Shown here: one piece after another, positions 1 to 64,000 of the stretch
Layout of the letters: each line of letters begins with the position of its first letter
How positions within the stretch are numbered: the first letter of the stretch is position 1
Assembly: GCA_964187785.1 (NCBI GenBank)
Contig: OZ076416.1
Location: 930,001-994,000, forward strand
Length of the DNA stretch: 64,000 bases
Origin: Amphiscolops sp. MND2022
Lineage: Eukaryota
Direction: 5' to 3'
The notes under the pieces: model-generated
Told to the model about the DNA's origin: nothing
The model's database searches: none
The model's input: the letters and a program-made list of their open reading frames with translations, nothing else
Program-made: the position numbers and the translations under genes

Positions 1-480
1 CACAGCGCAACAAATTGGATTTTGAAAAAACCCAAAGGGTCCCACCTTTTACCATTTCAAGAAGTTTGAGTTTTTTGAGCCTTAGATATGGCGCCGTCTT
101 TAGACGTTCTCGTCTTGTTCACAACATAATCTCCACATAATCTTTTCACTAAATAATTTTGTTTCCGCGGATCTTTATACCGGCAAAAAATGCATGAAAC
201 AGTCGAAATCGTAAACGTTCAGAATTCTCTGCTCCTTCCAGGCAATTCTTCTCCACAAAACTAAGTCTAGTTACCAAAGCTTTTGTTGTTGATCTCTGGT
301 ATATTCATACCAACAAAAATCAAGGACTGTAATTACAAAAGATGATTCAATTAAGGTTACAGACATTTTACAAAGTTGCAAAAAATGTCAAACAAAATGG
401 AATTTCTCCAATCAGAGTTTTTTTGGTGATAAACATCAGAATTCTCGCCTGAAAAAAAAGTGCTAGGTATAGGATTCGTT

Positions 481-2062
481 TGTCGCAGACGGCCGCCTGC
501 GATGGTAACTGGTACACGGTCGCATATGGTTATTGAAGGGCCCTACCCGGGAAAATTCCACTAGATTGAGGAAATATCAGCAGTTGAGCCAAGAAGTCCA
601 AGAATTCCAAGGCAGACATAATTAAAACTTTTCCGATAAAACTGTTTTGTATTACTGGTTTGTGATATAACATGTAATTGCATACAGTTAGTTGCCATAT
701 TACTTGTTAGTTATATTTTAAAACATGTAAATATAATTAGATGTGCTATGAATTGGACACCAAAGCGTACAGGTAGAGGAAACGCGTTCAAAGTGTTCCC
801 TCTTCTGTCGCTGTGGACAAGCAGTCCAAATTAAATTCAACCAATCACATCTCAGCATTCAACTGAACACTCTAATACAGCGCTAATAATAGAGGACATT
901 ATGGCCACGCGCCGTTTTTTCTCAAAAATTGATATACTCGCTAAGGCGATTGGAAAATGAGTCCAATTTGACTGGTGCTTTCAAGATTGTAGTAATAGAC
1001 TTAATTTGAAAAATAGTGTTGCGTACAATTACAGTCTTACAAATAAAGGTGCTATATCTGATGCCCTCGTTTGGCTAAAAAGCCGTATTTGGCCAAAGTC
1101 CAATTTCTTCTATCTAAAGTTTATGCGAGTGTGATCAAAACATGTAATTATTGCATGAATGTTACATGCAGTGTTGCCTTCATAATCATAAAAGTGCAGT
1201 TATCCCTTAGGGACGTTAGTTGAAATAGATGAACGAAGCGGTGTAACGCCTTTGATGTGGCCAAAAGGTCATTACGTCATGTAACCCGTAAATAGGTGAT
1301 GCTTTTTTAGATTAGTATTTTACTATTTTTAGAACATGACAGTTATTTTTTCAATGATCATGCAATCTATCCTCTATATACCCGGAACTCTTGGACGGGG
1401 GGACATAATTTGATAATATATGCAGCCTATCAATTGATCTTGTTTGTTTGCAAGCCTAAAGATAATCAATTCTTACCTCTTGCAATAGTCTCTTATGCCT
1501 TCCACAAGGAAAGAAAAGGCGAAAGCTAGAAAGTCAAGGGAAATGGACATGATGTCTGACTTTGAAAATATGGATGTAATGATTGGGAATGGTAACACCA
1601 ATCCTATCGAACGCGAACTTTCAAACATGATTGGAAATGAAGTAAACAATTAAGGCATTGAGTCTAATCCCCAATCTTTGCGGTATGAGACTCATGAAAA
1701 TGAATTTGGACATTACGCTCATGAAAATGCAATTCCCAGACAGGATATGGTTCAAGAAACACTAGAAACTTTCACTAGCGAATTTAACATGTGACTTTCG
1801 CAAGAAATGGATTCAATGATGTCATTATTGCATAGTCAGATAAGCAGGGCGATTAGCACGCCGATAACCGAAAGAGTAATTCCAGAAACTCAAAATATAG
1901 TGAGCTCGATTTCATCCTCAGGGAACCGAGACACTGAGACCGGTTCGTCCCCTAATAATCAGAAAGACGCTGAAACGAACAATGGGTTCAGAAATAAAAT
2001 TACGAAAAAGGACTCACGGTCTACTGGCGACCTTAGAACACCTAGAGACAGTAGTCCTTACA
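481..2062 (+). repeat. 5' LTR of element A (1582 bp)
   Basis: TGTCGCAGAC...CCTTACA matches 16315-17760 apart from scattered substitutions and an indel at about 690-835. Confidence 0.95.
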
Positions 2063-3186
2063 TAGTGACAGTAGCTACCGACACCCAACGGCAAAGTCCT
2101 GAATTCCTGTCCGGCGAATCCACTCACACCCGAACCTTGAGAGACAAGAATCGAGCCATAATGCCTATCTGGACACTACTCTACCTGCCCCAGAGCCTGA
2201 GGCGCCACAAACACCCCATGACCCGTTAAACAGATTGGCTGACGTACTGGTCAATCTCCAGAACAAACCACAGACAATGACAATTAGACCAATTACAACC
2301 ACCTCCATGACATTTGATGGCAAAAGCGAAAAATTTGAACTCTTTGAGGACTTGTTCCATACAATGATAAAAATGCAACCAGTGACGACCGAGCAAATGA
2401 AAAAAAATCATTTTCATTCCTTGCTACGGAAAGGGGCACTGCAAACATTCAGGAACATAAACACCATCAACCGTCAAACACTTGAAGACGTTCTGGTCAT
2501 ATTCCGACGCAAATTTGTAAAACCAGAATTGCCAAGCAACAGCCAAACACAAGTGGCACTGACTCATCGTTGACCCTAATACGATGAAATTACCTGACCT
2601 TTTAGAGGAGCTGAACCAAGGTGTCGAGAAAGCCTTCGGTGAAAAGGCCAAAAGCATGATTGACAGCTTGCTCTATGCCAAATTACCACCAAAACTAAAG
2701 CGATCTGTCAACATGGCCCGTCTAGAGAATGGGACATATGAAGAAATTGTAGCTCATCTTGAAAGAGAGCTCGAACTCAATGCATTGGAGGAATCGAATG
2801 ACCTACCTCAGCGTCCACAAGTAGCCGCAGCTTGCTATCCACTGGCATTGACACCAACAAAGAAGCACAATGCGCTTACTGCAAGGCAAACGGCCATTTT
2901 TACAACAATTGTCCAAAGTTGAAAAAGAAAAAGGAATTAGAGGACAAGACTGGCAATACACCGCAGCGCCCAACATACCCACCGTGTGACACATGCGGAA
3001 GAAAACCATCCGACAGAACGATGCTGGCAAGGCGCTGCTGCACACCTACGACCCAAGAGGAATCGCAATGATGACAAAAATAACGATGACTCAAATGAGG
3101 ATGAAAAACCCAAGAAGACAAATAATAATGATGAAACATCCTCCTCAGGCCAATCCACTTCCAAAAAGGCCGAATCAGAAAATTGA
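1495..3186 (+). pseudogene. gag: Gag of element A (stops and frameshifts), two CCHC zinc knuckles, start codon inside the LTR
   Basis: ATG 1495 (MPSTRKEKAKARK) is in frame with track ORF 1807-2229. Capsid-like stretch TFDGKSEKFELFEDLF. Knuckles CAYCKANGHFYNNC and CDTCGRKNHPTERC. Confidence 0.9.
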
Positions 3187-3199
3187 TTTAGCCACGACT

Positions 3200-6100
3200 C
3201 CAAATACATGACTATATGTCAGTACGACAATATGTCATATCAGATCCTCCAATAATAAACTTCCGACAATATGTTAAAGACACCAATGGCATCCCGTCCG
3301 TTGTCTGGCAGCAACAGATGGAATAAGCCTACATCAAAAGTTACAAAGCAGTACATAATGATCGCCCAGACCGATACTATGACATGGACTACACTAAAAA
3401 CGTTGAGACCCCAATCCGCCCATTACCATTAATCGATGATTACAACCCTCAATACATCAACCCCGACTACGGAAAAGACCCGTATTGGGATGAAGAAGTA
3501 TACGATAAACAAAACATACAATTTAGACGCGACGAATATCCTCCAACGGATGACGAAGAAGACTCTGAGATACGGGACAACAAACTAACTCAAGCCCTCA
3601 TTGAACTTTGGCAAACAAACACCGAAGCAATGTTCTCAGAAATAGAAGAACCATACCATCAGGAGGACCCCCAGGGCCCTTCTAGCCTTTTGGATGAAAA
3701 AGCCTTCTTGCACTTTTTAGTTGAAAAGGAAGGAGAACCATCATACGTTCCCCTTTCAACAAACCTTGGACTCAAATTTGAGAGACGGATACTGTATTTC
3801 CCAATGGATTTTGGGGAGCTAACCTAAGACGGCCTAATAGACACTGGGACCCACTCCAGTGCCATACCAGAAGCAGATCTCCGGAAAATACGATTATTGG
3901 CGCCTCAATCCATAGTAAAGGAGAGACTTGCTCCATCTTTCCAAATAATGGTCGCAAATGGGGATTTAGAAACTCCGAAAAGTACCGTCGAACTAAAGTT
4001 TGAAGTCGGAGACATGGAGTTCTATGAAAATTTCATAGTAATGAAAAAATTGTCTAGTCCCATACTTGGACTGATGTTTCTGCAAAGAAACCACACAGTT
4101 CTGGACATGCGCCAAGGTATTTCAAACTTTCCCTATTTCTCAATGCAACTCAAAACGGCTGACCATAAAAACTCAAATGTACTGGAACCTATCCTCTACC
4201 CCGAGGATGTCACAATCTCGCCCAATGACCATGCAGTCATACCTATCAAATCTCAAATCTACGCAGAAAATGCAGTTACGGACATACTACAACCCAATGA
4301 CCTTCTGCATGAAGAAGGCGACATAACCTTTTGTGCCGCTATAGTCACACTACATGAAGGGACTATGAGGATACACGTCAACAATATCACCGATCAACCT
4401 TACAAACACAAGAAAGGGATGCATATGGCCAATTTCTCAGTAATGACTCCTGAGCAGAAGAAGTATGTCAGGCCAATAGACCCAGTGTCCGCCTGGCATT
4501 TACTCAATGAAAATGAAGAAGATGCAATTTACTACATTAGCAGCCTCCTTAAAGCTAACAGGAACAGCGACCAATACGAACAATATTGGTTTCCAACACC
4601 TGAAAATCCAGGGGACGAAACGACTCATACCCCAATACAGCAAAGAATCCTCAGAGAATTACGAAAATTGCAAGATTTAGAACAACTCAATCCGCATGAT
4701 GACGCAGAATCCCGCCGGAAACTCCTCAGCAATTTTGACTGGGAAGACTCAATGCTACAACAGCATGAGATTAGACAAATAGAAACTCTATCAGTAGAAT
4801 TCCATGGTATTTTCGCACGCCATAGATTTGACAATGGCGTCAACGAAGCATTTACAGTCTAATTGACACCAAAGGACGAATCACCTGCTTACAGTCAGAG
4901 CCTACCTACTCCGGTCAACCTCAAAGAGGACATATTGGTCGAACTGGCGCTACTCCACAAATATGGTAAGATAACGACATTACCATTCTCAAAGTACGCC
5001 AGTCCCATATTTGCGCAGAAAAAACCCAATGGAAAACGGAGACTGTTGGTGGATTCGAGAAAAATTAATATTCTGATCTCAGATGATTACGTCAAAAACA
5101 ACCACCCAGTCAGCACCTTGACGGATGCTGCGCAACACATTGCCGGCTATAAACTTTTTTGCAAATTCGACTGTTCACAAGCTTACCATTGCTTCCCCAT
5201 GGCGGACCAGAAATCCATTCAAATGCTAGGCTTTAACTTCGCCAGTAGGACATTTGCCTACAGGAGATAAGCTCAAGGACTCAGCCGAGCCCTATTGGCT
5301 TTCTCCAGTTTATGAGAGAATATCTGGATCGTGTTATGAAAGCAGACCAGTGCGCTCAATATGTAGACCATATTGGCGTTGCGGCAATAGACGCCAGACA
5401 ACTCATCGCCAACTTAAGAGCAACACTCCAATGCATCAGAGAAGCGGGATTGAAACTATCCATGCACAAGGCCACTTTGGGGGCACTGAAATCGACTTCC
5501 TTGGAAGAACAAATTCCCCTGAAGGGGTCAAACCTCAAAATAAAAGAATTACTAATTTCTTATAAAAAAACGAAACTTCTGAAATCCAAGAAGGCCTTAC
5601 AACGTTACCTTGGCTTCCTCAATTACTACAGGAAATACATACCGAGAAATTATTTCCATTCTTCCAACTCCTCAAAAAAGACGAAAAGGTCCTGGTGGCA
5701 ACAGAACTAGTAGAACAGTTCAATGAAATCAACAGAGACCTGGACAGGCGTAGTCAATTAGCACTGAAACAACCATTACCAAACAAACCATTGGTCCTTA
5801 TGACCGATGCTAGTTTTACGGCAGCCGGTTACGCCATACTGACCGAAGACGACCCAAACCAGAAATTCACTTCCGTCAAAAAGTTCTATGCGCCAATAGC
5901 ATATGGATCAAAAACTTTCAATCCTTCTCAGCCCAAAATGTCATTATATGCAAAGGAATTCCTAGCAATATATTACGCGTTCAAGGAGTTCGGACACATC
6001 TTCTGGGGAACGCCTAAACCAGTAATCATCCTCACGGATAGTAAATCGGTCACAAGGTTCTTCCAGACAAAGATAATACCACCGCCACTCTGGAACGCTT

Positions 6101-7103
6101 GTGATTTTGTGATCCATTTAAACGTCACTATAGCTCTTATTCCATGCAAAAATAACACAGCGGCGGATTACCTGTCTCGCATGGAAAAGAACCCTACGGA
6201 AAAATTAGTCCTGAAAATACGCGAGGACGTGGAAACACGACCAATTGAAGTTAATGTCCAATCGGCAGGAGTGTCCGAAGAAGAACAAGTCTTTTTCACT
6301 GAAGAAGACAATGAAACGGAAGAAAGATTTGGGAACGGAAAAAACAATCTCAAAAGGAACTCAAGGTCCCTGAGCCAATATTACATATTGATACAATTAC
6401 GGAAAAATCCAACAGGAGGAATATTCTGAGGAACTTCCTCAACAAGCTTTTCGGTACAATCATTACCTGCATAGATTTGACGGTCTAGTCTTGAAAGATG
6501 AAACTATAACACGACATTACTATGATGAAACTGGACAAGTTAAATATCACCAAATTCTACTGCCAAAACATTTTATGAGAGAACTATTGCAAGCAATACA
6601 CGGCACAGCACATCGACACCCAGGCTTTTCCAAAATGCTACAGGGAATACGACAACAATACTACTACCCAGGGATAGCAAAACATGTCAAAAAGTGGGTA
6701 GAAGGATGCGAGATATGTGCCAAGGACAAGCACGTCCCTAAAAACGCAATAACACCGGAACTCCTTAATTTGCCTGAATGGGACCTTGGACCAGAAGATG
6801 CCATGCAAATTGACTTGCTACCAAACTTACCTTGGAGACTTGCTAGTGGAAGATACCAAACAGTGATGACAGCGATTGACTTCTCTTCAAGATATTTATT
6901 TGCATACCCGCTAATTGAGGCAACTGCCTTAAATGTAGCGAAAGTGATAATTGATATCATGACAAAACATTCATACCTGCCAACAACCGTCATCACGGGC
7001 AAAGGGTCCGCGTTTACATCCACAATTTTAGCAGAAATTACAAAAATTTTATGCATAACACTTAGATGCGCCACAACTAAACACCCGAAGACCATGTGCA
7101 AAC
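3200..7103 (+). pseudogene. pol: Pol of element A, first tandem copy (PR, RT, RNase H, truncated INT)
   Basis: Protease LIDTG about 3835. RT LLVDSRKIN and QYVDHIG. RNase H LMTDASF, KEFLAI, ILTDS. INT HGTAHRH..CEIC and QIDLLP. The copy breaks off at TTKHPKT. Confidence 0.95.
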
Positions 7104-10100
7104 CATACCATCAGGAGGACCCCCAGGGCCCTTCTAGCCTTTTGGATGAAAGAGCCTTCTTGCACCTTTTAGTTGAAAAGGAAGGAGAACCATCATACGT
7201 TCCCCTTTCAACAAACCTTGGACTCAAATTTAAGAGACGGATGCTGTATGTATTTCCCAATGGATTTCAATTCCAATAGATCCCAATGGAGCTAACCTTA
7301 GACGGCCTAATAGACACTGGGACCCACTCCAGTGCCATACCAGAAGCAGATCTCCGGAAAATACGATTATTGGCGCCTCAATCCATAGTAAAGGAGAGAC
7401 TTGCTCCATCTTTCCAAATAATGGTCGCAAATGGGGATTTAGAAACTCCGAAAAGTACCGTCGAACTAAAGTTTGAAGTCGGAGACATGGAGTTCTATGA
7501 AAATTTCATAGTAATGGAAAAATTGTCTAGTCCCATACTTGGACTGATGTTTCTGCAAAGAAACCACACAGTCCTGGACATGCGCCAAGGTATTTCAAAC
7601 TTTCCCTATTTCTCAATGCAACTCAAAACGGCTGACCATAAATACTCAAATGTACTGGAACCTATCCTCTACCCCGAGGATGTCACAATCTCGCCCAATG
7701 ACCATGCAGTCATACCTATCCAATCTCAAATCTACGCAGAAAATGCAGTTACGGACATACTACAACCCAATGACCTTCTGCATAAAGAAGGTGACATAAC
7801 CTTTTGTGCCGCTATAGTCACACTACATGAAGGGACTATGAGGATTCACGTCAACAATATCACCGATCAACCCTACAAACACAAGAAAGTGTTGCAGTGA
7901 TGGCCAATTTCTCAGTAATGACTCCTGAGCAGATGAAGTATGTCAGGCCAATAGACCCAGTGTCCACCTGGCATTTACTCAATGAAAATGAAGAAGATGC
8001 AATTTACTACATTAGCAGCCTCCTTAAAGCTAACAGGAACAGCGACCAATACGAACAATATTGGTTTCCAACACCTGAAAATCCAGGAGACGAAACGACT
8101 CATACCCCAATTCAGCAAAGAATCCTCCGAGAATTACGAAACTTGCAAGATTTAGAACAACTCAATCCGCATGATGACGCAGAATCCCGCCGGAAATTCT
8201 TCAGCAATTTTAACTGGGAAGACTCAATGCTACAACAGCATGAGATCAGACAAATAGAAACTCTATTAGTAGAATTCCATGATGTTTTCGCACGCCATAG
8301 ATGACATTGGCGTCAACGAAAAAATTACAGTCAAATTGACCCCAAAGGACGAATCACCTGCTTACAGTCAGAGCCTACCTACTCCAGTCAACTTCAAAGA
8401 GGACATATTGGTCGAACTGGCGCTACTTCACAAATATGGTATTATAACGACATTACCATTCTCAAAGTACGCCAGTTCCATATTTGCGAAGAAAAAACTC
8501 AATGGAAAACTGAGACTGTTAGTGGATTTGAGAAAAAATAATAATCTGATTTCAGATGATTACGTCAATACCAACCACCCAGTCAGCACCTTGACGGATG
8601 CTGCGCAACACATGGCCGGCAAAAAACTTTTTTGCAAACTCGACTGTTCACAAGCTTACCATTGCTTCCCCATGGCGGACCAGAAGTCCATAGAAATGCT
8701 AGGCTTTAACTTCGCCAGTAGGACATTTACCTACAGGAGATTAGCTCAAGGACTCAGGTGAGCCCTATCAGCCTTCTCCAGTTTTATGAGAGAAAATCTG
8801 GATCGGGTTATAAAAGCCGACCAAAGCGCTCAATGTGTAGACGATATTGGCGTTGCGGCAATAGACGCCAAATAACTCATCGCCAACTTAAGAGCAACAT
8901 TCCACTGCATCAGAGAAGCGGGATTGAAACTATCCATGCATAAGTTCCACTTTGGGGCCACTGAAATTGACTTCCTTGGAAGAACAAGTACCCCTGAAGG
9001 GGTCAAACCCCAAAAGGAAAGAATTACTAAATTCTTGAAAAAAACGAAATTTCCGAAATCCAAGAAGGCCTTAAAACGTTACCTTGGCTTCCTCAATTAC
9101 TACAGGAATTACATACCGAGATTATCCGAAAAAATTGTTCCATTCTTCCAACTCCTCAAAAAATACGAAAAGGTCCTGGTGGCAACAGAACTAGTAGAAC
9201 AGTTCAATGAAACCAACAGAGACCTGGACAGGCGTAGTCAATTAGCACTGAAACAACCATTACCAAACAAACAATTGGTCCTTAGGACCGATGCGAGTTT
9301 TACGGCAGCCGGTTACGCCATACTGACCGAAGACGACCCAAACCAGAAATTCACTTCCGTCAAAAAGTCGTATGCGCCAATAGCATATGGATCAAAAACT
9401 TTCACTCCTTCTCAGCTCAAAATGTCAACATATGCAAAGGAATTACTAGCAATTCTTTACGCGTTCAAGGAGTTCGGACACATCTTCTGGGGAACACCTA
9501 AACCAGTAATCATCCTCACGGATAATAAATCGGTAACAAAGGTTCTTCCAGACAAAGATAATACCACCGCCACTCTGGAACGCTTGTGATTTTGTGATCC
9601 AATTCAACTTTACTATAGCTCACATTCCATGCAAAAATAACACAGCGGCGGATTACCTGTCCCGCATGGAAAATTACCCTACTGAAAAATTAGTCCTGAA
9701 AATACGCGAGGACGTGGAAACACGACCAATTGAAGTTAATGTCCAATCGGCAGGAGTGTCCGAAGAAGAACAAGTCTTTTTCATTGAAGAAGACAATGAA
9801 ACGGAAGAACAGATTTGGGAACGGAAAAAACAATCCCAAAAGGGACTCAAGGTCCCTGAGCCAATAATACATATTGATGCAATTACGGAAAACTCTGTGG
9901 AGGAAATCATCAATTTCACTCAGAAACTACGACGAACAAACCAAACATTACTAGAGCAGTCTAAAGATCAGACGCTACGACAATTGAAAGCAAAAATCCA
10001 ACAGGAGGAATATTCTGAGGAAATTCTTCAATAAGCTTTTCGGTACAAACATTACCTGCATAGATTTGACCGTCTAGTCCTGAAAGATGAAATTATAACA

Positions 10101-10683
10101 CGACAATACTATGATGAAACTGGACAAGTTAAATATCACCAATTTCTACTGCCAAAACATTTACTGAAAAAACTATTGCAAGCAATACACGGCACGGCAC
10201 ATCGACACCCAGGCATTTCCAAAATGCTACAGGGAATACGACAAAAATACTACTACCCAGGGATAGCAAAACATGTCAAAATGTGGGTAGAAGGATGCGA
10301 GATATGTGCCAAGGACAAGCACGTCCCTAAAAACGCAATAACACCGGAACTTCTTAATTTGCCTGAATGGGACCTTGGACCAGAAGATGCCATGCAAATT
10401 GACTTGCTACCAAACTTACCCGCTAGTGGAGGATACCAAACGGTGATGACAGCGATTGACTTCTTTTCAAGATATTTCTTTGCATACCCGCTAATTGAGG
10501 CAACTGCCACAAATGTAGCGAAAGTGATAATTGATATCATGACAAAACATTCATACCTGCGAACAACCGACATCACGGACAAAAGGTCCGCGTTTACCTC
10601 CAGAATTATAGCAGAAAATACAAAAATTTTGGGCATAACACTTAGATGCGCCACAACTAAACACCCGAAGACCATTGGCAAAC
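3652..10683 (+). repeat. About 3.45 kb tandem duplication inside pol of element A
   Basis: CCATACCATCAGGAGGACCCCCAGG at about 3651 and about 7103. ACACCCGAAGACCAT at 7081 and 10661. The junction shares AAC microhomology. Confidence 0.95.
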
Positions 10684-11599
10684 TAGAAAGGACGCATGCC
10701 TCACTTAAAACAAATTTAAAAATGGCTTCAGGGGAATATCGACGACAATGGTACAGATACCTGCCATTCGCTGTGCTCAACTATAATACTACATATCATT
10801 CTAGTATTGGATGCGAGCCAAGTAAAGTCTTTCATGGCCGAATTCCCTTAGATCATAAATTGGGAAACAATCCCAACAAAAATTTCTTGCCAACTACAGA
10901 AATTGAAGAAGACGTACAAAACAGGACACGAGTCTTCATAGATCAAACCAAATTGAATATCATGCAGTCCTATTTGAAATACAAAGACTACTATGACAGA
11001 AAAGCCAAAGCTGCTCCGCATAAAGAAAAGGATTACTGCTTTATATTACATCCTAAAGCTGACAGTCAGACATCAAAAATTCCATTTAGAGTATTCCAAT
11101 GGATTGGACCTTTCATCATTCAAAAAGTCTTAGCAAACGATAACTATGTCGTGCGTCGGGTTAATACAAATAAAACGCAAATACTACACCGGATTAGACT
11201 GAAAAAATTTGTACCTAATACGCCCTTACAGGACATTTTTTGGCTGGCGAAAAACTACAGCCCGACGAGGAGATAGTGAAACCGCAAGACGATTTGTATA
11301 CTATTTTATGGGAGGTAGATTTTGACTACGACTTGTTTGAAACGAGAAAAGATGATTGGCCGGACACAGCCACGCGTCTGCCGAACGACGCCGCAAGTGG
11401 CGGAGTGGACTATTACGTCACCGAAGTTGAACGCTGCAGCTCGGATGAAGATGAAAAACGCAGCGGTGAACAAGCGAATGCAAGTGACGTCAACGAGAAT
11501 CAAATAGAGCCGAGACCGGCCAACAGCCGAGACGCGACGTCCCCGCTAAATGAATCGCCTAGTGGTCAGAAAATGAAAATGACGTCATTAATGATTTAG
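7104..11599 (+). pseudogene. pol: Pol of element A, second tandem copy, through to complete integrase
   Basis: LIDTG, LLVDLRK, CVDDIG, RTDASF. INT HHCC, D-D-E (QIDLL, ITDKR, KLERTH) and GPF motif WIGPFII. Acidic C-terminal tail to 11599. Confidence 0.95.
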
Positions 11600-11753
11600 A
11601 CAACACGGAAATCGCTTCAAGCGAAATATATATATAAAACAGAAAGTAAGACTGTAAAACACATGACAAGCAACTCCAAAGTAACAACCAAACAAGGTAA
11701 AACAGAATTGAACAAAGTACAAGTTCATACAACAAAATGTACACTATGTACAT

Positions 11754-14368
11754 TTAAAGCTTAGAGGTACTTGGGTCAGACACTCCTGGGACTATTTCCT
11801 CCGTGGCTGATTGCGTTGTCCCGAAGGCAACTTTACGCTTCTGCTTTCCAGATTTCTTTCGCTGAATGCTACCTGTAGGGGAACTCGAACCGGAAGCAGA
11901 CCGGCTAGATGATGCTGATTTAGACTCATGAACAATAGACTGGTATTTTGCGTGGAGAGTCTTAAAAAAATGGTTCCTGCCTAAGGTGTCCACATGAGTC
12001 CAGGGACCTCCTGCCACATTTGCCGAATTGAACTGCTCCACCAGCTCTCGGAATTTAACGATTGAGTCCTCGTTGGTACACACGGTGATGGCATCAGGAA
12101 CTCGGGCTAAATAAGACTGAGAAGGCAAAAGAACGTCTACCAGCCTACACTTGAGACTCTGTGAGTCAACATCCTGGAAACGGATCGGAGGAAGCAGTGG
12201 GGTATCTTCCGTGAGACAAAAACAACTTAGCCGAAATAACTGATATAAATTAGGACAGCTCTTCAGCTCGGGTATTGAGGACAGTATCTCCCATGTGTCA
12301 GTAAAGCCACCAGGTGATTTCTGCAAACAGGAGTACACTTGTCGGAAATGACCCACAAATTCCATGTCACGGCAATCATCTTCAGAAGACCCTTTTAGCC
12401 AACCTCGGAGACTGAAACTTCGATATAATGCAGCAAAACAAAAGGAACCTTGGTCCAAGGGAAGAGTCAGTAACACACGGGGTCAAAACAAGCCGTCCCC
12501 CTCACTATGTCAGCATTCAAACCAAAGTGCCCGAGGAAAATTTCGAGAACGGTGACGATGTAGCTCCTAGCTCTGGCGACAAGTTTCTCCTTTGCATCCT
12601 CGACAAGTTTTGGCAAATTGGCAAATTGGGGATTGGTCCTTCCCTCTCCCCATTATCTCTTTCTACTTTGGCAGTAGCTGCTGCATCTAGGTCTTGCTTC
12701 AGTCGTAGTCTGGTAAGAAAGTTCCTGGTGGACAGCTGGCGGAGTTCAGCGGTGCGCAGCACTGGTAGTTGAGTCCAATCTGTGTCTTTGGGCAAATGCT
12801 TGGGAAGAAGGGAACGGTAGCACAACTTACGGACGAAATTGTTCAACTGCCCAAAATCTCGGTGCCCTACGAGGCTTCGTTCAAAACAGACGTTATCTAA
12901 ACAGAAGAATTCAATAACCTATCAGCGCGGCAACTATACACTGAGGTGAAGCCTAGTGCCCAGGAGGCTCTTTATCAAGTGCAGAAAATGGTAAAAGACA
13001 CTTACAATCATAGACAAGCCTTCCATAGAATTCCAATTTGATTGGGAAAAAGTCGTCGATGATGATTTGCCACTCCAGACTTTGAGGCTGAAAAGAAACC
13101 CTTCGGGTCACAAAATGCGAAAAAGATAGGATAATAGAGAGTTAGTTTACAATGAACAATTATGTAACCTTGTCTCTAACTCCTTGCATCTCATAGGTAG
13201 GTGCAATCTTGGTGATATGGTCAAAAAATGGTTGCCAGTTAGTAATGATCTCGGAACAGATGGACGGGATGGACCGGACCCCGAGGTCACAACTGGATAT
13301 TGCCTAGAAACAACAAATCTCTGGACCAACTTGTAAAGTGCAAACAAACAACAATCACGGTCAACAAAACTAACTTTAGCCAACTCTGGAGTACGGACAA
13401 TCCATGGCTCATCTAGGCTTCCTGAAAGATAGACCACCAAATATCTGAGCTGAGTGTAGATGTCGATGCGTCCGAACACACTCCCTTCTCGCTTGTGCAT
13501 AAGTTTGTGAAGGTACAAGACTTCATAGCCGAAAGGGTGTTCAATTCCTTTCTTCAAGAGGGTCGACGGCTGAACCGCCTGAAGTACTTCTGACGTGCAC
13601 CCGGACATGCACACTCTTTGAGGTGATGTTAAGAAGAAGGACATCAAGCGCGCGACAGCCAAGAGTTGGTTTCGAGAAGGATAAGAGGATGTGCTATGTC
13701 GACAAAGTTGAATTTTGACTAGCTGATCGGCTTTCCAGTACCGCAATGACACAATCTCCTGGGTTCCCTGCTGTTCGAACTCGAGAGCGTACAATCCCGT
13801 CTCATTTATGGACTGTGCCACATCATGTATCCCGCGTAAAAATACGTGATGGATTATAGCCTAAAATAGTAAGACTTGTGTGAAAATCAATAAATAGTCA
13901 CCCAACAGCCCAATCTCTTCCTCAACCAGACTTAGTCTCCTTACCGTAAAAGAAAATGAAAAGAATGAGATTTATACGTACTGTAACCATGGTCGGTCCC
14001 CAGTCTAGGTCACCGAACATGTCCTGGTGATTTGTGAAGTCGCCCATCTCAATCCACAGTCCTTCAAGGAGGGTATCTGACTCTGAGGCTTTAATTGGAG
14101 AAACTCCGTGTAGTTCAGGCTGGGAAGATTGCTCGGGTGCCGGAAGGAAAGAAATGTCCAAGCTATGATCATTCGCCGCAAGGGTACGCAAAGTTGAGTC
14201 AGCAAAGGCAGTTAAACTTTCTTCACTTTTGCCGCTGCTGGAAGACATGTTGGATGGCGGACGAAGTGTCAGATTATCTTCTTTGGTAAGAGTCAATTAT
14301 CTGTTGAGGACGTCATGATCCTTGTTCTGAGGGGGTGTTGTTTCATCAAGGCGCTCTTCTGACGACAT
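11754..14368 (-). pseudogene. Spliced antisense accessory gene of element A (5 coding exons, about 740 aa), hAT-transposase-like, lightly disrupted
   Basis: Exons 14368-13982, 13860-13375, 13303-13169, 13087-13006 and 12896-11754. GT-AG introns of 121, 71, 81 and 109 bp have matching phases (0,0,0,1). One stop at 14297-14299 and two frameshifts in the last exon. Confidence 0.85.
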
Positions 14369-15582
14369 TCCTGAAGGAGAGAAGAGATTTAGCGGATAAA
14401 CTTCTTAATTTTGAAATCCCATGTGCCGCTATGAAAACCTCTGGAAGTGAAAATTTAAATATGAAACACGTGAAAGATGTGTTTATTGGGACAGGAAGTG
14501 TGTGAACTGAAATAAACCCTGATCAAGTTTATTTAGTTCAAAATGGGAATAGAATTCACTCACCAATTATTGAGGATAAGCTCTGGAAAAGATATATCGA
14601 CACGAGTTGTTCAACGTTCAGCAGTGCAGAAGAAGGAGGACCTCGTAGTGACAAGGGCTGGATTGCAGAGACTGGGAGTCGTCGGGTCAAGGAATCCACA
14701 GATAATCTGGCAGGTTGATGGTGAGTGGACAAGAAGTCCCAAAGGAGTTATGTGAATATCGAAGCTTCAAATAAGTGCAGATGAATCTGACTTGAAGACT
14801 AAATGACGAATGTTACCGGAGACAACTATATGTAGAGTAATACAAATTAGGAAATAAATAAAAGAAGATTAATTTATAAAGAATTGAGAATGGAATTGGC
14901 GATGTGACAAGATGTCGAAATTGGAGTTCGTGGCGATACAGTTTGGTGTCAAATTTGTTGTTATTTACAATTCACGAAATTATGTGGATAAAGTCTGCCA
15001 GCGGTATCTACATCAATTCATTTATTTCGAAAACTTTGTTAATTTTGGGAGTTATTTAATGATTTTATCATCATTTTATTCAGGTTTCAAGGTCATTTTG
15101 TATTATTCCTTATATGGATTTACGACCTTGGGAAGCCATTTTAACTTGGTCGAAATTTTGCTGCATTCCTATTGGTTGATCTGATTGATGGTGGACGGCG
15201 TGGCCGATTGCCATATCTTCACCTACTTGAAACTCTCAAGTACCTGATGAGTGGTAATAAACACTTGAGGTAACACTCCTAACTTGAGAGTGCTAGCATA
15301 ACTGATGATGATCAACAAAGTAATTGTCGGCAGATATAAAGCGACTTAGCGGCTTGATGAAAGGTTTTGAGAAGAGAAATTTTGTTATTGAAAACTTACC
15401 AGACGGGAAACGAAGCTGAAAACCCGGGAAAAGAAAACCCGTGATATGGTGAGAATCCCGCGAGGCGATGAGGAGAAGGATCGCGATTCATACGATTTCA
15501 ACCGCCAAAATCAGCTGCCTCCGAACCTTAAATACTTGAGTTTCTTTTCAAAAATTGCCAAAAAATAATAAAAGCTAGAATC

Positions 15583-16322
15583 ATGTCTGACTTTTCTGAA
15601 ACATTCCCTATGGACTTCCTGGGCGCTGCTCAATCTGAGGGAGCCCTGCAATAATATACATTTCAAGCGATGAAGATGAGAGAATGGATTCCATCGACGG
15701 TGACTCAGTAGACGACTTCTATGTCTCATCTGAAGAAGAAACGCTGGATATCGAGATTATGGCGAGATGCATAGAGACACAGCTGACCGAACCCATTACT
15801 AATCCCAGCGCCGAAACACCAGGTAATCAAGCTAGGTGCGGGACGCCTAAGCCAGATTTGCCGCCCTTCCCTACATTCACACAACTGTTTTTCAACCTGG
15901 GTATGGGCAATGGGCCTATCGGACGGGATGCCCGAATTAGACCCAATCATCCCATTAATATTTGTAGAGATCTACGACCTAATATTGATATCCCAATGTC
16001 GCCACCGCCAGAAGATAGAGGACCATCCTACGAACTAGATATACCGAGTTGCTCTCATCCGACAAGCTCTACTTCAGTTGAGTCTGTGGCAAATCACTTC
16101 AATGAAATTTCAGTGTCTGGACACGCTGGCCTGTTGGGCTGTTCAGACTGCGTGGTTTGTGGGAAGTCAGTTCAACAAATACAAGATGAAGCAGTCAATG
16201 ACTATCTCGACAAAACTGTTGTGCCAGGTGAGACGTTAGCTGAAACCGAGAGAAGAAAGAGAGCTTTCCTGGACGGAATGGCTGCTGGCACGTTTTTACT
16301 CATGTCAGGGGAAGTGTCGTAG
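15583..16322 (+). CDS. Short acidic, Pro-rich accessory ORF of element A ending inside the 3' LTR
   Basis: Track ORF 15684-16322 (212 aa). Probable true start is ATG 15583, with one frameshift near 15640. Contains IIYISSDEDE and CSDCVVCGK. Runs through the PPT and stops 8 nt into the LTR. Confidence 0.65.
16306..16314 (+). promoter_or_regulatory. Polypurine tract of element A
   Basis: CAGGGGAAG directly abuts the TG of the 3' LTR. Confidence 0.8.
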
Positions 16323-17760
16323 GCGGCCGTCTGCGATGGTAACTGGTACACGGTCACATATGGTTATTGCAGGGCCCTACCCGGAAAAATTCCACTAGAT
16401 TGAGGAAATACCAGCAGTTGAGCCAACAAGTCCAAGAAGTCCAAGGCAGACATAATTGAAACTTTTACGATAAAACTGTTTTGTATTACTGGTTTGTGTT
16501 ATAACATGTAATTGCATACAGTTCAACCAATCACATGTGATTCAACCAATCACATCTCAGCATTCAACTGAACACTCTAATACAGCGCTACTATTAGAGG
16601 ACACTATGGCCACGCGCCGTTTTTTCTCAAACATTGATATACTCGCTAAGGCGATGGGAAAATGAGTCCAATTTGACTGGTGCTTTCATGATTGTAGTAA
16701 TAAACTTAATTTGAAGAATAGTGTTGCGTACAATTACATTCTTAAAAATAAAGGTGCTATATTTGATGCCCTCGTTCGGCTCAAAAGCCGTATTTGGCCA
16801 AATTCCAATTTCTCCTGTCTAAAGTATATGCGAGTGTGATCAAAACATGTAATTATTGCATGAATGTTACACGCAGTGTTGCCTTCATAATCATAAAAGT
16901 GCAGTTGTCCCTTAGGGACGTTAGTTGAAATAGTGAACGAGGCGGTGTAACGCATTTGATATGGCCAATAGGTCATTACGTCATGTAACCCGTAAATAGG
17001 TGATGCTATTTTTAGATTAATATTTTACTATTTTTAGAACATGACAGTTATTTTTTCGATAGTCATGCAATCTATCCTATATATACCCGGGTCTCTTGGA
17101 CCGGGGGACACAATTTGATAATATATGCAGCCTATCAATTGATCTTGTTTTGTTTAAAGATAATCAATTCTTACCTCTTGCAATAGTCTCTGATGCCTTC
17201 CACAAGGAAACAAAAGGCGAAAGCTAGAAAGTCAAGGGAAATGGATATGATGTCTGATTTTGAAAATATGGATGTAATGATTGGGAATGAAAACACCAAT
17301 CCTATCGAACGCGAACTTTCAAACATGATTGGAAATGAAGTAAACAATCAAGGCATTGAGTCCAATCCCCAATCTTTGCAGTATGAGACTCAAGAAAATG
17401 AATTTGGACATTACGCTCATGAAAATGCAATTCCCAGACAGGATAAGGTTCGAGAAACACTAGAAACTTTCACTAGCGATTTTAACATGAGACTTTTGCA
17501 AATAATGGATTCAATGATGTCATTAATGCATATTCAGATAAACAGGGCGTTTAGCACGGCCATAACCGAAAGATTAAATCCAGAAATTCAAAATATAGTG
17601 AGTTCGATTTCATCCTCAGGGAACCGAGACACTGACACCGGTTCGTCCCTTAATAGTCAGGAAGACGCTGAAACGAACAATGGGTTTAGAAATAAAGTTA
17701 CGAAAAAGGACTCACGGTCTACTGGCGACCTTAGAACACCTAGAGACAGTAGTACTTACA
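16315..17760 (+). repeat. 3' LTR of element A (1446 bp)
   Basis: TGTCGTAGGC...ACTTACA, followed by TSD TCGTT. Confidence 0.95.
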
Positions 17761-17780
17761 TCGTTAGTATTGAAACTTGA
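17193..17780 (+). CDS. Open copy of the Gag N-terminus in the 3' LTR, reading 20 nt into the flank
   Basis: 195-aa ORF MPSTRKQKAKARK..., the LTR duplicate of 1495-2062. Confidence 0.7.
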   Translation: MPSTRKQKAKARKSREMDMMSDFENMDVMIGNENTNPIERELSNMIGNEVNNQGIESNPQSLQYETQENEFGHYAHENAIPRQDKVRETLETFTSDFNMRLLQIMDSMMSLMHIQINRAFSTAITERLNPEIQNIVSSISSSGNRDTDTGSSLNSQEDAETNNGFRNKVTKKDSRSTGDLRTPRDSSTYIVSIET

Positions 17781-18979
17781 TCAACATTACGACGCATAAC
17801 CCTACACTTTTAGTGCGGCTCAAAGTTGAGCCGTTTGAGCAGGGGGTCAAGCTTTAAAACATACCAACCGCAAAGAGCTGAATTCGCCGCGCGGAATTCA
17901 GGGACTAATACCGCAGTGTTTAATTTCTCGCGTTTTCAGTTGACGATAAGGCAAATCCGCGAAATCCGCTGCATTGGTTCGCTCAAAATCGTGGAATCCG
18001 CTGTTAACTTGAAGAGCTACTTATTGGAACATCCGGGAAATGAACAAAATTTGTATAAAGACACCGACAGTTGAAAAAATGCACATTGATTTCCGGGCAT
18101 TTTGAATGTGATTTCCACTGCATACATGCCAGATCTCTCTTTCTGAGGCATCCTGAAAGAATGGTTAATTTTATTTTGAACCGAATAGACGTACATTTTA
18201 GAATTACATTACATATTATTAGAATGACGTATTACAAAAAACTGACTGGTCAAAAATGGCATTAGGTCAAATGCAGTAGGTCGTTTTTGAATAAGAAGCC
18301 AGAACTTTTCCCTCTAATAAAGGACGACGACCTATTATTTCGTCGCTTATCAATGTGCCCTTAATTGCTTTTGTAAACAGTCAAAACACCCGCAAAAACT
18401 ACACAAATAAGGTAAAATTTGAGTAGATTTTGAAAATTTTGACAATTTCCAGCTGTTTCTGAAACATTGCGAACCACTTTTGATGATTTTTTTCCGGAAA
18501 ACATCAAGAGTCATCAAAAAGCTCGACATAATTCTTCTCTATGGAACTGGAATGATGGTAGTCAAATTCGGTGGTTTCTCCCATACAATTTTGGCAGAAA
18601 ATTGGACTTGGCTTTCACATGACCACCATTTAGAGTTCACATATTCAAATGACAAACTTTATCTGTGTCGATTTGTTTGAAAACCTTCAAAAAAGTTTTT
18701 CCACTTTTAGCTTCCACAACGAATTTTAACTAATGCCGATTTATCACCAAGATCAACATAACACCTGGTGCATATCACTCTCATATGTGGAAGATACTGT
18801 ACTCGACAGATAGATTTTATACATTCCAAAAACTGGACAGAACTACCCAAATTTGACTGAAACTGACTATCACAGATGAAACAACGCCCAACGTTAGGCT
18901 GAACCGTGAAAGAACCGACGGCTCGGTTCTGTCTTGGACGACATCACTGTAGAGACTTTAATAATTGAAATGTCTTGAC

Positions 18980-19107
18980 CTGCAAGAATCTTGCAAGAAA
19001 CGTCTGATCTGTCAGAATGTGATAGGCTTGTCTGAAATGTAAGATACTTGCAAGATTCTTGCAGATAGTGTCTGATATATACCACTTCTGCAAGATTCTT
19101 GCAAGAA
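18980..19107. repeat. Three copies of the palindrome TGCAAGA-W-TCTTGCA, including an 18-bp perfect inverted repeat
   Basis: Copies at 18981-18995, 19049-19063 and 19089-19103. 18980-18997 is the reverse complement of 19047-19064. Confidence 0.85.
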
Positions 19108-20157
19108 ATGTATGGGAGTTCGACTGAGGAAGTGATACAATTGAAAGCAAACAAGCCCACATTTTGTCAAGAGTTTGATATGCCGCCCAAAACACTACCC
19201 ATCAAAGCATCTTACCTTTGTTGTGATGAACATCTGATGAACACCGTGAAAAAAACATTGAACAAGAAAGAAACAACAAATTCAAAGGTTTTAAACAAAA
19301 TGATCTGCTAATCTCAAAACGTATCTCCTGTATCAACGGCAAAACCCCCTAAAACTCATCCGGGAAAAAAGTTAATTATCAAAATAGCAGCCATGGTGGA
19401 AAAGATCACCCAAGATACAGACAATGAACCGTAGACAATGTCCAACATACCATTAGCGTTAGCGACAGATAAAGAGAACAAAGAACGGTTGATACAACAG
19501 GAAAAAAGGCAAAACATAAGAACCAAACGTCCCAAAAAACAACGGAGGATGCTGCGAAAAGCCTGCAAAAGACGTTACATGTAGCAACTGCCAAAAAACT
19601 GTGCACTTTGTCACAAGCAAAACGAAAGTGACAGCAGAAAAACAATAAACTCCATAACCATCGTTAGTATGGGCGAAAGCTACATACAAAAAAAATCAGC
19701 ATTAGTTAAAAACCAGCACATTTACACCAAACGAACGACCACTATGGGGTGAATGTTGGAAGAACCGACACACCTAAGATTTCCTGCAGACACGGGATTA
19801 CCAGAAGCAATTATACCATTCAAACAGAATATATGTTGACGAATGAAAAAGAAATAACAAAAATTCAGAGACGTTAACAAGCGCGGAAGGTAACACGTGC
19901 CCGAATGTCTCTTAAAACGACCACAAGCAAAACTGCTCTGCTAAAACTCACACCAAGACACTTATCATCTACTACGCATAAACTGACGACATGAAGGACT
20001 GCCTAATGCAATCAACAAAAAAACTATTAGAAGAGAAACAGTAACTCACAGTAGATTTTCAAGAACTTTTTCAAACTATCAGATCTAATCTTTCTACCAA
20101 AAACGTAAAAACGTAAAAACATCAGTCAACTTTTAAGGGTTACTTGGAACAACACTA

Positions 20158-20885
20158 TGTAACGGCACCCTATGACCGACAAAATTTTCGAAGTTTGACG
20201 ATTTTCTGAAAATTTCGTTCAAAAGTGACGTGGCCCTCAAACATGAATTCACGAGGTACCAGTCCCGCAAAATCGTAAAGAGCGTGGACAAGCAAAGCCC
20301 CCGAGGCGAAAAAAAAACGACACGGACGGTAAAAGAAGCGTGTAAAACGTCACAGAACCGAGAAATCAGAAGCCCATGCGCTAATTTCCACGGTGCCCAT
20401 CGTAAATCAAACGGAACCAGCATGTCCGAGTGATTGCAGCGCCCGGACCCAGGGTTGCGCCAGACCCGAGAACCAGTGCCATGCCGCCTAGAGTGATTTT
20501 AGATTGGCCAAACTGGATTTTCATGCTTTTTTAATGTGTTCATTGATTTGTTTGATGAATTTTTTACTCGAGAGCTACCTTTGTTAATGTTGATGTCATT
20601 TACGAAGGATTTCCATCTGGACCATTTAATTCAGTTCTATGCAACTTAACCCTATTTTTACAGGCTATTTACACAGTGGAAAAAGCGTATTTCATGTGAC
20701 TAGTAGTAGTTACAGACCGGAATCGGTCAGAAAGCATCCATAAAAACGGTTCTTCCTTCTCGGGACCGGCATTCCCTAGGAGGACAAAATGAACTGGAAT
20801 CATGGCGATTAGTCCTGGATCATTACCCATGGCTTCAGTTCCTCCACCCTGCGTAGCGAACAAACGCTAAGCGCTTTTCGTTACA
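20158..20885 (+). repeat. 5' LTR of element B (728 bp)
   Basis: Direct repeat of 45620-46354 with TG...CA ends. Confidence 0.95.
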
Positions 20886-20901
20886 TAGGAACATCATTTT
20901 T

Positions 20902-20918
20902 TGGCGACCACAGGGGGA
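20902..20918 (+). promoter_or_regulatory. Primer binding site of element B, probably tRNA-Arg type
   Basis: TGGCGACCACAGGGGGA lies 16 nt after the LTR. TGGCGACCAC is complementary to the GUGGUCGCCA end of a metazoan tRNA-Arg as I recall it; host tRNA set not checked. Confidence 0.65.
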
Positions 20919-23284
20919 TCGTCTTTGGGAAGCTTTCCTTCATGGTTTTAAAATAACTGACTCTCCGGTGTTCAGCGCCAAGACAGTTTCGACTCTGAAG
21001 GAGAAGCCAGAGGTTTGCTCCTATTTTAAACGATTGCATGTATTCTTGGCCGCTAGAACGAAGGAAACCCAGAAATCCCGAAGAAAATGTGTTTTCAGGT
21101 TCGAAAACGGCATTTTGAGAATGAAAAAACAGTAAATGCGTGTGTTTGAATGTCATGTTATGTCAGCCCATCAGCGGGTATTTGTTTTACAGGTAATGGC
21201 CTTCGTAGCACGTGGCTACGCGTGTTAACCGGTATTTGAAGCTATTTTCAGCTTTTTGAGCCATGTATGACAGGTACCGATGAGCGACAATCTATACTCC
21301 ACCAGGGCGAAGGGGATGCGAAATGGAGTGTCTGGGTTCGTCGATTCCCATTTCTCGAGGAGACGTTCGCGCGGCGTGAAAGTTGGTGGACAGAGAGAAC
21401 TACTCCTAACGAATCTAATGGTCCAAACCGCAAGTCACTGGCTGGTCTGGCATGGGGAAATTGCGTGGCGATGATGCACCCCCTGCATCAGCGAAGTCAC
21501 CCAGATGGATCATGGTTCGCGAAAATTTTGAAATTGCACCTTTCTTCATGGGGAATCGTTGGTGCAGGTCAGTGACTCTTTTTTACAATGTAACGTCACC
21601 CAGTGGAAGGATTTTGAGCGAAGAAAACAGAAATTTTTGTAAAAAAGGACGAATTTTCTTGTTTTCGAGCATTTTTTTTTGTTGTTGTCCAGGCACTCCG
21701 TAAATCCAAATTAGCACTGCCAGTATGGTGGCAAAAGTAGCCTCGAACCTTGAGAGAGCTGAGAAAAATATTGCTCAATGGTTCTCGTAACCCTTTTAGG
21801 TGAAAGAGTGGAAATTTGAAGTAAAAAAAGCGCGAAAATTGGGAAAAAGGGTGGAAAGGACCCTAAAATCATTATGGCACCTAAGTGTAGATGCCTGGGG
21901 CACTGCTGTAAAGAAATGTCTCGAGTGAACTACAACCTCAGGGTACTGGAAATAGCTTTTGCTAATCGATTTACTGGTGTAGAGACCAGAAAAAGGTGAA
22001 ATTCTTGTAATTTTGGCTGTTTTTCACCCCTAGGGAGTATAGTGTTAAAAGCCCGATTAACCAGACCTCTAATCAACCCCAAGAGCCTGGGCGCTCTAAT
22101 TGTTTGTTTTTGCAATAAAAATAACGCATTGTGGTTAAAACCGCGTGCAAAAATTCCTATTCAGTGCTGAGAAAATTGGAAAAACGCACTGAATTTGATC
22201 GAATTTCCACAAAACACCGAACAGGTACTGCCAGTCGAAAGTTGGTGGTACTGCTACGACCCGTGAAGCAACACGTTAACCCTGCCATAACGTTTGTAGT
22301 CTCGATCTTCTTCGCCGATTTGTGAAAAAAGTGTCAAAAAAGACTTTTTTTTAAGTTGTGTCCATACCTAACCGAAGTCCTCTGCAAGCCCAACCGCTGC
22401 AATTGGACGGTCCCAACGGTATTGTAGGTACCTACCGGCAGCGTGTGCCAAGTTTTGTGTCGATCGATACGATAGTCATCGAGAAATAGCGCGAAATGCA
22501 CCGCTCAAAAAGGAGTTCGAAAAGAGCATTTTTTCAAAATTTCTCGGAGAGACCCAGACACCTTAGCTGGACAGCGAGAACGAATTGTCGCTCACTGACA
22601 TAACCGGCACAGGTTGGCACGCAGGAAGCGAAAAAACCAGACTGCTGACCGTAACCAGTGTTCAGAAATTGTGTAATTAGAATACATTTTGACCCCTTTT
22701 GATACAAAGGAGTACCGCACGTCTGTGTTCAGTGGAAACTGTGTACAAGCGCCGGAGCCCAAATCGGTGCTCGATTCTATGTACCTACGTGTGTGTAAGA
22801 TCCCTGACCAAATTTGAGCCAACTCCGACCACTAGGCGACGGAAACGGGCCACTTGTGTTAGTTTTGACACTGTTCGAGGAAAGTCAAAAATTGTTGTAA
22901 ATCCTTCTTGACTGTTTCATAGATAGTTTAACCCCGATCTGAGTTCGTTTTCCGGACTTGTGTGTGAGGACCTACTACGTGTGCGATTTTGAGCCGCTAC
23001 GGCACTTGGAAGCAATTTCGACCTTCGTAAGGCATTCTGTAGTTGAAAATTGCTTAAGTCCACACCGAGACGACTGGAGGCCTAACATAGCCTAATACAC
23101 TTCAGTGGCCTCTGGGAACGGATTGGGTGAACTCAGAACACCTCAAAGTCAGGTTGGACGCTTGTCATACCGGCAACGCTTTTAGGGATAGGTACGGACG
23201 AACGGCAGTACGGCCCAGTAACATAAAACTGGGGATACTGGTGTATCATCTTGTGACGTATCTTAGATCAACGGGTGAAGCATC

Positions 23285-26000
23285 ATGATTTGGGCGGGTG
23301 TAGCAACTGTAGTCCGACTGTTCACGCGTAGCACGGATTAAAGTAGCGAACCTAGTACGTCTGACGCTACCGATCCGAGCGAACTGCAAGAGATAAGCTC
23401 GACCCAACGCGAAAGCTCAGATACTATTAGTCAGGTGAGTCTGATAGAATGGCCACCCACGAAATCATTATAGACTGGTTCCTCCTTGTCAGAAGCAATG
23501 AGTGACAGTGTTACTGCCGGCGAGAAGCGCAGCAACGGCAAGAAGAGCAGAATGCTATGGCCTTAAACTCACCCCTATCGGAAGAACTTATCCGCACAGG
23601 ACAGTGGATCCAAGACAACAAAGGCGAGTTGGCATCACCTCAAACAGCTGGGTTGTGGCCCAACTCCAACCAAACGGCAGCGGAGGAGACCTCTGTACGC
23701 GCTGGGTGCTCAGGAACACCCAAGAACAACGACATCCCAGCTAGTAAAGATACCGACGCAATCTTGGAAGGCATGACTTATGTCGGTGGGCTGAACTATG
23801 CAAAGTATCGTCTGGAGTCTTGTCGAGCGAAAACCTCCGACAAGCAAAGAGCACGTCCCCCAACATTGTGTGTACAAGATGCAAGCGGAAGCTGAAGCCC
23901 AACGAGCTCTAGCACGTCTGGCCGACACTAGTGCCGAATGCAATGAACAGCACAAGGTCATGACTGCAGAATTGGAAGCCCTGCGTAAAAGGTAGCCTGA
24001 GGAGCGCGACCCAGCAGACCACAGTGCAAGCTGCGAAAGTGGACGCCATGGGCTATCGTCTGGAGTAGATGAAGGACTTCTTTCTCCACCGCGCACTCCG
24101 CGTGGAAGCAAGACTGGCTGAACTCAGTGACCAGATACGTACTCAAAGTGGTGCTGTTTCTCACACAAGAACTCCAGAGGTAGAGCAAATCGAAGTTGCC
24201 GAACCTATTGAGTCCACGAGTAAGATGGTGCCTATGCGCACCCCTAACCCGTCAATAACACTAACAACAAGCCCCAAAACGCAGCCCAAAGTGGTCATAT
24301 TGCCACCGATAAACAAGAGAGCTACAAAAGTGCACGTGTGCACGCCCAACCCACTCAGCGATATACCAATGCCATCGATGACGTCGCTGACCCGAACCCG
24401 GGATCAGGGAGTAGACCCAATGCCGATCACGTCGTCGACCTTTGACCTGGCTGACACAAGAGCAACTGCTAGCTGACGCACTAGCAGCACAAACGATGAA
24501 GCCTACGTTACCGCCAGGATGAGAACTGTTGGGACCAATTCAATGTTCTTGACCGCGAGCGAAGGAATGCTCACAGGCAAGCCTCGCGCCAGCAGTACTC
24601 GCAAGAAAGACAACGCGAATGGTGCACTATCCGTGCAAGCGACTAGAGGCAGCCAAGACAATTCTCCAGCCCCTAGTGAGGGAGAGGACGTGATATCCCC
24701 AGAGCAGCTGCGATTCACCGCCGCCATTTCAAAGGCAATGTCCAAAGAAATGGCCCCTCTGCTGGCTGGACGTGACCAAACTCAGGCTAGGCCTAGCGTC
24801 TATAGAGGATCCAAGGAAGGTTCCATTGATGGTTGTATCCTCGTGATGCGACGTTATTTACAGCGTACGCAAGCCAAGGCAACTCCTGACGATGAAGCCT
24901 GGAGCATTATCGGACACCTGGAAGGTGAGGCTTGCAATTACATCATCAATAAAGCCGAGTCTGAAAGGCATACCCCCGAAAAGTATTCGAATTGCTGGCT
25001 AGTCGATTTGGGACTGGAGGCAACCGCATGCAAAGGCGCCAAGCCTTCACTACCCGGCAGCAATCCGATAGAGAAGATTGGATGCAATATTTGGACGCTA
25101 TGGAGGGGCTTCGAAGCCAAGGTTTTCCCGAAGAGCCCGATACAACCAAGCGTTACGAGATCCACCAGCGCTTCATTGAGGGCATTCGTGATCCCGTCTT
25201 ACGAAGGGAATTGTCCATCATTTATGCATCCTAGACCACTGTCAGCGAACCTCCCAAAGTAGAATCCTTGCGATATACGACCCGACAATTGCAGCCTACT
25301 AGATCCAAGTCTGCATCGTATGACCCCAGGTATGCCATGAGATAAAGGCCTCATCCCTTTGCACCATCACCACCCAACAAGATGGTGTTTCCTCGAGGGG
25401 TTCTACCACCCCCTCCTGCTAATAACGCCCCAACAAATCCGGTGGTAGCACCACCTGTCGCACGCCTTCCACTAAGCGCTTGTTTCAACTGTGGTCTGAC
25501 TGGCCACTTCGCTCGAAATTGCCCCCATCGCGACCAGGCTTGCAAACCTGCAGCTGCGCCAGAACCAGAAGGAGTAAAAACAACTGCTGAAGAAGTGACC
25601 GATGGAATTCTGGATAACTATCCTGGAATTCGCCAATGCGCTCACTGTGGGATATTTGACCATGTTGATTCACCGTGCACTGGAAATCTTGTGATTCCAA
25701 ATCAAGAACTTGCTCACAATCCCTGGGCAGAGGTAGAGTCGGCCGGGGTCGCTGCCCAAACAGTGCCACCAGAGGATGACCGTGTGCTAATGCTACACCC
25801 AGCGGAACCACCCGCGTTCTACACCCCACTGACTATCACCTGCGGTACCAAGCAAGTCCAAATCTGCCTAGAACCAACCACGTTCGACCCTCAGGGACGA
25901 ACGTTGATCTCTATTCACCTGATGTTGGCTGCAGAACAATTGCGTCGACCAACATTAACATCAGCCAAACTTTGGGTTGAACTACAAGCCCTGTACAAGC
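23285..26000 (+). pseudogene. gag: Gag of element B (fragmented)
   Basis: Capsid-like ARPSVYRGSKEGSIDG...RQQSDREDWMQYL. Knuckles CFNCGLTGHFARNC and CAHCGIFDHVDSPC. Start at 23285 and the end coordinate are approximate. Confidence 0.8.
23432..23440 (+). promoter_or_regulatory. Candidate major splice donor near the gag start of element B
   Basis: CAG|GTGAGT consensus donor, phase 0 relative to ATG 23285. Confidence 0.5.
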
Positions 26001-26199
26001 GCGTGGAAATACACCGCCCCAAGGAGTGGGATGCCCCAGGGGATTCCGACACTCTCACAACCTATTCTCCCGTGCCTATCTGCGCGACTATGGATGGAGT
26101 AGATGTGAGGTTTGAAGCCTGCGTAGTGGTAGACGTCTTTCCTCCCGGAACCTGCTTGGGCGCGCAGGAACTCAAGTGTTACAACATAAATCATCAAGA

Positions 26200-29100
26200 A
26201 CCTACTGGTGAGGCACGGATAGACGAGCGCTCCTCACTCCACTCGTAGTCTGCTTTCTCGTGCCCCAGGCGGCACCAATCCCTCTGCGAGGACTCGTTGA
26301 CACAGGGTCTGGCGTATCTATCCTAACCTTCTCAGCTTTCAACCGTACAGCCGCTCAAACAGTCACTGTACTGAAACCGTACCAAATTGACTTGTATGCC
26401 GCCAACGGCAAAACAATCAAAACCTTTGGGTTGGCAGAACAAATCCGCTTCCAGTTAGGAGGCTACGAATTTGAAACCAACTTCGTCGTGGTGGATGATG
26501 CCCTGGGCGTGGAGGACTTCCTGCTAGGACGTAACTTCCTCCGAACCTACCAAGTGCTCGTGAATCTAACCTCCATGAAGATTGTGGTCCGCGCGCCAGT
26601 GAAACCTGTTTGGCATCATGCACATACACAGGTAGGTGATGCTTCCGTAGCCACTCCCGTCGCTTTAGACAGCGATTTGGTTCTACAACCATTCGAACGA
26701 ACGGTGATCAAAGCCAAATTGGTCACCAGTGATCTTTAACCGTTGATATTCCAAAATGTGATATTAAATGCGGCAATAGCTGATATACCGCTGCAAAACA
26801 TTGTGTTTTTAGAGGACAGCGTTGCCACTGTCAGTGAAGCAGGCCATGTTTTTGTCAGCTTGCTAAACTTGACCAGTAACCCACAACGGATACGAAGAGG
26901 AACCCAACTGGGCAACGTAGTTCCCGTATCACTGGTCTATCGGGCAATCCCACAACAGTCTACACCTCAACCCACCCAACGAACTAAGGTCGATAATGAC
27001 CAATTTGCGTTTGTTAACAAGATTTATGAAGAGATGAATTACGATACTAATTCACAATTACCTTCTTCTTCTGAATTCGAGTTTTTGTCCTCAACAGATC
27101 CCACCGAGGAAGGTCTTTCAGAACGCGGGGTACGTAAGCGTACGGATCCCGAACTCATGACTCCAGTACAGGGACCTGAGTCACAGCTTAAAGAGGTCCA
27201 GAACCTATGGGGTCCCAAAGCCAGCGCCTCACTAGAAAACATTTTAACCGAATTTGACGATTTGTTCATGAAACACAAGCTGATGTTGGTCGATGCACCA
27301 AAGCCAAACATCCCGTTGAAATAGAACCAGGTGCAGTACCCCACCGTGAGGGTGCAAGACGCATAACCCCGAAAAAGCAGAACGTTCCAATCAGGAGGTA
27401 CGTAATTTGCTCGCATTGGGCATGATTCAGCCCTCCCTGTCACTTTGGGCGAGCGGGATAGTCATGGTCAAGAAAAAGAATGGCGAGTTACGCTTTTGTT
27501 GTGACTTCCGCCCTTTGAATGAAGTTACCGTCAAAGATGCGTATCCATTGCCTCGGATAGAGGAAAGCATCGCCAGGCTGGGCAAGGCTAAGATCTACAC
27601 CAGTATAGATCTAGCTTGGGCTTTCTGGCAAACCCCTGTCCGAAAGGCCGACCGGTAAAAAACTGCCTTCGCCTGCGAGCTAGGATTGTTTGAATGGCGA
27701 CGCATGCCCTTTGGGATGTGCAATGCCTCCGCCACCTTCCAAAGAACGATGGCCCGGGCGCTACGCAAGATCGTGAATCGTGAAGGTAGCATGGTGATGG
27801 CCTACATCGATGCCATTGTTATCGCCACAGAAACAGTTGAGGGTCACATGGTACGTCTTCGTGAAGTTTTTGAATGTTTGCGTGAAGCTGGCTTCAAAAT
27901 GAGAGTTGCTAAATGCGACTTCATGAAGTCTGAGATCAAATACTTTGGTCGCGTAGTGTCAGCAGAAGGAATAGAACCCGATCTCAAAGCTACGTGACTG
28001 GGAATTTCCGCGTACCAAAACAGAGATACAAAACTTCCTAGGCTTTACCAACTACTACCGCGAATTTATTCCTTGGCACGCCAAACTGGTGGCTCCCTTG
28101 CATGCGATCACCGGCATCAAAGCCACTTTTGCCTGGGGATCTGAACAGCAATTGGCTTTCAACGAAATAAAAAAAGCACTCATCGATGCCACCGCTCTTG
28201 CGCAACCGGATTCCGAAGGAGAATTTGTGCAGGATACTGATGCCAGTGCTGTCGCAATTTTAGGCATTCTTCATCAGTGGCAAGGCCCACCGGGAGAAAG
28301 GCGCCTACGCCCCATTGTGTATGGCAGCAAGAAGCTTACTGCCACCCAAGCCAAATACGGAGCACCGAAGCTAGAATTGTACGCGACATATCTTTTCATT
28401 ATCAAAAACCACAGCTACTTGTCTCCACGAAAGTTCACATTGAGAGTGGATAATCAAGCATTTTCATGGCTAAAAACGTACTCCACGGATCAAGCTCTCA
28501 TTGGTAGGTGAATCAAGGCATTGGAAAAATACCATTTCCGTGTCGAACATCGACCACGAACACAACATCGCAATGCCGATGGTTTGTCCATACGCACCAA
28601 TGATTGACGACGGAGAGAACGACAGCTTGAAAAACTACCACCAGTTGCCGAACGTTGGAATTTCCTATCCCAAGATAAGTAGGAACGGCTCCCCACCGCA
28701 CCTTGGTTTGATCAGCAAGGACGGTTGATTCCCAATCATCCCGAGTTACCGATACACTTGAAAAATCTACAACCAAACCCCCCTGATCTGGTTCAACGCG
28801 TGATTCGTCGCTCAAAACGAGCAAAGAGACGAGCTAAACGGAACGAAGCCTTACACAGTCCACTACCCTCACCGCCACCTCCTATTCTACACGCCCACGA
28901 GGTTTTCCATCCCGATTACCCGGAGGATTGGATAGATGTCACTGAAGAAGCCAGACATGATTACTTACTACCCACGCACGCAACCAATATTGCCTCACGA
29001 ACCACCTATGACTTGGCCAACACCGAAGGCGCGGCACTACAAAAAGAGCTTACTCACATCAAGCAGGCAGTAATGGCTATTCGCAGTGTGAATACTGAGC

Positions 29101-32100
29101 TCCAGGAACATACCCACACTGTCAATGGGATCAAGGACCTGGTGCTAGCTCAAAACAGAGACGTTCATGTCCTAGCGCTCAAAAAGTTGGTCCATGGGGA
29201 AGGCATAAGTCAAGACATCTTTCCTGAAGATGTACGTACATTTGCCCGCAACTTCTTCAAACAAAAGAAGGAGTTACTGTTCTTGAACTCGAATGGTTTC
29301 CTCTGTGTAAAATACCCGCCTTCACAGCGTCCGCTCCACGAGCGACCCGGCTTGGTTGTAATGCCTCAGTTTTACCGACACGAGATCCTTTTTCGGAATC
29401 CTAGTCATAATTGATCACTTTTTAAATTTCGCCGAAGCCATCCCATGCAGTCATAACGAGTATGACGACATTACCACTTCCCGAGTATTGCTTCAGAAGT
29501 GGTTCGCTCGTCATGGTACACCCATCCGGATGCAATTGGACAATGCTCCGAATCTAACGGCTGAAGTCTCCAATGAGTTTATGAAGGCCTCTCAGGTCAC
29601 CAAGGTAACCTCCACAGCTGGCCATCCACGTACGCAAGGTTTAGTGGAACGCCAAAACCCTACTTTGCTCACATTGTTACGTGTTTTCTGCTCGCGTCGA
29701 ATGCGCGACTGGGACCGGCATCTGGATGAGGTCCTTGGTGCTTACAATTCTACACGCCATGCAACCACAGGCTTCTCACCCTACATGTTAACCAGAGGTA
29801 CAGAAAAGGCAATACCTCTCACATATTTGTACCCTGAGTTTGCCACCCAGCCTTTTCCTACACACGACGCGTATGTAGACCATGTGTTGGCGCGCCAACA
29901 GGAAACTCATGATCTGGTGCGTAAGACACACACCAAGCTCAGCTGCGGCAGAAGCTTAAAAATGACCGCGCAATAAGGGTCAAAGCCTACGCGAAAGGCG
30001 ATTTGGTTTGGGTTTTCTGTCGGTATGTTCCCCAAAAGGGTTCCCCCAAACTAATGCGTGGTGCACACCCTGCAAGATGGACGTGTTAACATACTCGACA
30101 CAGACCAAAAGGTCCACTTTGAGTGCCGCAAACCGCATAATAGTGGCCCCCTTGAATTCGTCGCCACTCCTCTTGACGCCGGCGACGTAGCCGTGGTCAT
30201 GGACCGGGAGCCTGAACACTCTATAGAACCCATTAATGATGACTGTTCTAAACTTTCCTATAAATCTAAGCAACTACTTTCAGAGGCTTCGAATGCTTCG
30301 TTACCTTCTCGTCAGCGTCACTTGATGGATACGCGACTGCGCACAAAGCTGCGCGCCGGAGGAACCTGCCAGCATTACCAACAATTCGACTACTCCACAT
30401 CCGACACAGACAAAAAGACGCATGACGAGATGCTTCCCATTCCCACCTACTCACCACAACAAATTCAAACCCAACCCCATCCTGAAGCAATCACCGACCC
30501 GTTGGCACATGGCTTGTTTTCAGATGAATCAATGCTCAGCTGCCTCCCGCAACTGTTTTCCGATCATGAGCCAAAGCGCTTCCCTTCACCACACATTTCA
30601 CAGTCAAGTAAAACTCCGGAGCTATCCCCAATGGGTAACTCTGCTCCGTTGCTGACTCAACCCTCCTTGACCGACTACCTCAGCAACAATCCTCTTTGGC
30701 CGAATCATGCCAAAGATTCCACTTCGCCTTCCCGTCCATCTCCACCTTCAGAATCTTTATCCTCGGCCAAGTCACCACAACCTCCACCCACCGCTCTTTC
30801 TATCAAAAGGGGGAGACCTCGGAAGAAAACCCATCAGCAAAAAACCAAGGGCAAAATAGTGCCCAAAGCACGAAAACTAAAACCGGACACCCAAACGGAG
30901 TCTCAGAACCGATACCAACTGAGACACAAACGACAGCCCAGATACAAATGTGGCACATGTGGCCTACGCGATTGCGTGCGCGTGTTGGCAATGAATGAAA
31001 AACGGGATGTTCCCACTGGAGCCCGGGTAGCCCCCCGGGAGGGTCGGCAACATACCGAACTAGTTCATCGCATCATCGTACGAGCAGAAAACACCTTCTT
31101 TGGGGTGGAACGAACTGAAAAATACTCAGTCGAGACAATTTTGCAACGAATCGCTGTACCGGGCGTTGCAAAAGCACCATGCCCCCAGTTCAAAGAATAG
31201 ACCGGCGATGGCAAGGGCTTAGAGTTCACGTTAGCCACTGTGGTACCTTCCAGCATTGTGTTCGGACCATTTAATTTTGAAAGAGAACCGGTGCAAATGG
31301 CCAGGTGCATCACTGCTGACCTATTACTTGATCGGTATGGAGTGGAAGTGGAACCAGGCGGTGTCTACAGCCCAGCCCCATACTGGTGGCTCATGGTAAC
31401 CGCTTCCCGCGTTGACGCGTTAGTGGATCCGCAACATTTGCTACAATGCTTAGAAAGTCTCAGGACCTCCACAACAGAAAACCTGATCCTTGTTTCCACT
31501 TGATAGATTGGTATCGAGGCAAGGTGAAGTTCCGTTGGTAATTTGAGTTGATCATCACGTGTTTCACTGACTATCCGCGAATCCGTTTGTTGGAGGAAGG
31601 AATCCATACTTTTGAGGAACCCCTACAAGTCAAAGCAGCGATAAGCACGCTGGACACCTGGGTTCGAGCGAACGTAGACAACCAAGCACTACCACGCTCT
31701 GTATGGCAGGATCTAGCTGAGATACAAGGTCGTACACCAGGTGTGTGTATTCTCGAGGACAATGAACCTGGTCGAGAAATAGTGTATCCAGGTAATCTGC
31801 CTCCTGACGCAGTACAATATATCTCATACGATACCACTGTTTTTTTACAAGCCGAAGGACACCTTGCCTTGACATGTCCAGCGGACTTGGAAACGAGTTC
31901 GGCAGCAACACGGTACATCTTGCAGGAATGCAGCAAAGAGCAAGTGTTCACATTACGCCCGCAAGTCGCAAAAGTACCTACTCTGACCCCCACGATTACC
32001 AGTAAACCCAACGAAACAATACACCTACTGATCACACGCGCAATTCAGCGTGCGCCGTTAAAAGCTGATGACTTCCTACTATGCTTGAGGAAGTTGGTGG

Positions 32101-32309
32101 CATGGTTAGAGGATGAGGGAATTTCTCAGATCCACTTCACCATACTGGACCCTGAAAGACCAGTATTTTCACTAACTAACCTGTATCGGGTGATAATGGA
32201 CTTGTTCGTAGACACGAACATACACGTAGTACTGCACAACCGCGTGTACGTGTCTATTCTAGGCAATGAAGTGGGTGTTAGACCACCTTGTTGCCATCTC
32301 CCAAACTAA
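26200..32309 (+). pseudogene. pol: Pol of element B: PR, RT, RNase H, INT (HHCC region deleted), long C-terminal extension
   Basis: LVDTGSGVS. RFCCDFRPLN, YTSIDL, MPFGMCNA, YIDAIV. QDTDAS, KLEL, RVDNQA. MQLDNAPN, LVERQN. Extension continues to the stop at 32309. Confidence 0.93.
31260..32250 (+). other. Two tandem degenerate macrodomain-like units at the Pol C-terminus of element B
   Basis: MARCITADL..EPGGVY..WLMVT..LLQCLESL and LALTCPADL..RPQVAKV..IHLLITR..LLCLRKL..DLFVDTNIHVVLH follow the TARG1/Poa1p macro pattern in order and spacing. Alignment by eye. Confidence 0.65.
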
Positions 32310-32526
32310 AGGTAGCCGTGAACCACGGTTATTTTAGATAATTTTACTCTGCTGTACACTTTACTTAAACATTAGTTACTTCATTTAAACCCTATAAAGC
32401 ATGCCTTCAGCATTCCTGTATTTTGTTCATCGTTGACTTTAATGATGTTTTTCATTGACGAATTCCCTTATGGAACCGGTTTTAACAAGGCTTTAATCAG
32501 CATCCGCATAATGGCTTTAACGAGTA

Positions 32527-32536
32527 CCTCTTTTAG
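32527..32536 (+). promoter_or_regulatory. Candidate splice acceptor in front of ORF2
   Basis: CCTCTTTTAG lies exactly 12 nt (4 in-frame codons) before the ORF2 ATG. The same geometry occurs at 58712 and 60057 in element C. Confidence 0.65.
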
Positions 32537-32548
32537 ACCCATGATAAG

Positions 32549-34262
32549 ATGACATACCATCACACGGCCTCTGCAGCTACGCCTGCCCAACCCCAACCCC
32601 AACCCAATCAAAACGCTGTTCGAACTCAGCGAGTTAATCAAGTGCAGTTCATTGAGGAGAGACTGCGCAACGGCATTTCAACGGCAGCTGTGGCCGGGAT
32701 CACTGCTCTCCTAGCACAGTTAGAGACACAGCCCACCCTACCCTGTTGAGCTGTATCCATAGTAGCCGATGTGGCAGGGTACAAGGGTACCACGACCTGT
32801 CGAAATGGAGTATGGGATGGTTATGACCTAACCCACCCTTTCCGAGACGACAGATTTACTGCAGTGAGAGGCCTCAGTGTACAAACAACCGTTGAACAAG
32901 AGGCTACTCTGCGAATTCCGCTTGCAAATGTGCCCATGCCACAACCTTTAACCCCGGCACATCTAGTGATTCAGCCTCATCCGCCGATACACCCGCCCTC
33001 GGGAACTCAGCCGATGTATTTGCCGAGTGCTCAACCAATAGCACCATCCTCAACCCAAGCAGCGCCCGATGTTAGTGCTCCCGCAGCCCATGCGCCGCAT
33101 ATGGTTCTTAGCGCCACCCCACGATTAGAGTAAGAAAGCGGCACTTCCAGAGAACAATCCATGCAGTCCTCCGCACCACCCTCCATGCGGTCAGGCGTAA
33201 CTGCACCTGACATGTCACACAGAACCCCTAGCGAATAAGCTGTAATCCAAGCATTGCAGGCAGTAGCAAATTACCCCGAATCCAGGGATTTCGTGGAAAC
33301 AGTATCTAGGCAAATGCCAGGGTTGCAGAATCTTTTGGGAACCAGAGGACAACAAGAAGATTGCCTGACTACGAGAGAAGGTCAAGGTCCAAGCACCGAT
33401 CCACTCACTCCTGGTACCAGCGCGACCAGAAACCGAGCACCCTCGCCAATACCTGGATTGTCACCCGTCTCTGATGAGGAACTTGGCCGCAAAAGGGCCT
33501 CGCTACACGGGCTGACTCAGTCGGTTGGCAACAGCGATAGACCAACGAGCCGTCCTCCGCCAGACAAGCGAAACAGTGTACTACGCTCTGTGGTGATTCA
33601 AGAACCACCAAAAGTGGGCTATCATAGAATGTCCAAACCCCAGATGACAATGAAAGAAGTAATGGAACGATATGCCCCGAGTCCCGCATCCGTGCCAGAA
33701 AGTACTGACCATTCCGTGCACTCGAGTTCCTCGAATGCAAAGTCTGGGAAGAAATTTACGGGCCCACCGTATTATCCACAATCGGATAATGTATCAGGAT
33801 CTGTGGTAACAAGAGATGCTAATCGCATCTGGCAAATCGCCCCTAAACTGAACGAGCGAAAGTACCGTGACCGCCAAAGAGTACCGCCAACTAGCACCCA
33901 TCAAGCGCAGCTGCGAAAGTTATCGATAATCGCCCATTTGTCACGAACTTTGCGCCCCTTCGACGCCAATACAGGCGAAGCAGCTTGGGAACAACGATAA
34001 ATTAGACGATTGACAACAGCTGACGACAACTATCTTTGTCCCATGCAAAACAATCTGCACGAACAATGCAACGCCAGATACTCGCTACGGCCACGTGAAA
34101 CCTGGGAAACCCACAGCCAGTACCCCAGGAACCTGAAAGCAATGAAGCCAATGTCGAAAGAGGCAATTCAGCGCACACGTTACTGCGTAATGATTGATTC
34201 AACCGTCCCATGCGACCTTCCTCTTGACAACGTCAGTCCTGAAGTACTGGTCGTAACCATGC
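32549..34262 (+). pseudogene. Extra ORF (ORF2) of element B, 5' part
   Basis: Track ORFs 32549, 32771, 33254 and 34010 are collinear with the element C ORFs 57536-58699 and 57082-57582 (QRVNQVQFIEERLR vs QRVSQAQYIEERLR; WDGYDLTHPF vs WAGYDLTHQF). Confidence 0.85.
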
Positions 34263-34808
34263 TGTTTTGGGGTAGCTCTCGAGCTATGACAGGGGAACTC
34301 AAGAAAGCGTTCAAACTAAAAAAAAATTGAAGGAACTCAAAGATAAAGTTCAAACTATTATGATTTGGGTCTTGACTCAAGACAAGAGATCTATGTTTGA
34401 GAATGTTTATTGACGGTATGAATGATAAACGAAAGAAGAGATGTGAAGATTTGAAGACTGGTTGTTGACCGGTTGTTAGGAAACGTAAATGACATTTATA
34501 GCCCGAGGGCAACAAAAATGTTTTAGCAGGTTGTTTATATACGTTTACACTATTGAGCATTTGAGCGGTGAATAAGTGATCATCAATCGATAAATATTAC
34601 AAATGAGAAAGGAGAATTTTTATTAATGTCAAATGTCAAGTAAAGTGATTGATCAAGTATTAAAGGTCAAAAAATGACCAAACAAAGAAACAAAAAAGAG
34701 CACTGTCGCAGATTCGAGCTCGCGCAGACCGATTCTAAGGCAAAGACTGATCCACTCTGCTAAGTGGACTGATAATTACTGCGATCATTGTGATGTCATG
34801 CGCCAACA
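34263..34808 (-). repeat. 3' LTR of the BEL element (546 bp)
   Basis: Direct repeat of 41677-42220. Confidence 0.95.
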
Positions 34809-34959
34809 TCCCGCCGGCCATGAAGTATCAGCTTCATTGAGTATATGGTTAGCACTCGTGCTAATACAGTTTGAAAGAATACGAATAGCTACCACTCGAT
34901 AATAACACAAATAATAAATGTCATGAGTTTGAGTTTAAAGAAGACAAAATAGAATTTTT

Positions 34960-35031
34960 GTTTTTCGGGGATTCGAACTCCAGACCTTCTGATGGGGGAA
35001 TATTGAAATCACCACTGCACCATCATCGTCC
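34960..35031 (-). ncRNA. tRNA-like Pol III unit 2 in the BEL 3' UTR
   Basis: A box TGGTGCAGTGG (35022-35012), B box GTTCGAATC (34978-34970), T-run about 20 nt downstream. Confidence 0.55.
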
Positions 35032-35246
35032 ATAAAGGGATTGGGTATACTTCGGGTAATTGAGTTGGAAGTGTGTAATTGCAGAAAAATTTAAAACATT
35101 GGCTGGCTTCTTTTATTCTTCTCTTTACACACTAAACCTCCTCCCTCGCCCCCCTCCCTTCATCCCCCCGTGAGGAAGGAAACCAGATCTGAACAAAGTT
35201 CCCTTAGGAAATTGGGAACCTACTCACCAGAGGTGAGGTAGGAGTG

Positions 35247-35335
35247 TGGGCGTGAGCAGGGCTCGAACCACCGACCTGGCGGTCATCTAATGATCTAACT
35301 GTTGCCTTAACGTTTGCCACTAAGCCACAACACGC
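35247..35335 (-). ncRNA. tRNA-like Pol III unit 1 (or SINE head) in the BEL 3' UTR
   Basis: A box TGGCTTAGTGG (35327-35317), B box GGTTCGAGC (35269-35261), ends GCGTG...CACGCCCA. Confidence 0.6.
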
Positions 35336-35361
35336 AATTTCTTTGTCATTTATGCTGCTAC

Positions 35362-38300
35362 TCATTGTGTGCATTCAACGTTTGCATTGTGGATGCCATT
35401 GTCCTTAATTGGTAGACGTCTCAGTTTGCTGACAGGTCTTGTGAATTCACCGCGCGATGTTTTCACCAATGCCACGCGAGCTAGGCCATCATGACCAAGC
35501 TTCAATTTCATCACTCGACCAATTCTCCACTGCAGTGGTGGAATGCCATCGTCTGTAATCAGCACTACGTCATCAATTGAAAGGTTTGCACGCTCTTGTC
35601 GCCATTTGCCTCGCAGCTGAAGTGATGCTACATACTCAGAAGCCCATCGCTTCCAGAATTGAGAGAGTAGCTGTTGAAGAGCGCGAAATCGATTTGCTGG
35701 ATGCCCGCGGGCATCCATCGTCTGCAAACAGGGCTGTGGGATAGCATCCAATCCGCCGCCATTGACTAGGGAGTCAGTGCGAAGATGTCATCCGGGTTAT
35801 TTGTGAGAGCGATCAAGGGACGATTGTTCAAGACTTGTTCTATTTGGCATAGAATGGTTGTCATCTCCTTGTAAGTGAGAATGGAATTGCCCATGACTCT
35901 ACTCAAGTGGTGCTTCATCGACTTCACCGCTGCTTCCCATAGTCCGTCGAAGTTGGGCGAGCGAGGAGGAATGAAGAGCCATTCAATGCTGCTGTATGAT
36001 TGTGCCCCTGGCCGAACCACTTTTTCCAATTCGTTGAGGTCACGCCTTGCACCCACGAAGTTGGTAGCGTTGTTGGACACGATTTGACTGGGGATGCCTC
36101 GTCTTGCAATGAATCGTCTTAGGGCTGCAACCATCGCATCTGACGTCAATGATGATACTGCCTCTAGATGAACTGCCTTTGAAGCAAAACATTTGCCTTT
36201 GAAGCATAAACTGCCTTTGAAGCATAAACACAGCTACGTAACCCTTGACACATTCAGTTCCGTTTTTAAATGTTAAAGATCCTGCGAAGTCGAGGCCCAC
36301 ACAAGAGAAAGCACGTTCGGGAACCTCAATGCGACTCGAAGGCAAGTCAGCCATAAACTGCTGCGTTGGACCTGAGTTGAATCGGAAGCACGTAACACAC
36401 TTCTTCATGCAAGCAGACGCCTTCTTCATAGCCTGAGTGACCCAGATTTGACGTCTTATTTCTGCCACTGTTGCTGTGGGACCACCATGAAGGGTTCGTT
36501 TGTGGGCATCGTTGATTGCAAGTGTAGCCAGTTTGCTTCGGTGTGACACCAGTAAAGGAAACCGCTGATTGTCAGTCATTCAGTACCCGTGGGCCAGTAT
36601 GCCGCCGACTCTGATGATGCCGTTGTCCATGAATGGGTAAAAGGGTGCTATTGAGCTCTTCGGGTTGATCGACTCAGCATTTGAGAGGGCTTTGAACTCG
36701 GCTTCAAAGTGTACCATCTGATCTGCTTTGACCACCGCATACAAGGCGAGAGCCATTTCCTCCCGGCCAAAGATCGTCTTGAGATCTTTCTTGAATGCTA
36801 CTTTGCAAATGCACAAGGTTCTCAATAATTTGACTAGTGAATTGAAATTCTCTAAGTCTACTAACGAATTACTGGGCGATGTTAACACTGTCAAGGTTTT
36901 GATTTCTTGGCGGGCTTCCTCCTTTGTGAGGAGAGTCTGAGGTTGTTCAGGAAATGATGATCCCAACCACGATGGCCCTTGAAACCAGAACGTCTGCTGA
37001 GCCACCAATTGCGTTGCTAGCTGTCCGCATGAGCACAGATCTGATTGGTTTTCCTCTGAGGGTACGTGAATGAATTCAGGTGTTGGGAGCATTGACTGAC
37101 TTTGGGACACACGATTTGACACAAATGTGTGCCATCGAGCTGGGTCTGCCTTGATCCATGAGAGGGCGATTATTGAGTCTGAGTACAGCACAGAGGTGTT
37201 CAATGCGTGCTTTGATTTTGATAGTGCCCCTTGACTGCTGTTGCAAGTTTGGCACCCGTGTGAACTGCCAAGAGCTCGAGTCGAGGGAGATTTGAGGGAT
37301 TGATCGGAGCCACCTTGCATTTGGAGGAGATGAGGGTTGAGGAGACGATATCATCTTTGGCTGACACCAGATAAACACAGGCACCGTATGCTTTTTCTTA
37401 GGCATCACAGAAGACCTGTAAGGATGCTTCGTCATACAATTGGGTTGGCAGCACCTTCTCTCGGGTATCTTGAGTTGTGATAGTGCGCTCATGTCATTTT
37501 TCCAGCTTGTGTATGCCCGTGACACATCATCTGGGACTGCGTCATTCCACTCATGATCCAGCTTCCAGCAGGACTGAATGATGACCTTGGCTACTACGAG
37601 AACTGGGGTTATGAGGCCAATTGGATCTAAATGCTTTGAAGCATCACTGAGTAAAGTTCGTTTTGTAATGATTGAAATATACTCACTACTACTTGCGTAC
37701 ACAAAGTGATCCTCTAGAGGATGCCACGTCAGTCCCAGTGTTTTGATTTGATGGGTTTTATCGTTGATTTCGTAAGCCTTGTCACCTTCTTGAAGGTCAT
37801 TCGAAAGGCGAGTGACGAGTTGGGGTTCATTGCTGCTCCATTTGCGTAGTGGGAGACAGTTCTTGTTGAGGGTTTCAATCAGATTGTCTTGAAGCACGCA
37901 TGCTTTCTCCAGTGTATCAGTCCCACTCAGTAAATCATCAACCCAGTTGTCGTTGAGAATCACATTTACTCTGTTCGGATTGGGTCCATGATTTTTGCCA
38001 CTCTCTTGAAGTTGAATGGTAGGAGGAGCTGGCAACACCGTACGTCACACGGGTCATACGCAGTTCTCGGATATCATCTGTCACATAGTCACGCCACAGA
38101 AGTCGATGGAAGTCACGGCCTGATTTGTCTAAAGCCACTTGTCGGTACATCTTTGCTACATCTGCCGACAATGCATATTGGTGTAGGCGAAAGCGAATGA
38201 GAATATCAAACAGATCTTCCTGCAAGCGGGGTCCAAGCAATAGGCAATCGTTCAGCGAGTTGCCATTCGGCAATTTGCTGCTAGCATCGAACACGACACG

Positions 38301-41300
38301 GAGCTTGGTCGTTGTGCTATCCTTGAAAACACAGCGATGGGGTAAGTAGTAACACAAATCCGAAGTCTGAGAAGCTTCTTCCTAGTGACCCATGTCTACA
38401 AACTCTTTGATGAAGTCACGGTACTGCTGCTTCACATCACCGTGAGCCTTGACTTTTCGTTCCAAAGCGAACAATCTCTGCCTTGCTGTGTGAAAATTGT
38501 TTGAGGGACGTGCCTCAGACTTGAAAGGGAGACGAATTGTGATGCGGCCGTCATCTGCCACCTAAGTCGTGGTATCGTAATGTTCCTCACAGTGACGATT
38601 TTCGTTAGACATCGGCTTCACTCGAGGAATCTCTTCAACTTCCCAGAAGCGAGCAAGGTCCAGTTCCACTGCAACTTGAAAGGATTGACATTGGTAGGCA
38701 CGCACTTGGGACAACACTCCAGTGACCACCCAGCCAAAGATAGACTTGCGATAGTGAAGCCCATTATCCTTCTTCCTCTCGTCCAGAAAGAGATCCTCGT
38801 ACACATCCGCGCCCAACAGCAATTGAACGGGGCCAGGTTGATGGACGTTTCTGTCTGTTAGTGCTACACTTTTCATTGACTTTTTTTGTTTTAAGTTAAT
38901 AGATTGAGAAGGTATAATACCTGCGATTGAGTTCTGTAACTCAGTGCTGTAATAGGCAATTTTTGTGGACCCACTAGAAGACTGACAGACTCCTTGGCTG
39001 CTTGTTGCCGTCCACCAATCCCAGAGATCTTCACGTCTACTGTTGAACGTGCAAGATTGAGCTTTGATGCAGCGTCTGCTGTGATGAAGGATGTTTGAGA
39101 CCCAGAGTCCAGCAAGGCTCGGAACATCAATGTCTTTCCAGTTGTGTCGTCTATGCCAACCATTGCTGTTGAGAGAAGCACAGATGGACCACTGAACGTT
39201 GCACAACTTGTCACACCACTTTGCTGCTCGACTGCACGATCAAAGTGTAGCGATGTGCGATGCCTCCCGTTGCAAGTGCGGCAGCTGAACTTGGATGGAC
39301 AGTCAGCCACAAAATGCCGCCGCAGACAATTCATGCACAGTTTGAGCTTCCTCACCACTGCCTGCTTCTCACGCGTGCCCAACTGCTTGTAGCGATCACA
39401 CTGAGAGATTGAGTGTGACCCACTGCATTCTTCCATCTGACAACTCGCTGAGTGCTCAACAGTTGAGGAGTAAGCTTCTTGATGCACCTTCTCGGGTGTT
39501 GTCTTGGGGGTAGAAACCTCAGGCTGATCACCACTGGATTCCAATGCACGACATCGTCTGCCCATGAATGTGGTTAACTCCTTGAATGTTAACACATCTG
39601 TGCCGGGATTAGCTAGTTCAAATTGCTTCCTCGACTCGGCATCCAGTTTTTCCAACGGCCAGTACGCCAATATTGCATCCCAATGATTGACAGGCAACAT
39701 CAATGCTTCTAGTGCTTGCACATGTTCGTTCGTCGACTCCAATAGCTTGCGCAGCTCAACACTCGACTCGTTCTTGACGGCTGGTAGGGCATGGATTGCC
39801 GCTAAGTGCGCCTTCACGATTGAACGCTTGTTGTTGTAGCGCTCCTTCAGCTTTCGTTTCGCGATGTCGTAATTTGCATCAGTGACCAACAGGGATGAAA
39901 CCATCTGAGCTGCATCACCCTTCATTGACAACTTGAGGTAGGATAGCTTCTCAACGTTGGTCATGTCACGTTTGCTGTCAACCAGAGTTGTGAATTGGTC
40001 CCAGAAAGAGACCCATTGTGTGTATTCACCGCTGAATGAAGGAAGGGTCAGATTGGGGAGCTTGGTCGTCAGACTGCCACTTGATGGAGCCGCCGCGCCG
40101 CTTATGCTTGGAGGCTGCATCTCCTTTATCTTGCCCTGCGATTGAATTCTGTAACTCAGTGCTGTAATAGGCAATTTTTGTGGACGCACTAGAAGACTGA
40201 CAGACTCCTTGGCTGCTTGTTGCCGTCCACCAATCCCAGAGATCTTCACGTCTACTGTTGAACGTGCAAGATTGAGCTTTGATGCAGCGTCTGCTGTGAT
40301 GAAGGATGTTTGAGACCCAGAGTCCAGCAAGGCTCGGAACATCAATGTCTTTCCAGTTGTGTCGTCTATGCCAACCATTGCTGTTGAGAGAAGCACAGAT
40401 GGACCACTGAACGTTGCACCACTTGTCACACCACTTTGCTGCTCGACTGCACGATCAAAGTGTAGCGATGTGCGATGCCTCCCGTTGCAAGTGCGGCAGC
40501 TGAACTTGGATGGACAGTCAGCCACAAAATGCCGCCCCAGACAATTCATGCACAGTTTGAGCTTCCTCACCACTGCCTTCTTCTCACGCGTGCCCAACTG
40601 CTTGTAGCGATCACACTGAGAAATTGAGTGTGACCCACTGCATTCTTCAATCTGACAACTCGCTGAGTGCTCAACAGTTGAGGAGTAAGCTTCTTGATGC
40701 ACCTTCTCGGGTGTTGTCTTGGGGGTAGAAACCTCAGGCTGATCACCACTGGATTCCAATGCACGACATCGTCTGTCCATGAATGTGGTTAACTCCTTGA
40801 ATGTTAACACATCTGCGCCGGGATTAGCTAGTTCAAATTGCTTCCTCGACTCGGCATCGAGTTTTTCCAACGGCCAAAACGCCAATATTGCATCTCAATG
40901 ATTGACAGGCAACATCAATGCTTCTAGTGCTTGCACATGTTCGTTCGTCGACTCCAATAGCTTGCGCAGCTCAACACTCGACTCGTTCTTGACGGCTGGT
41001 AGGGCATGGATTGCCGCTAAGTGCGCCTTCACGATTGAACGCTTGTTGTTGTAGCGCTCCTTCAGCTTTCGTTTCGCGATGTCGTAATTTGCATCAGTGA
41101 CCAACAGGGATGAAACTATCTGAGCTGCATCAGCCTTCATTGACAACTTGAGGTAGGATAGCTTCTCAACGTTGGTCATGTCACGTTTGCTGTCAACCAG
41201 AGTTTTGAATTGGTCCCAGAAAGAGACCCATTGTGTGTATTCACCGCTGAATGAAGGAAGGGTCAGATTGGGGAGCTTGGTCGTCAGACTGCCACTTGAT

Positions 41301-41659
41301 GGAGCCGCCGCGCCGCTTATGCTTGGAGGCTGCATCTCCTTTATCTTGCCTTGACACCACTTCACAGCCCTTTCGGCTGCCATGAACACGTCAACCGCTT
41401 CCTCCACATCGGCTACTAGTTCATCGTCGTCATCAATGAGTTGTTGGATCTGCGAATCCAACTCTGTCAGCATCTTGCGACGATCAATCAGGAACTCCAA
41501 AGTGGCTTGAACATCCTCGAGCGGTCCACCAGCTTGTCGGATTGCTGCTGCCCGTCTTGTGAAGACGCCGCGATGAGCCCCTCTTAATCTTTTGAGCTGA
41601 GGCAACTTCATCTCACCACCAGAGCCGTCTGAACCTCCTGATCCATCTGCTGTTGACAT
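35362..41659 (-). pseudogene. BEL/Pao Gag-Pol polyprotein (disrupted)
   Basis: KLPNLTLPSFSGEY (DUF1759-like). C/H clusters CSGSHSISQC and CMNCLGRHFVADC. ALLDSGSQ. YYLPHR, KLRVVFDAS, ADVAKMYRQ, RVTYG, WVDDL. RNase H YSDS..AL.WI. INT AHKRTLHGG..CVTC, GLDFAG, SNNATNF, LWEAAVKS. C-terminal FWKRWASEY (DUF5641-like). Confidence 0.95.
38921..41350 (-). repeat. 1215-bp in-frame tandem duplication of BEL gag and protease
   Basis: Units 40136-41350 and 38921-40135. The junction reads SYRIQSQ|GKIKEMQ. 1215 nt = 405 codons. Confidence 0.95.
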
Positions 41660-41675
41660 CACGTTGAGGTCACCA
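41658..41675 (-). promoter_or_regulatory. PBS of the BEL element, tRNA-Trp type
   Basis: TGGTGACCTCAACGTGAT vs the canonical Trp PBS TGGTGACCCCGACGTGAT, 1 nt from the LTR. The gag ATG (41659) overlaps its end. Confidence 0.85.
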
Positions 41676-41676
41676 A

Positions 41677-42220
41677 TGTTTTGGGGTAGCTCTCGAGCTA
41701 TAACGGGGGAACTCAAGAAAGAGTTCAAACTAAGAAAATTGAAGGAACTCAAAGATAAAGTTCAAACTATTGTGATTTGGGTCTTGACTCAAGACAAGAG
41801 ATCTATGTTTGAGAATGTTCATTGACGGTATGAATGATAAATGAAAGAAGAGGAGTGAAGATTTGAAGACTGGTTGTTGACCAGTTGTTAGTAAACATAA
41901 ATGACATTTACAGCCCGAGGGCAACAAAAACGTTTTAGCAGGTTGTTTATATACGTTCACACTATTGAGCATTTGAGCGGTGAATAAGTGATCATCAATC
42001 GATAAATTTCATAAATGAGAAAAGAGCAATATTATTAATGTCAAATGTCAAGTAAAGTGATTGATCAAGTATTAAAGGTCAAAAAATGAACAAACAAAGA
42101 AACAAAAAGGAGCACTGTCGCAGATTCGAACTTGCGCAGACCGATTCGAAGGCAAAGACTGATCCACTGTGCTAAGTGGACTGACAATTACTGCGATCAT
42201 TGTGATGTCATGCGCCAACA
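41677..42220 (-). repeat. 5' LTR of the BEL element (544 bp)
   Basis: Followed on the minus strand by the PBS and gag. Confidence 0.95.
42104..42182 (-). ncRNA. tRNA-like Pol III unit 3 inside the BEL LTR (second copy about 34693-34770)
   Basis: A box TAGCACAGTGG (42174-42164), B box GTTCGAATC (42131-42123), T5 run 42108-42104. Confidence 0.55.
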
Positions 42221-42225
42221 CATGC

Positions 42226-44835
42226 CTTTATCGCGATTGCCCGAAATGGCAGAAGTAGCTATAGCCTTGTTCTCCCCCCAAGGTCCCCAGAGGGAACCTC
42301 CACCCAGGCGAACTATTTTTGCCAATTTGATGGACCACATGGCCTGTGAAGGTCTATTAGAGAACCTGCCTCACTTGCTGCGCAAGATGTCAACGTAGCA
42401 GCTAGAAACGAGGTGATTGAAGTATTACACCGAGTGGCGACTGCGATGGAACGTACAGCAGAATTGCTCCGCACACGCCTGGAAGTGCCGGCATTGTTTG
42501 TCTCTCCCCCTGGAATGTTATATTGGGGAGGGATTGTTCCAACAGTTCGTCTATATGTTGACGGAAATTTGCAGTGCTCGCAATGTTGAATTCTATTTGT
42601 GCGGGCCTAACTTGCGCGTCGGGAAAGCCGACTTACGCCCTGCTGCAGTCTCACTACATGCATACTTGGCAGCAATATCACGCCTGTTGCAACCTGTGGA
42701 ACGTGGTGGCAATGCCCAACTAACGTGGGATGATGCGATATACTTCGACCATGAAATGCGTCTAGGCACGCTAACCTTCGATGATACAGGGAAGCGAACT
42801 AGCTCAGAAGCAACCCTAGCAGAACGCGAGAATATGCGCAGATACAACTGGCTAGTACGCGAAGCACATCCCAACACTATCAAGGCAGACCTTGCAGCAG
42901 TCTGGGATCAGCTGAACAGATGGCCACTTAACCGTGAGGTCGAACGGACCATTTCCCAAATTCAATTCGCCGACAATACCGAAATCATCAAAATGCCATT
43001 GGGCATAAGGCACATCGTGGCCCATGAAGCCGTGACCCTCAGCAATTTGGTTCAAGCCAAGGAGGACACTTACGGAGATTGGTATAATGATCGCCTAGCC
43101 ACGGTCACCCTGGAAATGGCCGCACAGACCTTGTCTGTTTCTTTCCAGGCATAGCTGACTAGTTTTGAATTGGGTTGGCACATGGACGTCATTGCAGACG
43201 AGTTCAACCTGACCGACGGACAACTGCAAAAACTTACTGAGGTACTCAAGAAACCTCAGTGAACGAGGTGTTAGCCCTTGCGCTAGCCCTTGGGCCCACA
43301 AAGTTTGTGGCTGGTCGGTTAGCCATCGTTGTAGATTTGGTCACATCTGCGGGAGTGTTACAATTTTACACATACCTATTTTTGGCTCAATGAAAGCTAG
43401 CCAGCTTGCTCGGGTGTGGAGAAATTCCCTTCACACAAAACGGGCACAACTACACCGAGCACTTGTTCCGAATGAGAGCTTCCATACAACACTGGCTCTA
43501 TTCAACACTGATTTATGCATCAGGCTTATTTGTAGGAGTGGACCAAGCTCAATCCCTACACGATCCAGACATGCAGCTGCCTCGTGAAAATCCGGGCTTC
43601 CCAATGCCGCAACAACTGGCTGACCTGGCGCTAGACGAGGTGGAAGACATAGTTCCAGTGATAGCTCCTGTCTTAATTCCAATCTTTGGAGCTCTTGGAC
43701 AACTACGCTATCCAACCAAGCCTCTATCCCTAGCAGTGCATGTTGCAACGGAGTCCATCTTCACATACCTTCAAGTGAGCCCACCTATGAACTATGCCCA
43801 AATGATACGAGAAACATACAGTGGCGAAATGCCCCAAGCATAAACCACTGTCAAGACCGAGCAACAAGCAGAGGAAAACATGATGGGTGTTGACCGTGCC
43901 CGCTCGCGCAAAGCCGCTGTTCTACCAAGGGAATACGGTCCTATCAATTGGTACAACGCTCCTGTTGACCTGAATGGACAGTCATTCCGGTTTCCCTGGT
44001 CGTCAGATTCCATCAAGAAAGTGGTAAATTCCTGTTTACAGCTCAACCCGCATGTCCGTTTGGACTACAAGTTTAAATTCATCCAGGTGCAAAACCACTA
44101 CTGGAAAGACCCAGTGGGCTATCCTCACGCGCGCCCAATTGGACGCGGGAAAGAACTGCTGGACAGAACAACCAATTACGGCACTTAGACGTAGCCGATA
44201 TACCTAAATGGATTCACTTGGCGGCACTAGTGCGTGATCGCAACCTGTCACGTCGAATGGCCCCCTTACATTACGAGCCTGCTTGGCGCCCACAAGGACG
44301 CATGACCATGTCTGGGGATATGCCGTTGTCAATATTCGACATAGTGGACCAAGTGTTAGGCGCGGAAATGCGCGCTGAATGGGATGAGGAATGCCTCAAC
44401 CTGGAAGTCAGCAATTTTGACATATGGAAACAAGCTTGCGCACTTTGGAAGCAAGCTGGCCGGGTATCAAAGCGTGTCGCCCTAGCAGCCAACCATCGTG
44501 CTGAAGAAGAGTGCGTCGCTCGATATGCCCCACAACCGTCACAGCCTCCTACTATGGCGATGTCATTAGAACAACCATTGACGGCAGAAGCCAATCCAAA
44601 TGAAGCAGAGGTTGCAGAAGATGAAACAGCTATGCCTGTAACCCCTAGCCCTTCTGGAGAACATGCCGCAGAGCTGACTCCTAATGTAGAGCTGGTAGAG
44701 CCCATCGGTGATCTCACCATTGATACCGATGTCGAAACTGTTGTGCCTTCACCAGTCCGACGAGCGTCAGTGAGCGATGCCTCACCTCCAAGAGAAGTCT
44801 CTCCTCGAAGCAGGAACAAATCTGCTATTCAATGA
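42226..44835 (+). pseudogene. Extra ORF (ORF2) of element B, 3' part
   Basis: Removing the BEL insert rejoins VLVVTM|PLSRLPEMAEV, matching VMAMTMPLTRIPEMAEM in element C. Continues through track ORFs 42417, 43406, 43880 and 44218 with isolated stops and frameshifts. Confidence 0.85.
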
Positions 44836-45609
44836 ACTGTCAACGCTTTAATGAACCTGAAACTTCACCAATCAATCGAAGGAAGCTAGGCCTTCCGCAT
44901 TGAAAACTCTAAAGAAACTTCACAGCCTTACTACGGTGCTGCATTCACTTGGTGCAATTTTAGTTAACTGTTGTTAGTTAGATATTTTGAATTAAACTTA
45001 TGCTTCGGGTGTATGATCATAGAGTGTGCCTGCCAATTGTGCCAGCATTACGTTAACAAAGCTCTTGAAAAAAATGATCAAGTTAACAATGTCTTCGTTC
45101 AAAAAACGCCTTTGGCGTTGTCCAACGAGAAAATCCAGGTGCGAAAGCACCGCCAAGCCGAAAAAGATTTTTTAACTCTAATCGTTACCCTATAGCTGAG
45201 TCTTGTAAACTCTATCGACTGTCTGTTTGTAGAATGGAACTTATACGCTCCTAAAAAAGATTTTAAACGAAAACTGCAGAGAAAACGGATCTCTACAAAA
45301 AAAATAAGACAAAAGACATTTTAGCAGGCACTTGAGGCAAAAGACATTTTAGTCCTCACTAGTGCTGAAAATGGCTTAAGCCACCTTAGAAGCTCAAGCT
45401 CTCGAGCTTGTGCTACAAACGTCTTGCTTTTTTTGTAAAAAATAATAGGTCTTGTAGTAAAATTGCAATAAGATCCAAAAAGGCGATGTCTTCAAAGTGG
45501 CTGTTCTATGCAACGGCACATCAACTTCAAGATGTAACCACAGCATAGCCAGTGTCCTGTCTTCAGACGAGAACTCCGATGCTTGCCAGGGACGACAAGA
45601 CAGGAGCCC

Positions 45610-45619
45610 AGGGAGTGGA
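45610..45619 (+). promoter_or_regulatory. Polypurine tract of element B
   Basis: AGGGAGTGGA abuts the 3' LTR. Confidence 0.75.
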
Positions 45620-46354
45620 TGTAACGGCACCCTATGACCGACAAAATTTTCGAAGTTTGACGATTTTCTGAAAGTTTCGTTCAAAAGTGACGTGGACCAC
45701 AAACATGAGTTCACGAGGTACCAGTCTCGCAAAAATCATAAAGAGCGTGGACAGGTAAAGCCCGCGAGGCGGAAAAAGCGACACGGACGGTAAAAGAAGC
45801 GTGTAAAACGTCACAGAATCGAGAAATCGTAAGCCCATGCGCTAATTGCCACGGTGTACATCGTAGACCAGACGGAACCAGCATGTCCGAGTGATTGCAG
45901 CGCCCGGACCCAGGGTTGTGTCAAACCCGAGAACCAGTGCCATGCCACCCTGAGTGATTTTAGATTCGTCAAACTGGATTTTCATGCCTTTTTAATGTGT
46001 TCATTGATTTGTTTGATGAATTTTTTACTCGAGAGCTACCTTTGTTAATGTTGATGTCATTTACGATGGATTTCCATCTGGACCATTTAATTCAGGTCTA
46101 TGCATCTTAACCCTATTTTTACAGGCTATTTACACAGTGGATACAAGGAAAAAGCGTAATTCATGTGACTAGTAGCAGTTACAGACCGGAATCGGTCAGA
46201 AAGCATCCTTACAGACGGTTCTCCCCTCTCGAGACCGGCATTCCCTAGGAGGACAAAATGAACTGGGATCATGGCGATTAGTCCCGGATCATTACCCATG
46301 GATTCAGTTCCTCCACCCTGCGTAGCCAACAAACGCTAAGCGTTTTTCGTTACA
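45620..46354 (+). repeat. 3' LTR of element B (735 bp)
   Basis: Direct repeat of 20158-20885, preceded by AGGGAGTGGA. Confidence 0.95.
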
Positions 46355-49300
46355 CTACATTATCAAAAACCATTATGACTAGGCTGGTTAACAAAGGCAA
46401 CAAGAAAAAACACGTACAAAATGAAATTGGAAACATCTAGAGAACGAAGGAAACACGGCAAGCAAGGAAAGAACAATAGTTCATCTGAAAATAAAAGAAA
46501 TGTTCCTTGGATCGAAAAAAAAACAAGCAGTCTTGTCAGTGAAGATGATGAATACGACAAAGAGGGCCAACTTACTAGAAATTGGATTCTAAACGCAACC
46601 GACCAAATTTTCCCATGAAATACGACTATGGTGGAGCCTGCTCTAGTCAAACACTGGAGCATTGGATCATGACAATTGCCTCGGGCTTCCTTGATAGGAA
46701 GATTTTCACTGCATCGCAAATACCCTCGAAGATAACCAAATAGGCTTAGTTGTCGCCTTTTTGAAACTTGCACCAAAAAGCAACGTTAGCGGGATGAAAA
46801 CCGTTCCACGAGGAGGCCCTGGGAGTTCACTAGTAAAAAATGTATACCAATTAAGCCACTTGCTCGAATGCTTCCGAAGATAATAGTAGCCAACTGATTG
46901 GAAATTGGTGTTCAGTTTCGACCTAACAAATTTTCTAACAGAAAAGTCTATGTTGGAACATTCGTCGACAGAACTTGTTCTGCTAGAAAGTAATCGAGAT
47001 TTGTGTCGAAGGCATTCATTAAAAAAAGAAACACGTAGCCATCAACGTCTTTGTTGCAATTCATGTTCTTAGCCAATAGCTTGTGAGCTATATAACCTTT
47101 TTATTGAGAGTACAGCAATGTCAAATTTTTGGAAAAGAACGCGACTCAGATGGTATTTTTTCACCTTTCGAACGATGTCCGAAATCTAGTAGTTTCTAAG
47201 CCTTAAAACGGCAAACAACTCCCTTTGTGGAAGCTTCTAGTTCCTGTTAAAGAAACGGTGACGCTCCTTTGGTGTTATCAATGTTCTGTACGTTTTCCAG
47301 CCAATCTAACAAACTGTGGGCAAGTTTGTAGAAAAATGACGTAACTAAGAAAGAATTCAACAATTTTTTTCATAGTTCGTAATTGATTTCAGTTGGCTTT
47401 AGATGCAATTGCTTGAATGAGCATTTCTGTGATTTTGACGAAGATTTCTTTAAAATTGTTTCTGATGATGATCACGTTTGGATTTCAGTAAAAATGGATT
47501 GAACTCCGAAATTGAAAGATTATCGGATCAAGCTTTAATCAACTAGTGTTTTCTTTCAATTGAGACCATGTAAAGGCTCTGAAGTTCATAATTTGATTGT
47601 TTTACAGGGAATCCTCGGGGGAGCATGGTAGCTCTGTCCGAGAAATTCTTACCACCCAAATTGGCGCCCACTTAAAGCTCAAAAGTTGCAAAGTCTTTCA
47701 AATACGCTCAAGGGCAGTAATTGAGAAAGCTTTTATCACTCTCCCAGTGTCCGAAAAAAAAACAGAAAGGGGCACATTTAAGACTCAAAAGAAGCTTTCC
47801 CTAATTGAAAATTTCGAAAAGTCGCTTAGTGGCAAAAAACTTGGCTTTACTGAACTTTGTAAAAAACCTAGCCAGACAAAGCTACAAGAGGCGCGATAAC
47901 AGGAATTTACGGCGTGTCTCTCTTCAAAGCACCATCCGGCTGAAAGTGTGACTTTGGCTGAGCTTCGAGCAAAAAAACTGGTTAATTTTTGGGAAGTTAT
48001 AAGAGCTTGCAAATGCAAGAGGTGTGGCATATGTGATTGAAAATACTACTTTTTCATCTACGATGCTGTCAAAAAATATATTGTTTGAACTGCATTCTTA
48101 ACAGTTAATAATTTATCAAACTTTCAAAAATCGGGATCATGAAATGAGTTGACGAAATGAGTTGACGCTAATCCATGTTTTCACTCGCTTCCATGTATCC
48201 CAGTTATTTGCTTTTGTTCGAATTACTTGACTTGAATTGTTGAGCGGATGAAGGCGAACAATTAATTATTAACTTTGAAAATCAACTAACTCAAAGCAAC
48301 ATCACACTGAATAATTCAGGTGACGTTTCAATCTACGACATCAAGGTAATCAGACTCCAATTTCGGTCATAGTCTAAACCTGAATTAACATGCATGTTTG
48401 CATGGTTAAAATGACTAAATAACCTTAATGACTTAAACCCTTAAAATTCTGTTTTTCTGCGTCGAATCAGACTGAGATGCAATACTTCAGAGCAACTTTT
48501 TAGCACAAAAAAGAAATCTTAAAACTTTGTCATTGACTTGATCAACTTACAGTTAAAATCCCTGCTTAGAAAATATTCGTCGCAATGAAATTGATATTTC
48601 AATCCACAATTTTGAAAGCATCACTGCGACAAGAATGCAGCAACTGACCTATAGCAAACACCGTTCAACTTTTTCTGAACACATTGTGTTCAAACTATGT
48701 AAAACAAGCAACCCTTCAAGCTCATCAACCCTTTATAGTCTCAAGAAGTTTTGTGGAAAAACATCTCTTGTCAAAAACAAAAAAATAGCTATACAAAACT
48801 AAAGCGAGAAAGCTGTATACGTAACCAACTATTTAGTTAATAATACTTATTTGGTAATAAAACTAATTAGGTAATTATACGTAGCCTAATTGTTGTGATA
48901 AACTTATTAAATAGCATTTGCAAGTGCAACTGCTGTTTAATAAGTCCATTTCAGAGAGGTTAGGTGCCGGCAATATACTACGATTGCGTGGCCTTAGGGA
49001 TTTCAGAAAAACCGGCGATCAGCAAGATCAACTGGGAGTGTTGCAAGGGACTCTGATCGACGCAGAAGTCATCGAACAACGGAAGCTCTGCAATATTCCA
49101 CCTGATATTCCCTATGATTCACGTGGTGGGAGCAAAGTATCTGTCAAAGACACTGAAATCATTGAAGTACCAGAACAAAAGGTCCTACTTACCGGTTGTT
49201 AATGCAATTCCAGGTTTGAGTTTAAAACAACAATCTAATCGCAACTCGGATGGTTACCTTAAAAGCCTTCAAACTCTTCTGACAGGAACGCTTGCCAGAT

Positions 49301-49460
49301 GTGAAAATCTAGTGATCCGGTAGGATATATTTAATAACACTCTGTCCGAGCAAACTTTCAAGAAGACACCAGCAGTATCAAGTCAAACGTCAGTTGAAAC
49401 TCTGAAAACGGGTAGGGACTCCTGACGCATATCACGATATCAAAAAAGCGGGCATCCCTG

Positions 49461-49710
49461 TCATCGGCGTGAAGAAGAATCTGGTCTCCAAGCGTAAACA
49501 AAAGGATAAAGACTTGAATTCACGTAATCAGCCATCCACCAGAGTTCACTCTTGGAACTTAAATCACTGAACATTGTCCTGAAGAACGCAGCTGACATAA
49601 AAAGTATAACGCAGGAATACAGGATCAACGCAGGATCAAAAAAAGACACGAGTATCTCAAAAGAAAAGGAGAGCGAGACAACGAGCAGGGGCCCAATAGG
49701 TAAGTAGTTG
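49461..49710 (-). pseudogene. Possible class A GPCR TM6-TM7 remnant
   Basis: Hydrophobic frame ending YVNSSLYPFVYAWR, resembling NSxxNPxxYAxR. No other TM segments found. Confidence 0.25.
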
Positions 49711-49872
49711 ATTTTTCTGATATGGTCTAGCCTTCGGAGATTTACTTCTTGCTGACGTGCCGTGTTAGGAAGCTCAGCTTGGTAAGGTTAGTAGTTGGTT
49801 CTTCTGATACGGTCTGGCCTTCGGAGATTCATTTCTTGCTGGCTTCCCGTGTTGGAAAACTCAGCTTAGTCC
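49700..49872 (+). repeat. Two 87-bp tandem units directly upstream of LINE ORF1
   Basis: GTAAGTAGTTG..CTGATATGGTCTAGCCTTCGGAGA.. at 49700 and GTTAGTAGTTG..CTGATACGGTCTGGCCTTCGGAGA.. at 49787. Confidence 0.85.
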
Positions 49873-50830
49873 ATGTCGGAGAGAGTGTTAAGATCTCAGA
49901 GCCAGAACAAGTGATCCATTGTTACAAAAACTGCTTCCCGCTCATCAGAGTCCCCGAGAATCGCCATTGTGATGTCATGTCTCAACATCGAAAAAGTGGC
50001 AGAAGCTATTCTCCCGTCATTGAAAGCAAGTGCTCAAGACGCTGTTATCAAAAACATCGAAGATCAGTTTGCTAAAGATTTTACTTGCTTTGAGACAAAC
50101 CTCGGCAATATCAACGAGAAGCTAACTTCCATTGGTGAGACAAATGACAGTATGCAGTTCGAACTAACAAGTATTTGCCAGTCAATTAAAGCTCTCAAAA
50201 GCAGTCAGGAAGTTCTTCAAGACAAAATAGCTACCTTGAAGACTAATGCCAGCTGCTCTGCCGACAGCTTGTCGCGAACGGAAGCAAAAATCGACAGATT
50301 GATGGTTGCAAATCAACAGTTGCAAAGTGAAGCCAACGCACTAAAGAACCGCGATTAAACAGACAAAACTTTCCGAAAAACATGACTCGCTCTTGGAAGA
50401 AAAGATGTCAAACGTAACTCTTCCTGGCACCGCGAACCCTCTGACCAGTGAACACAATGAGCCAGTGCCTTGCTTCTCAACTGAGTTCAGATTAGAGGGT
50501 ATTGAGAAATACAACAGACGGGATTGCTTATTGTTCTTCGGTCTGACAGAATGTGAAAATGAAGACTGCGTCGACAAAATAGTTCACACTGCTTTTGCAA
50601 TGGGGGTGGAAATCATGGACGAAGATGTTTCTGTTAGCCACTGACTGCACACGCGGAACCGAAGATCAGATGAACCCAGACACATAATAGCGAAATTTAC
50701 TCGTCGTAACACCAAAAACCTGATATACGAACCGAAGCATCGCCTGAAATTTTCGGAGAATCACTTCAACGTCTTTGTCCGCGAGCAACCAAAAAAAGAG
50801 AGGGCCAGAGCCCTGTATTGGACGAAAAAT
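49873..50830 (+). pseudogene. LINE ORF1 (coiled coil plus RRM-like domain)
   Basis: ATG 49873 is in frame with track ORF 49969. Then RRDCLLFFGLTECENEDCVDKIV..GVEI..DVSVSH..PRHIIAKFTRR. Confidence 0.8.
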
Positions 50831-51009
50831 GAATGATATAGAGTCACTACTTACGAGTGTCGACTTGTGTTTAAGCGAGAGCAAGAGAATGGTGCGATTA
50901 ACACTTCAAGCGAATTGGGAACCAAAATGGGATGGGACGCTACCAAAATGAAAGGAGTGTTTAAACAATAGCAATCAAAGCCCTCTAAACGTAGCTCGAA
51001 CATCAAACG

Positions 51010-53520
51010 CAGACTCATTGGTCTTCTTCTGAATGTCCATGGCAATAGAAGCAAGCTTAATATGTACGAAATCCAACACGTAGTCAATGGCCATGACATA
51101 AAAGGACTTACTGAAACACTTTCCAGTGCATTTGATCTCGATATCGATATACATGAAGTCTTCATAGGCAAAGATGAATTATTCCTGAAAAGATATAGTG
51201 GACTAGTTTTTATAGTGCACAAGTCACTGAAATACCAGTTCACTAAAACTGATTTAGGACTGTGGCTCAAAGTACCATTAGAAGCTATTGATTACTGGTT
51301 TGGATTATATTATATCCCTGGGGATGCTCGAGGCACTAGGATGCTGAAAATTTTGAAAAAATCCAAAATGATGTTTTGAATTTTAAAAACTGTTACTCCA
51401 TTATGATTTTGTTAGGCGACTTCAATGTACGTACTGAGGAGGTGAGTGAGGATTTCGTTGAGCTTGATAATGAGCACAAGGAAATACCTTCTAGAAGTAA
51501 CCGGGATAAAATCTTCAATACGAACGGCCGTTGTCTGCTCGATCTGTGCAAGAAAACGGAAATGAGGATTATTATTGGAAGTAATGGATCTGATAAAGGG
51601 ATAGGAAAAGTTACCTGTATAACACACAATGGCAAAAGTCTTTTTGATTACTTCATAATAGATAGTTCGTCTTTGAATTTGATAAAAGATATAAATTATT
51701 GGAATTTTGATGAAAGTCTATCTGATGTGCATTGTCGAGTTGTAATAAAGTTAGCGGGGTCGACGGAAACTCCGCCGGACGATTCGGTGGTGGTTTCAAT
51801 ATTAAAAAAACGGAATCGAGGGGTGCAAGAGTCTACACCTCGGATATAAATTAGAAATAGCTGACCGAAATTGAAAATAGCTAACAGGAGGAACCTTGTT
51901 CTCTAGAAACTCTGAATGTAGTGAAGGCCAGAATAGTCCAGGTCATCAAAGATTCCGCAACGAAAGCATGTGCGTTGCAAGAGGTGAAAAACAGTGAAAA
52001 GAAAACGAATCTTTGGTTTGATCGAGAATGTCAGGAGCAACGAACTTTTTATCGACCTATACGTAGAAAGCCTCTAGGAGAGAAAATAATAAAATAATGA
52101 CGAGGGGCGAAAATCAGGTTTCAAGATTTATAGAAGTTTTCTGAAGTGCAAGAAACTCTTGGCTTCTGAGAGGTTTAATACCGAACTCCAAACTAAAAAG
52201 GTTCTACCGGATGACTGGGCCCTCTCTATATATCGCTCTCTATATAAAAAGGGAGACAAGAAAGATCCAAATAATTAAAGATGTAATTCCATTGCCAGCT
52301 GTTTGTGTAAGTTTCTCAATTCCTTATCACTGGAAGAATTGAAAAGGAGTTGGAAAATAAACAGGTTCTAGGACGAGAGCGTGCTGTTTTCAGAAAAAAA
52401 TGTGAGCTGCTATGATCACGCTTTTGTCCTAAATGCTATATATCGACTTACCTAGCCGAAAAGAAAAGACTATTAATGCTATTAATGCAACATTAAGCTA
52501 CTGCGAGGTGAACAACATGTGTATAAATACTGGTAAAACTAAGTACATGATCTTCTCGCGAGGCCTAGTCCAGAAGCATCCTGCTATCACTGCTCACGGC
52601 TAAGCAACCGAGCGTGTGGATACTTTTTGTTACCTGGGGATTGTGTTTAGATATAATACCACTTTCCAAGCCGCGATGAAGCATAGAATAGACAGGGTGA
52701 AAAAAGCTGTTCAAAATACACATTCTCTTGAGTAAAGTGGAACTACAAGTGAGAACAAGGCTTTATCTCTTTGACAGCCTAATACTGCCAATGTTGCTAT
52801 ACGATTGTGAACTCTGGGGTTACGAGAACATTGAACAAATTGAAGTGTTTTAGAATTTTTTTGAGACGAATGTTAGAAATACGTAAAAGCGCACCCAAAG
52901 CCCACAGAGAAGTGGGTCGCCATAAAATAAAATTTATTGTATGGAAACGAACGATAAATTTCTAGAAAAAAAGTTACGAAATCGACCGATAAACTATCAT
53001 TCGTTGGTTTTCGTTAGCTACGTTATAGAAATGAAGCCACGCAATGGCATTTGGGAAATAAACAGTTTCTGATTAACTGTGAAATCCCGTTGGCGGAAGA
53101 ATATGTCGGTCTAGTATCCGAATACGAGTTTGAAAAGTTAATCAAAGCAAAATGCCAAGATCTAGCTTTTCAGTCTTGGCAGATTATGCTTTAAAGCAAC
53201 TCTCTATGCGATAACTACCGTCTATATATACACCGACTTGTGTTTGAACCCTACTTGGAAACTCTATTAAGATCAGATAGAGTAAAACTAGCCTTTTTTT
53301 GGGTGTGCTGCAACTGCTCTACCAACGGTAAAATCGAAGTTTCTGAACTGTCCGGAAGTGTCCTGCCCCTTTTGTGAGACTCGATGTAAACCGGATGAGT
53401 ATCATCTGGTTTTGAAATATGAGAGCTTCGACGATAAGCGTCATGAACTTTTACCTAAATTTTACTATAACTACCCAAATGTCATCAAGTATGACCAGCT
53501 GATACGGTAACTGATAAGAA
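51010..53520 (+). pseudogene. LINE ORF2 (AP endonuclease and RT with core deleted)
   Basis: NVHG, GLTET, YYIP, LGDFNVR, NTNGRCLL, FDYF, SDVH. YKKGDKKDPNN, FRK..CYDH, INTGKTKYMIF, FCYLGI. The AFD/QG/YADD core is missing at about 52470. Confidence 0.85.
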
Positions 53521-54085
53521 TTTATTGAAAAATGTTGCCAAGTTTTTGCATTCGATAAATACTCGGTGCTCTAGTACTGATGTCAACCTTTAGGTTGTTG
53601 TTTGTACGCCCTTGCGCAACAAAAAAAATCAATTCTTCTTCTTCTTCTTTAACTTTATTGGGAAGAGACTTTTCTATTCAACTGAAAATGGCGATGTTTT
53701 TGGCGGAAAGCAATTTCTGCTTCACAGGGTTTTTCAAACAACTTTATTTTTGACTTTTTTGAAAACTGAGTAAGCCGTGGTCCTCCAGAAGAAAAAAGGA
53801 GATGTCCGTTTTTTAGAAGTTACAGTCTGGGAAAAGTTGACAAGTACTCCTAACAAGCGGAACTTCGTCTCTGACGGGACACATTTCAACCTCGGGAGGC
53901 AAAAAGGACTTGTGGTGATGGGCTCCTATCCTGGGTGTTATAGCCATCCCACATGCTCCTCATCTTCACTTGGGTCGTAACGTGGGGAGCGACCGGCTTT
54001 TGCAAAATTGTATTTATCAAAAACTTCAATGTAATTGCAAAATTTTTGTATTTTTGTGAACTTTTGCAGAACGCTTTTTATCTTC

Positions 54086-54532
54086 NNNNNNNNNNNNNNN
54101 NNNNNNNNNNNNNNNNNNNNNNNNNNNNNNNNNNNNNNNNNNNNNNNNNNNNNNNNNNNNNNNNNNNNNNNNNNNNNNNNNNNNNNNNNNNNNNNNNNNN
54201 NNNNNNNNNNNNNNNNNNNNNNNNNNNNNNNNNNNNNNNNNNNNNNNNNNNNNNNNNNNNNNNNNNNNNNNNNNNNNNNNNNNNNNNNNNNNNNNNNNNN
54301 NNNNNNNNNNNNNNNNNNNNNNNNNNNNNNNNNNNNNNNNNNNNNNNNNNNNNNNNNNNNNNNNNNNNNNNNNNNNNNNNNNNNNNNNNNNNNNNNNNNN
54401 NNNNNNNNNNNNNNNNNNNNNNNNNNNNNNNNNNNNNNNNNNNNNNNNNNNNNNNNNNNNNNNNNNNNNNNNNNNNNNNNNNNNNNNNNNNNNNNNNNNN
54501 NNNNNNNNNNNNNNNNNNNNNNNNNNNNNNNN
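54086..54532. other. Assembly gap (447 N)
   Basis: Run of N. Confidence 1.
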
Positions 54533-55250
54533 TAGCGTGTGTCTGCCCCAGCTGCTCGTTTAGCAATCAAGAAACTATGAAACAAGAAAATACTGCTATT
54601 TTTGTTCAGTATCGTTCGCGTTGTCCATGAGTTGCGATAAACGAATGGAAGATATTTTAATGACAATTAACTGTGACTTTCTTTCGTATGAAATCTATCA
54701 GTTGTCCTGTAAATGAATGAGCCTAAGCGCTCCAAAAACATTTTGAACACCTAAAAACGAATAAAATGTAAATAAGACCGAACTGGACAAAAGAGATTTT
54801 TAGCCGACAGTCGTCGTAAAAGAAATTTTAGAAATAATTGACCATCCAAAACGAGATTTAACGACTGGAAACCCAAGCTCTCGAGCTGGTGCTAAAACCT
54901 CGTTCGAATTTTGTAGAAATACCTAGGTAGTGGAAAATTGCATAAGAAAAATCACGGAAATGACAAAAAAAGTAGCTGAAAAACCAGGATTCGTCCTTGG
55001 TCCCAGGCGTACGGATGGCCACCCTCAAACCCAGCACAAATCAATTCATAGACGAGGCCCCACGATACTTGCCAGGGACGACAAGCCAGAAGCCCGGGGA
55101 GTGATGTAACGGCAACTGCCGATATCAACAATTTTCGACGAGTATTTCAACAATATACCAACGTTTCGTTCAAATCTGACGTGGCACTCAAACATGCTGG
55201 CGGTCAAAGAGACGCCCGCGAGAGCAAAAAAAAGGAACGCCAACAGCACT
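54533..55250 (+). mobile_element. Fragment (3' UTR, PPT and start of LTR) of a C/B-related Gypsy element
   Basis: GCCAGGGACGACAAG..GGGGAGTGA|TGTAACGGCA at 55071-55114 parallels 45585-45629 of element B. 54533-54594 is an inverted near-copy of 55432-55493. Confidence 0.8.
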
Positions 55251-55694
55251 TGTATATGTTTTTGACACTATCTCACGGAATTGTGCCATTCTCCAACGAG
55301 ATACCTTGCTACTTTGTTAGCGAAAAACAGTGGATCAGAATGTCTGTCTGAAATACCGTGTGGCGTTCTGTGGTGGCCATCTTGAGCGCTGGGCACCACT
55401 TTTGTTGTTTTCTTGTTCCAAGTATTTTTCAAGTATTTTCTTGTTTCATAGTTTCTTGATTGCTAAGCGAGCAGCTGGGGCAGACACATGCTAAGGCCGT
55501 ACACCCAATGCAGAACAAATAATAATAACTATCAACTAAATAACTAAATAACGAAAATTGCACCTGGTGTGGTAGCACCCTGCATTTGGATAATATGAGG
55601 CAAGTAACGCTCAGGCAAAGTTTAGTTCAAAGTACTTCATTGAGATCACAGAGTTCTAGGGAGCGCGAACGCTCCCGTTTACGGCTTGATTTTC

Positions 55695-58600
55695 TCATTG
55701 GGCCGAGTTACGTCTAGACTTTCCTTTATCTGCTTCATTGATTGCGTCACCATTTTCTGTTGACACCGATGCTTTTCGTCTAAGAGACAGTGCTGTCACC
55801 ATTGCTTCGGAGTCGGAGGTTTCAGGCCTGTTTAGGTCTGCAATCGGCTGGATTAAGGCGAGGTATGGGGTGAATTCTGCTGCTGCACGCTCTCCCTCAG
55901 TTGACTTTTGGGTGATTGGAGGACTTATTGGTTCGGTGTCTAGTATGTGGGTGGGAAGTGCAATGGTTACTGGTTGGTCGAGTGACATCGCCGTGATAGG
56001 AGCCTGCATGGCGGGCGCGAACGCCTGCTGCCTGGTGGTTTCTGCTCTACTGTCAACTGCCACGGCCACGCGTTTGGATACCCAGTTTATTTGGTAACAA
56101 AGCTCGCAAGCTCTTTTCCAATTGGGAAAAGGATCAGATAGCTATAAAACATGATCAAGTCGCAAGATACAACTATTTCAATTAGCAGTGCCAACGGTCC
56201 TGTTACAAAATTGGTTGGTCCGGCAGCTAGCGCGAGCGCTAGCAATTCTCCAATGGTCATTTCCCCAATCGTTTCTAGCAGTTTATCAACTTGAACATTG
56301 GTAAGCGCAATTTCAGCAGCAAGCAAGTCAATGTTCCAACCCAGACCAAGGCTAGTGCAGATGGTCCCCAGGGGCAGCTTGAGCTCGGAAGCTATATCTG
56401 CTAGGGTTCGATCGGCGAGGCGAGTTTGGTACCAGTGCGCATATGTGGTTGCGCAGGCGTCAACTTCCGCTTTTAGGTTGGCGGATTCGGTGGCAACAAT
56501 GTTGCGCAGACCCACGGGGAGTTTCACCGGCGCCGAGCCAGACGCGAAGCGAATTTGGGGAATTGTTCTCTCAACTGCACATGCAGTGGGCCAGTCTCTA
56601 ATCTGCTTTGCCATTTCCGATAGCTCCTCACGTACAGGTATCTCCGTGTTACTACACACCAACCAGTTGTGGCGGCGAACTGTTCTCGTTCAGTGGCTGT
56701 TGCTTCCCTAGTCAACCGGCGACCTTGCTGGTCAAAGGTCAACCGACTCATGCTCATTCCGTGATCATAGAAGATGGCGTCGTCTATGGTCAGCTGGGAA
56801 TTTCGAAAGCGGTCCACAGACTGCACTACCTCCGAGATGGACGCTATATGTGCTAGGTAGGAGAGCGCAGCTGGGCGCAGATCGCCAGTACCTACTCGTA
56901 GATTTAGGGCACAGATAGCGAAATCTAATCGACGTGCATTGCACACCACCATCAGTAAGTAGACAAATTTTTGGAGATTTCGTTCCCAATACATGAAGCC
57001 TGGCGGTGAAATGAAGAGTGCAGAGGCTCCCAACTGACCACTAAGGATCTCAATGGCTGTCTCCATTGCGTCAGGTACCACTCACAGCAGGCCTCCAGCA
57101 CGTTCGGGATGTTTGACGTCATTCATGAACAGATTCATCAACAGTCCCTCATAGGCCATATGATCAAGGACGTTGGCAATGATGACGCGTTGTGGCGGTA
57201 GTTCCTTCAATGAACCCGTGAGGTTTGGGTCGAATATTGCCACCACCATTTCGGCCATTTCGGGAATACGCGTCAATGGCATAGTCATGGCCATTACGTC
57301 CGGTATCAGATTGTCGATTGGTAGGTCGCTCTTGCAGGTTGAATGCACAACCACACAATAACGAGCACGCTGCAGAACACTCTTCAATTGTGGCTTTAGT
57401 GATGTCAAATGCCGTTCATACCTGGTATTCGCTTCCCATGTCCCTCCTTCTCGTAAGCAAAATCGTGCCGAGAACTGTTCAGACAGGTCATGTTGTATGG
57501 CAGCCAGGTAGTTATGGCGTGTCCTTGGTAGTCGCTCAGCAGCGCGTTGCTCCCAAGCTTGCTCGGATACGTTGGTCAGCATTGTTTGGATGGGTTCGTT
57601 TCTTTGTGGCGTACAGGTGCGCGTGGAAGAGTTCTGCTGCTTCCCATATGCGTTTGGAGTCGTTTGCGACCACGGAACCTGACACGTCCTCGGACGGGGG
57701 AAGGAATGCCGGCGGACTTGGTTCCTCTGCCTCTATGGGTTCGTTGGGAGTCGGCGTTGGTTGTTGCTTGTCTGGGGGAGGACGACTGATTGGGCTCTCA
57801 GTTATTGAGCCTGCTGACGTGGAAGCGGTGATTTCTTGGCCTGCTTCATCGTTAGAACTTGTGGGTAGGGCTCTACCATCGCCCAATCTAACGTCAGCCT
57901 CCATGGGTGAACCTCCTGTTGGTGTTCCCGACGACTCACAGCCCGAGGGCTGAGCTGCCGCTTGCAAGTACCCAGCCAGGCCCGGCACTCGTTGTTGTAA
58001 GGCTCGTAAAATGTCTGATGACTCCGGATAATTGGCGACAACTTGCAGCGCAACTATCACCGCTTGCTCATTAGGATTTCTACCAGTAAGGTCCGGACTT
58101 GGCAGGGGAAGAAGACGGGATTCTGAAGGCTCACGAAATGCTATCTGTACTCTGGACGCTGTTTGCACTCTAGTGGTTGATTGCACAACGGCGGGTGGCA
58201 TCCCGTGTTGCATTCCAAAATCAGGAGAACCGGCATATGATGGTACAATTTGCGTTTGCTGCGGCATCGGTTGTTGGTAGGATACTGTCTGAGAAGGCGG
58301 CAATTGCAATGTGAGTTGATTGATCGGCATCATCTTCAAGGACGCTTCCTGCTCAAACGTACCATCATGGCTTGGTCCATACACCGTGGTGGATCTCTCG
58401 TCCAGGAACTGGTGGGTCAAATCATATCCAGCCCACGCGTTATTCTGGCACACTAAAGTGCGTCGGTAGCCAGCCACCTCCGCAGTGATAGCGAGTGACA
58501 TACCTGGGAGGGTCTGCAATGTCTCCAGTTGGGTCAGCAGGGCCGCCGCCGCAGCCACGGCTACTGGAGGAATGACAATTCTAAGGCGCTCCTCTATGTA

Positions 58601-58699
58601 TTGCGCCTGGCTGACCCTCTGCGCGAGCGCAGTTTCCTGGGTTCTCTGTGTGCCAGCAGGCACTGGAGGAGGCATTGAGCTAGTGGGGTAAAATGCCAT
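55695..58699 (-). pseudogene. ORF2 of element C (about 1 kb internal deletion relative to B)
   Basis: Track ORFs 57536, 57082, 56524, 56087 and 55695 align to ORF2 of B. The sequence jumps from GKELASF to VSKRVAVA at about 56090. Confidence 0.85.
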
Positions 58700-61134
58700 T
58701 AACTCATTGGTCTAAAAAGAGCTTATGTCAGGCTCAGAACAAGGTGTTTTCCAGCAAGAGCTTAAGGCTCATTACCAAGACAAAAGTGCATGAGGTTAGT
58801 TCCGTAGGGGACTTTGTGGTTAAACAACATCAACTTAAAGAATTAACACCAACTAAAACTAAAGAGTGAGGTTGGTTATCTACGTGGGAGGACTAAAGGT
58901 TCTCCCATGAAGCATGTAAAGCCAATTGGGCGTATGAGGGATTGCAATTTCAGGGACTATGAGGCACAATAAGACTACTGTAGTCCCACACTCAGTATAG
59001 ATACGTACACGCGGTTTTGCAGCACTACTCGGACGTCCTTGTCCGCAAATACGTTCAATATCGTATGATACAGATTTACCAGTGAAAACCCTGGTCTCTC
59101 TGGATCCAAAATAGGGAAATGGGTCAACGTAGATCCTTTATCCAACAGGCGCCGTATTAGCCGTGCCATGCAGCGCAGATAATCATCGGTGAAAAGTGGC
59201 GCACGTTGGTTCCTCGTACTATCAACAAATGAATGCTCTGGGATGAACTCCCAGTGATTTCATTGGGAATAGTTAGGACTTCACCCACTTGCGGTCGTAG
59301 GGCAAATACGCGCTCTTTTCCGTATTCCCTTAGAATGTACCGCAAGGCGGCGGAATTAGTCTCTAAGTCGGCTGGGCAGGCCAACGCTATGTCACCTTTC
59401 GACTGCAGGAAGTCCGTTACATCATAGGATATGTAATCCACCAAATTGGGATGTAGGGCTTCGGGGTAGACGATTTCGCGCCCAGGCCCGTTATCAGAAG
59501 GAAGGCACACACGAGGTGTATGCCCTTGGATTTAGGCCAAGTCTTGCCACACTGAGCGTGGCATTGCTCTGTTGTCACTGTTTTCATTGGTCCAGATATC
59601 TAGGGTACTTGGGCAGCTTTTGGGGACAGTGGATTTTCAAAGGTGTGGGTTCATTCATCCAACGAACGATTTCTGGGATACGTTGCGAAGCAGGTGGTGA
59701 TCAGCTCCAACCGCCAAACGACTTTCACTTTACCCCGATACCAATCGATAATGTGGAAGCATTGTATGAGATCCGCCGTGGTGAGGGCCGTAGACTCTCC
59801 AAGCAAGATAGCAAATGCGAAGGATCAGGATGATAGCGAGAGACATAACTGGGAGGGCCTGCATTGTCTCCCGTTGGGTCAGCAGGGCCGCCACCGCAGC
59901 CACGGCTACTGAAGGAATGCCAATTCTAAGGCGCTCCTCTATGTATTGCGCCTGGTTGACCCTCCGCGCCAGCGAGGTTTCCTTGGTTCTTTGTGTGCCA
60001 GCAGGCACTGGAGGAGGCATTGAGCTAGTGGGGTAAAATGCCATTAACTCATTTGTCTGAAAAGAGCTTATGTCAGGCTCAGAACAAGGTGTTTTCCAGC
60101 AAGAGCTCAAGGCTCATTACCAAGACAAAAGTGCATGAGGTTAGTTCCGTAGGGGAACTTTGTGGTTAAACAACATCAACTTAAAGAATTAACACTAACT
60201 AAAACTAAAGAGTGAGGTTGGTTATCTACGTGGGAGGACTAAAGGTTCTCCCATGAAGCATGTAAAGCCAATTGGGCGTATTAGGGATTGCAACTTCAGG
60301 GACTATGAGGCACAATATGACTACTGTAGTCCCACGCTCAGTATAGATATGTACACGCGGTTGTGCAGCACTACTCGGACGTCCGTGTCCGCAATTAAGT
60401 TCATTATCGTATGATACAGATTTACCAGTGAAAAGGCTGGTCTCTCTGGATCCAAAACAGGGAAATGGGTCAACGTAGATCCTTTATCCAACAGGCGCCG
60501 TATTAGCCGTGCCATGCAGCGCAGATAATCATCGGTGAAAAGTGGCGCACGTTGGTTCCTCGTACTATCAACAAATGAATGCTCTGGGATGAACTCCCAG
60601 TGATTTCATTGGGAATAGTTAGGACTTCACCCACTTGCGGTCGTAGGGCAAATACGCGCTCTTTTCCGTATTCCCTTAGAATGTACCGCAAGGCGGCGGA
60701 ATTAGTCTCTAAGTCGGCTGGGCAGGCCAACGCTATGTCACCTTTCGACTGCAGGAAGTCCGTTACATCATAGGATATGTAATCCACCAAATTGGGATGT
60801 AGGGCTTCGGGGTAGACGATTTCGCGCCCAGGCATGTTATCAGAGGGGAGGCACACACGAGGTGGGATTGCTCTGTTGTCACTGTTTTCCTTGGTCCAGA
60901 TATCTAGGGTACCTAGGGCAGCTTTTGGAGACAGTGGATTTTCAAAGGTGTGGGTCCATTCATCCAACAAACGAATTCTGGGATGATAAGTGGCGAAGCA
61001 AGTGGTGATCAGCTCCAACCACCAAGCTACTTTCACTTTACCCCGATACCAATCAATAATGTGGAAGCATAGTATGAGATCCGCCGTGGTGAGGGCCGTA
61101 CACTCTCCAAGCAAGATAGCAAATGCGAAGGATC
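58486..61134 (-). repeat. About 1.3 kb tandem duplication in element C (macro region to ORF2 start)
   Basis: 58486 matches 59831 (offset 1345) and 59826 matches 61134. The junction carries a 4-nt AGGA filler. Confidence 0.93.
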
Positions 61135-64000
61135 CACTAATGCATCCACTCGCGGGGTAGTAACTAACAGCCACCAATGCTGAGCCGGACTCTAGACCCC
61201 ACCACGTTCTACATGTACTTCATATTTATCATGCAGCAGTACAACGGGCCATTTGCACAGGCTCACGCTCGAAGTTGAATGGTCCAAACACAAAATTATG
61301 TGGTACTGGGGGAACCACGGTAGCCAGAGTGAACACCAGGCCTCTTCCATCGCTGGTCATCTCCTTGAATCTAGGGTCACCTACTTGAATCCACTTGGCT
61401 ATTCCCGGCGATGACAACTTCAGTAGCATTGTATCAATCGGTTGATCTCCAGTTCGTTCTACAGCCGAAAACGTCTTTTCAGCTCGGATGGTTAGACGGT
61501 AGACCGTGCTTTTTGCTCCTCTTTCTTCCGGAGGGACTCCCCGGACTCCAATGGGCATCACCCGGTTCTCGTTTGCAGCCAACACACGTACGCTGTCTGG
61601 CAGTCCACAAGTTCCACATTTGTAGCGCGGCTGTCGCTTAATCCGTATTTGATATCTAGGAGCTTCCGACGCTGTTGGGACCTCGAATTCCGTTACTCTC
61701 ATTGGCGTCTTTTTCCTCGTTCTCGCCTCCGGCTGAACCAGTCGCTTTTTTCTCGGTTTGGGTGGTTTCCCCCCCTTTTGAGAGAAGGAGTGGTCCCCGC
61801 TCCGGACAAGACAGAGGGAATGGTAGGTGCTGGTGACGGGTCATCGGAGTCAGTACCTTTTGAAGCAGGACGTGGTTGTGTGTCAGTGGGCCAGATGGGG
61901 TAGTTGCTAAGGAACTCGGTGAATGAAGGATTGGTCAATAGTGGAGCAGACGTACCTAGTAATGAAGGTTCTTTCTCCGTAGCTGTTAATTGGGTTGATG
62001 GAGAGCGCGCTGGCTGATGGTCGGAGAAAAGTTGCGGTATGTATCGTGTGGGTGATATGGAGTGGTCTGAGGGACCGGGAGCCTCAGACTCGACTGGGTT
62101 GGCATCGACCAGTAGGGGAGGAATCGGCAACTTGACTTCAAACAATTCGTTGTCTGTACCAGAGGTAGAATAGTCGAATTGTTGGTAGTGCATTCGGGAG
62201 CCTCCTGCAAGAAGTCTGGAACGTAGGCGAGTATCCAGTGTCGTCCGCGCGAGGGTAGAGAAACATCCGAGGCCTCTGAAAGTAATTGTTCAGTTTTATA
62301 AGAGGGCTGAGACATGTCGTCGTTAATTACGTCGACTGGGTGCTCAGGGTCGGGGTCCATTAGGACTTCAATGTCGCCAACGACTGCTTGGGCCGTGGCG
62401 AATTCCAATGGTCCGCTTTGGTGCGGTTTAAGACGTTCAAAGTGAACGTTTTTGTCCCGTATCGAGGACGTATACTCGACTGTCTTGAAACACGTGTACC
62501 ACCTTATGCGGGCCATACTAGGCACGCATTAGTTTGGGAGAGCCCTTTTGAGGCACATATCGACAGAAGACCCAGACTAAGTCGCCAGGCTGGTATGCCC
62601 GAGCTTGAACGCCCAGTGATTTCAATCGGAATAGTTAGGATTTCACTCACTTGCGGTCGTAGGTCAAATACGCGCTCTTTTCCGTATTCCCTTAGAAAGC
62701 TGGTATGCCCGGTCGTATTTTAATTTTTGTCGTAGCTGAGCTTGGTGTGTATTACGGTGCACCAGGTCATGAATATCCTGTTGGCGAGCCAACACATGAT
62801 CCACGTATGCTTCATGCGACTCGAAGGAACGAGTTGCAAACTCGGAATACAGAAAGGTAAGCGGAATAGCTTTCTCTACGCCACGCGTGAGCATGTACGG
62901 TGAAAAGCCGGTGGTGGCATGCTGGATGGAGTTGTAAGCCGCCATAACCTCATCAAGATGTTGGTCCCAATCACGCATACAGCGTTAACAGAAGACAAGT
63001 AGTAAGGTTAAAAGTGTGCAGTTTTGCCATGCAACTAGGCCTTGTGTGAGTGGATGCCCAGAAGTGGAGGTTACTTTCGTGACCTGGGACGCTTTTAAAA
63101 ATTCGTGGGACACTACCGCTGTTAGATTGGAACCATTGCCTGATTCCATGCGAGTTGGTGTCTCGTGACGGGCAAACCATTTTTGTAGTAGGAACCTTGA
63201 AGTCGTCTGGGCGTCGTATTCGTCATGGCCACAGAGAGCGACTTCAGCAATTTGGAAAAGTGGTCAATAATCACTAATATGCCAGTGTTGTTGCTATCCG
63301 AGGGGCAGATTTTCAGATGATCGTTTTGATCCAATTCGTTGAAGTAGCCACCTTGAATATTCTTCAAATGAAACCTGACGTCACCAGGTTTATCCCGCAC
63401 TTGTTGGCAGGTTATGCATTGGCCGACGTACTTGCCGACGCAGCGGCGAAGGCCTGGCCAAGTGTGGCGTTCTTGAATTCGGGCAACAACATTTGAGATG
63501 CCTTGATGACCCGTGGCGTCATGCGCGCGGAACAAGATTTCGTGTTGATAGAGTTGTGGCATGACAATCATGCATGGACGCTCGTGCAGTGGACGTTGAC
63601 TGGGTGGGTACTGTACACAGAGTACACTGTTTTTGTTAATAAATAAGAGTTCCTTTTTTTGACGGAAGTAAAAACGGGCAAACTCTGGCACATCTTCCGG
63701 AAAGATCTCATTATCTATGGTTTTGTTCATGACTAACTTCTTGATTGCTAGTACGTGGACATCACGATTTTGGGTTAAGACCAGATCTTTGATCCCATAT
63801 ATTGTGTTAGTGTGTTCATGGAGTTCTTTATTGATATCCCGAAGGGCCATCACGGAGTGACATACACCTGGAGGAGCGTTCACCAATGAAGCGGTACTGG
63901 TTTCAGTTACAGAGTATATGGTCCGCGAGAGGACATTGGTCACATGCGTCGGCAACTGATAGACTTCACTGGCTTCTTCGGTGACATCTATCCAGTCTTT
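60321..64000 (-). pseudogene. pol: Pol 3' half of element C (INT and macro-like extension)
   Basis: Track ORFs 63122, 62664, 61986, 61699, 61229, 60503 and 60321 are collinear with B 28900-32309. Confidence 0.9.

Follow-up and report, generated by a model that had tools for sequence, protein, structure and literature searches.

The analysed window, a 64,000-nucleotide stretch of DNA from Amphiscolops sp. MND2022, holds at positions 481–17760 a Ty3/Gypsy LTR retrotransposon, with TG...CA LTRs at 481–2062 (5′ LTR, plus strand) and 16315–17760 (3′ LTR, plus strand) sharing 93.7–94.3% identity, and with the 5-bp target-site duplication TCGTT immediately outside the TG of the 5′ LTR (476–480) and the CA of the 3′ LTR (17761–17765). 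The purine run CAGGGGAAG abuts the 3′ LTR immediately on its 5′ side, at the polypurine-tract position. Between the LTRs, a decayed gag-pol region (2063–11599, plus strand) survives as fragmented ORFs, with Pfam matches to gag-asp_proteas, RVT_1, RT_RNaseH, Integrase_H2C2, rve, and Integrase_p58_C giving the order protease, reverse transcriptase (RT), RNase H, and integrase, and contains a ~3.5 kb internal tandem duplication (3649–7103 against 7101–10683). The small sense ORF3 (15684–16322, plus strand) adjoins the 3′ LTR, is divergent to the antisense gene described below, reaches 295 aa in young copies, and matches no Pfam family. The element in the window is an old, dead Ty3/Gypsy copy.

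Structure of the antisense gene

Opposite to gag-pol, convergent with the integrase, and lying between pol and ORF3 is a five-exon gene on the minus strand. The original prediction, made from the DNA letters of the window, held that the minus-strand ORF fragments of this region join into one reading frame through four GT-AG introns of phases 0, 0, 0, and 1, and that the unit lies between LTRs flanked by a target-site duplication. The duplication is present, and all four introns are found where they were placed, at 13861–13981 (intron 1, phase 0; ACA/GTACGT at 13981 and TTTTAG/ at 13861, the stroke marking the splice site), 13304–13374 (intron 2, phase 0; AAA/GTTAGT at 13374 and TTCTAG/ at 13304), 13088–13168 (intron 3, phase 0; AAG/GTTACA at 13168 and TTTCAG/ at 13088), and 12897–13005 (intron 4, phase 1; GATT/GTAAGT at 13005 and GTTTAG/ at 12897). 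They separate the remnant of exon 1 (13982–14422), exon 2 (13375–13860, 486 nt), exon 3 (13169–13303, 135 nt), exon 4 (13006–13087, 82 nt), and exon 5 (11754–12896, with the stop codon TAA at 11756–11754), introns and exons all being on the minus strand. Open frames begin right after the acceptor AG in exons 2 and 3, at 13860 and 13303 respectively, as had also been predicted. Exon 4 measures 82 nt in 8 of 11 representative copies, among them all of the undecayed ones.

A single joined frame survives in the window copy only as far as the splice phases, which agree throughout; exon 5 is broken by two frame changes, at an 8-nt tandem repeat (12629–12614) and near 12483–12476, and lacks 15 nt near 12857, and in exon 1 an ATG at 14373–14371 is followed by an in-frame TAA at 14299–14297. 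Exon 1 has in addition lost ~1.36 kb at the junction 14069/14068, zinc finger included, a stretch retained in the nearest relatives of the window copy, and the start codon conserved in other lineages is represented by a remnant at 14422–14420. In the window copy the antisense gene is a pseudogene. Intact copies have exons of 589, 162, 45, and 27 codons plus one base, and ~386 codons, interrupted by four short GT-AG introns and giving a product of ~1,209 aa. A poly(A) signal shared by copies of the antisense gene was looked for, and none was found.

Directly upstream of the start codon lies a conserved, ETS-like, promoter-like block (14423–14582, minus strand), internal to the element and ~1.9 kb from the LTR. 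In intact lineages it comprises CTTGATCAGGG, ACTTCCTG, and ACTTCCGGAAGATTT, the last of which has decayed in the window copy, and transcription may start at this ACTTCCGGAAG block.

Predicted domains of the antisense protein

Exon 1 encodes a zinc finger of the form C-x2-C-x16-H-x5-H (CCHH) that is invariant, with only weak C2H2 matches in Pfam and none to zf-BED. Among language-model neighbours, exon 1 has zf-BED clusters (0.84–0.85) and FAM200/ZBED5 clusters, which serve as a lead only. Structures were modelled for exon 5 alone and, as an N-terminal model, for the natural read-through ORF P0251, which runs from the last part of exon 1 through intron 1 and exon 2. In the N-terminal model (mean pLDDT 64), exon 2 is predicted to form strands 1–3 and helix 1 of an RNase H-like fold, matching retroviral integrase cores (Z 6.4–6.5) and residues 136–264 of the Hermes transposase (Z 5.1), with AFDB cluster matches to ZBED4, hAT, BED, and DUF659. 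The exon 5 model is all-alpha (pLDDT 78), with AFDB cluster matches to HAT C-terminal dimerisation (E values of 7e-3 to 0.13), ZNF862-like, and DUF659 proteins, and aligns to Hermes residues 369–609 with a Z of 4.9, which is in the noise range for helical models. A profile search of PDB sequences gave no match, Foldseek against the PDB gave none for the exon 5 model, and the ESM Atlas returned unnamed clusters only.

A hAT-transposase architecture of the antisense protein, to which the two models point weakly but collinearly, has moderate support from models and fold matches, and the link to hAT is weak at sequence level. The main alternative, that the gene is real, antisense, and spliced and yet is a host gene that was captured, or codes for a protein specific to the lineage, with nothing in common with hAT proteins beyond a zinc finger and a widespread RNase H-like/helical arrangement, is considered the less probable but a serious one. 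It would account for the absence of any significant Pfam match, Dimer_Tnp_hAT and zf-BED included, in the exon pieces or in 87 aligned homologues, where Pfam hAT domains all score worse than E = 1 and the C-terminal hAT dimerisation domain PF05699 has no match in gene pieces or alignment members. The Hermes Z-scores of 4.9–5.1 are no better than those of many unrelated helical or RNase H-like chains, the TM-scores of both models to their AFDB matches are mostly 0.2–0.6, and no DDE triad could be placed, since the predicted first strand, in the model of pLDDT 64, bears no conserved acidic residue and the one acidic position of exon 2 that is invariant falls in the helix before it. Against this alternative, hAT-type clusters are retrieved by each of two halves that were modelled independently, the halves are collinear on Hermes (residues 136–264, then 369–609), the order of finger, RNase H-like, and all-alpha regions agrees with that of hAT transposases, and the language-model neighbours of exon 1 point, as a lead, in the same direction.

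Conservation of the introns

Across 25 copies with eight splice dinucleotides each, 194 of 200 sites (97%) retain the same dinucleotide, far beyond chance, and the polypyrimidine tracts are kept as well; conservation of GT and AG across copies, for which the original prediction had called, is thus borne out. The lengths of 486, 135, and 82 nt of exons 2, 3, and 4 are fixed, with intron lengths drifting between copies. Lower identity of introns than of exons had also been expected, and holds between subfamilies, where exons are 63–73% identical with 0–25 gaps in most pairs, compared with 41–53% and 22–57 gaps for introns, but not within one subfamily, where exons and introns decay alike.

In one lineage (L050), exons 3 and 4 are fused seamlessly, exactly at the junction predicted from intron 3, and this fused form is present in at least 40 copies, in families of 96–99% and 78–88% identity. 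The precise absence of intron 3 from this lineage reads as the footprint of a spliced mRNA, and together with the comparative conservation of the introns it leads us to infer that the antisense transcript is spliced. It is highly improbable that the region instead consists of separate small ORFs or a decaying relic whose GT..AG pairs are coincidental. Introns 1 or 2 are indeed open in-frame in some lineages and are read through by ORF callers, as such a relic would allow; coincidence, however, would have to explain the preservation of splice dinucleotides alongside intron interiors that have diverged to 41–53% identity, intron phases conserved across species, stop codons following the donors of exons 1 and 2 in the young copies that were read, and the removal of intron 3 to leave the predicted exon–exon junction.

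Also in keeping with the data is the earlier proposal that the introns persist by lying antisense to the genomic RNA. Young copies with LTRs 99.2–99.5% identical all retain introns and open exons, and no intron-less form at the four introns was found in four DNA-like runs (high word depth; contigs of at most 163 kb).

Occurrence and selection

A clade of ~16-kb Gypsy elements carries this conserved five-exon antisense zinc-finger gene. At least 56 matches, at 63–90% identity, lie in the Amphiscolops genome, where the gene spans at least six subfamilies. Of 29 other fetched loci, 19 have it in antisense orientation, with its exons in the same order, between pol and the 3′ LTR, the remaining 10 loci being truncated, rearranged, or with too little flank. 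The gene holds this position also in three far more diverged lineages within the genome, with protein identity of only 25–35%, yet with layout and splice sites kept. Three young elements of 15.9 kb, with LTRs 99.2–99.5% identical, have an intact pol (1,700–1,705 aa), gag, and antisense open frames of 637 (exon 1), 163, and 397 codons.

Beyond the window genome, 20 database clusters, which are ORF calls from ENA assemblies, were sampled for taxonomic spread. One ENA sample is of the same species as the window genome (100% identity). Contigs of a second sample have the same gene layout and splice phases, with best DNA matches to the Amphiscolops genome of 67–80% in short blocks only, the promoter-like block among them (query positions 4–136). 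The second sample is probably another species, and it is the one further sample in which the gene was seen outside the window species. The original prediction that the unit moved with the element agrees with its constant place and orientation in the 19 loci, the three distant lineages, and the second sample, and these many copies and lineages contradict the notion, raised with that prediction as a possible refutation, that the region is present in a single insertion.

Selection on the exons was measured as dN/dS, computed on ungapped exons. Between subfamilies dN is 0.17–0.32, with dS saturated, and between sub-lineages dN/dS is 0.10–0.17 for exons 1–3 and 0.2–0.45 for exon 5. Among near-identical copies within lineages it is ~1; the predicted exon dN/dS below 1 therefore holds between lineages (0.10–0.45) but not within them. 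Exon 5 is open over 383 codons in 12 of 14 young copies. From these substitution patterns, the antisense protein is under purifying selection along element lineages, suggesting that it serves the element. Chance insertion of an independent DNA transposon or gene into one or a few Gypsy copies, which the frequency of nested insertions and the age and rearrangement of the window copy (internal duplication and deletion) might bring to mind, is hardly credible and is already contradicted by a position, orientation, and exon structure constant in every subfamily and in the deeply diverged lineages, by young copies with gene and pol both intact, by that selection, and by the lack of flanking terminal inverted repeats, none credible having been found around the gene in the window copy or in one young copy.

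Discussion

LTR retrotransposons are usually pictured as gag-pol units whose genes are free of introns, because the genome passes through an RNA stage that is spliced. Protection of introns by reverse orientation is established for retroviral vectors and for the HBZ gene of HTLV-1, and the logic of intron protection is therefore not new. The gene described here is very probably a genuine spliced antisense accessory gene of a Gypsy clade, likely of hAT transposase origin. The antisense transcript would be driven by the internal ETS-like promoter block, which lies within ~130 nt of the start codon, and its four introns would be removed by the spliceosome, as their conservation and the precise loss of one of them suggest. 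The resulting mRNA would encode a predicted four-part protein, made up of a long disordered N-terminus, a CCHH (BED-like) finger, a core of RNase H-like fold, and an insertion/C-terminal domain that is all-alpha. Its architecture would be that of a hAT transposase in which no DDE triad can be recognised. In the sense genomic RNA the introns appear as CT..AC, so that they should remain unspliced and be copied into each new insertion, by which means the element would retain them. Such an arrangement probably arose when an ancient hAT transposon inserted in reverse orientation into a Gypsy ancestor, its ends then being lost and its gene retained. The role that seems likeliest for the protein, at about even odds, is that of a nuclear DNA-binding regulator or targeting factor and not that of an active transposase.

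Among the closest parallels are the aORF-3R genes of plant Ty3/Gypsy elements (maize Grande gene23, rice RIRE2, Silene Retand, and other Tat-lineage elements), in which an extra gene also lies antisense between pol and the 3′ LTR. The likeness to plant antisense extra ORFs, drawn in the original prediction, fits in orientation, in position, and in that all or most members of the family carry it, the gene being old within its lineage in both cases. The plant aORFs are single ORFs, in contrast to the five exons, conserved introns, and own promoter-like block of the present gene. Some of their products are nuclear (PMC7264820), and some have domains linked to mobile elements, PMD and Transposase_28 (PMC4408406); the present gene encodes a zinc-finger, hAT-like protein of ~1,200 aa without a Pfam link to either, neither having a match in the gene pieces or the 87 aligned members. 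A 2020 review of plant aORFs, from which the word "intron" is absent, urges that spliced and antisense transcripts be looked for.

Among retroviral antisense genes, HBZ of HTLV-1 is a minus-strand gene whose spliced antisense mRNA encodes a regulator (PMC1459196, PMC10186651). Both HBZ and the present gene code for proteins from the minus strand of an element that is reverse-transcribed, splicing being inferred for the latter. HBZ transcripts, however, begin in the 3′ LTR, contain a single intron, and specify a small bZIP factor, whereas the present gene has an internal promoter-like block and four introns, specifies a large protein unrelated to that factor, and resides in a Gypsy retrotransposon without a recognised env. 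The hAT transposases and their inactive domesticated kin, of the ZBED, ZNF862, FAM200, and DAYSLEEPER type, have the same domain order as that predicted here; in contrast to hAT transposons, the present gene lacks a Pfam hAT domain, a recognisable DDE triad, and inverted repeats, and is neither a DNA transposon nor a fixed host gene but travels within an LTR retrotransposon. Among animals, the Vesta, Juno, and TelKA LTR elements of bdelloid rotifers also have genes beyond gag and pol (PMC5408684), and like the present element exemplify extra genes acquired by LTR retrotransposons. Their extra domains (env, DEDDy, GDSL, CC, and TM) are unrelated to the present protein, and the paper describing them does not use "intron" and uses "antisense" once, of small RNAs, and so offers no hint of ORFs with introns or in antisense orientation (PMC5408684). 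In the literature searched, no LTR retrotransposon outside plants was found described as having an antisense gene that is spliced, and such a design is unusual among non-plant retrotransposons.

We lean, with somewhat more than even confidence, towards a broader interpretation in which a Gypsy clade, occurring in two or more species, has retained as an intron-bearing accessory gene of its own, complete with promoter, a hAT transposase gene that is ancient and reverse-oriented, giving ambisense, spliced, retrovirus-like genomes, and in which the loss of intron 3 records a spliced antisense mRNA that was copied by RT and recombined back. If so, the RT of the element copied an RNA other than its genome before the copy recombined into the element, and the lineage that lost the intron would offer a route to study the copying of non-genomic RNAs by element RTs. 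Within these LTR elements a large multi-exon gene has persisted under selection and diversified over a long time by virtue of lying antisense, forming a natural counterpart to the reverse-orientation trick of retroviral vectors and to HBZ of HTLV-1. The finding extends antisense accessory genes beyond plants, to a genome with animal-looking neighbouring genes, where annotators are likely to mask the antisense exons or to call them host genes. It also suggests that a retrotransposon has recruited a DNA-binding protein derived from a DNA transposase.

Structure of the Gypsy element and its antisense gene

The antisense gene lies between pol and the 3' LTR of a Ty3/Gypsy LTR retrotransposon on the plus strand (481-17760), which the original prediction had described as a target-site-flanked LTR element. 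This setting is borne out by a 5' LTR (481-2062) and a 3' LTR (16315-17760, adjoined by a purine run) that each start with TG and end with CA, with a 5-bp duplication, TCGTT, on either side of the pair. The two LTRs are 93.7–94.3% identical, and fragmented plus-strand frames code for protease, RT, RNase H, and integrase, in this order; this copy is old and dead. It also carries a tandem duplication of ~3.5 kb of pol (3649-7103 versus 7101-10683). A similar duplication occurs in a relative only 79% identical to the window copy (L034/L040, G000:C13:38716000-38735999, positions 5801-9438 and 9442-13009), with the duplicated halves ~94% identical to each other in both elements, reflecting either independent origins, with template switching as one conceivable route, or a single old duplication that has been homogenised.

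On the minus strand, all four predicted donor and acceptor pairs (13981-13861, 13374-13304, 13168-13088, and 13005-12897) are present, the intron phases of 0, 0, 0, and 1 are reproduced, and the frames said to open at an acceptor AG are those of exons 2 and 3. The single joined frame proposed from these pairs stands as regards splice sites and phases, but not as a continuous frame in the window copy: exon 1 contains an in-frame TAA (14299-14297) downstream of the proposed ATG at 14373 and has lost ~1.36 kb at 14069/14068 that is still present in the nearest relatives (C9, C13, and C7), and exon 5 shows two frame changes, at an 8-nt tandem repeat (12629-12614) and near 12483-12476, together with the absence of 15 nt near 12857. 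The start conserved across lineages (MDxxxGS...) lies at 14422-14420, 49 nt upstream of the proposed ATG. The window's own copy of the gene is a pseudogene, and the observation of a four-intron antisense gene is confirmed.

Occurrence within the family

The gene is not restricted to a single insertion. From 198 first-look candidates in the window's own 1.07-Gb genome, at least 56 matches of 63–90% identity were obtained, and at 19 of 29 other loci the exon pieces occur in the same order, convergent with integrase, the remaining 10 being truncated, rearranged, or without sufficient flank. Three young 15.9-kb elements (C1, C5, and C2), whose LTR pairs are 99.2–99.5% identical, carry an open gag, a pol of 1,700–1,705 aa, and ORF3 on the sense strand, with antisense open frames of 637–638, 163, and 397 codons plus two short exons; the gene model of intact copies encodes ~1,209 aa. 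The gag frame of these young copies (e.g. open frames of 577–612 aa) starts within the 5' LTR, and each LTR therefore also bears the first part of gag. In L045, three DNA runs have contigs linking 1291 directly to 3955; the 2,663 nt left out reach from immediately behind the start codon into exon 4, and the joint seems to mark a subfamily of deletion derivatives of the element rather than a splice.

Conservation of introns and selection on exons

Of 200 splice-dinucleotide sites in 25 copies representing at least six subfamilies, 194 are intact, the six losses all falling in decayed copies, and a polypyrimidine tract is present at each acceptor. Exon lengths of 486, 135, and 82 nt are constant in undecayed copies; intron lengths vary (121–132, 69–75, 77–93, and 99–115 nt). 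Between subfamilies, introns are 41–53% identical compared with 63–73% for exons, with the pair L014 and L011 showing no gaps over 982 exon positions and 50 gaps over 368 intron positions. Inside one subfamily exon and intron similarity are equal, the differences there being post-insertion decay.

With codons read in the correct frame, dS between subfamilies is saturated and dN is 0.17–0.32. Between sub-lineages dN/dS is below 1, the pattern that the original prediction proposed to test for, at 0.10–0.17 for exons 1–3 and 0.2–0.45 for exon 5. Among near-identical copies dN/dS is ~1, in line with selection acting solely between transposition events. Of 14 young copies, 12 have exon 5 open throughout its 383 codons. 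By these comparisons, the introns of the antisense gene behave as introns.

Loss of intron 3 as indirect evidence of splicing

Exons 3 and 4 form one uninterrupted in-frame stretch in the L050 lineage (...GVKSK/PQSLEW...), fused at the exact joint that splicing of intron 3 would give in other lineages. The fused form is found in at least 40 scored copies, in families of 96–99% and 78–88% identity, which places its origin in an active ancestor, with propagation afterwards. Exon identity to the window-type families is 52% and 47% for L050, and 32–36% for other intron-3-bearing lineages, so that loss of intron 3 is more parsimonious than gain. Seamless loss is what a spliced mRNA classically leaves behind when it is reverse transcribed and recombined back, and a spliced antisense mRNA in the L050 ancestor may have entered the element by this route, providing indirect evidence that the gene is spliced. 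No intron-less joint at any of the four introns was met in DNA contigs compared with a young copy.

Intron 1 is open in frame in two lineages (P0251, 808 aa; L051:2109-3386), with ORF callers running through it to yield chimeric “proteins” that include the translated polypyrimidine tract and acceptor (...LFQ). P0332, P0336, and P0339 (230–236 aa) are long enough to be candidates for similar read-through of intron 2. Such open introns are a trap for annotation.

Deep lineages and a second sample

An exon 5 HMMER scan of 1.84 billion representatives returned 469 proteins, every one of at most 420 aa, which are ORF-level calls of the last exon. The layout is repeated on contigs of several of these matches (27–48% identity), where exon 5 follows a large exon-1 ORF and an exon-2 ORF, and the gene converges on a gag and on an ORF for RT, RNase H, and integrase. 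Their source, sample ERZ25074608, is 100% identical to G000:C6 and is thus the same species, making its divergent contigs deep lineages within one genome. Another two contigs, from sample ERZ1742291, have best DNA matches in the window's genome of only 67–80% over short blocks, and show the same layout, with an opposite-strand pol (RT_RNaseH, Integrase_H2C2, rve, and Integrase_p58_C) and all four introns GT..AG at matching positions and phases at 33–39% protein identity. Genes near the element on related contigs include Gal-3-O-sulfotransferase, Sulfotransfer_2, and kelch; these genes and the shortness of the introns fit an animal source.

Flanking regions

The 160 nt preceding the start codon contain three conserved motifs: CTTGATCAGGG, ACTTCCTG, and ACTTCCGGAAGATTT, the last a palindrome of ETS type. 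All three are retained in lineages with proteins only ~30% identical and in ERZ1742291, where the block is among the best DNA matches to the window's genome. This promoter-like block (window 14582-14423, minus strand, partly decayed) may be the antisense gene's own promoter. ORF3, adjoining the 3' LTR on the plus strand (15684-16322; also L031:5746-6630, minus strand), encodes 295 aa in young copies, is 81–82% identical between subfamilies, and matched no Pfam family; ORF3 and the antisense gene are divergently oriented, with a spacer of ~1 kb between them. As the promoter-like block points away from ORF3, one might speculate that this spacer works in both directions.

The stop codons of the convergent genes lie ~230 nt apart, with no shared poly(A) signal seen at their ends. 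Where the pol frame ends there is a 120-nt block (11500-11620), likely within the antisense transcript's 3' UTR, that is 81–95% identical in copies sharing only ~65% identity in the antisense gene; it contains a perfect CRE-like palindrome, ATGACGTCAT. A further palindrome, AAATGTACA..TGTACATTT, spans the antisense stop codon (window 11735-11757; L045:5251-5290), recurs in the young C1 copy and the L050 lineage and, in weaker form, in L047, and could form a hairpin in either transcript.

Encoded protein

Pfam gave only weak C2H2 matches to the antisense protein, and no hAT domain. The exon 1 product comprises a long low-complexity N-terminus, an invariant C-x2-C-x16-H-x5-H finger, and a highly conserved stretch. 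An AlphaFold model of exon 5 (40-sequence alignment) is all-alpha, with pLDDT of 78, exceeding 90 at residues 10–230; its AFDB neighbours include HAT C-terminal dimerisation domain, ZNF862-like, DUF659, and Transposase clusters (E = 8.6e-6 to about 0.1, TM 0.2–0.6), and its longest PDB alignment, to Hermes transposase 369–609 (Z = 4.9, 180 residues), is not above noise. A second model (pLDDT 64), of a natural read-through ORF that runs from the finger through the end of exon 1 and into exon 2, places three antiparallel strands and one helix in its exon 2 part, which resembles retroviral integrase cores (Z = 6.4–6.5), other RNase H-like folds, and Hermes 136–264 (Z = 5.1), with ZBED4, HAT transposon superfamily, BED-type, and DUF659 clusters as AFDB neighbours of the model (E = 4e-4 to 2e-3). 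Independently and collinearly, the two modelled halves weakly suggest a hAT-transposase architecture. If hAT-derived, the protein is most likely a non-catalytic DNA-binding derivative, given that the predicted first strand contains no conserved acidic residue and no inverted repeats surround the gene.

Comparison with known systems

In plant Tat-lineage Gypsy elements, too, extra ORFs in antisense orientation are located between pol and the 3' LTR (PMC7264820, PMC4408406); the review of these ORFs does not use the word “intron” and calls for antisense and spliced transcripts to be sought. Spliced antisense genes, such as HBZ, are known from deltaretroviruses (PMC1459196, PMC10186651), and animal LTR elements capture extra ORFs, as in bdelloids (PMC5408684), in a paper where “intron” does not occur and the sole “antisense” refers to small RNAs (PMC5408684). 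A limited literature search yielded no account of a multi-exon antisense gene, or of a hAT-like gene, carried by a non-plant LTR retrotransposon.

Reverse orientation shields introns from loss, a principle established in vector design. The original interpretation, that introns survive reverse transcription here by lying antisense to the genomic RNA, is supported at the level of the family. ERZ1742291 probably represents a second species, which would make the arrangement of the antisense gene an old one.

Follow-up and report, generated by a model that had tools for sequence, protein, structure and literature searches.

A giant third ORF with a predicted, likely catalytically dead SGNH fold in Gypsy retrotransposons of Amphiscolops sp.

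What does a giant open reading frame in the env position of a Gypsy retrotransposon encode, when its motifs recall an esterase? The question is raised by the window studied here, the whole 64,000-nucleotide stretch of contig OZ076416.1 of Amphiscolops sp. MND2022, which holds a dead Gypsy copy of 26 kb (element B, with a BEL insert inside) whose third ORF (ORF3) occupies the env position at 32549-44835, interrupted by that insert. An initial annotation had described this ORF as about 1440 codons long, with an impaired SGNH-like module that might bind lipids or membranes. The features of the locus, in window positions, are:

20158..20885, + strand: 5' LTR of element B (TGTAAC...GTTACA; self-BLAST), with a CTA target duplication directly before it
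20902..20910, + strand: PBS-like TGGCGACCA, a putative PBS separated from the LTR by a 16-nt spacer
23506..32306, + strand: broken gag-pol in the Gypsy order PR-RT-RH-IN (ORFs and Pfam)
31677..32306, + strand: C-terminal region of Pol, resembling a degenerate TARG1/OARD1 macrodomain (hhalign)
32527..32536, + strand: splice-acceptor-like CCTCTTTTAG, a putative splice site whose end lies 12 nt upstream of the ORF3 start codon
32549..34262, + strand: 5' part of ORF3, with a small conserved N-terminal domain, a P/S/T/Q-rich linker, the SGNH N-terminal extension and block I
34263..42220, - strand: nested LTR element, presumably BEL/Pao-type, with a CATGC 5-bp duplication, sitting inside SGNH block II
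42221..42720, + strand: remaining SGNH-fold domain, frameshifted, with block II MPLSR, then block III, the PPG turn and block V
42318-42338, + strand: block III NLMDH of ORF3 of B
42497-42514, + strand: PPG turn of ORF3 of B
42630-42641, + strand: block V DLRP of ORF3 of B
43150..43500 (approximate), + strand: predicted all-helical bundle (sister residues ~800-975)
43649..43705, + strand: second conserved hydrophobic segment, Pro/Gly-containing IVPVIAPVLIPIFGALGQL (hydropathy)
43706..44835, + strand: C-terminal conserved region and low-complexity tail, with the stop TGA at 44833-44835
45620..46354, + strand: 3' LTR of element B (self-BLAST), with CTA directly after it
55698..58699, - strand: ORF3 of element C, a diverged and broken paralogue of that of B, lacking residues ~928-1269

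Element B shows the features of Ty3/Gypsy elements, namely LTRs (681/726 positions identical, 5' versus 3'), a putative PBS, gag, and a pol ordered PR-RT-RH-IN. The spacer between the LTR end and the PBS-like site is similar in families D, E and F, and gag-pol forms a single frame of 3111-3204 codons in three of the four intact sister elements examined. By hhalign, the Pol C-terminus aligned over its last 79 columns (probability 86.5, E 4.6e-6) with a macrodomain of the same genome that itself matches OARD1 (E 4e-27); it had no Pfam or PDB match, its Atlas Macro cluster score was only 0.88, and its ADP-ribose glycine loops are replaced. An acceptor-like signal is placed in this way in each of families B, C, D and E; a simple pattern scan found no splice donor. 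The LTRs of the nested element are identical at 515/544 positions; we take it to be a BEL element from motifs in its ORFs and its 5-bp duplication.

Once the nested element and one copy of its target duplication are removed, ORF3 of B measures 4324 nt (1714+2615-5), or ~1441 codons, in agreement with the length first annotated. The long frame is real, but its lesions are not isolated, as had been thought: the 5' part carries four in-frame stops (32747, 33131, 33236 and 33998), and the 3' part four frame-changing indels near 42390, 42525, 43245 and 44160 (called against at least four of six sister copies), besides additional stops. The motifs YCVMIDST (34181, Ser at 34199), FANLMDH (42318) and ADLRP (42627) in B, and LFISPPG (57018) and GDLRP (56886) in C, lie where they had been placed; a contiguous VTMPLSR does not exist, the nested element having been inserted within it. 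Conservation in C holds only in part: the ORF there lacks the counterpart of residues ~928-1269 and has His for the block I Asp. Comparison of the two copies supports purifying selection (pN 0.376 and pS 0.785 over 844 codons, with synonymous sites saturated).

Intact ORF3s of 1420-1480 codons are retained in three young sister families, whose LTR pairs are 99-100% identical (two pairs in one family, one pair in each other), and the clade has been recently active. By hand count, 52 of 150 sequence matches have a frame that stays open for 1420 codons or more; half of the family E matches (16/32) lack an internal stop, family F frames span 1432-1450 codons, and ORF3 length is constant across at least five families. 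Every family examined has ORF3, with distant families 78-92% identical in RT and only ~31-50% in ORF3. The ORF is under strong purifying selection, with dN/dS ~0.09-0.12 (0.093, 0.115 and 0.096 for three intact-copy pairs); the SGNH region of the same pairs gave 0.067, 0.047 and 0.069, comparable to the RNase H-integrase value of 0.049 in the sole pair tested.

The SGNH fold proposed from the motifs is supported by structure prediction and structure searches. The domain spans 195 residues of a ~1430-residue multidomain protein, and its predicted model is a five-stranded alpha/beta/alpha arrangement with blocks I, II, III and V in order; one of five AlphaFold models reached pLDDT 78, the remaining four 56-64. 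SGNH proteins dominated three structure searches, the best match being the catalytic subunit of PAF acetylhydrolase Ib (1wab/1bwp; 11-13% identity; model residues 23-260 on chain residues 10-216, N-terminal extension included), an active cellular enzyme, unlike the likely dead domain of ORF3. Foldseek returned no PDB match at E<=0.001 (best E 0.025), the ESM Atlas no usable match for the core, and a search with the seven most diverged ORF3 sequences just three proteins. The Pfam SGNH families PF13472/PF00657 matched none of the 65 alignment members, and whether queried with all of ORF3 or separately with its core, C-terminal half or N-terminal domain, Pfam and PDB sequence/profile searches gave nothing above noise. 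Catalytically canonical SGNH versions also occur in this genome, in LINE ORF1 and in a Gypsy integrase fusion. The hhalign comparison of the ORF3 core with canonical esterases of the same genome (including LINE esterases) found no similarity, one such comparison including the wrongly cut row L055, and thus speaks neither for nor against descent from them.

Residues were numbered from the sister alignment (S521 = window 34199), with the register set by structural range ends and motifs. In block I, S521 is present in 45/50 rows and D520 in 46/50. The catalytic His position is occupied by Arg (R678) in 50 of 59 covering sequences, invariantly so in the seven most diverged, and by His in one, which bears out the catalytic impairment first suggested. 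The acid site, at position -3 from this Arg, varies among G, A, E, N, T and S, and block V has no DxxH acid and base; the DLRP Asp, which had been read as DxxHP-like, sits two residues upstream of the Arg and is therefore not that acid. In block III, His581 is found in 56/58 and Asp580 in 57/58 covering sequences; the His was rejected as a universal replacement base, since the most diverged relatives have Asp (P0291/P0295) or Tyr (P0157) there. By motif register (block II PL[SA] or PC/H/G), most families have L, C or H where the oxyanion Gly would be, P0291/P0295 having Gly, and a hydrophobic residue stands in place of the oxyanion Asn (N-hydrophobic-hydrophobic-D, block III), so that the Gly and Asn pair appears to be lacking. 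Domain charge is near neutral (K+R 14-27 versus D+E 15-22 in 12 correctly cut rows), which lends no support to a markedly basic surface for membrane or RNA binding. Judged from these residues, the SGNH domain is likely catalytically dead.

The hydrophobic stretch previously singled out at 43260-43390 is present but marginal (KD19 maximum 1.83), and in the predicted structure it consists of three helices of 10-11 residues each inside the confidently predicted bundle, for which no fold match was found; a TM anchor was accordingly rejected here. TM segments and signal peptides were called by hydropathy heuristics, which predicted no TM segment in the ORF3 protein; on an approximate Hessa scale, the best 19-mers all had scores above 0 (env-like control, -4.4). 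The segment IVPVIAPVLIPIFGALGQL is a candidate membrane-contact helix, unconvincing as a TM segment. A furin-type RX[KR]R was absent from the eight window segments tested, and a hydrophobic N-terminus from three full-length family D proteins and family E P0025, as the initial annotation had anticipated. None of the three hallmarks of Env, a signal peptide, a furin site and a TM anchor, was therefore found. Searches with the structural models, which extend from residue 440 to the tail and are of low confidence at ~976-1230, matched no viral fusion protein. With no TM segment, signal peptide or fusogen match, the suggested cell-to-cell movement is unsupported.

The ORF3 protein is likely a binding scaffold, neither enzyme nor envelope. 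ORF3 is the conserved third gene of a Gypsy clade; we tentatively propose, with a confidence a little short of even, that its product is a cytosolic scaffold with a predicted dead SGNH fold at its core, holding particles or RNA on anionic membranes. It would be expressed from a spliced subgenomic RNA via the acceptor upstream of the ATG; the retained Ser and near-invariant Arg may together bind an anion, either phosphate or carboxylate, peripheral membrane contact would be made by amphipathic helices around residues 960-980 and 1016-1034, and the product would serve particle assembly or targeting within the cell. The one basis for its possible lipid binding is analogy with ZfL2-1, and RNA binding of the Oskar type has just as good a precedent. 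Mutating its active site does not stop the ZfL2-1 esterase from binding anionic lipids and liposomes, which makes it a model of catalysis-independent lipid binding by a retroelement-encoded SGNH fold, but it differs from ORF3 in its active S143-D279-H282, its ORF1 position in a non-LTR element and its coiled coil (PMC3905857, excerpt).

The closest dead SGNH precedent is the Oskar OSK domain (5a4a), a non-catalytic SGNH domain beside long flexible regions, like ORF3, which binds RNA rather than lipid (PMC5785220 and PMC10792757, excerpts). By this precedent, the dead domain might bind RNA and the disordered linkers nucleate RNP granules, for germline localisation of the element RNA or small-RNA shielding; we consider this possible but rather unlikely, as the Oskar match is weaker than those to active esterases and reflects a shared fold only, Oskar lacks the Ser that ORF3 keeps, and the domain is not basic overall.

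It is doubtful that ORF3 is a non-env transmission factor moving particles between cells, e.g., from soma to germline, as might be supposed from its env position, its env-like acceptor, its retention in all families examined despite sequence divergence, and the Env-independent transfer of Drosophila MDG1-group elements (bioRxiv 2025.03.14.642691, excerpt). That precedent, however, relies on a short TM fusogen; errantivirus env and MDG1-group sORF2 are likewise third ORFs after pol, likely with a spliced RNA, whereas in ORF3 neither a signal peptide nor a conserved furin site or TM anchor was found, and its modelled part matched no viral fusion protein. Equally doubtful is the joint reading of a previously undescribed clade of 18-19.5 kb Gypsy elements, with 3-bp target duplications and a dead macrodomain on Pol, in which a giant pseudo-esterase scaffold took the place of env, docking particles on membranes and carrying them from cell to cell with no TM fusogen, as a third route alongside Env and sORF2/FAST-like proteins.

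A rewired enzyme, in which the retained Ser would pair with the Arg or with the His of block III (NxxDH) as a non-canonical hydrolase or acyltransferase, is improbable: the conservation of Ser, His581 and Asp580 would suit it, as would SGNH proteins with non-standard acid residues (PMC10792757, excerpt), but the block III His is absent from the most diverged relatives and, by motif register, the oxyanion positions are mostly replaced. That ORF3 is a functionless captured passenger, or its fold wrongly assigned, is barely credible and largely refuted already, since blank sequence searches and the dead copies of the window are set against a dN/dS of ~0.1 along most of the protein, a constant length and the SGNH-dominated structure searches.

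Comparable SGNH-coding ORFs are known from other retroelements. The initial annotation cited the LINE ORF1p analogue (ZfL2-1) but missed the bdelloid rotifer Vesta LTR elements, which carry a GDSL/SGNH ORF3 in the env position without TM, for which a membrane-related or auxiliary role was suggested; its invariant residues are reported intact and it is HHpred-detectable (PMC5408684, excerpt), whereas ORF3 here has Arg for His and is missed by Pfam/profile searches. ZfL2-1-type ORF1p esterases occur in CR1/L2, RTEX and Penelope elements (PMC3905857, excerpt). The Ngaro YR retrotransposon also has an extra SGNH ORF downstream of its core genes, of unproven function, but belongs to another retroelement order, and its domain was found by standard searches (bioRxiv 2021.08.05.455354, excerpt). 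In the open-access literature searched, a giant ORF3 with a dead SGNH domain is nowhere described. Vesta already provides a case of an env-position SGNH ORF3; new here are the giant, multidomain, likely dead ORF3, the degenerate TARG1-like Pol macrodomain and the 3-bp target duplications.

SGNH domains turn up repeatedly among retroelements (LINEs, Penelope, Ngaro, rotifer LTR elements), with an undemonstrated role in transposition, and the ORF3 protein, which escapes Pfam, adds an unmatched, confidently predicted helical domain. The canonical versions of the same genome permit a side-by-side comparison with ORF3. That its SGNH fold is kept about as strongly as integrase with the catalytic His missing suggests that binding, not hydrolysis, is what these elements need.

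The window (C8:930001-994000 of the 1.07-Gb eukaryotic host assembly) is made up of nested retroelements, with the following features:

11757-13860, minus strand: two conserved antisense ORFs after pol of the LTR element A (intact sister L112:5275-6465 and 7517-9430)
20155-20157 and 46355-46357: 3-bp target duplication (CTA) flanking element B on both sides
20158-46354: Gypsy element B, LTRs TGTAAC...GTTACA, 681/726 identical
31677-32306: putative degenerate TARG1/OARD1-like macrodomain, C-terminal end of Pol
34263-42220: BEL-type element nested in ORF3 of B, duplication CATGC
minus strand: element C, a diverged relative

In element B, a disrupted gag-pol is followed by ORF3, a third gene in env position, which spans ~1441 codons once the BEL-type insert is taken out, in agreement with the initial annotation (about 1440). 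The motifs reported there for B and C were found where claimed, except VTMPLSR, which as a block II string is interrupted by the nested element. Conservation in C, also claimed, is borne out in part: residues about 928-1269 are missing from C. Both ORF3 copies are dead; that of B carries 4 in-frame stops in its 5' part, and 4 frame-changing indels (evident in comparison with four or more of six sister copies) in its 3' part, besides further stops. Each of the three LTR elements has an internal tandem duplication (38920-41353, 1.2 kb; 3649-9895, 3.5 kb; 58486-61134, 1.3 kb), and MITE-like 62-bp inverted repeats with 837 nt between them lie at 54533-55493.

ORF3 is a real, long and length-conserved gene under strong selection. 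A search with a piece of element C gave 150 places; by hand count, 52 of these lie in open frames 1420 or more codons long. Among the sister families, ORF3 is stop-free in 16/32 matches of family E and intact in family F (1432-1450 codons). Four full-length elements measured about 18.9-19.5 kb, with LTR identity of 99.2-100% and, in three of the four, gag-pol as a single frame of 3111-3204 codons. Purifying selection was borne out between B and C (pN 0.376, pS 0.785 and saturated, over 844 aligned codons), and in three pairs of intact copies dN/dS was 0.093, 0.115 and 0.096 for whole ORF3 and 0.067, 0.047 and 0.069 for its SGNH region, the comparison value for RNase H-integrase being 0.049 (single pair). 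ORF3 identity falls to about 31-50% between distant families, whereas RT identity across families is 78-92%. At E<=0.001, ORF3 has 461 matches among 1.84 billion representatives; P0157 and P0295 have no close counterpart among the scored candidates in the host assembly and probably come from other genomes, since the best candidate reached only 30-33%. Two ORF3 fragments (P0155, P0335) are labelled as bacterial metagenome bin, into which host DNA has probably strayed.

Target-site duplications in this clade are 3 bp long, which is unusual for Gypsy: in family D (L115-L143), 10 of the 13 LTR pairs have an exact one (one of the three misses is a tandem arrangement), and another D copy and single B, E and F elements agree. 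This length is rare, not unprecedented, since Drosophila Gypsy elements are described as favouring 4 bp (PMC3276498) and the range quoted for LTR elements is 3-6 bp (PMC10045372). Ahead of the putative Pol macrodomain region (dN/dS 0.25, single pair) lie another conserved stretch and a CxxC-x-C motif. Fish ERVs are described with macrodomain ORFs (PMC4977317), and a third Gypsy family (L148-L150) carries a near-canonical TARG1 macrodomain after integrase (OARD1, E 4e-27). In families B, D, E and F, a PBS-like motif lies ~16 nt from the 5' LTR (20886-20910 in the window), and the leader ahead of gag measures about 2.2-3.3 kb.

The ORF3 protein is predicted to contain an SGNH fold and a helical bundle and to have no TM segment; it is probably not an envelope. 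In structural alignments (model 73-261 with TesA 1-179; model 23-260 with PAF-AH 10-216), Ser521 falls on TesA 10, and Arg678 on TesA 157 and PAF-AH 195, provided the range ends are gap-free; these are the positions of the catalytic Ser (TesA 10) and His (TesA 157, PAF-AH 195). Position 678 is Arg in 50/59 covering sequences and His in one; Asp520 is kept in 46/50 and Ser521 in 45/50. With Arg at the His position and the oxyanion residues of blocks II and III substituted, as judged by motif register, the catalytic impairment first proposed is upheld; a pseudo-esterase is the best reading of the domain, catalysis likely being lost, with a modest chance that its chemistry is rewired. The DLRP Asp fails as a DxxH-like acid, sitting two residues before the Arg; by the acid/base spacing given for ZfL2-1 (D279/H282; PMC3905857), the acid slot is a variable position three residues before it.

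Upstream of the ORF3 ATG is a pyrimidine tract that ends in TAG or CAG; the distance is 12 nt in families B, C, D and E and about 105-130 nt in F. The tract is similar to the acceptor site used for spliced env RNAs; a simple pattern scan found no splice donor. Tentatively, and with somewhat less than even confidence, we favour a cytosolic scaffold that would be translated from a subgenomic RNA and would bind anionic membrane surfaces through its Ser/Arg pocket and amphipathic helices, the bound protein positioning particles or RNPs; ZfL2-1 liposome binding, described as persisting after active-site mutation (PMC3905857), is a precedent. Oskar-like RNA binding or anti-silencing is a less likely rival. 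The charge of the SGNH domain, close to neutral, favours neither lipid nor RNA as the ligand. An env-independent transmission factor is quite improbable: such transfer is described as relying on a short TM protein (bioRxiv 2025.03.14.642691), whereas ORF3 has no predicted TM segment. A rewired enzyme, also quite improbable in our view, would accord with the block III His of 56/58 sequences, but the most diverged relatives have Asp or Tyr in its place, and all of them retain the Arg. That ORF3 is a passenger, or its fold wrongly assigned, is hardly credible.

Other elements of this genome carry related or unrelated extra genes. In another Gypsy family (L075-L082, L109-L111), a canonical GDS/GxND/DxxH SGNH domain is fused downstream of integrase; the env-like ORF that comes next has a hydrophobic segment at its N-terminus as well as a TM anchor. 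Canonical SGNH esterases are encoded by ORFs at L083-L085, two of which precede an ORF for a LINE-type endonuclease (best PDB match of L085, 4c1b). The antisense ORFs of element A (390-397 and about 640 codons in sister copies) gave no Pfam match above cut-off; the longer one has a CxxC...HxxxxxH zinc-finger-like motif and possibly comes from a DNA transposon.

The concept of an SGNH ORF3 is already known, since rotifer Vesta (PMC5408684) and Ngaro elements (bioRxiv 2021.08.05.455354) are described with SGNH ORFs. In Vesta the ORF lies in env position, as here, and has no TM segment, but its catalytic residues are intact, whereas His is replaced by Arg here; non-catalytic GDSL derivatives are mentioned for Athena-L elements (PMC5408684). 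The main text of a survey of env-carrying Gypsy elements contains neither 'esterase' nor 'GDSL' (PMC13524379), and we found no description of a giant, dead, multidomain SGNH ORF3 in the open-access literature. Our verdict is that ORF3 is a real gene under strong selection, that its product is predicted to have an SGNH fold with catalysis likely lost, and that it is probably not an envelope; an SGNH ORF3 in env position was known, and what appears to be new is its giant, likely dead, multidomain form.
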